The notes under the pieces are model-generated. The model had not been told where the DNA came from and searched no databases. It worked only from the letters and a program-made list of their open reading frames with translations. DNA of 64,000 nt from an uncultured virus (IMG/VR IMGVR_UViG_3300025881_000012). Taxonomy: Duplodnaviria; Heunggongvirae; Uroviricota; Caudoviricetes. Shown here piece after piece: positions 1 through 64,000 of the stretch (its first letter is position 1; each line of letters begins with the position of its first letter). The stretch is from IMG/VR virus record IMGVR_UViG_3300025881_000012; one strand, given 5' to 3'. The translations under genes were made by a program, and so were the position numbers.

Positions 1-470
1 CTAAGTGCGTTAGAAGGAGTCCAATCAAACGACCATTCGAACTGTTCTGGAGTAATTGCCACGAGAGGGAATGGATATTCAATCAAGTGGTTGGTAAATT
101 GTACTGTTGCACCCGAAAGAGCCACAGATGGTGTTTCACTTAAAGTAAAAGTTGTCGCACTGTCTACTGAAACTACGGTTGCAGCCGCAGTAATAGTTCC
201 TGTACCTGCTGTCACTGCGACTGCCATTCCTGGCAATACGTTAGTGACATTGGCGACTGTGACTGTAGTACCACTACTAGAACCACTGCCGATGGTGAAA
301 GTCTGGATACGCCATGCTTTCTTTAAGTATGAGTATAATGCTTGAAGCGTGACACCATCAGCCGAAAGATTTCCCGCCAAATTAAGCGTGATATCTCTAT
401 TTTCGGCATCGATGTTCACTTCAGTTTCAGTTGTAGCATTAATTAATGCCGCTGAAGTAATTGTGGTCAT
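1..470 (-). CDS. Partial (runs off window start) putative virion structural protein, MTTITSAALINATTETEVNIDAENRDITLNLAGNLSADGVTLQALYSYLKKAW...
   Basis: Read manually (not in ORF track): ATG at 470, AGAGGA Shine-Dalgarno upstream, TATAAATA at 528-535, open frame to base 1, Thr/Ala/Val-rich. Confidence 0.8.
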   Translation of the reverse strand, partial: MTTITSAALINATTETEVNIDAENRDITLNLAGNLSADGVTLQALYSYLKKAWRIQTFTIGSGSSSGTTVTVANVTNVLPGMAVAVTAGTGTITAAATVVSVDSATTFTLSETPSVALSGATVQFTNHLIEYPFPLVAITPEQFEWSFDWTPSNAL

Positions 471-527
471 TTGAAATCCTCTGTGTTAATGTGTAAGTAT
501 ATCACGCTTCACATTATATAATATGTT

Positions 528-535
528 TATTTATA
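528..535 (-). promoter_or_regulatory. T4-type late promoter TATAAATA
   Basis: Exact consensus (tatttata on +) in the intergenic gap upstream of ORF 1-470. Confidence 0.75.
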
Positions 536-539
536 AGAA

Positions 540-1626
<1,087 letters not shown>

Positions 1627-1643
<17 letters not shown>

Positions 1644-3351
1644 TTAATCGCGCCATATACCTAGTCAATTCTTCAGTCAATTCATCCTCATGTGTAGGTA
1701 TATATTCTTCTTTCTTCTCTTTATCTGCTTTCGCTTTCTCTGCTTCTTTCTGGCGTTCCATTTCAGACTTAGGCTCAACAACAGTCACGGGTGTAGGAGC
1801 AGGCGGTTGATTCGCCATGGCGATCTTTTCTTTCTCTTTCTCTTCTTCTTCCTCAGGATCAGGTATGTCACCTTCTGCCATTTCTTTGTCAATTTGCTTT
1901 TTCATTTGTGCAATTTCTTCGTCATCAAGCATCATGACGTTCTTTTGAACCCACTCTTTGCTGTAGTATTCACCTACGTACTGAGTAATTTCGTTCATAA
2001 GACCAATCCGATTTTGGAGAATCTCTGCGTCCTTGAGTTCAGCAAAGTGGTTGTCTTTGATATAATCAATGTAGATATCGTCTTTCCACTCTTCCCAATC
2101 TTGTGCAGTAATGATGCCTTTGAGAATCAATTGCTTCTTGAGAATACCCAAAAACATGGTACCAAATCGTCGTCTAATGCGGTCAATAAACTTCTGAAAC
2201 TTCACTTCATCACGAGTGATTTCAGACGACCGACCTAAACTAAATTGATTTTCTTGCTCTAACCTATTGACAGGCACGTTCAAACTACGATATAATCTCT
2301 TCTGGAAGTATATGATATCGTCAATCTGACCTAAGTTATCACCACCAGGCAGAGTCTCTACGGATGTGCCACGTCCATTTTCACGCCGTGGTAACCAGAA
2401 ATCTTCAAGCATAGACATATGCTTTCGGTCGTCTTTGATTTGACCAGTGCTTGCATCATAAACCAACTTGTTCCGATATTTGGTCATAATATCTTTCATG
2501 TATTGATCTGCTTTACCTCGTGGCAAATTACCGATGTCTACGTAAAAAATACGTCTTTCAGGTGCACGAGCCAAACGATAGATGACCAACGAGTCTTCCA
2601 TCATCCGCAGTTGGTTGATAGGCTTTAGTGCTTTGTGAAGATGAGATATAACCTTTTTCTTTGACTCATCAAGCAAGCCCGATGTGATATATGAAATGGC
2701 GTCAGTTGAGATCTTGACACCTTGAACTGTATTAGAACCAGGCTTCTCTTCGTAAACATAATACTCATCAATTTTGTCTACAATTTTAACACCTGTTTGA
2801 GGATCTTTCTTATACTTTATTTCTTTTACTTTTCTTATTTTTGCTGAATCAATGTGACGGATCTCTTGGATACCTGCCTTTACATTACTTTCATTGACTA
2901 GCAAGTGATGAACCGTACGTCCATCAATGTACCATGATCTGAAAATGTCGTGTCCAATATCATTAAACTTGAGAAGCCCCACAACATTCTCAAACTCTTC
3001 TAGAATCTGATCCTTGATTTTCTTGGGCGCTTCAATCTCATCTACCTTCAAGTCAACCGACGACTCTAGTTCTGAAGATACAATTGCTTCGTTGACTATT
3101 TCATCAATCGCCATATCCACTTCGGGATTCATAGCAACACCACGATAGCGCATTATAAGTTGCGCGTTATCTTTTGATTGATCACCATCAAAATTAATAT
3201 ATTGTCCGTAAGCGCCGGCACCAGTGCTGATATAGCCAGCGGCGTCTTCGTCAGTGGGAGGTACTACTGAAGGAAGTAATTTCTTCTTAGTAGATGTTCT
3301 CTTCAATTCAAAACCAAAAAGTTTTAACAATGCGTTATCGTTGTCTGCCAT
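1627..3351 (-). CDS. gp20: Portal vertex protein
   Basis: Motifs [47 protein letters not shown]; follows gp19. Start moved to MADNDN (3351) after GGAAAAGG. Confidence 0.97.
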
Positions 3352-3364
3352 ACCTTTTCCTATC

Positions 3365-3400
3365 AAAAATAATAACAAGGGTGCCCGAGAGCACCCTGTT
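3365..3400 (-). terminator. Probable intrinsic terminator after gp19
   Basis: Minus strand AGGGTGC-tctcgg-GCACCCT hairpin followed by TGTTATTATTTTT, between gp19 and gp20. Confidence 0.7.
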
Positions 3401-3413
3401 ATTTAGCCTACTA

Positions 3414-3941
3414 TTAACTAGTAGTATTTGACTCCCAATATTGGAAATCAAACGTTGTGGTAAATGTCTCTACTTCACCACCGTTATCATAGGTCAATTC
3501 AATCGGTCCAACTGCCGTTGGAAAAGCACCGCGAATATTGTACCGTTTGATAACAGACTCATCTCTATCTAACTGATCAATAATGAGATCGGTTTGATAG
3601 TCTGTTGGATTGGTCAAGCCAGTGTTTGCACTGTGACCGTTCATACCGTTCATCCAACGCTCCATAGCATCACGAACCTCAAAGCCAGTATCGTTTAAGA
3701 TAGTAACTTCCCAAGGCTCAAACGTTCTGTCGCCAGCCACTTTCAGAATTCTGCCTCTGAAAGGTACGTTTAATGCAGGAATGGTAGAACCTGGTAACTG
3801 CCCAGCCCGACACATGAAGGATGTTAGTTCAACATCACCCCCTGCGTATGCGGGAAAGTTAATGGTCGCTTTGAATAAATTCGGTCGCGCACCACCACCT
3901 CGCAGTTTTGATTTAAAGTCATCGACTCCTAAAATTGCCAT
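3414..3941 (-). CDS. gp19: Tail tube protein
   Basis: GGARPNLF, VPFRGRILKVAGDRTFEPWEVTILND motifs; follows gp18. Confidence 0.96.
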   Translation of the reverse strand: MAILGVDDFKSKLRGGGARPNLFKATINFPAYAGGDVELTSFMCRAGQLPGSTIPALNVPFRGRILKVAGDRTFEPWEVTILNDTGFEVRDAMERWMNGMNGHSANTGLTNPTDYQTDLIIDQLDRDESVIKRYNIRGAFPTAVGPIELTYDNGGEVETFTTTFDFQYWESNTTS

Positions 3942-3963
3942 TGTTTATTTCTCCTTAGTGCGC

Positions 3964-5796
3964 TTATGCCAATCCAACGACTTCTTCAAAGTCAACCCCA
4001 GTTCTCACTGCTACGAAACTTAGAGTAACGTAGTTGATAGAACGTGCAGGTTTGACATAGATGTCAGCCACGAATTGGTTGGTGTCAATCACTTGAGCAG
4101 TGTTGTTTGTTTCGTCACAAACGACTCTGAAGTCAGTGATTCCGCGTCTCCCCTTAATCTCTCTCAAGAAAGGTTCAACGATGTTAACGAATTCGGCTCT
4201 TGTGAATTCATCATTGAATTCAAACATTACGTTTTGAGCCGCTGATTTGATTGCTCGTTCCATGACTAAGAATAGTCGGCGAACGTTAATGCGATCAAAT
4301 GCTGAAGGACGTGCTAGTTTAGTCTTATCTCCGAAGAGCAACACACCTTGACCAGGGAAGTTAACGATGGGGTTAACACCTGCTTTGTACAACGTGTCTC
4401 GTTGGGACTTAGTTGGACTAAAGCCGAGTGCACTTACACCAAAGTATTGACCACGCCTGTTACCTGCTGGTGAGAACCAAGGGGCTTGAACATTGTCTGT
4501 CGCTGCCATGATTCCTGCAGTAGATGCTGCCGCTGGTATGAAAGTATACTTATCGTTGTACTTGTCATACACTTTGAGGAAGTTACCATCCATAATCAAG
4601 TATGAAGATGATGCCAAACTCTTAGCGAAAGTTTCTATAGAAGTGGTAATCGTAGAAGCACTTTGCTGACCTACAACTGCCGCTCGGTTCGGTGATGATA
4701 CAACAACACAATCTTTTCGGTCGCTTCGTGCAACTACTTCCATTGCTTCAACCAAAGTCTTTTGATCTGATGATGTTGCCAAACTAGGTGCAATCAAAAA
4801 GTCAAGTTGTAAGACATCTGGATCATTGTACACAGTTTCAAACGCATCTTTATATGTGGTTATTCCATGACCTTGTTTGGTCTGAGCGCCTCCATTGAAA
4901 GATCGTGTTTGCGTATTCTGACCACCGGGTGATGCTAATGGTCCACCGACGTTGGCAGCAATCGTGGCTTTAGTCCAATCGGCAGCCGCAGTTGTGGTGC
5001 TGTTCAGTTCACCTTGACGTGCCATCCAGATATACTGAGATTGCTCGTTAATAACATCAACAATGTGATTGTTACTACCGTCGGTAGTCTTCGCGTCTGT
5101 GGCGTAAGAAACGTGAGGGAAAGTCTCTAGTACAGTACCAGGAGTACCCGTGAAAGCACCGTCTTCGTCAACGACGACAACGTGTGCTTCGTCGTGTGCC
5201 TTCGCACCGTCGATGCTTCGTGCCGCAACAAAAGATGATGTTCCGGGTGCTTCATCAAACTGGCTTACATATGTCCAGTTAGTGAATGCACTGTCAGCCA
5301 CCGCCGCTTTACCGCCATCGCCCGCAAGACCTGACCATGGGCAGATAGAAACTGATAATGAGTTTCCTGCTTCGCCAGGATATTTTGCGATGAAACGCTT
5401 TTCGGCAGGAGTGCCTGTTGCACCAAGAATGTAACCGCTCTTGTCTGCTTCCCAATCTGCCGCGTTACTGACAAGAGTGCCAGTGACACCTGAGGCAGAG
5501 TCCACAGCATTTAAGTCAGCCGTGTCAAGTGCCCGTGAAACATACAGAGATCCAGAGTATTTTAAGAAACTAGCGGCAGACAGAAAATCTATATTATTAC
5601 TGTCTACAACTAACGTGGGGGAACCAAAGTTTGCAATCAATTCTGCTTCGTTACCAACAAGAATTGGTTGATCGCCAGGTCCCCAGTTGAGGTCTGCAAC
5701 CATCGCACCAGTAGAGGAAGTCACCGCAGGAACAATACCTGATAGATCTACTTCTCTGATTGTGACAGCGGGAGACTCAGATGGTGAAAATGCCAT
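3964..5796 (-). CDS. gp18: Tail sheath protein
   Basis: SPAVTIREVDLS start, AKYPGEAGN, PWFSPAGNRRG, FDRINVRRLF, FEFNDEFTR, KPARSINY. Confidence 0.97.
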   Translation of the reverse strand: MAFSPSESPAVTIREVDLSGIVPAVTSSTGAMVADLNWGPGDQPILVGNEAELIANFGSPTLVVDSNNIDFLSAASFLKYSGSLYVSRALDTADLNAVDSASGVTGTLVSNAADWEADKSGYILGATGTPAEKRFIAKYPGEAGNSLSVSICPWSGLAGDGGKAAVADSAFTNWTYVSQFDEAPGTSSFVAARSIDGAKAHDEAHVVVVDEDGAFTGTPGTVLETFPHVSYATDAKTTDGSNNHIVDVINEQSQYIWMARQGELNSTTTAAADWTKATIAANVGGPLASPGGQNTQTRSFNGGAQTKQGHGITTYKDAFETVYNDPDVLQLDFLIAPSLATSSDQKTLVEAMEVVARSDRKDCVVVSSPNRAAVVGQQSASTITTSIETFAKSLASSSYLIMDGNFLKVYDKYNDKYTFIPAAASTAGIMAATDNVQAPWFSPAGNRRGQYFGVSALGFSPTKSQRDTLYKAGVNPIVNFPGQGVLLFGDKTKLARPSAFDRINVRRLFLVMERAIKSAAQNVMFEFNDEFTRAEFVNIVEPFLREIKGRRGITDFRVVCDETNNTAQVIDTNQFVADIYVKPARSINYVTLSFVAVRTGVDFEEVVGLA

Positions 5797-5859
5797 AGTC
5801 GTGTCCTTTTTTCGTTAACATGAATAAGATATCATAATACGGAGATTTCTCAATGTATT

Positions 5860-5867
5860 TATTTATA
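5860..5867 (-). promoter_or_regulatory. T4-type late promoter TATAAATA for gp18-gp19
   Basis: Exact consensus about 65 nt upstream of the gp18 start. Confidence 0.8.
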
Positions 5868-5869
5868 TA

Positions 5870-6421
5870 CTATGAATTCTTAACATACCAACTGACCAGC
5901 ACTATCCGATGTCCCTGTCGGACTTGACTAACCCCATGGAGTACATCATGATTATAGACCAGACTGCTACCATTTTGAGAGGGCGCCACAACAGGAACGA
6001 TATCTTTTTTGTGATTGAGAGGACCTTTTCTTACTCCTTCCTGTGGCAAGTCGTAGTGTTTATCCATAACCAACGTGTCACCACCAACCAAGTCTTCAGA
6101 TGATTCTAGAAACGTAATGATTGTTTTTTCAACCAACTCATTATTGTCTTCATGGAGTCGCGTAAATGAATACGGAATATACTTAAGAAAATAATGTGAG
6201 TAATTTTTTAACCCTCGTGTTGCGGCATAATTATCTAAATGCTTAATAGCAGGACAATCTTTTACGTCTTCACTTCTTGGATTGTATCGGTGTAGATTGA
6301 AAAGGTTATAGAATTGATCTATGTACTCGTGTCTGGATTTATTATATAACTCCCAGAGACTCTGCATTTCTGCGTCAGATAAGATCGTATCAATCTTAAA
6401 ATTATGCCATTGATTTACCAC
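5870..6421 (-). CDS. 2OG-Fe(II) oxygenase superfamily protein
   Basis: HxD (LHED), GGDTL, distal His and Arg (LHGVSQVRQGHRIVLVSW). Confidence 0.8.
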   Translation of the reverse strand: MVNQWHNFKIDTILSDAEMQSLWELYNKSRHEYIDQFYNLFNLHRYNPRSEDVKDCPAIKHLDNYAATRGLKNYSHYFLKYIPYSFTRLHEDNNELVEKTIITFLESSEDLVGGDTLVMDKHYDLPQEGVRKGPLNHKKDIVPVVAPSQNGSSLVYNHDVLHGVSQVRQGHRIVLVSWYVKNS

Positions 6422-8049
6422 GGATTTTGTAGATCATGATCCCAAGGTATTGACCAGTTTTTGTCTTTCATACTTTCAATATCTTCTAGCGAATCAATAT
6501 ACTCATCATTGTTATCATGATAACCAAACGGCACCAAATCTGCCTCAATAGAATCCATTCTACTTTGAAATAACATTTGTTTCATATCAATATCGGTGAG
6601 ATCGTTGAATCTACTGTCGGTGGTAAAATATCCAAACATCACCAAATTCATCATGAGATCATCGTGGTTGCCATCGCTTGCTTCATATGATTGCCCTCTG
6701 GCACAAAACGTAGATATTTCTAATATAGTATTCTCATCAACAATTTCTAATTTGTTTTCTTCTAATAGATCTTTGATACCCGAACAACCAAGCCGCTTAG
6801 TCTTCCGATTGATTTCAATGCCCATTTTATTTTTTGATACTGATTCAACATGCATGTTCTCATATTCTAAATCTAGATATAAGCCATTACATACTAAAGT
6901 ACCTTGATCATTTGATTCAACAACAACATATGCTTCATTGTAGACTTTCGCATACTTATAGATAATATTAGGAAAGAGCAAGGGCGAGATAGTGTTACAG
7001 CGATACACAGCCACCTGTTTAAAAGGTCTCGTGCTAATGTCGATGATATTGAATGTAGAATAGTCCTGTCCTCTTCCCTTGCTTACATCAACACACATGA
7101 TGTAATCATGATCTGGTTGCGTTTCTTGATAAACAAGAAGATCGCCACCTTCCATATGTGTGATAGGATCTGTGGCACGTAATTTCATCAAGGTGTCGGC
7201 GCTTATTAATGTGTCGCCCGTACCGAAGAATGTGTTACCGAATTCCTGGTCAAATTGAAGAATGCTAGTGTTTGCTATGGTCTCCGCTTTCCATTGCTCA
7301 TCACGTCCTGGCACGTCAAACCAATCCACACGAAAAGGTATAAACTGATTTATCCCTTGGTTGGCGCCTTCCCATATTTTATGGAATATATTTCCGATAC
7401 CATTTGCTGTAGATGTGATAATAACCTTTGTATCTTTTCCGGCAGAGACAACAGGATAGGTGGAAGTGTAGAATTCTGATGCTCGCTCAACAAAAGCAAA
7501 CTCATCGAGATAGAGGAGATTAACAGACATACCCCGAATAGAACTGCCGCTAGTACTAGCAGCCACAATCCTACTGTTATTAGAAAAATCGATACTACCC
7601 TTATTAAGAGTCTTGCAGCCAGGTTGTAAAAAGAACGGCAAGTTCTCAAGCATAAGTGTAATACGTCCGAGCATTTCTCGCGAAGTGGAACCTTTGTTAG
7701 CCAGAACAGCAATGGTTTTTTCGGGATTGAAAATCGCATACCAGAGAAGATAGGCGACAGACGAAATTGATTTGCCAGATTGTCTGCAAGCAAGTACAAT
7801 GTTAAAACGATTGCTGTTAAAATGATGGAACATACGTTCTTGATAGGGATAAAGATTAAAAGGAACAAGACCCCTATCCAGTGAAATAATCTTGACATAT
7901 TTTTCTGCAAAATATGAGGGATTTTCCATACACTTTTTATATTCAAGAACTTCCTCCTGTGTCCACTCTTGGACTACACCATCTTTCTTGACTAAGTGAT
8001 TATATTGATACGTGTCATTGGACATTGGTAGAATCAGACTCAACTTCAA
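6415..8049 (-). CDS. gp17: Terminase large subunit
   Basis: Walker A RQSGKS, Walker B LLYLDEFAF, nuclease motifs DVSKGRGQDYS and HDDLMM. Alternative start ATG at 8025. Confidence 0.97.
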   Translation of the reverse strand: MKLSLILPMSNDTYQYNHLVKKDGVVQEWTQEEVLEYKKCMENPSYFAEKYVKIISLDRGLVPFNLYPYQERMFHHFNSNRFNIVLACRQSGKSISSVAYLLWYAIFNPEKTIAVLANKGSTSREMLGRITLMLENLPFFLQPGCKTLNKGSIDFSNNSRIVAASTSGSSIRGMSVNLLYLDEFAFVERASEFYTSTYPVVSAGKDTKVIITSTANGIGNIFHKIWEGANQGINQFIPFRVDWFDVPGRDEQWKAETIANTSILQFDQEFGNTFFGTGDTLISADTLMKLRATDPITHMEGGDLLVYQETQPDHDYIMCVDVSKGRGQDYSTFNIIDISTRPFKQVAVYRCNTISPLLFPNIIYKYAKVYNEAYVVVESNDQGTLVCNGLYLDLEYENMHVESVSKNKMGIEINRKTKRLGCSGIKDLLEENKLEIVDENTILEISTFCARGQSYEASDGNHDDLMMNLVMFGYFTTDSRFNDLTDIDMKQMLFQSRMDSIEADLVPFGYHDNNDEYIDSLEDIESMKDKNWSIPWDHDLQNPW

Positions 8050-8374
8050 TCACCTTTTCTTCATTCTGTAATAATCTTTGTAGATCAGTTGTGCTTCCTA
8101 GAAACACATTGTTGTTAGTAATATTCTTTTGCTCTTTCAAAGGCACGTGGGTAATATCTTTGTGCTTTTTGTTTAGATCCATTAATTTGTCAGTAACATC
8201 TGCAACATTTTTAATCATGCCAGATAATACTTCAAATGCTCTGGGATGCTCACTTTCACGAGCCACCTCAATCATCAAATCAAGACCGCGTTTACCGCCT
8301 TCTATCAGTTCCAGGTACGTGTCCCGACTCGTTTCGTAGTCGTTCTTGATGTTCGGGTTTTCTTTGTCGGTCAT
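8015..8374 (-). CDS. gp16: Terminase small subunit
   Basis: ESEHPRAFEV and NNVFLGSTTDLQRLL motifs; directly upstream of gp17. Confidence 0.92.
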   Translation of the reverse strand: MTDKENPNIKNDYETSRDTYLELIEGGKRGLDLMIEVARESEHPRAFEVLSGMIKNVADVTDKLMDLNKKHKDITHVPLKEQKNITNNNVFLGSTTDLQRLLQNEEKVIEVESDSTNVQ

Positions 8375-8455
8375 TATGATTCCTTTTATAGATTCTTCGG
8401 TCTTCTGCTATTTGTTGCCAGAATCTATCGTCAATGTCTTTTATGTCTATATTTA

Positions 8456-9424
8456 TCATAATCGCTTCTTAGATATGTAGGCTTTTATTCCAAGCACATT
8501 TAGATCGGAATCTGTTCTGTCATATACAGCAGAAAATAACCACGGTCTTGCGGTTATATCAGACGGCACTGGCCATGTAAATCCATGTTCCGTACAAAAA
8601 TCACGAACAGGTTGCTCAGTGTAAGATATGAAGTAAGCATCCGCTTGAGGTAATTCTCCATTGGCATCCCATGAACGACTTGTGTGCGTTACGTGTGCGC
8701 CTTCTGGTAACTCAGGTGTTATTCCACCAAACTCTAATTTTGCGGCTTTAAGTATCTTTGTACCATTATCTAGATTAAATTTAAGACCGTAATGATTTGA
8801 AATACCTGTTAAAGATGAATTCGTCATATCCAACACTTGAGATGCAGAGTCAGGAAAATAAGAGGCGGTAACACTATCTAATTCAGCAAAATTGTACCAA
8901 CTAACGTGTCTTCCCGTGTACGGTTGACGATATCCTTGAGCAACGCCTATAAAATTACTTTCTCGGGTAAGAAAAAAATCGCTGTCATATTCAGAAAACA
9001 TACTCACAATTTCATCAATGTAAGGCTTTGCGGCTGAATCACGAGGACCAATATCTACTCGTTGAAGTTGACCCTCATAGTACATATTATCACGTACAGT
9101 TTTTAAAAGAATAATCTGGGGTGTGATGTATCTTTCGTTGTCAGGAACGTCATAATGGTTGGTTGATATCCAATGAGCAAAATTATTATAGTTTATGGTT
9201 TCAAGTGCATTCGCTAATGTTTCTGCGGAGTCTATATTACCTAGATCATTGAGGGCAGGTGCCGCAAACATGTTTGCACCTTGATATTCATAATGATAGG
9301 CATACTCGGTGTCGCCAGTCCACGGTACAGTCTGTTCTTTCCAGCCATTAAATTTAGTTATGGCTTTAAGTTGATTGTCGCTGTCCCAGATAACCTGATC
9401 CCACAAAATAGCATTAATAGACAT
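8456..9424 (-). CDS. Hypothetical protein (322 aa)
   Basis: Long ORF coupled (TAATG) to the upstream gp7-like gene; no family recognised. Confidence 0.8.
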   Translation of the reverse strand: MSINAILWDQVIWDSDNQLKAITKFNGWKEQTVPWTGDTEYAYHYEYQGANMFAAPALNDLGNIDSAETLANALETINYNNFAHWISTNHYDVPDNERYITPQIILLKTVRDNMYYEGQLQRVDIGPRDSAAKPYIDEIVSMFSEYDSDFFLTRESNFIGVAQGYRQPYTGRHVSWYNFAELDSVTASYFPDSASQVLDMTNSSLTGISNHYGLKFNLDNGTKILKAAKLEFGGITPELPEGAHVTHTSRSWDANGELPQADAYFISYTEQPVRDFCTEHGFTWPVPSDITARPWLFSAVYDRTDSDLNVLGIKAYISKKRL

Positions 9425-12400
9425 TAGTTCCCACCATTGTTATCCAGGGTCGCGATCACGATTAAATCCCAGTTAATAACAATGTTGTTGCCTGGTGCCG
9501 CCGCTTCATAGATTTGAAAATCAATTTCTAACTCTCTGCTGACACTACCATAATTACCTAGTTTAAAAGACAAGAAAAAATCCGCATAAGGAGATGATTG
9601 TGTCCCATTACCAATGTCCAGTGGAGTATCAAAAGATCCACCTACAGTAGCGCCCGTGATATTCTCGGTACCTTTTGTCGCAATAAGTTTGTAACCTGTA
9701 TAGGGCGCAGTGCCTCCTGATATCCAAGTGCCTACCTTAACATACAAAGCCGAGTCCGGTGTCCGCCCACTATTGAAAGAATCTCTGCCGCGAGCGTATA
9801 TACCACCATCATTATCAAATCTAACATTAGCAGTGGCAGTAACGGGAGAAAAAGTATCATATACTTGTTCATACGCCTCATTAGTGTAACTTAATAACGC
9901 AGTATATCCTAATATGCCATTACCTGCGACATTCTGAATGGTGATCGTCTCAGACGCCAACACAGTTGAGTTTACATTCTCTTCAACATCATGCAGTTCG
10001 TAAACAAACGCTTTGTTTTCCTGAACGGCGCTCGTAGTAATATCTACATCAAAGGTTCCTGTGCCACCTGAAATAACCACCGTACCTGTAGGTTTATTTG
10101 CACCATCAAAGTAGGCATAATTTGAAGCACTAGCAAACACAGGAAGCATGCCGAGTACAGTAAGAGACGATGTTGCCGACATGGTCAGCGAGTTCGAATT
10201 AATATTATTGATGGTTCCATTGACCCCAGTAGTTCTTTGTGTGTCTCCTGCGAGCAAGGTAGAATATGAAGAAGTGGCAGATTGTGTGGACAAAATCGTA
10301 CTGCCTGATACACTGTCAACTATTACAGGTTCAAAACCCTGAGGTCTGTAATAGTAAGTGCCATCGGGTCCAGTCACAGTAAAAGTTACAGTGGTGGCTT
10401 CATCTGGTGTAGTATCACTCGCAGTCAACGTAAAGTTTTGAGGATCAGTCAGTGTAGTGATTGGATCAAGCGCAACAGTTGGACCTGCCAAACTAGTTCT
10501 TCTAACCGTAGTAAGAAAACTTCTATTAGATTCTTCTGTAAGATTGTCGCCAAGTGTTACATATGTTACCTCTACAGATTCACCGGAATCTGGTCCTATG
10601 ATCTCTTTATCTGCACCTCCTACATATTGTGTACCAATAGAACTCGGCGTAAGACGTATAAACAATGGTTCGGGTGCACCAACATCGGTTGCTGTAATTG
10701 TAAGTACCAAATTTTCATCTTCTGTAACCGTTGCGGGCATAGTTAGTGAGTATGTTTGCTGACTAGTATCTTGAACTACAACACCCGCGCTTTCACCAAT
10801 AATTGCAAACACACCTGATCCTGGTGCTGTCTCTTCTCCTACCACAACAGTAAAGGTTTCTGAGCCTTCTGTTTTAAAATCATTTGCAATAGCAAGAGAT
10901 ACTTGTCCGGCACTGCTAGTGATTGTCAAGTCTACGGGTGCCGAAACGTTTGAGTATCCCGAGTCAAAGTCTGAAGACGTGACATTAGTGCCAGCAATCC
11001 AATACTTGTAAACACCACCACTTCCTGTGTCTTGATAAGTTCCACCTAGTGTTACATCCACAGTGATCGTATCGCCTTCTTCAGGAGCCAAATCACTTGG
11101 AGTTATGGTAACCGAGTTAGATGTGCCCGCGATAATTCTATTACCTTCTGCTAATTCAGTGCCGCCTGTGGCTTGATCATATACAAATATCTGATAGAAG
11201 TTATCCGCAGTATCACCGTCGGCAGTATAAGCAGTTGGATTCGTAACAGTTCCAGTACCACCTGATACTGTGACTGCAAGTCTGCTGCCATTTCTGGGTG
11301 GAGTACCTACCCAGTCAGCATCGTCAGTGTCAATATCATTGATATAAAAGTAAACTGTCCCGTCAGGAATATTTTGACCACCCACTGTGTAAGTAACAGC
11401 ACCACCGTCTTGACCTACGGCAGGACTGCCGGTGATCGTGTAGGCGGGTGGTCCATCGTTAACAGTGAATGACTCGTTGTCTGAAATTTGAAAACCAGCG
11501 TCTAAATTATTATCTGTTGCAGTAAACGTACCCGCAGTAGGGCTTTCGTAAGTGTCCGTTGCGCTAACAGGAATAGAAGTAACCGCAGTTGATCCACCTA
11601 GACCGTCATCTATCATGGTGACTGAGCCTGTAAGATCAGCGGTTGCGATACGACCGTCAGATACCACGGCACCTGTAATCGCATAATCAATATCTTTGCC
11701 TACATTATAACCGCCTGAGGTGATTGTAATCTCTAAGTTGTTACCCTCAATAACTGTCACACCTGGTGCTACGGTAAGTGTGGGTACTACCTGTGTAAGA
11801 TACTGAACACGAGAAACTTTTTCAATGTTGTTCTCATTCAGAAGTTTGATAACATAGTTGCTGTTTGACTGAGGATCACCATCTACTCGGCTTTTTATCT
11901 GAAACGAACCTGTACTGCCTGTTATCGTAACATCTTGTGCTGTGCCAGGTGATGTTGGTATTGTCGTTTCAAAGTTGGTTTGATCGGTTGTACTAACTCC
12001 AAAATCAACATACCATTTAAGAACAGCACTGCCAGCATTGGGCACATTTGTTCCGTTAATGGTAAATGTTACATTGTCACCTTCATCTGAGGTATCGCCG
12101 GCTTCTACGGTTTGATCGGGTGCATCTGTTGATATAGTATATGAAGGAATAAGATCCGTTATCGTAAGAGGGAAGTTATCAATAGCACGACCATCACCGT
12201 CTTCAATGTAGACTGTAAACGTCTCATCACCTTCGGCTATCGCTGTCTCGGCATCAATGACAGAGACCACTGAGAACATACCACTTGACCCATTGATCTC
12301 AAAGTATTGTTTGTTATTCGCATCAGGTAAACCTGTTGTTTGATCATACGAGTTAATGCCGAAGTCAGCATCATTTGTCGTACCGTGTACTCCATACCAA

Positions 12401-13161
12401 TAGAGTGCGTCTATGCCATCAGGCACATTTGTTCCTGTAATGGTAAAGACGAAATCAGTGCCTTCGTTCTGTGTGGTTGCATTTACGCTGGCCGAATAAA
12501 CGGGCGTGTTGTATGTGAGTAATGCGTCATTGAGTGCTTGAATATCAACCGCAACATCATCAACAATGAACACCTCACCGCCAAGATACATTCCTGCAGG
12601 ATGAACAAACAGTTTAAACGTTTCTCGCCACTTCGCAATAGGAACACCCACACGAACCAAAAGCGCAAACGTTTGATATAACTTGTCATCTGTGATATAC
12701 TTGAGAGAGTCAGCACCGATCTGTGAATCTGTTTCACCTATCTTAAAGACATTCTCTTTTGGATACAATACTTCAACGTCTTCACCATAAAAAGATCTAA
12801 AGAACCATTCTATCGCAAACTTACTACCCTTTGATCTAAACAGTGTGTTGGAAAAGTTTGCTGCCGCTCGGAGTTCAGTATCGTTTGAACCAAACTTCTG
12901 AAAATAGGATTCGCCTAAAAGTAATTCGTCCTCAATATAAGTGAGAAGAGTGATGTCGGTTTCATTAATATCACGAGTTGCAAATAAGTGATTGAGCAAT
13001 TCTGTAGACTCGTTCTGATCCTGAAACTCATAATACTTCTTTAACAGAGTAATGAATTTTGGATATAACGCCGCAAAATGCTCAGGCAATATATTGCCAA
13101 TAGCCGGCTCTCTCAGGTTGAGAGAGCGTCTGCGTTTATTAACAAATCTTTCGTGTGACAT
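9424..13161 (-). CDS. Baseplate wedge gp7-like N-terminal domain followed by tandem Calx-beta/Ig-like repeats
   Basis: N-terminus YPKFITLLKKYYEF, KGSKFAIEWFFRSFYGEDVEVLYPK, VHPAGMYLGGE resembles T4-like gp7; then roughly 110-aa repeats with EG..TFTI.GTNVP and D...EG.ETFTV. Confidence 0.7.
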   Translation of the reverse strand: MSHERFVNKRRRSLNLREPAIGNILPEHFAALYPKFITLLKKYYEFQDQNESTELLNHLFATRDINETDITLLTYIEDELLLGESYFQKFGSNDTELRAAANFSNTLFRSKGSKFAIEWFFRSFYGEDVEVLYPKENVFKIGETDSQIGADSLKYITDDKLYQTFALLVRVGVPIAKWRETFKLFVHPAGMYLGGEVFIVDDVAVDIQALNDALLTYNTPVYSASVNATTQNEGTDFVFTITGTNVPDGIDALYWYGVHGTTNDADFGINSYDQTTGLPDANNKQYFEINGSSGMFSVVSVIDAETAIAEGDETFTVYIEDGDGRAIDNFPLTITDLIPSYTISTDAPDQTVEAGDTSDEGDNVTFTINGTNVPNAGSAVLKWYVDFGVSTTDQTNFETTIPTSPGTAQDVTITGSTGSFQIKSRVDGDPQSNSNYVIKLLNENNIEKVSRVQYLTQVVPTLTVAPGVTVIEGNNLEITITSGGYNVGKDIDYAITGAVVSDGRIATADLTGSVTMIDDGLGGSTAVTSIPVSATDTYESPTAGTFTATDNNLDAGFQISDNESFTVNDGPPAYTITGSPAVGQDGGAVTYTVGGQNIPDGTVYFYINDIDTDDADWVGTPPRNGSRLAVTVSGGTGTVTNPTAYTADGDTADNFYQIFVYDQATGGTELAEGNRIIAGTSNSVTITPSDLAPEEGDTITVDVTLGGTYQDTGSGGVYKYWIAGTNVTSSDFDSGYSNVSAPVDLTITSSAGQVSLAIANDFKTEGSETFTVVVGEETAPGSGVFAIIGESAGVVVQDTSQQTYSLTMPATVTEDENLVLTITATDVGAPEPLFIRLTPSSIGTQYVGGADKEIIGPDSGESVEVTYVTLGDNLTEESNRSFLTTVRRTSLAGPTVALDPITTLTDPQNFTLTASDTTPDEATTVTFTVTGPDGTYYYRPQGFEPVIVDSVSGSTILSTQSATSSYSTLLAGDTQRTTGVNGTINNINSNSLTMSATSSLTVLGMLPVFASASNYAYFDGANKPTGTVVISGGTGTFDVDITTSAVQENKAFVYELHDVEENVNSTVLASETITIQNVAGNGILGYTALLSYTNEAYEQVYDTFSPVTATANVRFDNDGGIYARGRDSFNSGRTPDSALYVKVGTWISGGTAPYTGYKLIATKGTENITGATVGGSFDTPLDIGNGTQSSPYADFFLSFKLGNYGSVSRELEIDFQIYEAAAPGNNIVINWDLIVIATLDNNGGN

Positions 13162-13164
13162 AAT

Positions 13165-14952
13165 TTATACTATGTTAATGGTATTACCCATACCAGAATG
13201 AGCAGTACACTGATAATACAAGGTTGGCGGAGCACTCATTGGTACTTTAAACTGTGTGATGCCAACTTGACTTGTGCCAGATATTACTGAAACACCTGTT
13301 GTGTAAGCCGCACCTGCATTACTTACTCTGATCTCAAATGGATGACCCGAATGATTGTGATCGAATCTATATGTATCACCTCGCCTCAGGTAAAGTATAG
13401 GATCGTTTTCGCTTGTAGGGAACCAAACATTTCCTGTATCAGACAGAACGTAATCAGTTGATCCGTTGTTCGTGACATTAAACGAATACTGTACGCCGGT
13501 GCCTACCGACATACTAATGTCTGAGTCTGCACCTAGCAACAGTCTACTGCCTGAAGCAGACAGATGCATCGCGTCTAATCCTGGATTCACCCGAATGTTT
13601 GAGTTAACTTTTGTGCCATTACCTCCACTGGTACTACCACTAAACATGAGATAGTTTACTGAGTTGGCAGTGTCAGCAGTTACTGCAACGTTGGTTGCCG
13701 TTGTTGCTGTTATTGCGTCAACATCTGTGAGTGATGCACCGCCTCCTGAGAATTGTGGAGAAAATAGTGTGCCGCCGTCGGTAGTCGTGTTATACGTGAG
13801 ATCTGTGATACAACCCACACTGTCTTGACCTGTTGAGGTTTCCCTCATCATAAGATAGTTAACACCATCTTCGGGAACCTTAGCAGTCGTCTGTTGAGCG
13901 TAAGTAACACCCATCGCTCCAAACAAAGCATTGCCGGGATCTTGCAAGATCGCATTGATAGGATCATACAAAAGATTGTTATCTGTTAACGCACTATCTG
14001 CTAAAGGATTCACACCACTGCCTGTGGTTTCAACCATCGTGAGATAATGAAGACTTGACAATGTTGCCTGTTTCGTATATATTTTAGTCGCTTCGGTTAC
14101 TGTGGCACTCGCAGTGACATTTGTTAACAGACTACCATCACCTGAAAAGAAAGGTGCAGAAAATACTTCAGTGACGGTATTGTAATTGACTAGTGAGTTT
14201 GTATTTACACTATCTACTCCATCTAATAAACCAGACATGAGGGGATAGTAAGTGCCAGCGTCTGTTTGTGCTACTTCTTGAAACTTACTGACTCGTGCAT
14301 GATCCGCACTATCTGCATTTACATTTATAAGAAGCGAACCATCGCCAGCGAATAAAGGTGAATATAATGCTTCAGTGTTTTTATCAAAATAAACCGCAGG
14401 GTCTGTATTAACACTATCTTCGCCTGTTTGTATTGGCGACATGGTTATAAAGTAATTTTGTGCGTCAACCAAAGTTGCTACTTCTTGAAACTTACTGACT
14501 CGGGCATGATCGGCAGAATCAGAACGGAGAGCAAACTGAATATCGGTAATATTACGGCCATCACCAGATGCAACACCTCCCCAGAAAATATTATCTCTAA
14601 CAGTAAGATCACTGTCAATAACAGTATCACCTAAAATTCTGAGACCACATATGCCATCGGCGTCTACCGAGTCTCGGGCACAATTAATAGTGCTTGCTTC
14701 TAAATCAGAAATATCAACGCCATTGATTGTACCCGTGACCGTAAGATCACCCGTGACTGTAGATCCACTAGGATCATCATCAATGTTTTGGTTTGCGAGA
14801 TCTCGGAGTGCCTGAAGAGTGGTTCTCTTCGTAATAGCAGTAATAGGTGGTCCGACATCAACGTCATTGACGATGATTTCATCTTCCAATCCTAGAGGGG
14901 GCACCGTTGTCCCGTCTATCAAATTTAAACCTGAAATTTTTATGTCTGCCAT
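13165..14952 (-). CDS. Tail-fibre-like protein with C-terminal cupredoxin-like domain
   Basis: MADIKISGL start, F.GDGS.L.NV.A fibre repeats, C-terminal GHPF...LYYQCTAHSGMG. Confidence 0.7.
   Translation of the reverse strand: MADIKISGLNLIDGTTVPPLGLEDEIIVNDVDVGPPITAITKRTTLQALRDLANQNIDDDPSGSTVTGDLTVTGTINGVDISDLEASTINCARDSVDADGICGLRILGDTVIDSDLTVRDNIFWGGVASGDGRNITDIQFALRSDSADHARVSKFQEVATLVDAQNYFITMSPIQTGEDSVNTDPAVYFDKNTEALYSPLFAGDGSLLINVNADSADHARVSKFQEVAQTDAGTYYPLMSGLLDGVDSVNTNSLVNYNTVTEVFSAPFFSGDGSLLTNVTASATVTEATKIYTKQATLSSLHYLTMVETTGSGVNPLADSALTDNNLLYDPINAILQDPGNALFGAMGVTYAQQTTAKVPEDGVNYLMMRETSTGQDSVGCITDLTYNTTTDGGTLFSPQFSGGGASLTDVDAITATTATNVAVTADTANSVNYLMFSGSTSGGNGTKVNSNIRVNPGLDAMHLSASGSRLLLGADSDISMSVGTGVQYSFNVTNNGSTDYVLSDTGNVWFPTSENDPILYLRRGDTYRFDHNHSGHPFEIRVSNAGAAYTTGVSVISGTSQVGITQFKVPMSAPPTLYYQCTAHSGMGNTINIV
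14270..14520 (-). repeat. Tandem duplication with 207-nt (69-aa) period in the fibre gene
   Basis: gctacttcttgaaacttactgactcg at 14270 and 14477, both encoding part of DSADHARVSKFQEVA. Confidence 0.85.
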
Positions 14953-14977
14953 TGTACCTGATCTCGTTTCTTTGGTT

Positions 14978-14985
14978 TATTTATA
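14978..14985 (-). promoter_or_regulatory. T4-type late promoter TATAAATA
   Basis: Exact consensus about 26 nt upstream of ATG 14952. Confidence 0.75.
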
Positions 14986-14989
14986 TCGG

Positions 14990-16276
14990 TTACGTTATGG
15001 TAACAGTAACGATTGCTGTTTCTGAAATACCTTGTTCTGGTGATGCACGATAGATAAAGGTATCTTGCCCAGTGTATCCTGGATTAGGTGTATATGTGTA
15101 TGTGCCAGCGGAAGCATCTAGTACGACCACAGATCCGTTAGATGGTTGTCCACCTACAGCAACAGAGAATACTGTATTGCCTGCTTGCCAAGTATCATTG
15201 CCACTCACTGTGATATCAACTGGTGTGTCAACAGTGGTTGAGGCACTGACTGCATATGCATCTTGGACTGGATCAACTGTGATGGATATGGGGAAATATT
15301 TCGCACCCCAATCGCCTAGAACACTCACATTAAATGAGTCTGTTCCGTTCCAATCTGGATTAGATTGATAACTCCAAGTACCTTTCGCAGTAATAATACC
15401 TTCGTTGTTTGTAGTCAGCGTTTGATATTCCGCCGAAGCAGTTCCATTTTGTGGATCACTCACTGTAAATGACGTGGGTGTTCCTGGAATATTTACAATA
15501 GTGAACGGCGCCACATACTGTGCGTTATCTTCAGAAAGATTCAAACTCAAAGGACTGGCTGTCCATGCACTATCAGTACATGTCTTGACAAACAATTCTT
15601 CGTCTGTGCCGCCGTCTAGATTCAAAAAGTTTACACACGCTTCTTCAATAATCTTAGAACCATCTGCAATTGACTTGTACAGGTATAGTTTCATGTCAAA
15701 GTCCATCGTGTATATGATAGACCGCCTGCTCTCTAAAGGCGCTTCATAATCATCTGAGAACGTAATACCTGTCATGGTAATAGGCGAATCCTCTACAACA
15801 TCAAAGTCGTTGAGTGGCTTGATTGTCACTGTGTAATTTGGTGTAAAATAAGGAAGAATCTGTTCAACAATCTGCAAGGCATCATCTTGTGTCTTGGCAT
15901 ATGCATTCAACTGAAACGATATAATGTAAGGAACAGGAGTGTATAACTTACTAGCGCCATCGCCATAGTTATCAGGAAACACTACACATGAATTTGTCCG
16001 AGGCATTTGTCGCGCGGCATCATACTGCATGGCTAATATCTCAAAAGAAAGCCTGGGTAATTTTAAAGCAATCTGTCTCTCAGCGTTTTCGCCATCGTTC
16101 ATTGCATCAATACGTGCTACAAAATCTCTCTTAGGAGAGTATGACAAAGGTACTTTGACTTGTGATAATGAGTTACCTGCGGCGTCTTTTCTTACCACAT
16201 ATATGTCATTGAACAATGATCCAAAAACAGCAACGGCTTTTCTAATTCGCTGATGATAAAAATGAGTACCAAACAT
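14990..16276 (-). CDS. gp15: Tail sheath stabiliser/terminator with C-terminal Ig/cadherin-like domains
   Basis: FYHQRIRKAVAVFGSLFNDI, LPRLSFE, QIVEQILPYFTP; C-terminal PSNGSV...YTYTPNPGYTGQDTFIY. Confidence 0.9.
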   Translation of the reverse strand: MFGTHFYHQRIRKAVAVFGSLFNDIYVVRKDAAGNSLSQVKVPLSYSPKRDFVARIDAMNDGENAERQIALKLPRLSFEILAMQYDAARQMPRTNSCVVFPDNYGDGASKLYTPVPYIISFQLNAYAKTQDDALQIVEQILPYFTPNYTVTIKPLNDFDVVEDSPITMTGITFSDDYEAPLESRRSIIYTMDFDMKLYLYKSIADGSKIIEEACVNFLNLDGGTDEELFVKTCTDSAWTASPLSLNLSEDNAQYVAPFTIVNIPGTPTSFTVSDPQNGTASAEYQTLTTNNEGIITAKGTWSYQSNPDWNGTDSFNVSVLGDWGAKYFPISITVDPVQDAYAVSASTTVDTPVDITVSGNDTWQAGNTVFSVAVGGQPSNGSVVVLDASAGTYTYTPNPGYTGQDTFIYRASPEQGISETAIVTVTIT

Positions 16277-17178
16277 TATGGATCTCCGAACGGATTAGAT
16301 TCTGAAAAATCAATAAAATTGATCTCTCCACCTTCTAGTGTTGTATCAAAGGCAGTATTCATAGCACTGTCTTGTAGATCTTCTCCTATAGCATTAGGCG
16401 TACCAGTAGCACCTGATGTTGAACCAACCATAGGAGCGGTAGTGGTCCACTCATGATACTCACCGTCTGAAGCACCTCCAGTGTGAGCAACATATATCTT
16501 CTTAGCCGATGGATTTGAATTGTCTATTTTGACAATCTCACCGGTGAGAGTAAACGAATCATTTGTTTGAGTCACAGTCTCATTAAATGCAAACGCACCC
16601 GTGACTGATGGGAATGTAAACACGGTCTGAAACGCATGATCTCCCTCAACATTATCAATTGCTTGTACACCCGTATCAAAGTCTTCGTCGTTGTACTCAA
16701 ACAATTCTGCACGAATCTTAAACACTGGTATATCTTTTAACTGATAGAAAGGTGATTCGTCTTCTACCTTCGTGATCTCAAATATAGAGTTAGAAAGTGG
16801 AAGAGAAATCAAATCTCCTTCGCGAGGCCTATAAAACTGGCCGCCGGGTTCTAATGTCTGTTCATACTTAGAAACGGTTGACAAAAATCTCCTACGTGAT
16901 ACAATAAAGGTAGCGGCATCACGAATCTCTACACCAAACTTAGTGAACAGATCTCCTTCTCCGTCAAAGCCTTCGGTATTCTCAATATACATTTCCAGTT
17001 TATATGCATCATCAAACCGTGATACATTATCATCCTGGAATATAGAATCTTTATTGACCATCTCTCTTGGCATATAATAGACATCTTGTCCATATATTTT
17101 GAGAGATTCAATAATCAGATCTTCATAGAGTTCTTGCTCTGAGTATCTGCCTTGAGTAAAATAGAGATTAGTAGCCAT
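16276..17178 (-). CDS. gp14: Neck protein
   Basis: EQELYEDLIIESLKIYGQDVYYMPR, RPREGDLI, FSESNPFG. Confidence 0.95.
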   Translation of the reverse strand: MATNLYFTQGRYSEQELYEDLIIESLKIYGQDVYYMPREMVNKDSIFQDDNVSRFDDAYKLEMYIENTEGFDGEGDLFTKFGVEIRDAATFIVSRRRFLSTVSKYEQTLEPGGQFYRPREGDLISLPLSNSIFEITKVEDESPFYQLKDIPVFKIRAELFEYNDEDFDTGVQAIDNVEGDHAFQTVFTFPSVTGAFAFNETVTQTNDSFTLTGEIVKIDNSNPSAKKIYVAHTGGASDGEYHEWTTTAPMVGSTSGATGTPNAIGEDLQDSAMNTAFDTTLEGGEINFIDFSESNPFGDP

Positions 17179-17181
17179 GCA

Positions 17182-17943
17182 TTAACCCATGAAAAAATCT
17201 GGTGGAAATTCGTTTTCATTACGTAATTTTTCTTCCAGTTTTTCTAGTTCTGCTGTAGCATCGTCATAGTATTGACGACCGTTTAATTGCACACCACCTG
17301 GTAAAGTCATGCCTTCAAATTTCATCATGTTACCACCCCACTGTTGTTTGATCAACTGTGTGGTATAGTCTTTGAGAAATTTGTCGTTCCAAACGTCAGC
17401 GAATGATGCGGGATCAACAAGTGACAAACACTCCGCAATGATGTAATCACCTACGGCTAAATTGTTATACTGATTAGGAGCCCATTCGCCAAAAATATAT
17501 AATCTATTCTGATGCCTTGAAAAATTAACTCGTGGCTCACCGTCTAGAATATCAGCAATAAATTCTAAATACTGTTCCATCTGATAGTAATACGATAAAC
17601 CACCCGCAAAGTTCATAAAGTCGCCCATGCTGTTCAACATCATCTGATACTTAATATCAAACATGTTGGTACTACCAAAGGTCTTGCTAAATGGATATAC
17701 TTTGGTAAGATACAGCACTGTGTTTGGAATAGTAATGTATTCATTTGTTACATCATCGGCTGTTATCTGATGCTTAATATAAGTGGTAAAAGTAGCGTCG
17801 GCATGATACTCTTGAAACATCTGAAGCGCATCATCAACTTTATCTTCAAGTTGATCATCGTCTACATTAATTTCAAGAACAGGCGAACCTAATCTCCGCA
17901 AGCAGAAATCAACTAGTTCTTGTCTTGTTGTGGGCGATGCCAT
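17182..17943 (-). CDS. gp13: Neck protein
   Basis: LRRLGSPVLEINVDDDQ, KQQWGGNMMKFEGMTLPGGVQLNG. Confidence 0.95.
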   Translation of the reverse strand: MASPTTRQELVDFCLRRLGSPVLEINVDDDQLEDKVDDALQMFQEYHADATFTTYIKHQITADDVTNEYITIPNTVLYLTKVYPFSKTFGSTNMFDIKYQMMLNSMGDFMNFAGGLSYYYQMEQYLEFIADILDGEPRVNFSRHQNRLYIFGEWAPNQYNNLAVGDYIIAECLSLVDPASFADVWNDKFLKDYTTQLIKQQWGGNMMKFEGMTLPGGVQLNGRQYYDDATAELEKLEEKLRNENEFPPDFFMG

Positions 17944-17965
17944 GTAAATGTCTCCGGTTTATGTT

Positions 17966-17973
17966 TATTTATA
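17966..17973 (-). promoter_or_regulatory. T4-type late promoter TATAAATA for gp13-15
   Basis: Exact consensus overlapping the peptidase stop codon, about 23 nt upstream of gp13. Confidence 0.75.
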
Positions 17974-19798
17974 CGACTCGGCGCCACGTTCGGGCAGTTC
18001 TTTGTCTAGGGTATGCGACACCTGATGAGGGTCTTGCAAGATGTATATTCTTTGTTTCTATTCTGCCAGACTGTGGGCGAATATCACCAATAGACATAGC
18101 CACACGTGGTGATTCAGTCGATTCAAAACAAAACGCATTAGGCCAATCGTTGCCTAAATCTCCACATTCATTTTCTGCTAATGTTCGACTTCTCATCACC
18201 ATATAGTCATATAGTTGTGCGGGTGTCATATCAGGAAAACGTTCTAGTATGCAAGCAAGTTGCCCGGTGAGCATCGGTGCACCCGCCGAAGTACCATTAA
18301 ATGTTCTAAGAGTATAACTTGCGTTTCGAGGATCAGCGACCTGCCCACCGTTTCCATTGTAACCCGCGGTGACACCATCTGCAAATGTATAGAAGTCTAC
18401 ACCTAATCCACAATTTGAATAAGACACCCGACACTCGCCTTGACCTGCACTACCGCCGGCTCTCAGTCTTGATTTTGTGCTGAGTGTTCCAACAATGTAA
18501 CATCCTTTTTGGTCGGTACCAAAAGAGCGCGACTTCCAGTTTTGTGTTGTCGCATCTTGTAGTGTAACAGTATTGTTTGTGTGTTCAGTGGTGTTTGTGA
18601 AAGCCATTAATGTGTTATCATTACTAGCCGAGATAACAACATGAATGCCATCGTTGATACAGTCTTCGACATCTGCAATAACAAAGTCAATGAAACTGTT
18701 ACTACCATTAGTGCCCATTACCGAATAAAAATATCGATTCCCGGCGCTGCCGACTATATCGCCTACGCCAGCCAATTGAGCATCTTCGACTTGTTGATTC
18801 GTCATTGGGTTGATACCATCGCCATAAGTAACACCACGATTTGTGGCTTGTACAGGCCATGTGTTATCACCTTCTGAAAACAGTTCACTAAAACCAGTGC
18901 TACAATTAATGATAGTAGGATTCTTAAATCCTGTTGCTTGGTTTACCGTCTTTGCATTGTGCCACGCTCGAATATAATCGAAGTCAGTGTAATTAGGATA
19001 GCCATCTGGGGAACTGAAATTGCCGTAGTCTAGTTGACTGGCAGTATACGGATCAAACGAATATATGTTTGCGCCCGGCGCCAGACCCAGCGTTGAGCCA
19101 GCGGCACATGTTGAAACCGAAGCGCCGTGTTGCCTTTGTCTGCTTATATCACTATTGCCTGAAGTGTATGGGCTGTACACATAATCCTGTGCTAAGAAAT
19201 AATCAGAAGAACCAAAAGCCTCATAACCCTGTACAGTGGTCGTGTATAGATTCCAGTTAATCTCGTTAACTCGTGAGCCGCCCGTACCATCTGCGTTAAT
19301 CTGTAAGTCTGGCATGTTAGGATCTGGATGCCCATCTTTAACCACAATGTCAACGTGCTTACCAGTCTCGGTGAATGTCTCACTACTGGTATATTTTTCA
19401 CCCGTTACCTGATCAGGATTTAAAAAGTCATCTGCCCAGTTGTCGATAATAGACTCGTTGCCTTCGTATGTGTTTCTAGAACGCCATGTGCCCCAATTCT
19501 TTGATTGTGAATCATTGGGTGGTTCGTTTGCGCCTTTGTCATACTCAAAGTCTGTACGAGTAAATGCGGTGGGTTTCATTTCTGGGCGATCTGACCAACG
19601 AGCAACTTGTCTTACACGAGAATCAGCCTTGACTGCGGCCGCCTCTTCTGATGTGAGCATGTACATAGTTGTTCGCGACAAAGGTCTGCGACAACAGATA
19701 TCGATAGCACGTTCTAAAATACCGCCAGTTGTCTCCATGTCCGCATAGAAAGTATCTAGGTCATCATGGCTATGTAATAAAACCAGATATTCTTCCAT
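17969..19798 (-). CDS. Subtilisin-like (S8) serine peptidase with probable N-terminal prodomain
   Basis: Triad motifs in subtilase order: VDIVVKDG (D), QHGASVSTCAAG (H), FNGTSAGAP (S); oxyanion Asn in ISASND; SYSNCG. Confidence 0.85.
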   Translation of the reverse strand: MEEYLVLLHSHDDLDTFYADMETTGGILERAIDICCRRPLSRTTMYMLTSEEAAAVKADSRVRQVARWSDRPEMKPTAFTRTDFEYDKGANEPPNDSQSKNWGTWRSRNTYEGNESIIDNWADDFLNPDQVTGEKYTSSETFTETGKHVDIVVKDGHPDPNMPDLQINADGTGGSRVNEINWNLYTTTVQGYEAFGSSDYFLAQDYVYSPYTSGNSDISRQRQHGASVSTCAAGSTLGLAPGANIYSFDPYTASQLDYGNFSSPDGYPNYTDFDYIRAWHNAKTVNQATGFKNPTIINCSTGFSELFSEGDNTWPVQATNRGVTYGDGINPMTNQQVEDAQLAGVGDIVGSAGNRYFYSVMGTNGSNSFIDFVIADVEDCINDGIHVVISASNDNTLMAFTNTTEHTNNTVTLQDATTQNWKSRSFGTDQKGCYIVGTLSTKSRLRAGGSAGQGECRVSYSNCGLGVDFYTFADGVTAGYNGNGGQVADPRNASYTLRTFNGTSAGAPMLTGQLACILERFPDMTPAQLYDYMVMRSRTLAENECGDLGNDWPNAFCFESTESPRVAMSIGDIRPQSGRIETKNIHLARPSSGVAYPRQRTARTWRRVV

Positions 19799-22014
19799 TA
19801 TGCTTCCAGTGCGAGCAAGGTGAGCGTTACTGTGATTGCTCTTGCACCACCACTAAGATTGGTAACTCTCGCATGAACGGTTGTTCCCGTGTCAAGCCAA
19901 CCTATGACGCCGGGTGACATCTTGATCACCTGGTTACCTGTGGTAATAATCTCTGCTACAACACCAGCATCGGGCGCAGGATCGTCTGTAATTAATCGTG
20001 AGGCGTCTGCTGTTCTTGATGCGGTGTCTGTATACAATCGCACCCATGATGCATCATTTGATTGAATCTTGAGAAGTGCATAAGTAGGTGCACCACCAGT
20101 AATGTCTAAGTCTGCTGAGTTGTTATCTGATATCGTACCTGTTGTGCCAATAATAGTAGATCGTGTACTGAGTGCACCGGTTACTCCAGGAATGGTTACT
20201 GTGACATCATCGCCGCTGTTTGTTGCAGTAACACCAGTACCAACAAAGTTGAACGAGGTCGTACCAGTCGTAAGACTTGAGCCCTCATCTGAAGTTGTGA
20301 TGCTAGAGCCACCACCGCCCGTCTGATTTACAAATGAGAAGTTACCTGCGCCATCTGTCTGGAGAACTTGTCCGTTCGTGCCATCGCTTGCAACATCTGT
20401 CAGATTTAGAAGTGATAACTCAGGAGGAGTGTATGTAAATACGCCGCTTACATTACTATAAGATAATGTACCAGTACCTGATGCGACTTGTTGTACAACT
20501 GAAAGATCAGTGAGCGCAATGCCAGCACCGCCGACACCTGTATTATCTGGTCCTACAACCCAAGCACCTGATCCACCTGCCGCAAACTCGTCCCACTTGA
20601 CAACATATCCACTTGTGATAGGCTCTGATATAGAAACATCTGCTAGATCAATGAGTCTTGCAACCGCACTTGCTCCACCTAGATTGCCTGCACTAGTCCC
20701 GTTATTACCCCACAGCAAAGCACCCGCTGAATCGTAAATGACAAACGATCTACCCGCACTGTCAAGCAGTCTGCCGGAATTGGTTTGAATCTGTACATCA
20801 CCTGCGATAAATGTTGAATCAAGATTTGTTAATCCATTGGCAACAATATTTTCGGTTGTAAAAATGTTAGTGCTGGGATTGTATGTGAGTGTTGTTGTGT
20901 CTATCAGCGCACTATCAAATCCACCTACACCGTTGTTTGCATAAGTGAACATGAGATAGTGAGTAGCATCTGAGTCTGTGTCGCTCGTAGATATCTGATC
21001 TACGTTGGCAACTGTAGTCTCGCCTTCAAGAATGACACCATCTGATTGTCTTCGAAACAATATCTTTGCTGTAGGATCTTTTGGAAGAACTTCCTTTAAC
21101 TCTAGAAGACCATCAATCGTGGTAGAGTCTAACTGAGTTAGACCTGCAACATCAAGATTGGCAGATACATTCGCACTACCTTGAACGTCAAGTGCTACCG
21201 AAGGATTGTCTGTTCCAATACCAACCTGTCCTACAGCATCAATCGTGACGGTATCGGTAGGATTGCCTGTACCGCCACCACTGAGACTTAACTTATCACT
21301 TGTACCATTTTCGCCTACGAAAGTAAGATTGTTGTTACCGAAATATATTTTCTTATCAGTGCCGTCTAACTCAAGATCTTTGTTGAGTCTCCAGCGATCA
21401 CTTGATGCTTGATATGTTATTGTGGCATTTGCACCGTCTAATGTGAGACCACCACCGTCCGCAGTCGCCGCGTCTGGTGCACCTTCAGCGATTACAATAT
21501 TCTTATCATCAACCGTAAGAGTGCTTGAATTGATAATTGTCTCAGTACCATTGACCCACAAGTTACCATCAATTCTTACACCGCCCGAAAAGACCGCAGA
21601 GTCAGCATCTAAGTTAGCAATTGTTATGGACTGTGTAGTGACATTACCACGATCGGTAACAGTTTGAAGAGTATCTACTTCTTCAAACTCACCCAGCGAC
21701 CACGCAACACTGTCATCTAATCCAATGCCTGCTTGTGAACCAGGCTCTTCCTTGAAGACAAGAAAATAACTAGGCTGGCTGGGTGGATCAATCTGTTCAA
21801 GAGATCCTGACTTAAACGATAACTGAGTAAGACGTGGCTCTGTAGTAAAACTCCGAGTCCCATCAACACCCGATATAAAGAGTGCACCTTCTGAATCAGG
21901 TAAACCCGCGTTTGGTTCTGTCTGATCTAATGTTATGAATTCATAACGATCAGAATCTAACTCGGATTTATCTCTAAGTGGAACGTAACCTGATATTGTA
22001 GTGAGTTGCGACAT
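19798..22014 (-). CDS. Tail-fibre-like structural protein
   Basis: L.VNGT.T.INS.TLTVDDKNI, GQVGIGTDNPS, DGTNGQVLQTDGAGNFSF fibre motifs; Gly/Thr/Ser-rich. Confidence 0.75.
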   Translation of the reverse strand: MSQLTTISGYVPLRDKSELDSDRYEFITLDQTEPNAGLPDSEGALFISGVDGTRSFTTEPRLTQLSFKSGSLEQIDPPSQPSYFLVFKEEPGSQAGIGLDDSVAWSLGEFEEVDTLQTVTDRGNVTTQSITIANLDADSAVFSGGVRIDGNLWVNGTETIINSSTLTVDDKNIVIAEGAPDAATADGGGLTLDGANATITYQASSDRWRLNKDLELDGTDKKIYFGNNNLTFVGENGTSDKLSLSGGGTGNPTDTVTIDAVGQVGIGTDNPSVALDVQGSANVSANLDVAGLTQLDSTTIDGLLELKEVLPKDPTAKILFRRQSDGVILEGETTVANVDQISTSDTDSDATHYLMFTYANNGVGGFDSALIDTTTLTYNPSTNIFTTENIVANGLTNLDSTFIAGDVQIQTNSGRLLDSAGRSFVIYDSAGALLWGNNGTSAGNLGGASAVARLIDLADVSISEPITSGYVVKWDEFAAGGSGAWVVGPDNTGVGGAGIALTDLSVVQQVASGTGTLSYSNVSGVFTYTPPELSLLNLTDVASDGTNGQVLQTDGAGNFSFVNQTGGGGSSITTSDEGSSLTTGTTSFNFVGTGVTATNSGDDVTVTIPGVTGALSTRSTIIGTTGTISDNNSADLDITGGAPTYALLKIQSNDASWVRLYTDTASRTADASRLITDDPAPDAGVVAEIITTGNQVIKMSPGVIGWLDTGTTVHARVTNLSGGARAITVTLTLLALEA

Positions 22015-22026
22015 CGTATCTTCCGT

Positions 22027-22431
22027 TTAAGCGTTCAAAGATTCTAACAATGATAGTACTAAATTCAATGTATCATCTGCGTCATTTGTTCCTGAACCAC
22101 CAGCATCTGACCGAGTAACCCTTTTATGACAGTATCCATATATTTGGTTGCCCTCTTGAATAATTAATTTACCTGTCAGAGGTGTCGCCGCATCATTTTG
22201 CCTTACCGGAAACTTATTCACCAGTGGTGTTTCTTGTCCAGTGCCAACATCTTTGTGCACAAAAGAGAATCTTGATGTACCTCCTCCGTCAGAATCTACG
22301 TTAGATATCTGCGCCATTAAAACAATAGCGGTCACGCCTGGAGGTGTGTTATATATTAACTTACCCTGGCTTGCCGCTGAGTCTCTCAACGTCCAGACTT
22401 TAGTTTTAAACGCATTTAATGGAGTTGCCAT
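22027..22431 (-). CDS. Small putative structural protein (134 aa)
   Basis: Beta-rich ORF (IYNTPPGVTAIVLMAQISN, LVLSLLE) between two large virion genes. Confidence 0.7.
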   Translation of the reverse strand: MATPLNAFKTKVWTLRDSAASQGKLIYNTPPGVTAIVLMAQISNVDSDGGGTSRFSFVHKDVGTGQETPLVNKFPVRQNDAATPLTGKLIIQEGNQIYGYCHKRVTRSDAGGSGTNDADDTLNLVLSLLESLNA

Positions 22432-22432
22432 G

Positions 22433-25400
22433 TTATCCCTCTAGTGCTAATATGAATGGGGTCATTACTGCAAACAATGATCTGTCAAATGTTACACCAG
22501 TAATGTTACCCTGTTCTCTGTTAATTGTTAAGTCTTCACCAATTCTAAAGTCACCACGTTCGTCTGTCGCAGTAAAATATACCAGACCAAAGTTTGGTGT
22601 GGCGGCATCTGCCGAGTCAAATTGTATTTCGTTTTGTTTCTTGGGTACACCACCGTTTTGTGGGATAGCCGTGAACATGTTTGTTCCGGATCCTACATAT
22701 TCAAATGTATGACCTGATGCGGTAATCAATGATCTCTGATGGAAACTTACATTTTGAAGTGACTTCAAATTCCTGTTCAATGCAGGCGCAAGTTCTATCT
22801 CATATGATCCTGTTTCATCTAGAATAGACCAGTATTCAAAAAATGCACCAAATTGTGTGTTTGCATCTCCTTGATCAGATCGTCTATCTTGAGCACCAAT
22901 AAGAATATAATCACCTGTGCCGCCGACGGCGACTGAGTGTCCTGATCCACCGTATTCGTCGTTACCTATTGATGCCGCATTTGCAGGAGTCAATGGTTCA
23001 AGTCTAGAGATCCTTCTCCAGTCACTTCGGGCACGTTCAATAACCGAGACTTCGTTCTTGATTGAGTTGACGTTTGGATTGTTACCAACAGCAACAAGAT
23101 CACCTCGTGTGTTGATATCAACATCGTATCCATATCCAAAGTCTTTGACAGCATCATAAGGTGCTTCAATAATATCTTCTGTTACCCACTGACCTTCATC
23201 AAACAAGAAGAACTCACTGACACCTGTGTTCTGAATATACACCTGGACGTCCGTGAAGTTACCACCCGGTGTAAATGCAGGCGTGACTGACAGTGTGTTA
23301 GATGTTCTGTCGGTGATTGTATAATCACCATCGTTTGCACCAGCACCTTCAATTGTCACTACTGTGTTCGTTGGAAAATCTGTTGTGAAATTTATCCACC
23401 GATCAACGTCAGTCGTAGACAAAAGAGTACCTGATAATGTTGCCTGATCTAATTTCTGTTTTCTTGCATATTGAAGTTGACCACCAAGATCGCTGTCAGT
23501 TTGAATGTTCGTGAAGTAACCACGAGGCGCATTCTTATCACCCATGACAAAGTGTGTGGTGTTCTTTCCAAGTCTAATCTTGGAATCTCTACCGTTAGCC
23601 CCAACGTTTGACCGCGGTATGATTACCTGTGCTAGAATGAATACGTTGTCAATGTTTTTCTGATAGTAATAAATTTTATTGGTGAGTGAATTTTTCCATT
23701 GGATTAGAAGATCAGCACCGTCATCATTTATTGTGACTTCAGGTTCACCCGCGTTTGCGCCCGTACCATCAGGTATCGTAATACGTTGAGTCTGTGACCA
23801 AGATGATGAAGCCGGCGCAGTTCTCTGGAAGACGTATACAGCACCAGCACTTGCGGGACTTACATCGTTCACAGTAGAAGCGGCAAGATATAATCCACTC
23901 TCGCTCATGTCAAACGATCTACCAAAGAATCGTGATCGGTCTGCAACCTCAGCAAGATTAACAATGGAATCTTGTGTCCAAGATTCACCACTTCTTCTGA
24001 ACATGTAGATCGCACCGTTGTTCTGCGCACCACCACTTCCGTCTACATTCTTTTGACTAGGTGCACTGACTGCCAGATAAGATCCGTCTTCGTTCAGTCG
24101 TGTTTCGTATCCAAAGTCAATGTCGGATGTTGTGTTTGTGCCAAATGCAACCGCAGGATTAATTGTTTGTACAAAGTCCCACTGTGGTATACCGCCTACA
24201 ATGTCTGATTTGCGAATCTCAACAGCCGCCAGTTCGCCCGGCAATGTTGCACTTTGACCCACTGCGGCATAGAGATCGTTTGAACTCATGTGAACACTTG
24301 AACCATACTTAGTAAGATTAACTGTGTTTGTTTGTTTCAGTGTGGTTGATTCGGTGGTGTTTCCAGTTGTTCCCCAGTCCTGAGTAATCTCATCTGATAC
24401 ATTGAGAATTGTATAATAGAAGTTATCCGAGTCAAATTTGATAGCATCATTGTAGTTAGGCTTCTTGTAATCACCGAGATTCAACGTGTAGTCTGCCGAG
24501 TCTTGTGTGATAACTCCGTTGACCCGAATGAAGTCGTCGTTCTGAATATAGTTTGCGTGAAGATCGCCGTTGTAAAGTGATGGTGATCCACCTGTAGCAA
24601 CAAGACCACGTTCACCGAACGATGAGTTTGAGTTTGTGAGTGAGCATTGACCGCCAGTCTCAGCCAAAACTGAGGTGGTTGTTGATACTGTAAACAATGA
24701 TACTAACTGTGAGTATCCACGGTTTAGGAGATACACACCTGTACCACCAGCGTTGAACTGTGTAAATGCGTCTAGTACCATACTTCGGAGACCAGACACT
24801 TTGCTTCCATCAATTCGTAAACCAATACCAGATGAAGTCAAAGACGTACAGTTCTGTACATAAGGTGACTGTGTAATAAATGGTCCTGCTCCGGGCGAAT
24901 CAACACGAGGATCAAATGCGAGAACAGCGGCACCATCCTGATGATCACGGAAGGTAATCTCTTTGATGTATACACCATTGTCTGCCCAGAAGATATCACT
25001 ATCAACGTTCTTAGGACGAATGGTTGTTGTTCTGAGTGCATCACCAATAATCGCAGTCTTGGGTGGTAGTTTAATCGGGTTATTGATAACATAATCACCA
25101 GACTTCAAGAAGATCGTCGTGTCTGTCCCTTGGTTATTTGCGACAGCATTTGTCGCTCGGACAATCGTAAGTCTTTCACTCGCACCAACGTTGAATTCTT
25201 GGTGGGCTAGATACAAAGCATTGTATGTCACTTTATGACCCAAAGCAATCAGATCTGGGAATGTTTGTGAATCATATCCAACTGCCAATCCTGTAGGATA
25301 GTTGTACTGATACAAGTCTAAAGATCTGTCAGCACCAAAGAAATTGCCTAGTGTAAATGTGCCTTGATTTGTTTGAATGATTGCTTTGAGAATAATATCA

Positions 25401-28400
25401 AGCAGATTGTTCTTCGTAGTTTCAATGCCTGCGTCCAGAGTCTCAAAGTAATTCTTGAGAATGTTTCTCTTCAGATGTCTATATGCTTTAATGGTCATTG
25501 TGAATTCATTCTGACCTAACAGATCACCATATCCATTGTTGAATATAGAGAAGTAAGATCTCATCGCAATGGACGTAGCACTGTTACCACCATACTTGAT
25601 ATCATATGTCAGTGCGTCAAGAATAAATCCAACGTCACGTCTACACTTAGATTGATTGTAAGTATATGCGGGGAATATCTGATTCGCATAAAGAACTGTC
25701 TGATCTTTGTAGATTGTTTTCTGCGCCTGAATCAACAACGGATCGTTTAAAAATGAGATTGGTGTTGATGGAATCGCTGTGTTATCACTCGCAGTAATAG
25801 AATCAATAATGATGTCCATCAGATTGCCAATAGCGCTTTGCTCGGTAGTAGTCGTCACGATTTGATTGATGAAAGCCTTAAGTTGCGCATATGCCGCGGC
25901 AGTGGTTACTACTTCGTTCTGACCTAATTGATTCTTATAAGTGTCAGCAACACCGTCCAGATTCTCGCTTTGATTTGGATTGTTTTCTATGTTAAGATCT
26001 GTCTCAACCCAGTAAGATCGGGCTATAGTTTCGGCAGCATATTGTCCATCATATAGAATATCATGAACAAGTCCATCAACAATATAACCAATATCCCGTT
26101 CACACGCATCGGGATCATATTCAAAGGTGTCGTAGTTGACTTGGATCCAAGTGGTGATTTGCTTCTGAAGTTGACGCCTGTTGGCACGAAGTGCATTGGC
26201 AGCATTGACTTTATCAAGAACAACATTGGTCGTGTTATATGATATTGGATCACCATCTACTTTACCATACTCGGTGCTTTGAGTCAGCAGATCAGTAATC
26301 TCTAGAGTCCGAGCGGTCACATAAGTCTTTGTGGTAGAATCAATGCTAGGCGTGCCGTTAATAAGATCACGAAGATAGTTGATCGCAAGGATGGTGTATT
26401 TTAACTGGTCACTTTGGACTTTATTTGCATTGCCTCTTTGATAGGCTAAACCAGCAGTAATGCTATTATAATTGGTTTGGTTCTGGATGTCAAGACAAAT
26501 CGCATCAATAATTAAGAGAGAGTCTCGTGCACATTTTTCATCATCAAAAGCATCCACTGGATTAGAATCATTAACGAAATCAATGACTGCATTTTGCGTT
26601 TGAGTCTTTGCTGTTTGAACTGCATTAAAGCCTGCTATGTCAGTAGCATCCTCACCTATTGTTGAAGGCAATACCAATGCCGGCATGTTTTGTGTGGTGT
26701 CTGCTTTGATTGCGTCAATTACAATATCAATTTCGCCCGTGATGTACGCAAGAATGGATGCTGTTTGATCTGTGCCTTGGGCTAGGTTAGCATCAAGAGG
26801 TAGATTAGTCGTAAGATAAGTTTTCAGATATTCATATGCGGCAATGGTTGCTTCTATTTCGGCACTATCATTGCCTAAAGCATTGACAACACCCGTAAAA
26901 TAACTCTCAGCAAATTGGCGAATACACCAGTTCGTGCCGGTATCTACATCATATGCAAGTGCTTGCAAAAGAATGATCAAATCTTCTTTACATATGGTAT
27001 TATCAAACGAGGTAATGCCTAATGTATTGTTAACATAGTTTATGACGGCATCAGCATAGGCATTGTTTTGCAGATTCAGTGTGTTCTGTGCCGCAATCGT
27101 GTTAGCGGTAGAACCCGTACTGTCTACACCACCGACAGTACCGGTGTACAATGAAGTATTCGGGTTAACCCAAGCACGATCTACACCAGAAGTGTATACT
27201 CCTGCGTTGATTCCTTCACGAATTCTATCGAACGGGTCATTTGTTTTGAGTGGATCACCACCGCCATTGGTCAATGCAGTCTTTAATAAATCTTCTGCAT
27301 AGTTAACTGCCGCCAGTGTTGCAGCCCTTTGTTTCAAATAAACATTTTGTGCACTAGGTCGTCGGTACGACAATGCAACGAAACGATCTGGTGCTTCGCT
27401 TCCTGCAATAATGAAGAGTGATAATGCATCTACAATGAGACCAATATCTCTCGCACATTTTGCTTGATCGTATGCAGGATTAAAAAATAAATCATTGATG
27501 AATAATATTGTATCATCTTGAATCTGTAATGTTGCGGTTGTTATAGCATCAAAATCTGTACTTGTCAACCCTGCGGTTGATATTTCTACTTCCGCTGGAA
27601 GATTGTCTAAATTACCATCTTCAATTACATCAATAATAATGTCAAGCGATGCTTGAATTTCGGTAATGATTGTAGTGTCAAGACCAGTGGTGTAAGTTGA
27701 CAGTATGCTTTTAAATTGTTCGTAACCAGCAACTGTTGCTGTTGTTTCAAATGGACCTAATTGACTTACACTGCCTACGTAGTATGAAGCGGCGTTCTGT
27801 CTTGCGGCAGTGTTACCACTATAAAGAAGATCGTGACATATGGCGTCAATAATATAACCTGCGTCTCGCTTACATTTATTTGTGTCATACTCAAGTGCAG
27901 GATATTCTAGATCAATATAATCAATAAGAGCGGTTACAGCAGCCGATCGATTGGTTTGAAGATTTGATACCGCAGTAATCCTGTCTCCGCCTAGTGAACC
28001 GTCGTGAGTACCACCAGGAGCAGTATAAGTTGGTGTTTCGTAAGTGGTTACAATTCCATTGAGAACATCGGTGACTCGTGCAAACAATATATCGATACTT
28101 GCATCGGACGCACCAACTAGTTTCTTGACTTCATCTCGGGCATAATTAATACCTTTAAGCGTCTTTTCTAACTGATCCGATTGGACATAAGACGCATTGG
28201 CACGAAGATATGAGAAACCCGCAGTGATGGTGTTGTAAGTAGATCCTGTAATCAGATCTCGTTTTACAGCATCTAGGATGAGACCTACGTCACGATAACA
28301 TTTAACTTGATCGTAATCTGGTAGTTCTGGTATGAATGTTTTATCTACGAATGCAAGTGTAGCAGTCTGTATATCAGGCGTTTCACTTAGTATAACATCA

Positions 28401-30754
28401 TATTCGGTAGTTGTCAACCCTGTTGTTGTTATTTCTACTTCATTGAGAAGAAGACTGGACGTGTCACCTTCTTCAATCACCGTGGTGATGATTGCTATGA
28501 GTTCATCTACCCGAGCATCTTCGGTGACACCAACGAGGGCTTTGATGTCTGTAGCCAAATTGTTGTATGCCGCAATCGTTACTTTCTCTTCGCCAGCACC
28601 TAACTGAGATACAGCACCGACATAATAAGCAAATGCCGCCTGTCTTGTTGCTGTGTTACCACCGTACAGTAAGTCTGCCACCAAGCCGTCAATGATAAAG
28701 CCTGTGTCTGCCTCACATGCCGCTTGGTCGTAAGTAAATGTAGGATACGTAGTTGAAACAAATGACGTTAAGTTGTTGACAAGAGTAGTTCTTGATGTTA
28801 TAATATTTGCTGATTGCGTGGCTCTACCTGCCACCGATGCATAATCGCCTGCTGTTGGATACGTGATCGCTGTAATTGGAGTGGTAACTGTGCCGTCAAT
28901 AACATCAATAACACGCTCAAATAAAGTATCAAGTGTGGTCTGCTGAACTGAACTGAAAACATTGGTTGCTGGGATTCCATTCTGTAGTGTCTTAACAGTG
29001 TCTCTTGCGAACTTTACTGCTTCAATAGTAGCATAATTCTGTTCAGATTTCAAGTATGCTGTATTCGCACGAAGATATGAGTTACCTGCGGTAATCGTCC
29101 AGTAGTCTGTTCCTAAAATAAAGTCTCTTCGGACGGCATCGAGAATAATACCTACATCTCGTGAACACTTACCAGCATCGTATGACTTGATATTAGTGTT
29201 CTTGATTGCCCAGTTATCATCCACATACTCAATTGTATCATCTTCAATCGTAGACTTGTTGGTTAGAATTATCGTTCTTTCGCTGAGAACACCACTGAGA
29301 TAACCATCTAGATCAATCGCAACAGGTGCCGACAAACCAGTCAGATCACCCGCAGTAATAACACCCGTGATTTCGTCTATCAGAGCACCGATATCAGTTT
29401 GCTCAGGTGCGGTAGTAACAACAACATTAATTCGTGTTTTTAGATCATTATAAGCCGCAATTGTGGCAGTGCCTTCACCAAAGCCTAACTGTGACTCTGT
29501 GCCAACAAAGTAAGCCTCTGCGTTTACTCGTGTTCCACCATTACCACCGTACTTGACATCGTGCGCTAAAGCATCTATAATATAACCAACGTCTCTTTCA
29601 CATGCCGCTGAGTCGTAGTCTAAAGTAGGATAGTTGGCAGTAATATATGCCGTAGTGTCTGATACAAGAGTCGCACGATTTGTTATCAGTGCCGCACTTG
29701 CCGTAATTCTATCAGCCGTTTGATACGTAGCAGTACCAGTCGTAGGATATGTTGGAGCAGGATAAGTTGTCGTTGTTCCATTGACAACATTAATTACCCG
29801 ATCAAAGAACGTAGCAATAAGCGCATCACTTGGTACACCAACAAGAGACTGTACTTGACCCTTCGCAAACTCTAATGCCGCCACAGTCATTTCAAACTGA
29901 TCACTCAACACATAGGCAGAGTTTGCACGAAGATATGCATTTGCGGCAGTAATAGTTCTATAGTCAGACGTTGTTATCAGATCATCCACGACTGCATCAA
30001 GAATCAATCCTATATCTCTTTCGCATTTAGCAGAGTCATAAGGATCTAGATTGGCATTGTTCAGATAGGACAGTACAGCATCTTGAATCGCCGCTCTGTT
30101 CTCTTGAAGAATTTGTGATGCATTGTTTGCGTCTGTCTGTGACTCTATAGGTGGATTTGTAAAGTAATAATCATCAGGCTCACCGTCATAGAAAATGTCA
30201 ATAAGTTCTGTAAAGCCTGCACCTACTCGTGCTGTTGCAGTTGGATTTGATGCCACCAGAGGCGCTGATAACATGCCAACACGTTCTTCATTGATTGCTC
30301 GGCGAGTCTGATACTTCTGTTCAGTTGTTACTTTGCCGGCGTTGCCTCTTTTATATGCGAGTCCAGCATTAACAGAGTTAAAGTTTGTTTCTAATACCAT
30401 GTCATAACGGACAGCGTCCATGATTAACTGCGTGTCACGTTCACACGTAATTTTATCAAACTTAAAGCCTTGCTTGGTCAACACAGTGGCAACAGCCGAG
30501 TCTAGTGTCTTCATTGAGTTCATCAATGATCGACCGTCGTTACCGTAAACTCCTGATTTAGAGACGTAATAAACATTCTCAACCTGTTCAGAACCGATTG
30601 ATTCTATTGTTACCTCACCGTTTTGATCGCGCTTGATAAACGCCTTGCCATCATGCGTATTGATAGCAATTTCACCGTAATCAATCTCGTTGACCGTCGG
30701 TGCTCGGTTAGGAATATCGCTTCTAGGCAATAATATTTTTTTACGTGCTGCCAT
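22433..30754 (-). CDS. Giant virion protein (2773 aa): fibre-type N-terminus, 12 helical Cys-containing repeats, beta-helix region, FG-GAP-like propeller
   Basis: GEIAINTHDGKAFIK start; 12 copies of [YF]D..[KA]C.RD.G.I.DA; SPYVQNCT and SMVLDAFTQFNAGG beta-helix motifs; repeated FG...S..G.YLAV.A...GAVY.F.R. Confidence 0.8.
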   Translation of the reverse strand: MAARKKILLPRSDIPNRAPTVNEIDYGEIAINTHDGKAFIKRDQNGEVTIESIGSEQVENVYYVSKSGVYGNDGRSLMNSMKTLDSAVATVLTKQGFKFDKITCERDTQLIMDAVRYDMVLETNFNSVNAGLAYKRGNAGKVTTEQKYQTRRAINEERVGMLSAPLVASNPTATARVGAGFTELIDIFYDGEPDDYYFTNPPIESQTDANNASQILQENRAAIQDAVLSYLNNANLDPYDSAKCERDIGLILDAVVDDLITTSDYRTITAANAYLRANSAYVLSDQFEMTVAALEFAKGQVQSLVGVPSDALIATFFDRVINVVNGTTTTYPAPTYPTTGTATYQTADRITASAALITNRATLVSDTTAYITANYPTLDYDSAACERDVGYIIDALAHDVKYGGNGGTRVNAEAYFVGTESQLGFGEGTATIAAYNDLKTRINVVVTTAPEQTDIGALIDEITGVITAGDLTGLSAPVAIDLDGYLSGVLSERTIILTNKSTIEDDTIEYVDDNWAIKNTNIKSYDAGKCSRDVGIILDAVRRDFILGTDYWTITAGNSYLRANTAYLKSEQNYATIEAVKFARDTVKTLQNGIPATNVFSSVQQTTLDTLFERVIDVIDGTVTTPITAITYPTAGDYASVAGRATQSANIITSRTTLVNNLTSFVSTTYPTFTYDQAACEADTGFIIDGLVADLLYGGNTATRQAAFAYYVGAVSQLGAGEEKVTIAAYNNLATDIKALVGVTEDARVDELIAIITTVIEEGDTSSLLLNEVEITTTGLTTTEYDVILSETPDIQTATLAFVDKTFIPELPDYDQVKCYRDVGLILDAVKRDLITGSTYNTITAGFSYLRANASYVQSDQLEKTLKGINYARDEVKKLVGASDASIDILFARVTDVLNGIVTTYETPTYTAPGGTHDGSLGGDRITAVSNLQTNRSAAVTALIDYIDLEYPALEYDTNKCKRDAGYIIDAICHDLLYSGNTAARQNAASYYVGSVSQLGPFETTATVAGYEQFKSILSTYTTGLDTTIITEIQASLDIIIDVIEDGNLDNLPAEVEISTAGLTSTDFDAITTATLQIQDDTILFINDLFFNPAYDQAKCARDIGLIVDALSLFIIAGSEAPDRFVALSYRRPSAQNVYLKQRAATLAAVNYAEDLLKTALTNGGGDPLKTNDPFDRIREGINAGVYTSGVDRAWVNPNTSLYTGTVGGVDSTGSTANTIAAQNTLNLQNNAYADAVINYVNNTLGITSFDNTICKEDLIILLQALAYDVDTGTNWCIRQFAESYFTGVVNALGNDSAEIEATIAAYEYLKTYLTTNLPLDANLAQGTDQTASILAYITGEIDIVIDAIKADTTQNMPALVLPSTIGEDATDIAGFNAVQTAKTQTQNAVIDFVNDSNPVDAFDDEKCARDSLLIIDAICLDIQNQTNYNSITAGLAYQRGNANKVQSDQLKYTILAINYLRDLINGTPSIDSTTKTYVTARTLEITDLLTQSTEYGKVDGDPISYNTTNVVLDKVNAANALRANRRQLQKQITTWIQVNYDTFEYDPDACERDIGYIVDGLVHDILYDGQYAAETIARSYWVETDLNIENNPNQSENLDGVADTYKNQLGQNEVVTTAAAYAQLKAFINQIVTTTTEQSAIGNLMDIIIDSITASDNTAIPSTPISFLNDPLLIQAQKTIYKDQTVLYANQIFPAYTYNQSKCRRDVGFILDALTYDIKYGGNSATSIAMRSYFSIFNNGYGDLLGQNEFTMTIKAYRHLKRNILKNYFETLDAGIETTKNNLLDIILKAIIQTNQGTFTLGNFFGADRSLDLYQYNYPTGLAVGYDSQTFPDLIALGHKVTYNALYLAHQEFNVGASERLTIVRATNAVANNQGTDTTIFLKSGDYVINNPIKLPPKTAIIGDALRTTTIRPKNVDSDIFWADNGVYIKEITFRDHQDGAAVLAFDPRVDSPGAGPFITQSPYVQNCTSLTSSGIGLRIDGSKVSGLRSMVLDAFTQFNAGGTGVYLLNRGYSQLVSLFTVSTTTSVLAETGGQCSLTNSNSSFGERGLVATGGSPSLYNGDLHANYIQNDDFIRVNGVITQDSADYTLNLGDYKKPNYNDAIKFDSDNFYYTILNVSDEITQDWGTTGNTTESTTLKQTNTVNLTKYGSSVHMSSNDLYAAVGQSATLPGELAAVEIRKSDIVGGIPQWDFVQTINPAVAFGTNTTSDIDFGYETRLNEDGSYLAVSAPSQKNVDGSGGAQNNGAIYMFRRSGESWTQDSIVNLAEVADRSRFFGRSFDMSESGLYLAASTVNDVSPASAGAVYVFQRTAPASSSWSQTQRITIPDGTGANAGEPEVTINDDGADLLIQWKNSLTNKIYYYQKNIDNVFILAQVIIPRSNVGANGRDSKIRLGKNTTHFVMGDKNAPRGYFTNIQTDSDLGGQLQYARKQKLDQATLSGTLLSTTDVDRWINFTTDFPTNTVVTIEGAGANDGDYTITDRTSNTLSVTPAFTPGGNFTDVQVYIQNTGVSEFFLFDEGQWVTEDIIEAPYDAVKDFGYGYDVDINTRGDLVAVGNNPNVNSIKNEVSVIERARSDWRRISRLEPLTPANAASIGNDEYGGSGHSVAVGGTGDYILIGAQDRRSDQGDANTQFGAFFEYWSILDETGSYEIELAPALNRNLKSLQNVSFHQRSLITASGHTFEYVGSGTNMFTAIPQNGGVPKKQNEIQFDSADAATPNFGLVYFTATDERGDFRIGEDLTINREQGNITGVTFDRSLFAVMTPFILALEG
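25150..30470 (-). repeat. Twelve roughly 140-160 aa protein repeats with invariant Cys (C-x-[R/A/E]-D)
   Basis: Cores: TCERD, KCERD, ACERD, KCSRD, ACEAD, KCYRD, KCKRD, KCARD, ICKED, KCARD, ACERD, KCRRD. Confidence 0.9.
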
Positions 30755-30785
30755 ATCAGGGTTCTTCTGAAATATTATTCTTTAT

Positions 30786-31958
30786 TTATGCGTATTTTCC
30801 ACAGTCAATGACTGCGAACTCTAAGTTCTCTACTTTAATAAACGGCGCTATAATGCCAGGATCAAACGTCCAACTCGCTGAGTCTATACCGTTATTGACG
30901 TAAGTGATTGTGGCAATAGGTGTGTTTGAATCTCCTAATGCAATACCACTTTGATCAGCGTCTCGTGCTGTTGGTATATTGTTGGCAAGGATAATTCTTT
31001 TATCAGTTATTAATACTTTACCGGTATTAAGATTCGTTTGGTCACCATTAACTGTTAAATTACCGGTGATGATTGCATTTTCATTTATATAAAGGCTCTT
31101 ACCTTCCAGCCATCCTAGTGTTTTTACAAAGTTGGGTGCAGTAATACCAATATGATCAGAATCCGTAATGGGATTATTTGCGGAGTCTGAATAAAATGCT
31201 TGCTTGCCGTCGTAATATCCTGCTAACCCTTTGGCTAGTTGCCCGCTCAGTCCGTCGGACCAAGTGAGATAAGGCGCACCCGTGCCGTCACGAAGCATTG
31301 CTGAGTCAGAGGTGATAAACGATTGTGTTAAAATAATTTCAGGTGTATAAACTGCGCCTGATGCCCGCATGTTGACAAACGTGGCACTATCTGCTAGAAT
31401 CTGATCAAGGGTTTTGTTTGCGTCTGTAATCAGTGCACTGTTTGCTGTCAAAGTACCCTGTTGATGATTCAGCAGATCTGTAAAGTATTTACCACCAATT
31501 GTTTCTATATTGGTAGAGTAACCGCTGTCATTGTTGGCACCTGTGGCGATATATAATCTATCACCACCATTACCAAAACCATCAGTCGCATTGTCAACAA
31601 GGTAAGAATATGCTATCTCGCCTTGCTGAAGAATGACAGGCTCACCTTGAGTGCCTGATCTTCGGATAAGAATGTTTGTATGATCACTATCACTAGGATA
31701 TGTCTTGCCATCTACCTCTAGAACAGGACTGTCAGTAACAATATACCCACCAGCATCGGAGTCATAAGTAATAACTCCACCGTCGGTCGCACCCGAAGTG
31801 TCTAGCCCTACTATGTTATCAATATCAACATAAGGACCAATTGTTATTGTGGATAAAGGAACACCTACAACAATTTTTTCTACTTTGGTTGTTTCACCAA
31901 CTAAAACTTTATAACTAGGTGAACCTACAAGTATCTTATCAACACGGATATCTGTCAT
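30786..31958 (-). CDS. Tail-fibre-like structural protein
   Basis: ILIRRSGT...GEIAY...DRLYI, IGGKYFTDLL, GTLTANSALI motifs; ends IDCGKY. Confidence 0.7.
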   Translation of the reverse strand: MTDIRVDKILVGSPSYKVLVGETTKVEKIVVGVPLSTITIGPYVDIDNIVGLDTSGATDGGVITYDSDAGGYIVTDSPVLEVDGKTYPSDSDHTNILIRRSGTQGEPVILQQGEIAYSYLVDNATDGFGNGGDRLYIATGANNDSGYSTNIETIGGKYFTDLLNHQQGTLTANSALITDANKTLDQILADSATFVNMRASGAVYTPEIILTQSFITSDSAMLRDGTGAPYLTWSDGLSGQLAKGLAGYYDGKQAFYSDSANNPITDSDHIGITAPNFVKTLGWLEGKSLYINENAIITGNLTVNGDQTNLNTGKVLITDKRIILANNIPTARDADQSGIALGDSNTPIATITYVNNGIDSASWTFDPGIIAPFIKVENLEFAVIDCGKYA

Positions 31959-31961
31959 ACG

Positions 31962-32312
31962 TTACTCAGTGACAGAAGGAGAAACGGTTATTTTCCCCTG
32001 TAGAACTCTCTCCACAACTACTGGATCGGAGCCCACAGATATTTCTACATCATATACATAACGTTTTTTAGGATTTAATGCCTGAGATTCTGTATTGGTA
32101 AGTGATAGATTTACTATGCCATCTGTTGCGGGTGATCCTATCGCGGCAGTGAAGGCGATCTTTTCACCCGCTGGCGCATCATACCTGGTAGCCATGGAAG
32201 CGGCAGCGGTGTGTGCAGTGAGGTCTTTCTTAGTGCCGTCTGGATTAACCAAGTAGATTTCTATTGCAACATCTGTGCCTTGATCTATCGTTAGATCTTC
32301 ATAGTGTGCCAT
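31962..32312 (-). CDS. Small Ig-like virion protein (BppU-N-like)
   Basis: LTIDQG..., DLTAHTA, RYVYDVEI, RVLQGKITVSP pattern. Confidence 0.65.
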   Translation of the reverse strand: MAHYEDLTIDQGTDVAIEIYLVNPDGTKKDLTAHTAAASMATRYDAPAGEKIAFTAAIGSPATDGIVNLSLTNTESQALNPKKRYVYDVEISVGSDPVVVERVLQGKITVSPSVTE

Positions 32313-32340
32313 GTCTTATAATTTCCATATTACTATGGTT

Positions 32341-33030
32341 TTATTTATAAGAACTTATCTCTTCAATGATGTCATCTTGCCAATTTAACGATGTTTCATC
32401 GCGGGAAAGTGTGAAGGCAACGGTCATTCTCGTGCAATTTGTTGATGCGGCATGATAAAACAAATGCTCTTCACCATGTGAATAGGCACCAAAGAAACCT
32501 GCCTTGCATTGCCATCCCGGAGTATCATGCATTGTCACAATCGCTTTCTTCTCCATGTCCCAATACTTGAACCAACCATCGCCAGTCTCAGACCATGTAA
32601 ATATAAAATTGTATGCGGGTGCGTTTGCGTTGTTATGCCACGAGATATATCCACCAGGAGGATAGACAGTGAACAAAGCGTTGGTCTTGAAGTTAAAAGA
32701 AAGCATGATATTGCTCATCATACTCTGAACACGCTTGCCAAACTCTGCCTTTTGTGCACTAGTGCTGTCGGGTTTAAACTTTAAATTGTTTGTCATGGAG
32801 TAACCATAAATGGCTTCGGGAAAGCCGTCATGACCTCGTCCCATCTCCATTATTTTAAACAATTCTTCGTCAGAAGTAAACCGTTCTTGTTCGTGTCTCT
32901 GATTCCAACAAGTAGGTTCTGTTACTAGATAGTTGTCATCTGTTATTAACCACTCTACTTCTTTGAGTTTGCTTAAAGCATAATTATTGAGCGGAATGTC
33001 TTGCATTCCTTTTCTGAAACTATGATTCAT
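32341..33030 (-). CDS. Putative Fe(II)-dependent oxygenase, double-stranded beta-helix fold
   Basis: YPPGGYISWHNN (H-x-N instead of H-x-D), distal FYHAASTNCTRMTVAF (His...Arg). Confidence 0.6.
   Translation of the reverse strand: MNHSFRKGMQDIPLNNYALSKLKEVEWLITDDNYLVTEPTCWNQRHEQERFTSDEELFKIMEMGRGHDGFPEAIYGYSMTNNLKFKPDSTSAQKAEFGKRVQSMMSNIMLSFNFKTNALFTVYPPGGYISWHNNANAPAYNFIFTWSETGDGWFKYWDMEKKAIVTMHDTPGWQCKAGFFGAYSHGEEHLFYHAASTNCTRMTVAFTLSRDETSLNWQDDIIEEISSYK
32342..32349 (-). promoter_or_regulatory. T4-type late promoter TATAAATA
   Basis: Exact consensus overlapping the upstream stop, about 30 nt before ATG 32312. Confidence 0.7.
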
Positions 33031-33770
33031 TGGTCTCTTTTCATTTGTATATTAGAGTAGTGCCTTATGACAACTGGATCTTGGTTGTGCTTATACAAGT
33101 ATCCATTGAAATAATTCCATCTCGCATCGTCTTCAAAAATACTTACCTTGAGATCTTTGTACTTGGGTACTTTGTTGACCAACCACCAGAGTGAGAATTG
33201 ATCCCATCGTTTGAATGATTGTGGATAATTCTCTAGATCTTCAGTGCCGTCTGCTTTCGTCGGCCACCATCTGCCCGCATATTGTTCTACGGTCAGTTCA
33301 TACCACTCTTTCATAAATTCTCGTACAAGCGGGTTAGTCATATCATACAAACACACACCACCACACAGATCAAAGCCGCCGGGTTTTCCATCAGGCTTTC
33401 GCGCCCCCTCAAAAAATACCTCTGCATAACAATAGTGTCGGTCTTCGGGCAAGCCGGTAAAAACTAAATCATTGTCTTTCAATTCATCAAAAACTTTTGC
33501 AATGTCTTCATGCTCAACTTCACAGTCGGCATCAATATAAAACGTCTTGTCGTATGGACTCATTGCCATACCTTTGAGTTTGGAACGCTTATGATCTTCA
33601 ATGAAGCCCAGATGATCCACTATTTTTTCTTTACCATCAAGAAATCTTTCTTCAGTAAAGAGTGCGCACTGAGCGTCAGGATGAAAATCTTTGATAGAAT
33701 CAATCAGATTGATTGCCATATCGTAAAACAGTTTTTTGGTTGACGCTACAACAACATAACCTTCAGACAT
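33027..33770 (-). CDS. Putative GT-A fold glycosyltransferase
   Basis: GYVVVAS start, SPYDKTFYIDADC (DxD), GGVCLY, WDQFSLW, VIRHYS. Start set at MSEGY (33770). Confidence 0.8.
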   Translation of the reverse strand: MSEGYVVVASTKKLFYDMAINLIDSIKDFHPDAQCALFTEERFLDGKEKIVDHLGFIEDHKRSKLKGMAMSPYDKTFYIDADCEVEHEDIAKVFDELKDNDLVFTGLPEDRHYCYAEVFFEGARKPDGKPGGFDLCGGVCLYDMTNPLVREFMKEWYELTVEQYAGRWWPTKADGTEDLENYPQSFKRWDQFSLWWLVNKVPKYKDLKVSIFEDDARWNYFNGYLYKHNQDPVVIRHYSNIQMKRDQ

Positions 33771-34206
33771 CTGGATCTTCCAATATGCCCATATCAATAG
33801 CAATAATTAAAGTCGCAAGGGCATTCATTTCAACTTCATTTTCTGCTCGGCGTAATTTAGAACGGAGTTTTCTGTTCTCACAATTCTTAATTGCTTCTAT
33901 CTCAAACGCTTTTATCTTGAGGTCAAATAACGATTCTAGTTTTTTGGCTTGCTTTTGTTGCTCGTCCCGAACGATTTGAGTGGCACGACTATTCTCTTTC
34001 TCTTGTCTTCGCTTTTCACTTGATGCATCAATACCAGGAATGGTTAATTCACTAATGATAGAATCCCAAATACCATCGCCTTGTTCGCTGGTTAATACTT
34101 CAGTTTTTTCTTTGCCGTTCTCTAGTCTACTGACTCTAATGCATTTAAGAGCGGTCTTTGTATCATTGGTCCAAAACGCATTGTCTTGGTAATAATAGTG
34201 ATTCAT
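33763..34206 (-). CDS. Hypothetical protein (147 aa), possible fibre assembly chaperone
   Basis: GAGGA RBS, charged helical C-half, directly downstream of the giant repeat gene; function inferred from position only. Confidence 0.7.
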   Translation of the reverse strand: MNHYYYQDNAFWTNDTKTALKCIRVSRLENGKEKTEVLTSEQGDGIWDSIISELTIPGIDASSEKRRQEKENSRATQIVRDEQQKQAKKLESLFDLKIKAFEIEAIKNCENRKLRSKLRRAENEVEMNALATLIIAIDMGILEDPDV

Positions 34207-34218
34207 TGATCTTCCTCA

Positions 34219-37200
34219 TTAAGCGACTCTACACCAGAGAGTCCATATCTCGTAAGTCACGGGCGGCTGTAACAGATTGTCTCTATCGCCGTATACACCA
34301 GAATAAAACTCAGTACCGCTGTATGTACTAGTGTATATAGCACCCTCGTAAGGCAGTTCTTTATCAAGAGGATTGAGATTATTACCGCCTGCGCCAGGCG
34401 CGCCTTCAAATATTCCACTGTAACCAGAATCATAGACACTAGTGTAACCCGCACCATCATATGATGCCCCATCATAGTTGGCTGTAATAATATCACCACC
34501 GTACTCACCCACATAAGCCGATTCATACAGTGCTTCATACTCAGAATCATATGCCGCATCATAGAGACCTGTGTAAGTTGTCTCATAACTACCAGTATAA
34601 CCTATTGCATCGTAAGTTGCAACATATATTCCTACATAAGTGGATTGATATGACGGTATATAAAAGCCAGTATATGTTCCGAGATATGATGACTCATACT
34701 CAGAGGTATATGCTGAAGAGTAGTCACTGGTATATGTCGTCTCATAAATCTCACCGTCATAAGATTCTATAGATTCTCTCTCATAAAATCCAGTGTATTC
34801 TTCAGGCGATTCACGAGTGTACAAGCCTTCGTAAGTAGTGTCCTGTGATCGCTCATAAAATCCAGTGTACGTTATCCCTTCGGTTCGTTCGTACAAGCCT
34901 TCATAAGTAATATCCTGCTGTCGCTCATAGAGACCAGTGTATGTGATCTCTTGAGTTCTTTCGTAAGCACCTGAGTAGGTGATATCCTGCTGTCGTTCAT
35001 AAAGACCCTCGTAAGTTATGTTTTGAGTACGACCGTAGATACCTTCGTAAGTTATTTCCTGCGTTCTTTCGTAAGCACCAGAGTAAGTGATGTCTTGCTG
35101 TCGTTCATAAAGACCCTCGTAAGTTATGTTTTGAGTACGACCATACAGACCCTCATAAGTGATCTCTTGAGTTCGCTCATACAAACCTTCATAGGTTATC
35201 TCTTCGGTTCTTTCATATAAGCCTTCATAGGTTATTTCTTCGGTTCTTTCATAAGCACCTGTGTAGGTGATATCTTGTTGTCTTTCATAGAGACCTTCAT
35301 ACGTTATGTTCTGCTGTCTCTCATAAAGGCCTTCATACGTTATACCTTGAGTTCGTTCATACAAACCAGTGTATGTGATATCTTGTTGTCTCTCATAGAG
35401 ACCCTCATAGGTAACTTCTTCACTTCTTTCGTATAATCCAGTGTAAGTTATATCCTGCTGGCGTTCGTATAATCCAGTGTAAGTTATATCCTGCTGGCGT
35501 TCATACAAACCAGTGTATGTGATATCTTGTTGTCTCTCATAGAGACCCTCATAAGTAATGTCTTGTTGCCGCTCATATAATCCGGTGTACGTAGTGTCTT
35601 GTTGCCGCTCATAGAAACCTTGATAGGTAATATCTTGCTGACGTTCGTACAAGCCAGTGTATGTAATGTCTTGTTGACGTTCATAGAAACCTTCGTAGGT
35701 TATACCTTGAGTTCTTTCATACAGACCTGTGTACGTTATCTCTTCTGTTCGTTCGTATAATCCAACGTATGTGATGTCCTGTTGACGTTCGTACAAACCT
35801 TCATAAGTTATGTCTTGTTGTCTTTCGTACAAGCCGGTGTACGTTATCTCTTCTGTTCGTTCGTAAGCGCCTTCATAAGTGATATCCTGTTGACGTTCAT
35901 ACAAGCCTTCATAAGTAATATCCTGCTGGCGTTCGTACAAACCTTCATAAGTTATGTTTTGAGTACGACCGTAGATACCTTCGTAAGTTATTTCCTGTGT
36001 TCTTTCGTAAGCGCCTTCATAAGTGATGTCCTGTTGACGTTCATAAAGACCCTCGTAAGTGATATCCTGCTGGCGTTCGTATAAGCCCGAGTAGGTGATA
36101 TCTTGTTGTCTCTCATAGAGACCTTCATATGTGATATCTTGCTGGCGTTCGTACAAGCCTTCATAAGTAATATCCTGCTGGCGCTCATACAATCCAGTGT
36201 ATGTGATATCCTGCTGGCGTTCATAAAGACCTTCATACGTTAGATCCTGCTGTCTTTCATAAAATCCCGTGTACGTTATACCTTGAGTTCTTTCGTAAAG
36301 TCCAGTATAAGTGATCTCTTGAGTTCGCTCATACAATCCAGTGTAGGTAATATCTTGCTGGCGTTCGTAAAGACCTTCGTATGTGATATCCTGTTGACGT
36401 TCGTACAAGCCCTCATAGGTAGCATCTTGTTGACGTTCGTAGAAGCCCGTGTATGTAATATCCTGTTGACGTTCATAGAGTCCAGTGTATGTAATATCCT
36501 GCTGGCGTTCGTAGAGACCTTCGTATGTGATGTCCTGTTGACGTTCATACAAGCCTTCATAGGTAATATCCTGTTGGCGTTCATATAAGCCTTGATATCC
36601 TATGGTCTGACTTCTTTCGTAAAGCCCTTGGTATGTAATGTCTTGTTGACGTTCATACAAGCCCTGGTAAACAACACTCTCTTGTCGTTCGTATTCTCCA
36701 ACGTAAGTAATAGATTGAGTTCTTTCATAAAAGCCCTCATAGCCACCAATGAAGTCGCGTGAATACTGACCAACAAAGTTTCGAGAGTATTGACCAATGT
36801 AATTACCACCGAACTGCCTACTATACGTACCAGTGAAGTTTCGTGCGTATTGTCCAGTATAAGTGCCTTCAAAGTTTCGTGTATACGTACCAGTGAAGTT
36901 TCGGGCGTATTGACCAGTATAAGTGCCTTCAAAGTTTCTTGAATACTGTCCTACAAAGTCTCTAACATATTGACCCGTATACGAACCTTCAAAGTTTCTT
37001 GAATAGTTACCAGTGAAGTTTCGTGCGTATTGTCCAGTATAAGTGCCTTCAAAGTTTCGTGCATATTCACCTGTAAAATCTCGTGCGTATTGACCAGTAT
37101 AAGTGCCTTCAAAGTTTCGTGCATACTGTCCTACAAAGTTTCGAGAGTATTGACCAATGTAATTACCACCGAACTGCCTACTATACGTACCTGCAAAGTT

Positions 37201-40200
37201 TCTACTATACGCACCAGTATATTGTCCAGCAAAGTTGTTTGAATACTGTCCTATGAAGACTCTTGAATACGAACCTAAATATGAACCAGAAAAGTTGTTT
37301 AAATAGTTGCCTAGAAAGTTTCGTGCGTAGTTGCCGGTGTATTGACCAAAAAACTGTCTTGCATAGTTACCCGCAAAGTTTCTACTATACTGACCAATAT
37401 AAGTGCCTTGAAAGTTTCTGGCATAATTACCAAGAAAGTTTCTAGCGTAGTTACCGGTGTATTGACCAGAAAAGTTGTTTAGATAGTTACCCGCAAAGTT
37501 TCTACTATACTGACCAGTATATTGACCAGCAAAGTTGTTTAGATAGTTACCCGCAAAGTTTCGTGCGTAGTTGCCAGTATATTGTCCCGCAAAATTGTTT
37601 AAATAATTACCCGCAAAGTTTCTACTATACTGACCAGTATATTGACCAGCAAAATTGTTTAAATAGTTACCTGCAAAGTTTCTAGCGTAGTTACCGGTGT
37701 ATTGACCAGCAAACTGACGAGAATAGTTACCAGTAAAGTTTCGGGTGTATGCGCCAAGATAATTACCAGCAAAGTTTCTACTATACTGACCAAGAAAGAA
37801 TCTGGCATAGCCGCCAACGTAAGCGCCAGCGAAGTTTCTGGCATAGTTACCTAAGAAGTTTCGAGCATAGTTACCAGCATATGTACCCGCAAAGTTTCTG
37901 GCATAGTTACCTGCAAAGTTTCTGGCATAGTTGCCGGTATACTGACCGGCGAAGTTTCTGGCATAATTACCCGCAAAGTTTCTGGCGTAGTTACCGGTAT
38001 ACTGACCAGCAAAGTTTCTGGCATAATTACCCGCAAAGTTTCTAGCGTAGTTACCGGTGTATTGACCAGAAAAGTTTCTACTATACTGACCAGTATATTG
38101 TCCAGAAAAGTTTTGGCTCGTAGTTGACTGTGCAAAGAAATTGATACCAAATGATGTTCCTACGGGGTTATCAAAACTGTCAGTCCAACCTCCGAATGGG
38201 TACGGCACTGACCACGTCCAATTGGTCAGAGGGCTGGGCCCGAAGGGTGGGGTACTCACAAAATAACCGCCGGCGGGTCCACTACCAAAACTGGGAGAAG
38301 TATATAAGTTCTTTGTGGGGCTTGAGTAAGGTCCTGTCGGATGAGTACCACTTGCACCTACTATCTGAACACGAGTAAAGGTGAACTGAGGGTGAGTACC
38401 CCCCGCCGATACCCTGATTATGGGCAGGTTCTGCGGCGCGCCGATTGGTACAAATTTACTAAAATTATACATGGTGACAGATGGAATACCAAACGAAAAC
38501 GATGATGGACTAATAGATCCAGAGCCGCCACCGAACATATAACCATATTCATCGGACACATAAGGGTTGGGGGTCAAGCCGATAGTTATTGTAGCACTGC
38601 CTGCAGGCGTATTGTTGTTAGTAATATTTCTACTATACTGACCAGTATATTGTCCAGAAAAGTTTCTACTATACTGACCAGTATATTGACCCGCAAAGTT
38701 TCGAGCGTAGTTGCCTAAAAAGTTTCTAGCGTAGTTACCGGTGTATTGTCCAGCGAAGTTTCTGGCATAGTTACCTAAAAAGTTTCTGGCATAGTTACCA
38801 GTATACTGACCAGCAAAGTTTCTGGCATAGTTACCAGTAAAGTTTCCTGCGTAGTTGCCCGTATATTGACCAGTAAAGTTTCTGGCATAGTTACCAGCAA
38901 AGTTTCGTGAGTAGTTGCCCACATAAGCGCCTAGAAAGGTTCGAGCATAGAAACCAGTAAAGTTTCGGGCATAGTTACCAAGATAATTACCCAAAAACTC
39001 TCGCGCGTATTGACCAGCAAAGTTTCTGGCATAATTGCCGGTATACTGACCAGCGAAGTTTCGTGCGTAGTTGCCTAGAAAGTTTCGAGAGTATGTGCCA
39101 GTGTATTGACCAGAAAAGTTTCTGGCATAATTACCAAGAAAGTTTCGGGAGTATGTGCCAGTGTATTGTCCAGCAAAGTTTCGTGAGTAGTTACCAAGAA
39201 AGTTTCGAGAGTATGTCCCAGTGTATTGACCAGAAAAGTTTCTGGCATAATTACCAAGAAAGTTTCGGGAATAGGTACCAGTATATGTACCCGCAAAGTT
39301 TCTGGCATAGTTACCCGCAAAGTTTCTACTATACTGACCAACATAACTTCCTTCAAAGTTTCGTGCGTAGTTGCCTAGAAAGTTTCTACTATACGCACCA
39401 GTATACTGACCAGCGAAGTTGTTTAGATAGTTACCCGCAAAGTTTCGCGAGTATGTGCCTATATAATTGCCTTCAAAGGCCCGAGAATAACTTCCTTCAA
39501 AGTTTCGTGCGTATGTGCCCGTGTATTGACCAATAAAGGCTCGTGCGTATTGACCAACAAAGTCTCGTGAGTATTGACCACCATAGGTACCTTCAAAGTT
39601 TCGACTATAAGTGCCTGCAAAGTTTCTACTATACTGACCAACATAACTTCCTTCAAAGTTTCTTGAATATACGCCTGCAAAGTTTCGAGAATACTGCCCT
39701 ATATAATTGCCTTCAAAGTTTCGTGCATACTGCCCCGCAAACAATCGTGAATACTGTCCGATGTAGGTGCCTTCAAAGTTTCGACTAAAAGTGCCTGCAA
39801 AGTTTCTAGCATATTGACCAATATAATTGCCTTCAAAGTTTCTTGAATACTGCCCTACAAAGTCTCTAGCGTATTGACCAATATAATTGCCTTCAAAGTT
39901 TCTTGAATACTGCCCTACAAAGTCTCGTGAGTACTGACCGCCATAAGTGCCTTCAAAGTTTCGGCTATAAGTGCCTTCAAAGTTTCTTGAGTAAGTTCCA
40001 AAGTAAGTTTCGGGTACTTGACCGGTATATTCTGCTGAATATGGTTTAGATATTTGACCTTCATATTGAGCCAAGTAGTTTTCTGGTACTTGACCTATGT
40101 AAGAGCCAACATAATCTTCAGGAACTTGACCAATGTACTCAGCACCATAAACTTCTTCTACCTGACCAACATAAGACGTTGTGTATTGTTCGGGTACTTG

Positions 40201-43200
40201 ACCAACATATGCTGTTGTGTATTGCTCAGGAATCTGACCAACATAAGCACCGACATAATCTTCGGGCACTTGACCGACATATGATGTTGTGTAATCTTCC
40301 TCTATCTGTCCAACATAAGCGCCAATATATTGCTCAGGAATCTGACCAACATAAGACGTTGTGTATTGCTCAGGAATCTGACCGACATATGCGCCTACAT
40401 AATCTTCAGGAACTTGGCCAGTATATGCGCCAACATAATCTTCGGGTACTTGACCCGTGTAACCTGTTGTGTAAAACTCTTCTATTTGACCGACGTAAGC
40501 ACCAACATATTGTTCTGGCACTTGACCAACATAAGCACCGACATAATCTTCGGGTACTTGACCGACATATGATGTTACATATTGTTTTGCTATTTGACCA
40601 ATGTATGCACCCACATATTGCTCGGGCACTTGTCCAACGTAAGCAGTTGTGTAATATTCCTCTACCTGACCAACATAAGACGTTGTGTATTGCTCGGGCA
40701 CTTGTCCAACGTAAGCGCCAACATATTGTTCTGGTACTTGACCTGTATATGCACCAACATATTGTTCAGGAACACCACCGGTGTAAGCAGTTTCATACTG
40801 TTCGGGTACTTGACCGACATAAGCACCGACATAATCTTCGGGCACTTGACCGACATAAGATGTTACATATTGCTCGGGTACTTGACCAGTATATGCACCA
40901 ACATAATCTTCGGCTATTTGACCAACGTAAGATGTTGCATATTGTTCTGCTATTTGACCGACATATGCGCCTACATAATCTTCAGGAACTTGACCAGTAT
41001 ATGCGCCAACATAATCTTCGGGTACTTGACCCGTGTATCCAGTCGTATATTGTTCTGCTATCTGACCAACGTAAGCGCCAACATAATCTTCTTCTATCTG
41101 ACCGACATAAGCGCCAACATAATCTTCTTCTATCTGACCGACATAAGCGCCAATATAATCCTCGGGTACTTGACCTACGTAAGATGTCGCATATTGTTCT
41201 GCTATCTGACCAACATATGATCCAACATAATCTTCGGGTATTTCACCTTGATATGCACCAACATAATCTTCGGGTATCTGACCGATATAAGAGCCGACAT
41301 AATCTTCGGGTATCTGTCCAGAGTATGCCCCAACATATTGCTCGGGTACTTGACCGATGTATGCGCCAACATAATCTTCGGGTACTTGACCCGTGTAACC
41401 TGTTGTGTATTGTTCGGGTACTTGACCGATGTATGCGCCAACATATTGCTCAGGCACTTGACCAACATAAGCAGTTGTATAATCTTCCTCTACCTGACCA
41501 ACATAAGCACCGACGTACTGTTCGGGTACTTGACCAGTGTACGCTCCTACATATTGCTCAGGCACTTGACCTGTGTATGCACCGACATATTGCTCAGGCA
41601 CTTGACCTGTATATGCTGTTTCATATTGTTCTGGCACTTGACCCACGTAAGCAGTGGTATAGTCTTCTATGACTTGACCAGTGTATGCACCGACATATTG
41701 TTCAGGAACACCACCGGTGTAAGCAGTTTCATACTGTTCGGGTACTTGGCCAACATAAGACGTGGTATAGTCTTCTATGACTTGACCGGTGTATGCACCC
41801 ACATAATCTTCAGCAATCTGTCCAGCATATCGTGTGGTATATTGTTCAGGCACTTGACCAGTATATGTCGTTGCGTAAGACTCTTCAACTTGTCCGACGT
41901 AAGTGGCAATATATTGTTCAGCAATATCGCCTTCATAGAATCCTTCATAGGTCTCTTCTATTTGACCTGTGTAAATTCCTTCATAAGTAGACTCGTATCC
42001 AGTTGTATAACTGGAATCATAGGTGGTTGTATAGGTTGAATCATACACTGTACCCGTATAGAATTGTTGCTCATAGACTTCCTCAACAGGTAAACCTTCA
42101 TACTTGTCAGAGAAAAACTCTACATCAATTGCGCCGTCATACTGACCAAGATATGATCCTTCATATGAAGTTGTATAGAGTGCCTCATACACAGACACAT
42201 ATTCGGAGATGTACGAACCCGTGTATCCTGAAATGTATTCACCGACATATGAACCTTCATACTCTGTAGTGTATGTACCTACATAAGAGGCGATATACTC
42301 TGATTCATATTCACTAACATAAATGCCCTCATATGAAGCCACATAAGTGCCGATATAGGTTGCCTGATATTCAGACTCATATTGGAATTCTTCGGTCCGA
42401 TCACCCTCATAGCCACCCGCAAAGTCATAATTTAATCGCGAGTCAACGGCTTTGCCTCTGGGTTGCCATACACCAGTATCTGTGGGAGCACCTTGCGCAC
42501 TGCTTCTTAACTGATAGGTACCAATGCCCGTGTCCATAATGACTTTTTTAGATCGTTCACCTAAAGTGAAGTCAATCTGAGGTACAGTCATCTCTTGCAA
42601 TGCTTCAAATACATTATCGTTCTTGCGTTTGATTGCAAGTGGTCTTATTTCTGTCGGTACTATATCTGAAGTCTTGATGTATATGCTGTATGTTATCGCA
42701 GTACCGTCTGACCGAGTATCAGTAAAGATGTTTTCAAGATAGGCTGTGTAGTCAGCACTAGGCGCTTCGTTGGAGAGTCTGTACGTACCAGGTCTTTCAT
42801 TCTGCATAATGTTAGAAATGACTCGTGCGCACATCACTTCTAGTTCATTATCATTCATTTCTTTCAGACCGTTTCTCACACGATCAAAATAAACTGGATT
42901 TCTTTTCTCACTACTTGTCTGAAGAGGTATTTGATTGTTGTTTTGGTATAGCGGATGAGATATGGTGCTTGCGCCAGGCGCATTTCTATCTTCTACCCGT
43001 GTTGTTCCAACAAAAGAAGAACTTACCTGTGCGGGTGTGTTTTCAGAATCTTGTGATGATACATCAAGAGTCGCTTGAAAGAGGCCAACGTTCTGAGTAA
43101 ATGATATCTCATATGTTGCGGTGAACTGACCCTTTAAACGTGGATTGGTAAACTTCTCCCAGGTGACAACATTACCATTAATATTTGATGCGGCAGGTGT

Positions 43201-43659
43201 CGCAGTGACATTAGTGACAATATAAGCGGGACTGGTATTAAACGTTAAACTGGCTTGAAGTTCTTCAAACCCATTGCCCGTAGGTGCAGTTTCGGTATCA
43301 AAGATGACATTGATAATAATCGTATCATCATCATAACATAACGGTGGAAACTCAACGGGATTTCTAAATGTATTGGTATGACCACCACCTACGGACCTAA
43401 CATCTACTGTATAGTTTCGTGTTCTTGTAACAGGTGGATCACTCGCCGCATTCTCATCATAGAAGGTATCAATGTACGTACCAACGTCCACACTGTTCGC
43501 TGTTTGACCAGATGTGAGTGAACTTGCTTCAGTGGTGGTAATATTACTTAGATATAGACCCGCACGATAGGCTAACCAATCTTCTTCGGATACCAGAAAT
43601 TCTTTGACCGCACCATCATTGGCTAAAGAATTTGAAAATCTAAAAGGTCTTGAAGACAC
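34219..43659 (-). CDS. Giant Tyr-rich repeat protein (3146 aa), putative hairpin fibre
   Basis: Single 9.4 kb ORF (GTG start) behind a late promoter; about 410-aa N-domain, repeat arm, central unique domain, mirrored repeat arm. Confidence 0.9.
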   Translation of the reverse strand: MSSRPFRFSNSLANDGAVKEFLVSEEDWLAYRAGLYLSNITTTEASSLTSGQTANSVDVGTYIDTFYDENAASDPPVTRTRNYTVDVRSVGGGHTNTFRNPVEFPPLCYDDDTIIINVIFDTETAPTGNGFEELQASLTFNTSPAYIVTNVTATPAASNINGNVVTWEKFTNPRLKGQFTATYEISFTQNVGLFQATLDVSSQDSENTPAQVSSSFVGTTRVEDRNAPGASTISHPLYQNNNQIPLQTSSEKRNPVYFDRVRNGLKEMNDNELEVMCARVISNIMQNERPGTYRLSNEAPSADYTAYLENIFTDTRSDGTAITYSIYIKTSDIVPTEIRPLAIKRKNDNVFEALQEMTVPQIDFTLGERSKKVIMDTGIGTYQLRSSAQGAPTDTGVWQPRGKAVDSRLNYDFAGGYEGDRTEEFQYESEYQATYIGTYVASYEGIYVSEYESEYIASYVGTYTTEYEGSYVGEYISGYTGSYISEYVSVYEALYTTSYEGSYLGQYDGAIDVEFFSDKYEGLPVEEVYEQQFYTGTVYDSTYTTTYDSSYTTGYESTYEGIYTGQIEETYEGFYEGDIAEQYIATYVGQVEESYATTYTGQVPEQYTTRYAGQIAEDYVGAYTGQVIEDYTTSYVGQVPEQYETAYTGGVPEQYVGAYTGQVIEDYTTAYVGQVPEQYETAYTGQVPEQYVGAYTGQVPEQYVGAYTGQVPEQYVGAYVGQVEEDYTTAYVGQVPEQYVGAYIGQVPEQYTTGYTGQVPEDYVGAYIGQVPEQYVGAYSGQIPEDYVGSYIGQIPEDYVGAYQGEIPEDYVGSYVGQIAEQYATSYVGQVPEDYIGAYVGQIEEDYVGAYVGQIEEDYVGAYVGQIAEQYTTGYTGQVPEDYVGAYTGQVPEDYVGAYVGQIAEQYATSYVGQIAEDYVGAYTGQVPEQYVTSYVGQVPEDYVGAYVGQVPEQYETAYTGGVPEQYVGAYTGQVPEQYVGAYVGQVPEQYTTSYVGQVEEYYTTAYVGQVPEQYVGAYIGQIAKQYVTSYVGQVPEDYVGAYVGQVPEQYVGAYVGQIEEFYTTGYTGQVPEDYVGAYTGQVPEDYVGAYVGQIPEQYTTSYVGQIPEQYIGAYVGQIEEDYTTSYVGQVPEDYVGAYVGQIPEQYTTAYVGQVPEQYTTSYVGQVEEVYGAEYIGQVPEDYVGSYIGQVPENYLAQYEGQISKPYSAEYTGQVPETYFGTYSRNFEGTYSRNFEGTYGGQYSRDFVGQYSRNFEGNYIGQYARDFVGQYSRNFEGNYIGQYARNFAGTFSRNFEGTYIGQYSRLFAGQYARNFEGNYIGQYSRNFAGVYSRNFEGSYVGQYSRNFAGTYSRNFEGTYGGQYSRDFVGQYARAFIGQYTGTYARNFEGSYSRAFEGNYIGTYSRNFAGNYLNNFAGQYTGAYSRNFLGNYARNFEGSYVGQYSRNFAGNYARNFAGTYTGTYSRNFLGNYARNFSGQYTGTYSRNFLGNYSRNFAGQYTGTYSRNFLGNYARNFSGQYTGTYSRNFLGNYARNFAGQYTGNYARNFAGQYAREFLGNYLGNYARNFTGFYARTFLGAYVGNYSRNFAGNYARNFTGQYTGNYAGNFTGNYARNFAGQYTGNYARNFLGNYARNFAGQYTGNYARNFLGNYARNFAGQYTGQYSRNFSGQYTGQYSRNITNNNTPAGSATITIGLTPNPYVSDEYGYMFGGGSGSISPSSFSFGIPSVTMYNFSKFVPIGAPQNLPIIRVSAGGTHPQFTFTRVQIVGASGTHPTGPYSSPTKNLYTSPSFGSGPAGGYFVSTPPFGPSPLTNWTWSVPYPFGGWTDSFDNPVGTSFGINFFAQSTTSQNFSGQYTGQYSRNFSGQYTGNYARNFAGNYARNFAGQYTGNYARNFAGNYARNFAGQYTGNYARNFAGNYARNFAGTYAGNYARNFLGNYARNFAGAYVGGYARFFLGQYSRNFAGNYLGAYTRNFTGNYSRQFAGQYTGNYARNFAGNYLNNFAGQYTGQYSRNFAGNYLNNFAGQYTGNYARNFAGNYLNNFAGQYTGQYSRNFAGNYLNNFSGQYTGNYARNFLGNYARNFQGTYIGQYSRNFAGNYARQFFGQYTGNYARNFLGNYLNNFSGSYLGSYSRVFIGQYSNNFAGQYTGAYSRNFAGTYSRQFGGNYIGQYSRNFVGQYARNFEGTYTGQYARDFTGEYARNFEGTYTGQYARNFTGNYSRNFEGSYTGQYVRDFVGQYSRNFEGTYTGQYARNFTGTYTRNFEGTYTGQYARNFTGTYSRQFGGNYIGQYSRNFVGQYSRDFIGGYEGFYERTQSITYVGEYERQESVVYQGLYERQQDITYQGLYERSQTIGYQGLYERQQDITYEGLYERQQDITYEGLYERQQDITYTGLYERQQDITYTGFYERQQDATYEGLYERQQDITYEGLYERQQDITYTGLYERTQEITYTGLYERTQGITYTGFYERQQDLTYEGLYERQQDITYTGLYERQQDITYEGLYERQQDITYEGLYERQQDITYSGLYERQQDITYEGLYERQQDITYEGAYERTQEITYEGIYGRTQNITYEGLYERQQDITYEGLYERQQDITYEGAYERTEEITYTGLYERQQDITYEGLYERQQDITYVGLYERTEEITYTGLYERTQGITYEGFYERQQDITYTGLYERQQDITYQGFYERQQDTTYTGLYERQQDITYEGLYERQQDITYTGLYERQQDITYTGLYERQQDITYTGLYERSEEVTYEGLYERQQDITYTGLYERTQGITYEGLYERQQNITYEGLYERQQDITYTGAYERTEEITYEGLYERTEEITYEGLYERTQEITYEGLYGRTQNITYEGLYERQQDITYSGAYERTQEITYEGIYGRTQNITYEGLYERQQDITYSGAYERTQEITYTGLYERQQDITYEGLYERTEGITYTGFYERSQDTTYEGLYTRESPEEYTGFYERESIESYDGEIYETTYTSDYSSAYTSEYESSYLGTYTGFYIPSYQSTYVGIYVATYDAIGYTGSYETTYTGLYDAAYDSEYEALYESAYVGEYGGDIITANYDGASYDGAGYTSVYDSGYSGIFEGAPGAGGNNLNPLDKELPYEGAIYTSTYSGTEFYSGVYGDRDNLLQPPVTYEIWTLWCRVA
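34770..36730 (-). repeat. About 54 tandem 36-nt coding repeats (YERQQDITYEGL)
   Basis: Visible in DNA and translation; synonymous variation between copies. Confidence 0.95.
36730..38115 (-). repeat. Tetrapeptide-based repeats Y[SA]RN-FxGx-YxGx, C-terminal inner arm
   Basis: Aromatic residue every 4th position in the translation. Confidence 0.95.
38625..40000 (-). repeat. Tetrapeptide-based repeats Y[SA]RN-FxGx-YxGx, N-terminal inner arm
   Basis: Same unit and nearly the same length as 36730-38115. Confidence 0.95.
40000..41980 (-). repeat. About 55 tandem 36-nt coding repeats (YxGQVPE[QD]YVGA)
   Basis: Visible in DNA and translation. Confidence 0.95.
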
Positions 43660-43689
43660 GTTATACCAATCTTATAAAATCATTACTGC

Positions 43690-43697
43690 TATTTATA
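43690..43697 (-). promoter_or_regulatory. T4-type late promoter TATAAATA for the giant-repeat operon
   Basis: Exact consensus about 31 nt upstream of the GTG start at 43659. Confidence 0.75.
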
Positions 43698-43920
43698 AGT
43701 TTTTGGTGAGCAGTGTGAGCAGATCTTTTATATCTTTCATATCCGTCTCCATACTACTCAGGCGAGTCTCTATTAATTCTTGCTTTTGAGATTGTTTTTG
43801 ACGGGCTAATTTCTTAGCCCGGGCTAGTTCTACCTTTTTAACATCTACATTTAATATTGTATTGGTTTCGGTGTCGCGAACTAGCCCGGGATATCCTCGA
43901 ACTTCAATTAGATCCCTCAT
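43693..43920 (-). CDS. Small coiled-coil protein (75 aa)
   Basis: VRGYPGLVRD..T.TILN plus heptad C-terminus; coupled to the upstream gene by TAATG overlap. Confidence 0.8.
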   Translation of the reverse strand: MRDLIEVRGYPGLVRDTETNTILNVDVKKVELARAKKLARQKQSQKQELIETRLSSMETDMKDIKDLLTLLTKNL

Positions 43921-46900
43921 TAAGTAGCAAGATACTTAATATTAAGACCTCTAATGGCAGGCGATTCAATAGTGCCTTTCATCACATACTTTGTTTGGAC
44001 TTGAGTGAACTCTTTGAGAGAACCACCTTGACCACCTGGCAAATAGTTTGCTCGGGTGAATTGTCCAGCCGCAGTATTTGCTACTGATGATACCGGTGGC
44101 TTATAGATCCAGTTGCTCAGAGTAATATCTTCTCCTGCAACTGCTGTTCTATAATAAAAGTCTACTCCTGAACCAGGCGGTAGCGAAAGATCTGCTTGTA
44201 CATCTATACCTACAGCAGGGACTTCCAACGTAACCGGTGTTGTGATGTGTTTGGAACCGGTACTACCGCCAGAGGGTTCAGTTTCATCTGTAGACCACAC
44301 AGATATCGTTTGATCTGCTGATGCTTGATCAGGATCATCAATGCATTGTTCTACCAATGTCAATGATGCTCGTTGCAAATCAATAATAGGTGAAACATAA
44401 TCACTAGTCGTTTTCAAATCTAACTTGACATATGCACTTGCGTTTTTACCAGCCACCGCACCACCAATGCCGCTATCAGTTTCGGTGATACCTGCGTGAT
44501 AGATTGCTCGCGGCGAATCAAAGTTTATGTTTTGATCAGCGGTAAGCCTTTCAAAGTTGGATGTTAACCAGCCAGTACCAGGCTGAAAACGATTTGCTAC
44601 ATCACCGCTCGCATGAATACCTGAGATGAATCGTGCTGACATGTCAACGGATGTTCCTTCAGGTATAATCTGCTCTACGGTTGGGTTTGCAGTATCAAAG
44701 ACTCGTGTTTGCTGTGTGATACACTCAGAACCACCACCGCTCATACTTTCACCTAACCACTTTGCTCCTAATGTTACTTGGAAGCCGTGGATGTCAGCCT
44801 TGACCACGGTAAGAATCTGATTAATATTACTAGATGCAGTTAACGTTTCAACACCATCTGTAATATCTGTCGCACCGCTAATTTGAACAGTATCACCTGC
44901 TTGAAGACCATTACAAGGCGCTCTCACATACATTGCCGTACTGTCATTCACCAATCGGATTGGATTATCGTCAAGAAGAACATTAGGTGCATCCGCATTC
45001 TTTAACATAAGTGTACCACCACCTAAGTTAAACTTGGCTCGTGCAATTCTCATCATGAGGTCTTGATCTTTTGCTTCAAACCAGTGAATACCATTCTGTG
45101 GTAAGAACAAAGATCCTGGTGAAGGCTGTGTTGACACAGTTCTTGCTGTAGAACCTAACACAGATTCACGAGTCTTCGCACTAAACAACTTATAGTTTGA
45201 AGATTGTGATGTGATCACAACTGCATAGTGAGTCCAAGGTTGTAAGAATACAGGCTCATCAAATACAAACGATGTTTCGCCACCTTGGATAACCGATAAC
45301 GTAGGACTCAGACCAATCGCATTTATCTCACTAGGTGATTTAAATACATGTGAATCTGGAACTATATCATTATCAGAAGGTTTGCCATTTATAACAGGTC
45401 TGATATGAATAGAGATAGGCAGTGTATCATCTTTTGTCTGGAAAAACAACCCTATTTTCGCAAGGACTAGACCAAACGGATTGTCCACATAGAACGTTTG
45501 TGCCATTGGATTCTGTGGTAAGTTTGTGGGTATAATTGCTGTGCCCGCAAACTGCTTGTTGTTGACATTCACATAATCCGATATGACTTGTCCCATCTCT
45601 CCATTGTATGTTGACAATGTAGAAATAGGAGTCGTGTCTGGTCCATATCTACCTGAGACTTGTGGTTTATACAAGCCAACACTGCCCGCAGATACCTCAT
45701 TGACTGCTCTTCTGAGTTCTTTCTGGTTGAAAGCATTGGGAAACAGACCATAACCAGTTGATAATGGCCATGCATATGACATACCGCGTGTTGTAAGTAT
45801 GTTTCGATATTTGTGCCACATCGCACCAAATACACTGTAGTATGTAAATGCTTTGCTGTCTGCGGCTGCCCAATCATTGACATTAATATCAAGCAGTTTA
45901 AACTCACGAATACCGGATCTGAACCTGAGATAGTTCTGAAGTACTCTACGTCTTTTGCCCTTCTTCGTCAAGTAATAAGATGGCTTTAGATTAGGAATGA
46001 AGAATGATCCTTCAACATTACCGTTGGCATCTGAGATCAAATCAGACGCAGTGTCGGGGTGACCTGTCAATGTGTTTTGAGTAAACAAGTTTCCGTTGTC
46101 GTCTGTTCTGTCAGAGAACTGAACAAAGGCTTCTTCTTTACACCATGCAGATACATCTTTGCCATCAAAAAACGGAGTGAACTTAGTGTTAGGCTTAAGA
46201 CCTTGCGCCTTGAAGTAGACTTTACGTGATCTCATCCAAGGTATCAAAGCAAGATCAATATAACGTCTTCCCACTCGCATTCTTAATGTGTCGTTTTGAA
46301 CAACTCTTCGTACAAATCCAAGAGTGTCTGTTCTACCACGTTCTGACGCATAAGGAGATATTGCGTTAACTGCGTCTCGCGAGGTAGTTGTGGGCTTTCC
46401 ACATCTGCCTACAGTACCTCGAGACTGCCAAAGATCTTCGTCATTACGACCTTTCCAGTTCCACTGCCAGTTGTTCCACAAGAAGGCTTGCTTCACATCT
46501 AATTTACCAGCGCCTCTTAATGCTTTGATAGCATCTTCTTTTGAGTCTTTCCATTCATCAGATGAAGGAGATAATTTGATGACGCCTACATTGTCTACTC
46601 TTCCAAACGGATTTGGATTGACTGATCGTGAAGCGAGTGACTGAAACTTCCACTCATCTGAATCATATGAAAGATAAACATTGTCACCTTTCTTCAGAAT
46701 ACCAGGATCAGTACCAGGAATTGTGGGATTGACAGTACCATAGTTAGGCTCACAAATCAAACGAATGTTGTCTTCATTAGCCTTGGGTCTAATCAATTGA
46801 TTTTCAGGATCAATTGATGCGGCATAGTCATCGTTCTCTGTATCAGAGCCAGTCTGATCATCGCCTAGATCTATAGAAAGACCCGCATCTGCTCGTTCTT

Positions 46901-49394
46901 CGCCCGCACTATCTAAACTAGGAGTATGGAACGCACGGAGTTCAGCAATATTGAACTCTGTATATGTTCTAAGATCATCTATCTTATTCTCTAGTTTGCC
47001 AATATCTGCCATAGTGTAATGCTTGTGTTCAATCGCACGAGTCTGAAGATCGTCTGCGTCTGCCGTATTTGCATTCATGAGAACCTGATATAACTCCATA
47101 GAGTTTTCAGGAGTAGGCTTTAATTGTGGATCACGCGACTGTTGACCCAAAAGCATTTGGATTTCGCCACTCTTTGTAGCGATCAACTTGTCAGCACGTG
47201 GTAACCAGTAATCAATTTTACCTAAAAATGCAGTGCCACTGCGAGGTAATGCCATGATGTTTGTAAAAACACCCGAAGATGATTTGTCTGGCCTTAAGTC
47301 TAAGTAGTTTCTCAGATCAATAACAGTACCGTCTGCTGTTGTATGCTCGGGTATATCTGCATATGTAGCACCAGCATATGATTCTGGAGAATAGAAACCA
47401 CCCACACCACTGTGTGCCCAGTACGTATACTGAACCCATACATCACCGGGGTCTGTCTCACCTTCTTTTAATATCAGGCGACTGTAATCATAATAGTTGT
47501 CTCGCTGACCATCATCTAGAACAAATCGGTCGCTTACATCAATACCACCGGCAACTGTGCCTTTGGTAATCAGGGATACTTGTTGAACATCAGGAACACC
47601 AAGATCAACAACACCGTTAGTTACTGCATACGTAGCGGCAGTAGATGTCGTAAACGTCTTCGTCTTCTTGGCAGTCTCAGTGTCTTGAATGTAATAGATC
47701 AATCTATATTCTACGTTAGAGAGCCCCGTGATTGTCGCATCATAACTAGGCATTGCTTCGGTTACTGTTGGTGTAAATGCCGCTTCAGTACCATCAGTCT
47801 TGGCGATCAACCAGAATTCTTTGTCTGAGTATCTGCGAGGACCTGAGCCGTTACCCAACTGCGTCAATGAAAACGATCCTGTAGAGACAGTGAACGTTTG
47901 ACTATACTGTGCAGTAGATAAGAATCCGCCATCGGCAGCGGCAGTTGACGTGGCTTTTAATCGTGGTCTGGCTGTAGGCATTAACAAGTCGTTGTCTGTT
48001 GCGCCATTCAAAAACGCATCAGTGCCTGTTTCGTTTCGTATCGCATACTTACCAGTAGCGGCAGGATCTTTGATTGATCGGAGTTTACCTAGATCACTAT
48101 CGCCCAGCGATAATGCGGTGTTAAACGTAAAGTCAAACAAGTAGAGTTTAATGTTATCGCTCGCGGCATCAATCGCACGAACTCGTGTAGTACCAAGAAG
48201 TTCTGTTGCGTTTGTGTCTGAGTACATGTTGTGAACAGTACCAAGATCCAGTTCTGGCAAATCACGGGCACTGTCAAGAAGAACATAGTTACCGTAGATC
48301 ACAGACACAGGCTCACCCGGAACACTTTCAAACGCTTGAGATCGTGGTATAATTAACTCAATAGGTGATGGATTGTCAACACGATATCCACTTACATAAG
48401 CAGTACCCGCACCGATAGTGACAGCCAAGTTCTCTGTGTCACCGTCTATCTCATCAAAGTCTAATGTGAAAGGATTAACAATGTAATCACCAGACTCTTC
48501 TTCTGTTCGCAGTGCCATAGCATCTGCAATCTTATTGTAAGAGTCCGACTCTTGAACTTCTTCTACAATTGTGCCATTTTCAACTCGTGCAAGAAAGACA
48601 AACGTGTCATCGGCAGCGAGGTCAGCCTTGTTAGTTAACTGAAGCGTAATTCTGTATCGGTCAGCGCCCGGGCTCGCGGTGTTAGGAGTATCGCCAGCAT
48701 TGTCATAGAGTGCCGGACTGTCATTTACAGTGACCACTTCTTGAATGACTTTAAATCCAATATCACCCTCAAACGTAGCAGTGTAAGGAGATAATATGAG
48801 TGATTGAGGTTCTGAATATACAAATCGCCCGAGAACAAAAAACTCGCCTGCGTCTACTTCAAACCGTGTACTAAAACCTGTAGGAGTAAGTGCTGTAGCG
48901 GTCATTGTTTCAGAACGTCCAACAACACTTAGCGATTTACCTACACCTGAACTAAATCGTACAGGCTCGCTACTCAAAGGCTGGGATGCGCCATCTATGT
49001 ACTGAATATACAATGTATTATCAGTGATGGGTGCAGACACAGTGCCTGAACCTGTCGCTTTGACTGCTATTACTCTTGCTCGGATATTCTCTGGGTTTTG
49101 TTGAATAACAGATCCAACAGGAATATCGGTAAAGGTTCCACTGGTCATTGTGACTTTCACAAAATCAGTGTCCGTTATACAGTCCATGTTACCCGCAGAA
49201 ACAGCCACGCCTTCTTTGAACACATTTCGTCCAAATCTACCCATCTCTTGGTAGATCATAGTTTGAAGTTGTGTTAACTCTCTTGCTTGAAGTGCCCTTC
49301 CAGAGTTAAATAGTATCTGGTGATAATTGTCATCTTCTGTCCAATCGTCGTTGTACGTTCCAGATAATGTTGTACTACTAAATGTGCTTGCCAT
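43920..49394 (-). CDS. Large baseplate-associated structural protein (DUF4815/VrlC-like)
   Basis: ILFNSGRALQARELTQLQT, PGADRY, RTEEESGDY, DDGQRDNYY, PMAQTFYV, SPIIDL motifs; follows gp8. Confidence 0.8.
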   Translation of the reverse strand: MASTFSSTTLSGTYNDDWTEDDNYHQILFNSGRALQARELTQLQTMIYQEMGRFGRNVFKEGVAVSAGNMDCITDTDFVKVTMTSGTFTDIPVGSVIQQNPENIRARVIAVKATGSGTVSAPITDNTLYIQYIDGASQPLSSEPVRFSSGVGKSLSVVGRSETMTATALTPTGFSTRFEVDAGEFFVLGRFVYSEPQSLILSPYTATFEGDIGFKVIQEVVTVNDSPALYDNAGDTPNTASPGADRYRITLQLTNKADLAADDTFVFLARVENGTIVEEVQESDSYNKIADAMALRTEEESGDYIVNPFTLDFDEIDGDTENLAVTIGAGTAYVSGYRVDNPSPIELIIPRSQAFESVPGEPVSVIYGNYVLLDSARDLPELDLGTVHNMYSDTNATELLGTTRVRAIDAASDNIKLYLFDFTFNTALSLGDSDLGKLRSIKDPAATGKYAIRNETGTDAFLNGATDNDLLMPTARPRLKATSTAAADGGFLSTAQYSQTFTVSTGSFSLTQLGNGSGPRRYSDKEFWLIAKTDGTEAAFTPTVTEAMPSYDATITGLSNVEYRLIYYIQDTETAKKTKTFTTSTAATYAVTNGVVDLGVPDVQQVSLITKGTVAGGIDVSDRFVLDDGQRDNYYDYSRLILKEGETDPGDVWVQYTYWAHSGVGGFYSPESYAGATYADIPEHTTADGTVIDLRNYLDLRPDKSSSGVFTNIMALPRSGTAFLGKIDYWLPRADKLIATKSGEIQMLLGQQSRDPQLKPTPENSMELYQVLMNANTADADDLQTRAIEHKHYTMADIGKLENKIDDLRTYTEFNIAELRAFHTPSLDSAGEERADAGLSIDLGDDQTGSDTENDDYAASIDPENQLIRPKANEDNIRLICEPNYGTVNPTIPGTDPGILKKGDNVYLSYDSDEWKFQSLASRSVNPNPFGRVDNVGVIKLSPSSDEWKDSKEDAIKALRGAGKLDVKQAFLWNNWQWNWKGRNDEDLWQSRGTVGRCGKPTTTSRDAVNAISPYASERGRTDTLGFVRRVVQNDTLRMRVGRRYIDLALIPWMRSRKVYFKAQGLKPNTKFTPFFDGKDVSAWCKEEAFVQFSDRTDDNGNLFTQNTLTGHPDTASDLISDANGNVEGSFFIPNLKPSYYLTKKGKRRRVLQNYLRFRSGIREFKLLDINVNDWAAADSKAFTYYSVFGAMWHKYRNILTTRGMSYAWPLSTGYGLFPNAFNQKELRRAVNEVSAGSVGLYKPQVSGRYGPDTTPISTLSTYNGEMGQVISDYVNVNNKQFAGTAIIPTNLPQNPMAQTFYVDNPFGLVLAKIGLFFQTKDDTLPISIHIRPVINGKPSDNDIVPDSHVFKSPSEINAIGLSPTLSVIQGGETSFVFDEPVFLQPWTHYAVVITSQSSNYKLFSAKTRESVLGSTARTVSTQPSPGSLFLPQNGIHWFEAKDQDLMMRIARAKFNLGGGTLMLKNADAPNVLLDDNPIRLVNDSTAMYVRAPCNGLQAGDTVQISGATDITDGVETLTASSNINQILTVVKADIHGFQVTLGAKWLGESMSGGGSECITQQTRVFDTANPTVEQIIPEGTSVDMSARFISGIHASGDVANRFQPGTGWLTSNFERLTADQNINFDSPRAIYHAGITETDSGIGGAVAGKNASAYVKLDLKTTSDYVSPIIDLQRASLTLVEQCIDDPDQASADQTISVWSTDETEPSGGSTGSKHITTPVTLEVPAVGIDVQADLSLPPGSGVDFYYRTAVAGEDITLSNWIYKPPVSSVANTAAGQFTRANYLPGGQGGSLKEFTQVQTKYVMKGTIESPAIRGLNIKYLAT

Positions 49395-49397
49395 TTT

Positions 49398-50816
49398 TTA
49401 TCCTAACTGAATAACTATTCTTATGTCTTCGGTTTGTGTGTCTGCTCTCGTAATACCTTCGGTAACAGTACCCAGACCAAGTGAGTTTACATTATTTATG
49501 TACAGTATTTCACCCGTATATGGATTGAATGTAGGTTCTACTTTAGCAACATATGTTGCTTCCACTGACGATGGTATCGTTTGTACTACCGAATTATTTG
49601 CTGGTGTTGGATCAACCGTCCATTCACCAAATCCTGTGGTAGTATCTTGATAATAATACAGTCGGTTGTTGACCGTATCATGAAAAACGACCTTTGCTTT
49701 AGCGGTTTCACCACTATTGGTAATGGTAGCGTCTTCGGAAAATGTTCCGCTTGCACTGATGCCAGAAAAATACTTTGCGCCATTTGCGGTGTTCTGTGTA
49801 AAGTCAACCGTTGGATCAGCCGCCGTTTTAAATCCTTTGACAATAGACACCTGATTGAAATCGTTCTCTGCGAGAATGGTATCAAACTCATCACCCGCAA
49901 CATCTGTCTGAAGCATAAAGTGCTTTGTCTTGAGTGTGCGTGATGGATTTGCATTCAAACCACCATACGGTGCAATGATAGGTCGCAACACTGCGCCCAC
50001 ACCATCTCCACCTGTTACTTTGATTGACGCATAATCATATCCACTACCATGAGAGAATGTGCCCGCGGCATCAGAGTCAACACGAATTCTCACAATCTTG
50101 TTTGCATCAACTTCGGCAGTAAAAGAAGCACCTGTGCCATTACCCTCAACAGTCAAGGCAATATTATTGCTGGTGTTAGAGAAACCATAACCACCACTAT
50201 CAATCTGAATGTTAATGATTTCACCACCTACCGACGAGTCTTGAAGATTTCGTTGAATACTTTCTTGTGGTATAGGTAGAAACACCGATGTGTCAGTGAT
50301 TGTCTTAACAGGCAACCAATCGTTTGTTTTAAAAGTTGCTACGGCACTATTGCCTAAAGGATACAGAAAACGCCACTTGTATTGATCAGTGGTTCTAAAC
50401 GTCTTTCCTTTTGAGACACCTACTTTGAATGCATCTGCCAAGATTGATGATGGTTCAACAATAGAAGGCACCTGAGTACCGTCTGTAAACTTGCCTGTTT
50501 CAACACAGACAAACACTTCGTTTGCACTGTTGACAACATAAAAACCTATATCTAAATCATTGTCATAACTTGGATATATGGTTCCTGAGTTCCAAGAGTT
50601 AGATGGTACCACATAAGAACTACCACCGACAGTCTTTACTGCTAACATTGTGTGTCTCACACCCTCTTGAAAAGAATCAGACTTGATGTCTTCACCTTCA
50701 GTCAGAGGATCAACTCTTGAATATGCGAGATGATAAGGCGTGGACGCACTGTCTAGATCCTTCTTTAAAAGCCTAAATGTGTTCTCACTAAAACTGTTGG
50801 TTGTAATAGATGTCAT
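49398..50816 (-). CDS. gp8: Baseplate wedge subunit
   Basis: W.SGT.Y..YD, FYVVNS...VFVC, TTDQYKWRFLY, YTGEILYINN, QTEDIRIVIQ. Confidence 0.85.
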   Translation of the reverse strand: MTSITTNSFSENTFRLLKKDLDSASTPYHLAYSRVDPLTEGEDIKSDSFQEGVRHTMLAVKTVGGSSYVVPSNSWNSGTIYPSYDNDLDIGFYVVNSANEVFVCVETGKFTDGTQVPSIVEPSSILADAFKVGVSKGKTFRTTDQYKWRFLYPLGNSAVATFKTNDWLPVKTITDTSVFLPIPQESIQRNLQDSSVGGEIINIQIDSGGYGFSNTSNNIALTVEGNGTGASFTAEVDANKIVRIRVDSDAAGTFSHGSGYDYASIKVTGGDGVGAVLRPIIAPYGGLNANPSRTLKTKHFMLQTDVAGDEFDTILAENDFNQVSIVKGFKTAADPTVDFTQNTANGAKYFSGISASGTFSEDATITNSGETAKAKVVFHDTVNNRLYYYQDTTTGFGEWTVDPTPANNSVVQTIPSSVEATYVAKVEPTFNPYTGEILYINNVNSLGLGTVTEGITRADTQTEDIRIVIQLG

Positions 50817-50839
50817 ATTTTTTCTCTTTTCAACCTATC

Positions 50840-50847
50840 TATTTATA
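50840..50847 (-). promoter_or_regulatory. T4-type late promoter TATAAATA
   Basis: Exact consensus overlapping the gp6 stop, about 24 nt upstream of gp8. Confidence 0.7.
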
Positions 50848-52648
50848 CGGTATCTGTGATAACGGATGAAGCATTTGAAGCAGATGTATCAAAAGCCAGA
50901 ACGTTGTTCCTTTGTGCATTGATCGTTGCTTGGTTAGCAGGCCTTGCTGTTATCTTTAAGTAAGGTGTTGCAGTCGCAAGTGTACCAGACCAACCACTCA
51001 ATGAAATCACACCTGTCGTTTCATCATACTCACCAATGTTATCAATGAATGTCGTACCTTGAGATGCATCAATGACCTCAATGACATTTGAGTTCAATCT
51101 ATTCCTTAAGAAACAATTTCTTGAATCAATAGTGAATATATCACTTCGGACGATGTAATTGGTATCATCAGGTGCGGCGATTGATGCAGGATATATCAGA
51201 CTATACGTGCTTTGACCCACCGTCGGTATAAATCTGTACTGCATTGTGATCTCTGCTCGTGATGAAAGAATAGATGGATCAGCATCATCAATTAACGTGA
51301 GAAGATTAGATCGTCTAAACGACTTATCAAATCCACCTAATTGATCATTGAAGTAATTCTCCACAGTCTGTGTAACAAGCGTTTCAATCGCTGTCTGTGA
51401 TGAACTTGTCAGTGTAGGATTCCACTGGAACACACTGTTGACTTGCAAGAATGTCGTAAGAGGATCTGTAAAATTAACATCAAACGATGCGACCGACAGA
51501 TTCTTTGCCAGATCTATGACGCCAGTCTTTGTTGCATCTTGAATAGTAGTGTCTTGGGTATTAAATACAATAGACACATAGACTGAACCATAGTTGGCAG
51601 GTACGTTATCTTCGCCACCCCACGATTTAATATCGGTGATAACATTGCCATATGATCTTAGAATTAGTGAGGCATAATCTTTAGCAGTTACCATTCTGTT
51701 TTGAGCGGCATACAAATAAGGTGCGTTTTTCCGAATAGAGGCAATTTCTTCTTTCTCTGATCCAGCAGTCGCACTCTTGACTGTAGTAATAACAACAGGC
51801 AGCGACTCACCATTCCCATCAAAAACAGCATCAACGGCTTGAAAGGTTCTTGCGCCGTTGGCTTCTGCGCCTGCTACTTGATCGTATATGACTTCTATCT
51901 TGTTACCTGCGTCTGGGAACTGACCTAACTTAGCACCATTACCAAACGTCAACTCATAGTCACCATTCGGTGTTTCTTTGATGACAAATATCTTAGAGTT
52001 CTTGTCAATGTTTACGGTGTCATTGAGGTTGTTATACACATCATAGAATGTTGTAGAAACATCTGTATAAACTCTTACCTGGACAGTATTCAGATCTAAG
52101 TTCTGTGTCGGTAATACGTAACTTTCGTTTTCTTTTGCAGGACCTGCAATAAAGATATTTCGCTTCTGTGTGCCTTCGTGAATCGCAACGTTTCTATTCT
52201 CACCTAACTGAAAGAAGTATTGGTTAGCACCATTGTTGGTTGCGGTCAGTGTTTGGCGAGTTTTAAACGTGTATGACTTGTTATTAACAGATGTGGTCAA
52301 TTTAAAACCAGCGGGCAATGTCATTGACGATGGAAATAATGGGTTCACAACATACAAATTAATAGAAGCACATGACGCATTTTTAGATCCTACCGTGTAG
52401 CCTAATCCACCAGCAAGACTTACAAGTGACGATCTTAATTGTGCTGTAGGCAAAAACGATTCGTTCAGTGCAAAGTTGGCAAGAAGAGAATTATAATGTG
52501 TGTTATATGCCATTACATCAAGAAGACTAGACAACCCGCTTGCCTCAAAATTGTAATCAGCAAACTCATCGCTCTGTGCCAAAAACGTTTTAAGATTGTT
52601 TTTAATTGTATTAAAATCTAACTCAGTAGATTTTATTGTGGTAGCCAT
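50843..52648 (-). CDS. gp6: Baseplate wedge subunit
   Basis: LDFNTIKNNLKTFL, DYNFEASGLSSLLDVMAYNTHY, AQNRMVTAKDY, WGGEDNVP. Confidence 0.95.
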   Translation of the reverse strand: MATTIKSTELDFNTIKNNLKTFLAQSDEFADYNFEASGLSSLLDVMAYNTHYNSLLANFALNESFLPTAQLRSSLVSLAGGLGYTVGSKNASCASINLYVVNPLFPSSMTLPAGFKLTTSVNNKSYTFKTRQTLTATNNGANQYFFQLGENRNVAIHEGTQKRNIFIAGPAKENESYVLPTQNLDLNTVQVRVYTDVSTTFYDVYNNLNDTVNIDKNSKIFVIKETPNGDYELTFGNGAKLGQFPDAGNKIEVIYDQVAGAEANGARTFQAVDAVFDGNGESLPVVITTVKSATAGSEKEEIASIRKNAPYLYAAQNRMVTAKDYASLILRSYGNVITDIKSWGGEDNVPANYGSVYVSIVFNTQDTTIQDATKTGVIDLAKNLSVASFDVNFTDPLTTFLQVNSVFQWNPTLTSSSQTAIETLVTQTVENYFNDQLGGFDKSFRRSNLLTLIDDADPSILSSRAEITMQYRFIPTVGQSTYSLIYPASIAAPDDTNYIVRSDIFTIDSRNCFLRNRLNSNVIEVIDASQGTTFIDNIGEYDETTGVISLSGWSGTLATATPYLKITARPANQATINAQRNNVLAFDTSASNASSVITDTV

Positions 52649-52657
52649 CTATATCTC

Positions 52658-53236
52658 CTATGGGTAAATTCCAGGTACTGCATCGTCAAACTGTATCGTA
52701 CCACCGCCTTCTGTGACAAGACCTCGCAGATCTTCTGTGAGAATTCTATCGTTAGGTGGCGGTAACTTAGCGGGTGCTGGATTAAATTCTGGTGCACAAT
52801 CTTCGCTCGCACCTAACACCAACTTCAATACGTCAACAATACCAGTATTAACTATTCTGAATTCTATTATAACATTAACGGTATAACGATCTGGTCTTGC
52901 TGTTACCTTGAGATTGATTATTTTTACACGTGGCTCATATCGAGCAACCGCTGATTTGATTCGTGTCGCAATCTCTTCGCCTGTGTTCTCATCTGCCATC
53001 TCAAACAACAAGCCAGATAAATTACCACCAAAGGCAGGACGATATGGCTTTTCAAATCTGTTCGTAAGGAGCAAAGATTTGAGTGACTGCTTTACACTCG
53101 CGGCGTCTGTCTTTTTAAAGACATCACCATCTGTAGCCGTACGAGCAAAGAAACTCAAATCAAAGTCAGACCAAGGTATCTCCTTGGTTACGCGAGGACT
53201 CTTCGATAAGTTTCCGTCTTCGTTTGAATTTGCCAT
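52658..53236 (-). CDS. gp25: Baseplate wedge subunit with C-terminal extension
   Basis: SVKQSLKSLLLTNRFEKPYRPAFG, RYEPRV; directly upstream of gp6. Confidence 0.9.
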   Translation of the reverse strand: MANSNEDGNLSKSPRVTKEIPWSDFDLSFFARTATDGDVFKKTDAASVKQSLKSLLLTNRFEKPYRPAFGGNLSGLLFEMADENTGEEIATRIKSAVARYEPRVKIINLKVTARPDRYTVNVIIEFRIVNTGIVDVLKLVLGASEDCAPEFNPAPAKLPPPNDRILTEDLRGLVTEGGGTIQFDDAVPGIYP

Positions 53237-53259
53237 TATTATACCCTAATTAATGCTTT

Positions 53260-53267
53260 TATTTATA
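53260..53267 (-). promoter_or_regulatory. T4-type late promoter TATAAATA for gp25-gp6
   Basis: Exact consensus about 24 nt upstream of gp25. Confidence 0.75.
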
Positions 53268-53270
53268 TGA

Positions 53271-54029
53271 TTATTCAGGAAGAATTTCTAAAAGTTCGTT
53301 TCTTGTTTGTACTTCGCCGTTATATGTTGTCTCCAAACCATATTTGTAAGATACTTCATACGTATCAGGCACCTCAGGTGTTTCAATAACAATCTGGCAC
53401 GTAAGAGAACCTTTTGGATCAAACGTGTCATAGTCCAGTGTCAGTTTATCATAGTCAATATAATCTTTCCAGTAGACTGCCAGATCAAACGTCTTCTCGG
53501 GATCTGTTTGTCCAGAACGATCAATCAACTGATAAACGACTGCTTGACCTTTTCGTCTTAGATCTAGAATACCCGATGGTCGTTCACCAATATAGTTTGG
53601 CTTGTTGACAACCCATCCAATCACATCGTTCTGATTTCGTCCGTCAATTCCTTTCTTCTTTTCTTTGTATGATGCACCGGGCGTTGCACTCGCCATATTT
53701 TTTGCAGTGTCTTTGTTACCTGCTTGAATCTCTTGAACCTCAAACTTAGGATTAGGTTCGTATATACCTTCACTGACTACCAGTCGGTGTTGCTCAAACT
53801 GTTTCATGCCCGAGATAGACTGGATGATTTTGGCATGAAGCACCAGATTTCTTGCTAGTTGCTGAAAGTCAGGTGGTCCATTAAATGAATCGTTATATAA
53901 CTTCTTTAACTGTGTACGTGATCCTGGTGCACCCAGAAACTTAGCCATTGTAATACCAGGACCTAACTGAGTGGCAGATGTAATAATCTGACCGGTAGGA
54001 TCATATTGTGCATCAACTAATATATTCAT
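53271..54029 (-). CDS. Hypothetical baseplate-associated protein, possibly a degenerate peptidase M15-like fold
   Basis: ATGA-coupled to the gp5 spike gene; GQAVVY and YDKLTLDY echo the M15A G.A.D and FDQLILE segments, but metal ligands are not evident. Confidence 0.55.
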   Translation of the reverse strand: MNILVDAQYDPTGQIITSATQLGPGITMAKFLGAPGSRTQLKKLYNDSFNGPPDFQQLARNLVLHAKIIQSISGMKQFEQHRLVVSEGIYEPNPKFEVQEIQAGNKDTAKNMASATPGASYKEKKKGIDGRNQNDVIGWVVNKPNYIGERPSGILDLRRKGQAVVYQLIDRSGQTDPEKTFDLAVYWKDYIDYDKLTLDYDTFDPKGSLTCQIVIETPEVPDTYEVSYKYGLETTYNGEVQTRNELLEILPE

Positions 54030-55489
54030 TTATTCACCTTGAAACGCTTGCTTCTATTGTCAGCAGGATTGTTGCCTAATAATTCAACACCAAATCGTAT
54101 AGTACCTTCTTTGTTTGCAGATCGTCCTATGTTCTTAGGTATGGTCTTATTGTAGTTCTCACTTAACAGCCCCTCACTCACTAAGATGCCAGTCAACTTT
54201 CCGTTCTTCATATTTGCGGGTGATCGGAGTTTACTTCGGATCTCTGCTATCGTAGGATCAAAGTTAAACAGATCATCATAGTCATCTGACTTGAGTATCT
54301 TATCTTTGAGTTTAGGATCTACTGCCACATTTCTCACACCATATGCACTTGTTGCCAGCATCAGTTCAACGATACCTGGATTTGGTAATGGTGCAGTGGG
54401 AGGCAAAACTGGATAGGGCATGATGCCGGGCTTAGGTGGTACTATCGTGGGTTTTGGACCTGGCTTTGCGTCTTTGGCTGTGACTGCTGTAAGTGCGGCA
54501 CCCGCACCTATGGCGTAGCCCGCCTGAGATGCTTTCATTGCATAATCAGCATGGAATGCTTCTGTTGCTCTTCCTACCAAAGCGCCATAGAATGTCGCAA
54601 TGTTTGTTACACCGCCAGGAAGTCCACCGTATGACTTGCCGTAATAGTCAATCAAAGAACCACCAATGGTTCCTTTGTGTCCGATTAATGAAACATGTCT
54701 AGCAGAAATGTTGGCTGTGCTTGCGGCGGCAGTCCATTCTGATACTGCCGTAGTCACAAGATTCTGACCTGCTGTCAGTTCTGTTGAGCCCACACTGCGA
54801 TAGTTAGCATTGCCGGACACAATCGTATTGTGGTCATCAAGAATTACTTCTGTGTTTTTGCCTATCACGTTTGCACTTCTTGATCCACGAACGGTGTAGT
54901 TTTGATCACGATCAACAGTCTTGGTGTGTCTGCCCTTGACCTTCTCTATCTTGTCACCCGCAATGTTGAGATTATAGTTACCCTCAACATCTAGATTGAA
55001 ATCACCAGCCACTTTAAAGTTAACATCACCCTTGTAAATAAGATTGCCTTCGCCTTCTACAATGACAGTTGCATCACCGCCTGTAACCTGTACAGTCTGT
55101 CGTTGTGATGAAATCAAAACACTACCGTCAGCACGAAGTTCCATGCCAGCGCCTGTTCTGTGTTTGATCAGAATTCTCTCACCGCCAGGAGTGTCATCTA
55201 TTTCAATAACATGACCAGACTCAGTTTCTTGAACTTGATTGAACGGGTACTCTGAGGATTTCTGATCCGGTAATTGTAGATCAACCCCATACACACTGCC
55301 ACCTAGAGCCAGATTGTTGATCTTTGCACCAACAGCCGCTTTGTTAATACTAGTGCCGAAGAAGTAGTCTCGCTTAGGATATTCGCCTGTAGGATCAACC
55401 ATGCCATCAGTAGGCACTCCTTGTGTTGCTTCTTGACCCTCATCAAGATATTTCTCTCTTCCTGAAATATCGTCTACGGTATTAGTCAT
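54026..55489 (-). CDS. gp5-like central spike, C-terminal (beta-helix) part
   Basis: YPFNQVQETESGHVIEIDDTPGGERILIKHRTG, then V.GD.N..V.GN repeats. Start set at MTNTV. Confidence 0.85.
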   Translation of the reverse strand: MTNTVDDISGREKYLDEGQEATQGVPTDGMVDPTGEYPKRDYFFGTSINKAAVGAKINNLALGGSVYGVDLQLPDQKSSEYPFNQVQETESGHVIEIDDTPGGERILIKHRTGAGMELRADGSVLISSQRQTVQVTGGDATVIVEGEGNLIYKGDVNFKVAGDFNLDVEGNYNLNIAGDKIEKVKGRHTKTVDRDQNYTVRGSRSANVIGKNTEVILDDHNTIVSGNANYRSVGSTELTAGQNLVTTAVSEWTAAASTANISARHVSLIGHKGTIGGSLIDYYGKSYGGLPGGVTNIATFYGALVGRATEAFHADYAMKASQAGYAIGAGAALTAVTAKDAKPGPKPTIVPPKPGIMPYPVLPPTAPLPNPGIVELMLATSAYGVRNVAVDPKLKDKILKSDDYDDLFNFDPTIAEIRSKLRSPANMKNGKLTGILVSEGLLSENYNKTIPKNIGRSANKEGTIRFGVELLGNNPADNRSKRFKVNK

Positions 55490-57455
55490 AGTGTTTTCCA
55501 AACCTTGTTAAAACATAATCGGTAACTTCAAATCCAGGATCAACGTTCTGTCCTGTAAAATCTAACTCAGAGTGACCTTTGATAATGCCTCCTGGATATA
55601 TCGCAAAGAATGCTCGGCACCAATGATCAAAGGTATTTATTTGGCTTCGTGTCAATGATTGAGATGATAGGAAGTTAGCCGCGTTAGGTGTACCTGTTGG
55701 AGCATTAATGCCACCCACAAATACAAACGACAATGTTCCTTTGTCATAATCAGGTGTGTGTTGTCCATCTTCGTTGACTGGACGTCCACGTTGCAGAGAT
55801 CCATCACGCCGACATACATAATGATATCCCAGACCATCTAGTCCTGCCGCTAGGTGCCAAGAGTTAATCTCCTCACTACCCACATTTTTGTTTGTGTGTG
55901 TCTCTGTCCAATGAACTACAGCCGTGACCTCAGGATCCAATTCACGAGTAATCGCACGAAACTCCGCCGATAGTTCTTCTACGGACGACACATAAGGAAA
56001 CACTGGATTGCCTTGCCCTTTGTTCCATGACTTTGAGTATGATCCAATTTCATATGGGTCAGAGAACACCGTAACGTCCGGTGGTAACCGTGTTGCACTG
56101 GCGATAGTGGTGTCAATAGACTTCACAAATCGTCTGAGTTCTTCATAAGACAATCCGCTACAATCTGAAAGAATCTGGATTGCTTTACTCTCATCACCGG
56201 CATCACCCTGCGATAGTGCAATGACTTCTTGAATCTTCTCGTCAGATAATACCGGACATATGCCACGAATCTGATCTTCAATCTGTGTCAATACTTTGGT
56301 ACTCAAACCTTGTATAATACCAGATTCGCTATTGTTGCCTGCTTGCGTTTTGACTAGACCTTTATACTCTTCTACGTTTCTTTGATAATCATTTTGTGTG
56401 GCAGTTTGTGTACTTACTGAATTCAGAACCTGAGCACCGTCTTTACCACCACTTAGATTGGTAAGATCGTCTTTAGCACCTTCTATGTTTTGTCTTATCT
56501 CATTGCCTCGGGTAACAATATTACTCAAGTCAGTAAGGGCATCGGAGTCTATGTTTTTGATAGCACCAAAGAGTTCATCACTATCTGTTCGGCCTAGAAC
56601 ACCACCTGTTCCTGGATTTGATGTGGTAGCAGTAGAATACGTGATACTTCCGTCAGAGTCTACACTGGGCGGCTTTCCCAATCCATCATCAAGCAATATC
56701 TGATATGAAACAAGTTTGTTTACATTACCAGCCGATGCCAAACCCTGTGTGATGGTTGATTTAACTTCGCTCGTAACACTTTTAATTGCATCGGATGCAA
56801 GACTGTTTATGGATGTGGATGTAAACGCACCCACTTTACCTGCCACCAAATCTTTACCCGCACTAAGAAGACCCGCCGGCGATGCATTTGTTGCAACCTT
56901 TTGCAGATCTCCTATCATGCTTGATGGATCAGTGGAGATTCCAAGACCCGTGATCAATGACAGAATACCTGCGAGGGCGTCTGCACCACCTTCAGGATTG
57001 AGAGATGATGTGACGGGCAATGTCACGCCTGTGTCTGGATCAAACGTGAACTCAATTTCAACTTTGGTGCCTAGTTTACCAAGAAGTCCAGCGACAGCAC
57101 CTTCTACCATATCTGTTGCCATGTTCGTTAGACTTGACGCATCACCATTGAGAAGTCCAGTTACTGTGTCTTTGGCTTCATTGAGTTCACCTTTAAACGC
57201 ATCTGCTTGTTGTGTCAGACTCTCAATACCGCCAGTGACTTGACCCGCAATCTGACCTGTTACACCAGTAGTCGCGTCTGTCAATGCACTCTTGGCATTT
57301 GCCGCAGTCGCATTAATACCCGATCTGGATATTGCATCACTGGTATTAGAGACCGTTTCCTTTAACTCTTCACTATAAGACTCGGTTGAGGCATTGGCTA
57401 CCCTTTGCGATACATTCTTAATCTTACCTGTTTTAGCGTCTACTATTTCAGTCAT
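55482..57455 (-). CDS. Helical low-complexity protein with C-terminal N-acetylmuramoyl-L-alanine amidase (Amidase_2, T7-lysozyme-like)
   Basis: VVHWTET, EEINSWH, GYHYVCRRDGSLQRGRP, FVGG, GHSE...DPGF. Confidence 0.85.
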   Translation of the reverse strand: MTEIVDAKTGKIKNVSQRVANASTESYSEELKETVSNTSDAISRSGINATAANAKSALTDATTGVTGQIAGQVTGGIESLTQQADAFKGELNEAKDTVTGLLNGDASSLTNMATDMVEGAVAGLLGKLGTKVEIEFTFDPDTGVTLPVTSSLNPEGGADALAGILSLITGLGISTDPSSMIGDLQKVATNASPAGLLSAGKDLVAGKVGAFTSTSINSLASDAIKSVTSEVKSTITQGLASAGNVNKLVSYQILLDDGLGKPPSVDSDGSITYSTATTSNPGTGGVLGRTDSDELFGAIKNIDSDALTDLSNIVTRGNEIRQNIEGAKDDLTNLSGGKDGAQVLNSVSTQTATQNDYQRNVEEYKGLVKTQAGNNSESGIIQGLSTKVLTQIEDQIRGICPVLSDEKIQEVIALSQGDAGDESKAIQILSDCSGLSYEELRRFVKSIDTTIASATRLPPDVTVFSDPYEIGSYSKSWNKGQGNPVFPYVSSVEELSAEFRAITRELDPEVTAVVHWTETHTNKNVGSEEINSWHLAAGLDGLGYHYVCRRDGSLQRGRPVNEDGQHTPDYDKGTLSFVFVGGINAPTGTPNAANFLSSQSLTRSQINTFDHWCRAFFAIYPGGIIKGHSELDFTGQNVDPGFEVTDYVLTRFGKHYD

Positions 57456-58303
57456 TATGTTAATACCTCTTCATATGCGCGTTGGGCTAACTGATCACTT
57501 TTTGCAGTAGACTGTAAATAGAAACTATTGACTGCTTTACTGGCGTCTTTAATATTGTTAGCGGATAGAATTTTAGAATTGGCAAGATTAAATCGTGTTC
57601 TCAATTCAAACAACACGTACTGAAGTTGGGTAGAATACAACTGAGGATCTATCGTCGGTTGATACTGTTGAGCAAACCGAAGCAGACCCACATAACGACT
57701 ACCTACCGAAGCATTGATATCCCATTTGGCAATGCCTCCGCCGTCAGTCTTAAATGAATTCGTCTTTTGAAGTGCACCCGTAATCGCGGCCGCATATATC
57801 GCTTCGTAACCATTGTCTATAAAAAACTTCATAGATTGTTGGCGTCTCAATCCAATTTCGGCTTCGGCTTTCTCATCATCTAGTAAAGGTGATATGATAA
57901 CATTTTGTACTCTGCTTTGATTGTACTGAAATCCATCGCTGAATCCGGTTGTCTTATTCTTTTGAATAGACGATGGCATCTCGGTGTGAGGTAGTGAACC
58001 TAATACAAGTGGTATTTGAGATGCAACACCATCCATAAAGATACCAAACACAAACGCACCTTTTGTCAACTGAGGTATTCGTCCAATGCCCGATGATCCA
58101 CCTTCTGTTGTAGGTATCAACACTTGTGCCCAAGGCAGATCGGCTTCTGGTATTTCACCCGTTTCTGGATTGTGAACACCAATAATTCGCACTTTGACTC
58201 TGCCCTCTAGACCAGCCGGCGGCGCAGAGTTAATGACATAACCTAGAAACCAGCGATTGTCATCACCATAATACTCTTTTTGTATAGGTCTTAATACATT
58301 CAT
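57455..58303 (-). CDS. gp5-like N-terminal OB-fold fused to a tail-lysozyme-like domain
   Basis: GRVKVRIIGVH, DLPWAQV, VFGIFMDG..SQ.PLVLGS; C-half AAAITGAL, GIAKW, QLQYVLFEL. Confidence 0.8.
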   Translation of the reverse strand: MNVLRPIQKEYYGDDNRWFLGYVINSAPPAGLEGRVKVRIIGVHNPETGEIPEADLPWAQVLIPTTEGGSSGIGRIPQLTKGAFVFGIFMDGVASQIPLVLGSLPHTEMPSSIQKNKTTGFSDGFQYNQSRVQNVIISPLLDDEKAEAEIGLRRQQSMKFFIDNGYEAIYAAAITGALQKTNSFKTDGGGIAKWDINASVGSRYVGLLRFAQQYQPTIDPQLYSTQLQYVLFELRTRFNLANSKILSANNIKDASKAVNSFYLQSTAKSDQLAQRAYEEVLT

Positions 58304-59670
58304 TAAATTTCTGCGTCTTCTGGTATGTCGCCAATCTTGGCTAGTCTGAGGGTTGCGGCATGATTCTCTTGTCTAAAATAATTCTGGACTGCCATAATCA
58401 GATAATCACCACTCTTTTTCTTGTCTAGTCTGTCGTACAATGTGGCTTCGTCTGATGCTTCGGGTTGTGTTGAAAGGAACAACACACGAATTCTTGCACC
58501 CACTGAACACTTAGATTCTATCATAAGTCTTCCATCAATACCTATATCTATGATGTTCTTCTTGAGAATGGCACGAATGATCTTGTTCTTGATCTTTAGT
58601 CGTGATTCAATCAAATTACCATTTGTGTCTGTCAGTACTGCTTCATCATGATACCCTAAAAACTGATTATAGGTGCCTGTTGATGTGACTTGAAAGATAT
58701 TGGCAGAGTTATACTCATCTGCCAGTTTATCACCAATTAACAGTGATGGATCAAACATCGTCTGTGCGGTGTTTGGATCTAACAGATCGTTTATATAGAA
58801 CTCATCAACGATGTCGCGAATTGAAATATGATCGCCTAACACACTACCACTACCTGCATCAACATTCGTGTACATTGATCCCACGTTGCCATTCTCCATT
58901 TGCAACATCAAATTATCACCGTTCTGTTCACGATAATTTAACACCTGAAAGTACGGTCGGAGTCTTTCATCTTCCTGATCAAGCGCCGCACCCGCATCTG
59001 CATAGCGCAAAGGAAAGTCTTTGTTGAATACAGGCTGTTGCATCAAACCATCAAAGTCAGACAACAAAAGATTGTTGCTGTATAGTGTAGAGTAAAGATA
59101 TAATGGACCACCAATGCGAGTCGTCGCTCGCGTCAGTATCCATTGGATCGCCTCTAGTGGACTCATGTAAGGTACAACGATCTTTCGTACACCTTGGGCA
59201 GAACCACTCTGAGTGATAAACTTTTCAACAGTTTTGCCCAGTTCAATACTGCAAATGTTAGTAATGATATCTTCAATGTTACCTGTAAAAGATCGTGAGA
59301 TCTGTTTGACAGAATCTATATACAGTTGATCTTCTACCAAAGACACCGAGATGATTTCGCTGTTATCGTTTTGACGGAGACTGTCGTTGATCTGGCTAAT
59401 AAAGAAGAACTTAGTAAACACCTCGCCTTGAGGATCATTGGGATTACCCAGAACGATTCTAAACTTCTCTGTGCCTGCGATTGACAATGTGTCCTTGAGA
59501 CCGAAGTCATCAATGAACACCAGTTGAGCATCAATATAAGGCTTGCCTATGTTCTCAAATGTCTTGAACTCTAGAAGGCTAGACTTGATATCAACTTCTA
59601 TATCATTGCCCTGCACTCTAGAAGATATAAGAACAGCCTCTAGAATTGTATTGTTTGTTTCATCAGCCAT
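58303..59670 (-). CDS. Probable baseplate hub protein (gp27-like)
   Basis: FENIGKPYI, I.GTEK, VPYMSPLEAIQW, KSGDYLI; position between gp53 and gp5. Confidence 0.6.
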   Translation of the reverse strand: MADETNNTILEAVLISSRVQGNDIEVDIKSSLLEFKTFENIGKPYIDAQLVFIDDFGLKDTLSIAGTEKFRIVLGNPNDPQGEVFTKFFFISQINDSLRQNDNSEIISVSLVEDQLYIDSVKQISRSFTGNIEDIITNICSIELGKTVEKFITQSGSAQGVRKIVVPYMSPLEAIQWILTRATTRIGGPLYLYSTLYSNNLLLSDFDGLMQQPVFNKDFPLRYADAGAALDQEDERLRPYFQVLNYREQNGDNLMLQMENGNVGSMYTNVDAGSGSVLGDHISIRDIVDEFYINDLLDPNTAQTMFDPSLLIGDKLADEYNSANIFQVTSTGTYNQFLGYHDEAVLTDTNGNLIESRLKIKNKIIRAILKKNIIDIGIDGRLMIESKCSVGARIRVLFLSTQPEASDEATLYDRLDKKKSGDYLIMAVQNYFRQENHAATLRLAKIGDIPEDAEI

Positions 59671-60482
59671 TAGCCGATTGCCGCCTTGAACTTACCTGCT
59701 ACTTGTGCGATTAGATCTGATTTGATGATTCGTATTCTTTTCAGTTCATCATTCTCTTCAATCAAATGGTCTAGGTTTGTGACTTGAATTCTTGTGGCGG
59801 GTATTTGATACGTTTCTGTTTGATTGTTCCACTCACCAAAGTATAAATCAATAGGCAAACCACTGTCGTTTCGGTACTCATATGTACCAAAGTATTCTCT
59901 CACGGTGCTCTCTAGCATCTTGGTGTGTGCACCCGTAGTATATGATACTTGAGAGGATGTGCTGTAATCGCTATCACGATCAATATTGTAATAGGGTGAG
60001 TAGAATGTGATTTCACCAACTTGAAGATTCTTGCTCTTGACGATCATGGGTCTACCATTCAACAACACCTCTTGACCTACAGGATAAAGTTCAGTCGGAG
60101 GTATTGTTGTTTTGTCAAGTGCCCATGATGCCGCACTGTCTACGGTATCATTTGCGAATTCAATCTTGCTTGTCCAACCGGTGTAGAGATCGTTCTGTGC
60201 TAGATCATAGACGTTTTGCATTGATAATGGCCAACCGCGTTCACGAAGTTTATCATTCATCACAAAAAATGTCCAGTCATATTCGCTGGTACCATACAGT
60301 CTGTGTGATAATGTGTCAGGGCGTTCAAAGTCTTTTATCTCATACTCAATGTACGCCGATATCTGATCCGCAATCTGATCAATCGTATTGGTAAACTTAC
60401 TGATATTCTGTACAGCCGTCGGTGTGATTTCATCACCAAACAGATACAGTGTCTTTGGAAAATTCTTGAAATAATTACTCAT
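59670..60482 (-). CDS. gp53: Baseplate wedge subunit
   Basis: YFKNFPK, ERPDTLSHRLYG...DW, WPLS, ENDELKRIRII. Confidence 0.88.
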   Translation of the reverse strand: MSNYFKNFPKTLYLFGDEITPTAVQNISKFTNTIDQIADQISAYIEYEIKDFERPDTLSHRLYGTSEYDWTFFVMNDKLRERGWPLSMQNVYDLAQNDLYTGWTSKIEFANDTVDSAASWALDKTTIPPTELYPVGQEVLLNGRPMIVKSKNLQVGEITFYSPYYNIDRDSDYSTSSQVSYTTGAHTKMLESTVREYFGTYEYRNDSGLPIDLYFGEWNNQTETYQIPATRIQVTNLDHLIEENDELKRIRIIKSDLIAQVAGKFKAAIG

Positions 60483-61651
60483 TAGTAACCCTGCCTCACC
60501 TTATCTTTATCCAGTGCCACAATCTCTGTGAATCCAAGTGCAATTCCAACCTCAATGAAACTACCGTCGTTAAACATTCCATCAGCGGTCTCGTTAAATG
60601 TTGTATCAACCTTTTGAAGATAGCATCGTTGAATCTTGAATCCAGGATTACCACCCTGTCTGTTCTTTACTTCTATCTCAAACACATTAGGATACTTGTA
60701 CGCAAGAGGCACACCCGAGTTACCGATAGGCACTTTCTCAGGATATAATTCTTCACGAAACATCTGTACAATGCTTTTGATCGCCCGGGCCTCTTCGGGT
60801 GAATTGGCAATCATCTTAAAGTTAAACGCAAAATTTCTAATAGAGGCTTTTTCAAACAGTGTTCTTGTGTTGGGCGCACTTGCAACTCGTGACGCTGAAC
60901 TTACTGCGGCGCCAAGATTACCTGTGAGATTAGAACCTAAAACAGCACCAGCGGCACCAGCGACACCGCCACCAATCTTAGGCAACAAGCCAAGACTAGC
61001 ACCAGCAATACTGCCAGCGTTTGCGGCGACAACTTGACCTGCGATTGCACTCGCCGCTTTGACTAGTTCGCCATTTGCTGTAGTAGCACCCGCAAAAGGA
61101 TTTCTACCTAGCAATGCGTCTTCGGCTGCCCCACCTAAGATACCAAGATCAGCGCCTTGATATGATACTGCATCATTATATGCCAGACCTTTTGGTAAAG
61201 GCAGTGTTATCTTGCCATAATTTTCACCACCTGAATTGTTCTCATAACTGACCAACTCTTTCTGTTTTTTCTTAGAGTCTTCAATGATCTGTTTTTTGTC
61301 TTGAGATGATGTGCTTTCGTCGGCAACAGACTGAGTAGTGACACTGGTCAATGAGTCGTTATTTGAGTTAATCACCTTCGTAATGCCAACAGCATCAAGA
61401 ATGTTTTCACCTTCTATTTTAATAACCTTAAAGATGATTCTTGCAGGAAAGTTCTTGCTCATACTCAGCGGATAAAAAAGATCTCGTGCTTTGTCTTTGT
61501 CCGCTTGAGAAGAACCGGATGCCTCCGCGTTTTCAGAGTCATCTGCTTTTTCGCTGTACAATTCTTGCTCGGCATTTGCCTGATCAATCGCATCCAATGC
61601 TTCTTGATTAGCCCTTTGCCGAACGGCTTCTAGTTGCGCTTCTGTTGCCAT
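60482..61651 (-). CDS. gp48: Baseplate tail-tube cap
   Basis: PNTRTLFE...RNFAFNFKMIA.S.EEA..IK.IV..FR...YP, YPNVFEI, CYLQ, LGFTE. Confidence 0.8.
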   Translation of the reverse strand: MATEAQLEAVRQRANQEALDAIDQANAEQELYSEKADDSENAEASGSSQADKDKARDLFYPLSMSKNFPARIIFKVIKIEGENILDAVGITKVINSNNDSLTSVTTQSVADESTSSQDKKQIIEDSKKKQKELVSYENNSGGENYGKITLPLPKGLAYNDAVSYQGADLGILGGAAEDALLGRNPFAGATTANGELVKAASAIAGQVVAANAGSIAGASLGLLPKIGGGVAGAAGAVLGSNLTGNLGAAVSSASRVASAPNTRTLFEKASIRNFAFNFKMIANSPEEARAIKSIVQMFREELYPEKVPIGNSGVPLAYKYPNVFEIEVKNRQGGNPGFKIQRCYLQKVDTTFNETADGMFNDGSFIEVGIALGFTEIVALDKDKVRQGY

Positions 61652-61660
61652 ATCAACTCG

Positions 61661-61684
61661 CTAAATACTTTTATTTTATTTATA
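61661..61684. promoter_or_regulatory. Late promoter pair serving the divergent gp48/gp4 units: TATAAATA (- strand, 61677-61684) and CTAAATA variant (+ strand, 61661-61667)
   Basis: Both lie in the 40-nt gap between the divergent gp48 and gp4 starts. Confidence 0.65.
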
Positions 61685-61691
61685 GGCATTT

Positions 61692-62192
61692 ATGGCATAC
61701 TCTGGACGATATAAAGTTAAAAACCCTTTAAAGTATAAAGGCAATGCCGGCGGTGTCATTTATAGATCCATGTGGGAAAAATACTGTATGATGTATTTTG
61801 ATGCTCACAGTGATGTGGCATCATGGTCAAGCGAAGAGGTTGTGATACCTTATCTGTATGAGGTTGATAGAAAATATCACCGATACTTTATGGACTTCAA
61901 GGTGACATGGAAAGATGGTACAACCACACTGATTGAAGTCAAACCCAATAAAGAAACTAAACCACCCACAGGCAATAAGCGTACCAAAAGATACATTTCT
62001 GAAGGATACACCTACGTCAAGAACATTAACAAGTGGGAAGCCGCGGCTGAATATGCTAAAGATCGTGATTGGAAGTTTGAAATATGGACTGAAATTGAAC
62101 TGACCAAAATGGGTATCATGCCTAAGAAACTAAAACCGTTAAAGAAAATGAAGCCCTTTACGAGGAAGAAATGTACGAAACAAATTCGGTAA
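61692..62192 (+). CDS. gp4: Head completion nuclease
   Basis: KYKG...IYRSMWE, WSSEEVVIPY, HRYFMDF, LIEVKP, NKWEAA. Confidence 0.93.
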   Translation: MAYSGRYKVKNPLKYKGNAGGVIYRSMWEKYCMMYFDAHSDVASWSSEEVVIPYLYEVDRKYHRYFMDFKVTWKDGTTTLIEVKPNKETKPPTGNKRTKRYISEGYTYVKNINKWEAAAEYAKDRDWKFEIWTEIELTKMGIMPKKLKPLKKMKPFTRKKCTKQIR

Positions 62193-62197
62193 AATCG

Positions 62198-62205
62198 TAT
62201 AAATA
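62198..62205 (+). promoter_or_regulatory. T4-type late promoter TATAAATA
   Basis: Exact consensus 5 nt before ATG 62211. Confidence 0.75.
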
Positions 62206-62210
62206 AATGC

Positions 62211-62357
62211 ATGAGTCATTTAAAAGAAATTAACGAAACATACTTTCAGCATCTACGATTTGCTTGGAAAGTTGCGGTCGTGCTTCTAGTGCATGGTCTA
62301 TTTCCAAATCTCTGGCAGAATAAAGCCCGAACTATGATGGACAACCGACATGAGTAA
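62211..62357 (+). CDS. Small protein (48 aa) MSHLKEINETYFQHLRFAWKVAVVLLVHGLFPNLWQNKARTMMDNRHE, DUF6356-like
   Basis: Below the ORF-track cutoff; fills the gp4-gp2 gap; H..ETY..H..A..VH..FP pattern recalled for DUF6356. Confidence 0.65.
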   Translation: MSHLKEINETYFQHLRFAWKVAVVLLVHGLFPNLWQNKARTMMDNRHE

Positions 62358-62934
62358 TCTCTTTCAAACGGTAGAGCAAGAGGCATTTCGTGCTGGTATT
62401 ACGCCTCGCACCAAAGAATCACGCGCATGGTTCCGCAAAAAAGTGCAGAGAATGGGAGTCAATAGGCGTGAGTTAATGCGGGAAGAACCTATTTCAAAAG
62501 AGAGCGATACGATTACCGGCAACATGTATATGTTTTTCTACGATGCAAAGCATAGAAAGACACTTCCGTATTGGGATTCGTTTCCTCTCATTATTGCCAT
62601 TGGACCTGCTGAGAAAGGTTTTTATGGCATGAATCTACACTATCTGCCCATACCATTGAGAGCCAAGTTTCTTGATGAACTGATGGGTGTGACAAGCGAC
62701 AAAAAATATAACGAGAATACCAAGTTCAGAGTGACATATAGTTTTTTGAACCGAGCGGCATCAATGAAATATTTTAGGCCCTGCTACAAACACTACCTAA
62801 CATCGCAAGTGGAAGGTAACTTCGCAAAGGTGCCTGCTCCTGAATGGGAGATTGCTACGTTCTTACCAACAGCACAATGGCAAGGTAACAAGAACCAGGT
62901 ATACAAAGATTCTAGGAAAAAGATAAATGCTTAA
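62350..62934 (+). CDS. gp2: DNA end protector protein
   Basis: MYMFFYDAKHRKTLPYWDSFPL, GMNLHYLP, KHYL, WEIATFLPT. Confidence 0.93.
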   Translation: MSNLFQTVEQEAFRAGITPRTKESRAWFRKKVQRMGVNRRELMREEPISKESDTITGNMYMFFYDAKHRKTLPYWDSFPLIIAIGPAEKGFYGMNLHYLPIPLRAKFLDELMGVTSDKKYNENTKFRVTYSFLNRAASMKYFRPCYKHYLTSQVEGNFAKVPAPEWEIATFLPTAQWQGNKNQVYKDSRKKINA

Positions 62935-63592
62935 ATTAGGCACAGTAGACGAAATCAAGTCTGCAATAACAGACGGTGGTGGATTCAGCAAGAGCAATCT
63001 GTATTTCGTAAAGTTTCCCACAGTAGCGGGCATTACGGGATATGATATGGGGCTTTTGTGCAGTAACATAAATTTACCCTCCCGTCAGTTGACCAGCGTA
63101 GAACGTGACCTTGGTGTCACACGACAGAAAGTTGTTCATGGTTATGTCAACCCACCTATCTCAGCCACATTTCGTGTTCTGAACAACCAGGGTGCCAGAA
63201 ATTATTTTGAGTCATGGCAACAGTTCATTTTGCCCGAATACTCGGACGATGAAGCCAGATTTGAAGCCAAGTATCCCGATAAATATACAGCGCCGCTTCA
63301 CATATATCAGTTAGAACGTGGTAAAGGGTTTCCTGTATTCAACAAGCAGTTTGAAAAGAAGTTAGGACCAATCAATCTGAGTCTTGATATTGATGTTGAT
63401 GTAGCCACACCTGCTATTTCAAATTACCACTGGATTATTGATCGTGCGTTTCCTGTCAACGTTTCATCCAGCGAGATGGCAGATGGATCAGGTGAGATTC
63501 ATACGGTGACTGTGAGTTTTGAATACAAGAGTTGGAAAGGTGAACCTGTAAGTAACGGCAAACAGAAAGCATCTATTTTTATTAATCGGTAA
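62927..63592 (+). CDS. Tail-tube-fold protein, probable tail tube initiator (gp54-like)
   Basis: GGFSKSNLYFV, LCSNINLP, RNYFESWQ, AFPVNV, TVSFEYKSW; located between gp2 and gp26. Confidence 0.65.
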   Translation: MLKLGTVDEIKSAITDGGGFSKSNLYFVKFPTVAGITGYDMGLLCSNINLPSRQLTSVERDLGVTRQKVVHGYVNPPISATFRVLNNQGARNYFESWQQFILPEYSDDEARFEAKYPDKYTAPLHIYQLERGKGFPVFNKQFEKKLGPINLSLDIDVDVATPAISNYHWIIDRAFPVNVSSSEMADGSGEIHTVTVSFEYKSWKGEPVSNGKQKASIFINR

Positions 63593-63607
63593 CACATGGA
63601 GTAAATT

Positions 63608-64000
63608 ATGGCATTACCACTATTGAATGACGTTCCAAAGTATACATTAAAAATACCATCAACAGGCAAATCGGTCAAGTATCGTCCTTACTTAGTCAAA
63701 GAAGAAAAGATTCTTCTTCTCGCAAAGGAGAGTAAAGACCAAGATCAGATTATGGAAGCAGTGTCGGATACGGTTCGGGCATGTACCGCTGATAAAGTCC
63801 GACTTAATGATCTTACAACATTTGATCTAGAGTATCTCTTTGTAAAAATTCGTGCCAAGTCTGTCGGTGAGACTGTAAACTTGGTGTTGCCCTGTAGTGA
63901 ATGCAAAGCATCCAACGAAGCATCATTGAATTTAGATGAGGTCCAGTGTCCTGTAGACAGTAAGAAAAAGAATGTGATCAAGATTGACGATGACATTTCT
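63608..64000 (+). CDS. gp26: Baseplate hub assembly protein, partial (runs off window end)
   Basis: Read manually: MALPLLNDVPKYTLKIPSTGKSVKYRPYLVKEEKILLLA...FDLEYLFVKIRAKSVGE...CSEC; GGAG RBS. Confidence 0.9.
   Translation, partial: MALPLLNDVPKYTLKIPSTGKSVKYRPYLVKEEKILLLAKESKDQDQIMEAVSDTVRACTADKVRLNDLTTFDLEYLFVKIRAKSVGETVNLVLPCSECKASNEASLNLDEVQCPVDSKKKNVIKIDDDIS

What the first reader, a model, noticed from the sequence alone, without database searches (positions are those of the whole stretch)
34219..43659. 3146-aa protein with mirror-image, register-matched repeat arms: a candidate giant self-pairing hairpin fibre
Seen: the layout is N-domain | Yxxx block | about 55 x YxGQVPEQYVGA | YSRNF block | unique ~170-aa domain | YSRNF block | about 54 x YERQQDITYEGL | Yxxx block | short C-tail. 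Each arm is about 1270 aa. Rare variants are mirrored exactly about nt ~38365. YETAYTGG occurs at 41707 and 40771 (936 nt apart), and YEGIYGRTQN occurs at 35025 and 35961 (936 nt apart). The single YETAYTGQ and the single YEGLYGRTQN each lie 108 nt inward of the outer copy. YGGQYSRDF occurs at 39921 and 39561 (360 nt apart), and YSRQFGGN at 36801 and 37161 (360 nt apart). The outer arms differ in sequence, so this is not a DNA inverted repeat. Inference: the chain runs out and back as an in-register antiparallel beta structure with aromatic ladders and displays the central domain at the tip. If fully extended (about 0.33 nm per residue) it would be roughly 400 nm long. Repeat gains and losses 3-7 kb apart must have been matched between the arms.
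Basis: partly seen in the sequence, partly recalled or inferred. Interest (0 to 1): 0.93.

Follow-up and report, generated by a model that had tools for sequence, protein, structure and literature searches.

The report
Giant fold-back tyrosine-repeat phage fibre
A 3,146-residue protein in the tail genes of an uncultured marine T4-like phage has two 1,260-residue repeat arms that match residue for residue when one is read backwards, so the chain most likely runs out to a small tip domain and back along itself as one extremely long, thin fibre.

Summary
ORF 34219..43659 (-) encodes 3,146 aa with an aromatic residue every 4th position over about 2,500 aa. The two arms covary along one anti-diagonal, i + j = 3526. 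This register is found independently in the 12-residue blocks and in the YSRNF blocks. Cross-arm pairs are chemically sensible (Q·E, D·T, V·Q, T·T, G·G, R·R, Y·F). There is no DNA inverted repeat and no repeated 75-mer. Four IMG/VR assemblies from different samples give the same 3,146 aa.

A 91 %-related contig has both YSRNF blocks longer by 76-77 aa. A distant homologue mirrors its 10/14-residue unit lengths 12 of 12 and 6 of 6. AlphaFold2 with a family alignment puts two long paired strands at the base of a 420-aa homologue, in the predicted register.

Best reading: a single-chain out-and-back beta hairpin fibre on a conserved base, with a variable tip. It belongs to a large family (279 clusters) that matched nothing in Pfam, PHROGs or solved structures, and my paper searches found no description. 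The closest known design is the far shorter T4 gp37 needle. Oligomeric state and real length are open. Other windows of this scan have reported the same family.

The parts
34219..43659 (-). Whole gene, 3,146 codons plus stop, GTG start
   Evidence: The same protein is encoded on four IMG/VR contigs.
43690..43697 (-). TATAAATA, a T4-type late-promoter-like motif about 30 nt upstream of the start
   Evidence: The window has 10 matches against 3.8 expected; 9 are on the - strand. That TATAAATA is the T4 late-promoter consensus is recalled.
42412..43659 (-). N-terminal base domain, aa 1-416. The family-conserved core is about aa 232-408, ending in GIGTYQLRSSAQGAP...GVW
   Evidence: 279 representative proteins match at E<=1e-3. 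The AlphaFold2 model of homologue P0088 has pLDDT >90 over the base. No Pfam or PHROG family matches.
41914..42411 (-). N-arm outer irregular Yxxx block, aa 417-582, acidic
   Evidence: The register is not resolved here; both sides have bulges.
40006..41913 (-). N-arm block of 53 twelve-residue units (YVGAYxGQVPEQ type), aa 583-1218
38626..40005 (-). N-arm YSRNF block, aa 1219-1678, 23 units of 20 residues (4+8+8), basic
38113..38625 (-). Unique central domain, aa 1679-1849, centred on the mirror point aa 1763; the proposed distal tip
   Evidence: No phage tblastn hit. No convincing match by sequence to a solved structure: only two chance-level hits, E 0.03-0.06. The relative L012 keeps it at 100 of 170 identical residues.
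36742..38112 (-). C-arm YSRNF block, aa 1850-2306, pairing antiparallel with the N-arm YSRNF block
   Evidence: Pairs at i+j=3526: Y·F 45, F·Y 45, Y·Y 23, F·F 1, R·R 37, G·G 69.
34762..36741 (-). C-arm block of 55 twelve-residue units (YEGLYERQQDIT type), aa 2307-2966
34219..34761 (-). C-arm outer irregular Yxxx block and conserved C-terminal strand (..TYEIWTLWCRVA; the family motif is ETYTLYVRxA), aa 2967-3146, plus stop
   Evidence: In the P0088 model the equivalent strand 386-418 lies beside strand 256-286.

Best explanation
The gene encodes a late-expressed virion fibre of an uncultured marine T4-like myovirus.

Proposed fold. The chain starts in a conserved base domain of about 400 aa. 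It runs about 1,260 residues outward as an extended strand with an aromatic residue every fourth position. It then forms a 171-aa tip domain and returns antiparallel, so that residue i lies opposite residue 3526 - i. The conserved C-terminal strand closes the hairpin against the last strand of the base.

The two faces of the ribbon. One face is invariant: Y·Y, G·I, Y·Q, G·R, V·Y and E·G in the proximal half, and Y·F, R·R and G·G in the distal half. The other face varies, but only as matched pairs (Q·E or D·T, V·Q or T·T, G·G or S/A·D). The sequence differences among units therefore act as a register key that disfavours slipped pairing.

Evolution and function. Length changes by gains and losses that are matched in the two arms. 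The variable tip is the likely host-binding end. If the ribbon is fully extended, it reaches about 0.4 micrometre.

Shown: the covariation, its register, the matched block lengths in a relative, and the absence of a DNA palindrome.
Inferred: intra-chain rather than inter-chain pairing, beta conformation along the whole length, attachment to the baseplate, host binding, and the length.
For: (1) Anti-diagonal covariation. The unit-level mutual-information peak is at one mirror register, z = 11 against permutation. The residue-level maximum at i+j=3526 appears in two independent block types.

(2) Pair tables over 53 unit pairs. N column 12 against C column 2: Q·E 25, D·T 15, D·E 1, Q·T 0. N column 6 against C column 8: V·Q 25, T·T 16, I·Q 5, V·T 1, T·Q 0. 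All six even columns covary along the anti-diagonal. That is a two-residue alternation, as in a beta ladder.

(3) The unit-to-unit distance matrices of the two arms correlate only at this register. Mantel r is 0.35 for DNA and 0.43 for protein, with 0 of 2,000 permutations as high; other registers give <=0.19.

(4) Preferred pairs number 86 of 106 at the cognate register, against 44-53 of 98-106 after slips of 1-4 units.

(5) The relative L012 has YSRNF blocks of 536 and 534 aa, against 460 and 457 here. Its aromatic alignment runs unbroken over about 600 residues at a single sum.

(6) The distant homologue P0005 has unit-length strings (10 or 14 residues) that are mirrored 12 of 12 and 6 of 6, between blocks of different sequence type.

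(7) Of 87 full-length family members, 27 have their best base register at exactly one of 65 offsets from the two conserved anchor motifs. In 63 of 87 the offset is in the same phase modulo 4.

(8) AlphaFold2 with a 70-sequence alignment on the 420-aa homologue P0088 gives strands 256-286 and 386-418, with pLDDT 80-98 at the base. The end sums are 672-674, against 672 predicted from sequence. Homologues such as P0088 and P0105 join the arms by a turn of a few residues.

(9) Context. The gene sits between baseplate-wedge genes and tail-fibre-like genes and is preceded by TATAAATA.
Against: - There is no experimental structure.
- AlphaFold2 on the window's own aa 1525-2001, without an alignment, gave long helices at mean pLDDT 47. 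That is uninformative rather than supportive.
- In the P0088 model the distal 100 residues of the hairpin have pLDDT <50. I had no coordinates, so strand pairing is read from the DSSP ranges only.
- Covariation cannot separate a hairpin from two chains lying antiparallel.
- Crude family-wide tests are weak. The aromatic-pattern mirror centre fell within +/-8 of the expected place in only 14 of 87 members (3.5 expected). Mirror beat direct comparison in only 43 of 87. The composition and boundary measures gave 11 of 87 and 13 of 82 near the centre.
- The outer Yxxx blocks of this protein do not follow i+j=3526. The base register expected from the family anchors is 14 residues off, so bulges must be assumed.
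- Both proximal blocks are acidic: 87 acidic against 3 basic residues, and 134 against 55. A bare ribbon would need counter-ions.
- In the YSRNF blocks the aromatic pattern alone fits equally well at every shift of 20 residues.
- One predicted partner change was not seen when an N-arm contig (L007) was compared with a C-arm contig (L012) from a different sample; the two cannot be linked.
Confidence: 0.72

Rival explanations
1. The arms pair antiparallel, but between chains. The N-arm of one molecule lies against the C-arm of another, as a head-to-tail dimer or a longer staggered assembly. The central domains sit mid-fibre and a base domain sits at each end.
For: It gives exactly the same i+j covariation. 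Nothing in the window's own protein excludes it.
Against: Small homologues join the arms by a turn of a few residues. A monomer AlphaFold2 model closes the hairpin at the base with high confidence. The conserved N-domain end and the conserved C-terminal motif keep a fixed register in 27 of 87 members. A fibre with a baseplate-type domain at both ends has no obvious way to sit on a tail; this last point is inference.
Confidence: 0.12
2. The arms pair, but as a long antiparallel alpha-helical hairpin rather than a beta ribbon.
For: AlphaFold2 without an alignment drew helices 2-135 and 344-475 in aa 1525-2001, with pLDDT 50-74 in those parts.
Against: That model is poor: mean pLDDT 47, pTM 0.23. 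Glycine makes up 14-16 % of the arms, and the N-arm twelve-residue block holds 37 prolines in 53 units. Covariation falls on every second residue of the anti-diagonal, not on a 3.5-4 residue stripe. The aligned model of P0088 gives strands.
Confidence: 0.05
3. The mirror pattern reflects a mutational or recombinational history, or some constraint other than contact, and the arms do not touch.
For: Segmental duplications exist. N units 24-26 resemble units 40-42, and the mirrored C units do likewise.
Against: The arms have different sequences and no inverted DNA repeat. No known process copies changes to a mirrored place 3-7 kb away in a different sequence; that is inference. The pairs are chemically complementary at single-residue resolution. 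The same rule holds in homologues with unrelated unit types.
Confidence: 0.04
4. The symmetry is an assembly artefact of a repetitive region.
For: Short-read contigs laid on the gene do not span the arrays.
Against: The longest exact repeat is 59 nt and no 75-mer recurs. Four IMG/VR contigs from different samples encode the same 3,146 aa, three identical and one with a single substitution. The frame is open throughout. In four runs every one of 30 bins is covered, and three of the runs match at >=99 % in 102 of 107, 93 of 96 and 92 of 92 pieces.
Confidence: 0.02

Closest known systems
Needle of the T4 long-tail-fibre tip, gp37 domains D10-D11 (passages read in PMC6957217; the crystal structure paper itself was not read)
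   Same: It is a fibre part of a T4-like phage whose chain goes out and comes back: D10 is made of residues 811-881 plus 1010-1026, with D11 inserted between them. The receptor-binding tip lies at the turn. Glycine packs against an aromatic residue in the stem (G921 with F970).
   Different: In gp37 the out-and-back part spans only about 130 residues (D11, residues 882-1009), the fibre is an obligate trimer, and its core is held by seven iron ions on histidines. Here the arms are about 1,260 residues each and contain no histidine and no HxH motif. They are built from a four-residue aromatic repeat. There is no sequence match to any solved chain. The oligomeric state is unknown.
The uncharacterised phage family itself, for example Phage C48C1 CDS0201, annotated 'hypothetical protein' (OQ984149.1)
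   Same: It shares the N-terminal base domain, the aromatic-every-fourth arms, the C-terminal ETYTLYVRxA strand, and the gene position after the baseplate wedge genes.
   Different: Members range from about 380 to 3,900 aa, with other unit types and, in some, several inserted globular domains. This is the longest member I saw that has two uninterrupted arms.
Beta-prism domains with a protruding hairpin (MABP domain 3tow; perforin-2 P2 domain 6sb1; MACPF C-terminal parts 8b6v, 2qp2)
   Same: The P0088 model aligns with them over 110-118 residues at Z 5.1-6.1. The model's secondary-structure string reads to me as three similar strand-helix-strand modules. Earlier notes of this scan called the base three-lobed.
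   Different: A Z under 8 may mean only a common arrangement, as the tool's own note says. There is no sequence relation, and these are not fibre proteins.
Triple-stranded beta-helix of T4 gp5C (eight-residue VxGxxxxx repeat; recalled from my own knowledge, not from a call)
   Same: It is a short glycine-containing repeat with a period of eight in a T4-type tail protein.
   Different: There, three parallel chains wind together without folding back. Here the covariation is antiparallel.

Membership tests
Uncharacterised fold-back fibre family (C48C1 CDS0201-like) | Homology of the N-terminal base domain | tested here: met
   phmmer of aa 1-415 finds 279 representatives at E<=1e-3 and 84 at <=1e-30. 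C48C1 matches at 42.6 % over aa 264-408.
Uncharacterised fold-back fibre family (C48C1 CDS0201-like) | Conserved C-terminal strand ETYTLYVRxA at the very end | tested here: met
   Here it reads EIWTLWCRVA, with conservative replacements at the same place.
Uncharacterised fold-back fibre family (C48C1 CDS0201-like) | Arms with an aromatic residue every fourth position, and mirrored blocks | tested here: met
   Of 553 aromatic spacings, 377 are 4 and 115 are 8. Mirror covariation is shown.
T4 gp37 needle (D10-D11) | Sequence relation to gp37, or to the gp12-type collar domain | tested here: not met
   The family profile found no PDB sequence at E<=1. The central domain found only chance-level hits. 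There is no Pfam family.
T4 gp37 needle (D10-D11) | Histidine (HxH) iron sites along the core | tested here: not met
   There are 0 His in either arm and no HxH anywhere in the protein.
T4 gp37 needle (D10-D11) | Out-and-back chain topology with the tip at the turn | tested here: met
   This is inferred from antiparallel covariation centred on the unique domain.
T4 gp37 needle (D10-D11) | Homotrimer forming a six-stranded needle | not testable with these tools
   No tool here measures oligomeric state; it needs SEC-MALS or a structure.
T4 gp37 needle (D10-D11) | Fold similarity to solved fibre structures | tested here: inconclusive
   Foldseek against PDB and BFVD found nothing at E<=1e-3. In the VIA wide search the best Z was 6.1, to non-fibre beta-prism proteins. 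The distal hairpin of the model is of low confidence.
Parallel triple beta-helix or collagen-like fibre repeats | Parallel, in-register chains without fold-back | tested here: not met
   The best direct (parallel) alignment scores below the mirror one: 14.7 against 18.0, 2.05 against 3.95 and 6.2 against 9.6.

The most novel reading that the evidence does not exclude
The protein is a single chain, not a trimer. In this reading it forms a two-stranded beta ribbon about 0.4 micrometre long. Its register is set by a residue-pair code (Q·E/D·T, V·Q/T·T, G·G/S·D, R·R, Y·F). The ribbon grows and shrinks by matched insertions in both strands. Homologues with side arms, such as P0005 and C48C1, would form branched stems. 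That would make it a protein that is built, and evolves, like an RNA stem-loop. It would sit on a base whose three similar modules imitate the threefold socket of an ordinary trimeric fibre.
Probability: 0.3. Interest if true: 0.95.

Novelty: new variant of a known kind. Interest (0 to 1): 0.82.

Why it matters
Phage fibres are usually described as parallel trimers. The only out-and-back design I found described, the gp37 needle, is some 20 times shorter.

A hairpin with 1,260-residue arms would be by far the longest beta hairpin I know of. Its register appears to be encoded in matched residue pairs, and a relative changes both YSRNF blocks together. The pair table is a ready-made set of design rules for long, register-specific beta ribbons, and it gives direct predictions for mutagenesis.

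Ecologically, a fibre several times longer than the tail would enlarge the capture radius of a virus in dilute sea water. The family is common: 279 clusters at 50 % identity. This gene occurs in 20 marine metagenome runs. Yet it carries no annotation in Pfam or PHROGs, and its one GenBank phage record calls it a hypothetical protein.

Tried and rejected
- AlphaFold2 on the window's own arm-tip-arm piece (aa 1525-2001, no alignment) gave helices at mean pLDDT 47, and the tip domain was unmodelled. It is not usable either way.
- Complex prediction with three copies of P0088 residues 240-420 (alignment A1) gave score 0.00 against a mark of 0.42. The verdict was 'no answer', so it says nothing about trimerisation.
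- Foldseek of the P0088 model against PDB and BFVD found nothing at E<=1e-3. The VIA wide search gave only middling Z.
- Pfam on the whole protein gave two hits with no matched stretch (NA-iREase3, DUF1677). I take these to be repeat-composition noise. Pfam and PHROGs on the base, the tip and small homologues gave nothing, apart from one PHROG hit at E 0.007 with no matched stretch.
- The protein atlas returned only 'hypothetical protein' virus clusters.
- Searches for the tip domain found only the same phage: tblastn against phages found nothing, and the metagenome scan found one identical locus.
- Family-wide tests by window composition, block boundaries and a generic 'stem finder' were too noisy, because periodic repeats match at many offsets and paired blocks are often of different type. 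One search was also biased towards the centre by its scoring, so I do not use it.
- I tried to link an N-arm contig (L007) to a C-arm contig (L012) in order to test predicted partner changes. L007 has frameshifts and comes from another sample. One change fitted (G·G to S·D) and one did not, so the result is not usable.
- Logan contigs laid on the gene do not bridge the arrays. A joint skipping 882 nt in run X14 has only 25 letters on its shorter side, so it is not evidence.
- Paper searches found no description of the family. The searches were: cyanophage/tail fiber/repeat/tyrosine; C48C1; gp37/needle domain/antiparallel/tail fiber; T4-like/cyanophage/cryo-EM/baseplate/fiber; phage/fiber/tandem repeat/beta-hairpin/tyrosine/metagenom; giant/tail fiber/marine/myovirus/repeat/hairpin. 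I saw listings and abstracts only, except for passages of PMC6957217.
Full report
**What is there.** The window is the structural module of a T4-like phage. PHROG matches name portal, sheath, tube, terminase, neck and baseplate-wedge proteins, nearly all on the minus strand. The portal is 65.9 % identical to that of Phage C48C1. It is about 50 % identical to those of cyanomyoviruses, Pelagibacter phage Mosig and Methylophilales phage Melnitz. The phage is therefore an uncultured marine myovirus of unknown host.

ORF 34219..43659 (-) is open for 3,146 codons from a GTG. About 30 nt upstream lies TATAAATA, the T4 late-promoter consensus (recalled). The window has 10 copies against 3.8 expected, and 9 of them are on the minus strand. 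The gene lies between an 1,824-aa DUF4815 protein that follows the baseplate wedge genes and a 2,773-aa protein that matches tail-fibre PHROGs.

**Check of the observation.** It has a base domain (1-416), an irregular Yxxx block (417-582) and 53 twelve-residue units of the YVGAYxGQVPEQ type (583-1218). Then come a YSRNF block (1219-1678), a unique domain (1679-1849) and a second YSRNF block (1850-2306). Last are 55 units of the YEGLYERQQDIT type (2307-2966), an irregular Yxxx block and a short tail.
- The arms are 1,262 and 1,260 aa.
- Of 553 spacings between successive aromatic residues, 377 are 4 and 115 are 8.
- All six landmark motifs exist within 1-5 nt of the stated coordinates, with the stated spacings, and are mirrored about aa 1763, nt 38372.

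**Covariation.** I paired each N-arm unit with a C-arm unit, in mirror or in direct order, at 27 shifts each.
- Summed column-by-column mutual information is 18.0 bits at one mirror register. The other 53 alignments average 8.9 (sd 1.7, largest 14.7). A 1,000-fold permutation null gives 8.2 +/- 0.9, largest 12.2.
- Residue by residue, the sum i + j = 3526 is a sharp maximum: 3.95 bits, with the next values 2.51 and 2.18 at the neighbouring even sums. The mean over 145 sums is 0.82 (sd 0.51). The best direct offset gives 2.05.
- The YSRNF blocks have a strict 20-residue period, so their aromatic, Arg and Gly pattern fits equally well at 3526 +/- 20k. Their variable positions nevertheless single out the same sum, 3526: 9.62 bits against 5.0-5.5 at the neighbouring multiples of 20. 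The best direct value is 6.2. Two different block types thus give the same register independently.
- At this register the YSRNF blocks pair Y·F 45, F·Y 45, Y·Y 23 and F·F 1. R·R pairs number 37 against 9 unmatched Arg, and G·G 69 against 7 unmatched Gly.
- In the twelve-residue blocks, N column 12 and C column 2 read Q·E 25, D·T 15, D·E 1 and Q·T 0 of 53. N column 6 and C column 8 read V·Q 25, T·T 16, I·Q 5, V·T 1 and T·Q 0.
- All six even columns covary along the anti-diagonal. The odd columns are invariant (Y·Y, G·I, Y·Q, G·R, V·Y, E·G). This two-residue alternation is what an antiparallel beta ladder gives (inference).
- The matrices of unit-to-unit distances within each arm correlate only at this register. 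Mantel r is 0.35 for DNA and 0.43 for protein, with 0 of 2,000 permutations as high; other registers give <=0.19.
- The unit differences work as a register key. At two informative positions, 86 of 106 pairs are of the preferred type at the cognate register. After slips of 1-4 units the figure is 44-53 of 98-106.

**Trivial explanations.**
- The gene holds no inverted DNA repeat beyond two 16-17-nt pairs. The arms encode different sequences, so this is not a palindrome.
- The longest exact direct repeat is 59 nt and no 75-mer recurs, so reads of ordinary length can place each unit.
- Four IMG/VR contigs from different samples encode 3,146 aa. Three are identical and one differs by R2625H.
- The stretch is held by 20 coded marine metagenome runs, 15 of them with at least half of its words.
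- In four runs laid, all 30 bins are covered. Three runs match at >=99 % in 102 of 107, 93 of 96 and 92 of 92 pieces. These contigs are short and do not span the arrays.

**Relatives.** The base domain defines a large family: 279 representatives at E<=1e-3, 210 at <=1e-10 and 84 at <=1e-30.
- Members run from about 380 to 3,900 aa and end in ETYTLYVRxA. The motif here is EIWTLWCRVA.
- The only record in the phage collection is C48C1 CDS0201, a 'hypothetical protein' of 3,347 aa in the same gene position.

Three kinds of evidence bear on whether the arms change together.
1. Contig L012 is 91 % identical in the C-terminal part. It covers the end of the N-arm, both YSRNF blocks, a diverged tip (100 of 170 residues identical) and the whole C-arm. 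Measured between homologous landmarks, its YSRNF blocks are 536 and 534 aa, against 460 and 457 here. At the single sum 1402 the aromatic positions stay aligned from the last twelve-residue units to the tip. Its C-arm twelve-residue block has 39 units instead of 55. The outer 27 units are collinear and the 16 missing ones lie further in. The matching N-arm part is cut off by the contig end, so that half of the prediction is untested.
2. P0005 is related only in the base and has units of 10 or 14 residues. The string of unit lengths in its N-arm ETNPT block equals the reversed string of its C-arm FILD block, 12 of 12. Its N-arm FILD block matches the reversed C-arm ETNPT block, 6 of 6. Paired blocks can therefore be of different types, as in this protein. 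P0005 also carries about 550 further repeat residues and a globular domain inside the loop, which suggests a side branch (not tested).
3. Across 87 full-length members, I compared the first 64 and the last 64 arm residues. The best aromatic register falls at exactly one offset (-6 from the two anchor motifs) in 27 of 87, out of 65 offsets tried. It falls in the same phase modulo 4 in 63 of 87.

Cruder whole-arm measures are only weakly positive. Fourteen of 87 fall within +/-8 of the expected centre (3.5 expected), and mirror beats direct in only 43 of 87. Searches were similar.

**Structure prediction.**
- Without an alignment, AlphaFold2 drew the window's aa 1525-2001 as two long helices at mean pLDDT 47. 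I set this aside.
- With a 70-sequence family alignment, the 420-aa homologue P0088 gave mean pLDDT 79.5, with more than 90 over the base. Two long strands, 256-286 and 386-418, are confident near the base. The distal residues 286-386 are below 50.
- The strand ends sum to 672-674. The register read from its sequence beforehand was 672.
- The secondary-structure string of the base reads to me as three similar strand-helix-strand modules. The best structural neighbours are beta-prism domains with a protruding hairpin, at Z 5.1-6.1, which is too low to lean on.
- Nothing matched in PDB or BFVD by Foldseek, in PDB by sequence, or in Pfam or PHROGs.

**How it most likely works.** The chain leaves the base, runs out, forms the tip and returns in register, and the C-terminal strand closes the hairpin on the base.
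- Shown: antiparallel residue-level covariation of the arms, centred on the unique domain; matched block lengths in a relative; a conserved base register in the family.
- Inferred: that the pairing is within one chain, from the short-turn homologues and the monomer model; that the conformation is beta throughout; that the base sits on the baseplate and the variable tip binds the host; and a length near 0.4 micrometre, from about 1,260 pairs at about 0.33 nm each.
- The proximal half is strongly acidic and the distal YSRNF half is basic. What that means is open.
- Of the 53 N-arm twelve-residue units, 36 have a proline at column 10, opposite a C-arm residue that is usually Leu (31 of the 36). 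This would be tolerated if the outer edge of that strand is free, a small hint towards a two-stranded ribbon (inference).
- Whether three hairpins bundle as in gp37 is unknown.

**Comparison with what is known.** The closest described design is the T4 gp37 needle. Its D10 is made of residues 811-881 and 1010-1026 with D11 inserted. It is a trimer with seven iron ions on histidines, and a stem glycine packs on a phenylalanine of a neighbouring chain (passages of PMC6957217).
- It works like this protein in topology and in having the tip at the turn.
- This protein is not a member of that family. There is no sequence relation, no histidine in either arm and no HxH motif, a different repeat, and arms some 20 times longer.
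- Six paper searches found no description of the family.

**Earlier notes of this scan.** A word search showed that other windows, from other genomes, had already been read as members of the same family. They were given the same fold-back reading, with gp37 as nearest neighbour. I had reached the hairpin reading before looking (records it). Those notes added the gp37 comparison and the 'three-module base'. They are not independent evidence.

**Verdict.** I rate it a new variant of a known kind: a phage fibre with out-and-back topology, at a scale and with a pairing code that I found described nowhere.

Noticed in passing
window 43693-43920 (-): A 75-aa ORF lies between the 1,824-aa gene and the giant gene. 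Its ATG overlaps the upstream stop (TAATG) and its own stop lies inside the TATAAATA motif. It is rich in Lys, Glu and Leu. Phage C48C1 has a 76-aa 'virion structural protein' directly after its own large baseplate-module gene (4,986 nt, annotated hypothetical).
   Followed up: partly
window, 10 sites (for example 528, 5860, 14978, 17966, 32342, 43690, 50840, 53260, 61677 on the - strand): TATAAATA occurs 10 times against 3.8 expected. Nine are on the minus strand. At least six of these lie within about 40 nt upstream of a listed gene start, as T4-type late promoters would.
   Followed up: partly
window 22433-30754 (-): A second giant protein (2,773 aa) matches several tail-fibre PHROGs in many separate stretches. 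It has no Pfam family.
   Followed up: no
window 17969-19798 (-): A 609-aa protein inside the neck/tail module carries a subtilase (Peptidase_S8) match, E 2.3e-11, over residues 160-541.
   Followed up: no
window 540-1643 (-): A 367-aa protein has strong matches to collagen-like tail-fibre PHROGs. It lies next to the portal gene rather than in the fibre cluster.
   Followed up: no
window 42955-43435 (-), aa ~75-235 of the giant protein: The base domain carries an insertion of about 160 aa that most family members lack. Their match to the query starts at about aa 232 and corresponds to their own residue ~80.
   Followed up: no
P0005 (2,238 aa), P0006, P0007; L001:11668-21711 (C48C1): Some homologues continue for 280-1,190 aa after the ETYTLY motif. 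Others carry several globular domains, each flanked by YSRNF-type arms, as if the fibre were branched. In P0005 about 550 repeat residues and a domain lie inside the loop of the outer stem.
   Followed up: partly
L007:10001-12656: The N-arm of this 90 % relative leaves the reading frame for about 85 codons and then returns to it, displaced by a non-multiple of 12 residues. This is either an error in the assembly or a real defect.
   Followed up: partly
window 34909-35792, run X14: A 2024 marine run holds a 95-99 % variant of the gene. One of its contigs skips 882 nt of the C-arm, but the shorter side of the joint is only 25 letters, so it may be a repeat artefact.
   Followed up: no
window 31962-32312 (-): A 116-aa protein four genes downstream matches PHROGs annotated as L-shaped tail fibre assembly protein. 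The same arrangement follows the giant gene in C48C1. It is a possible chaperone for one of the fibres.
   Followed up: no
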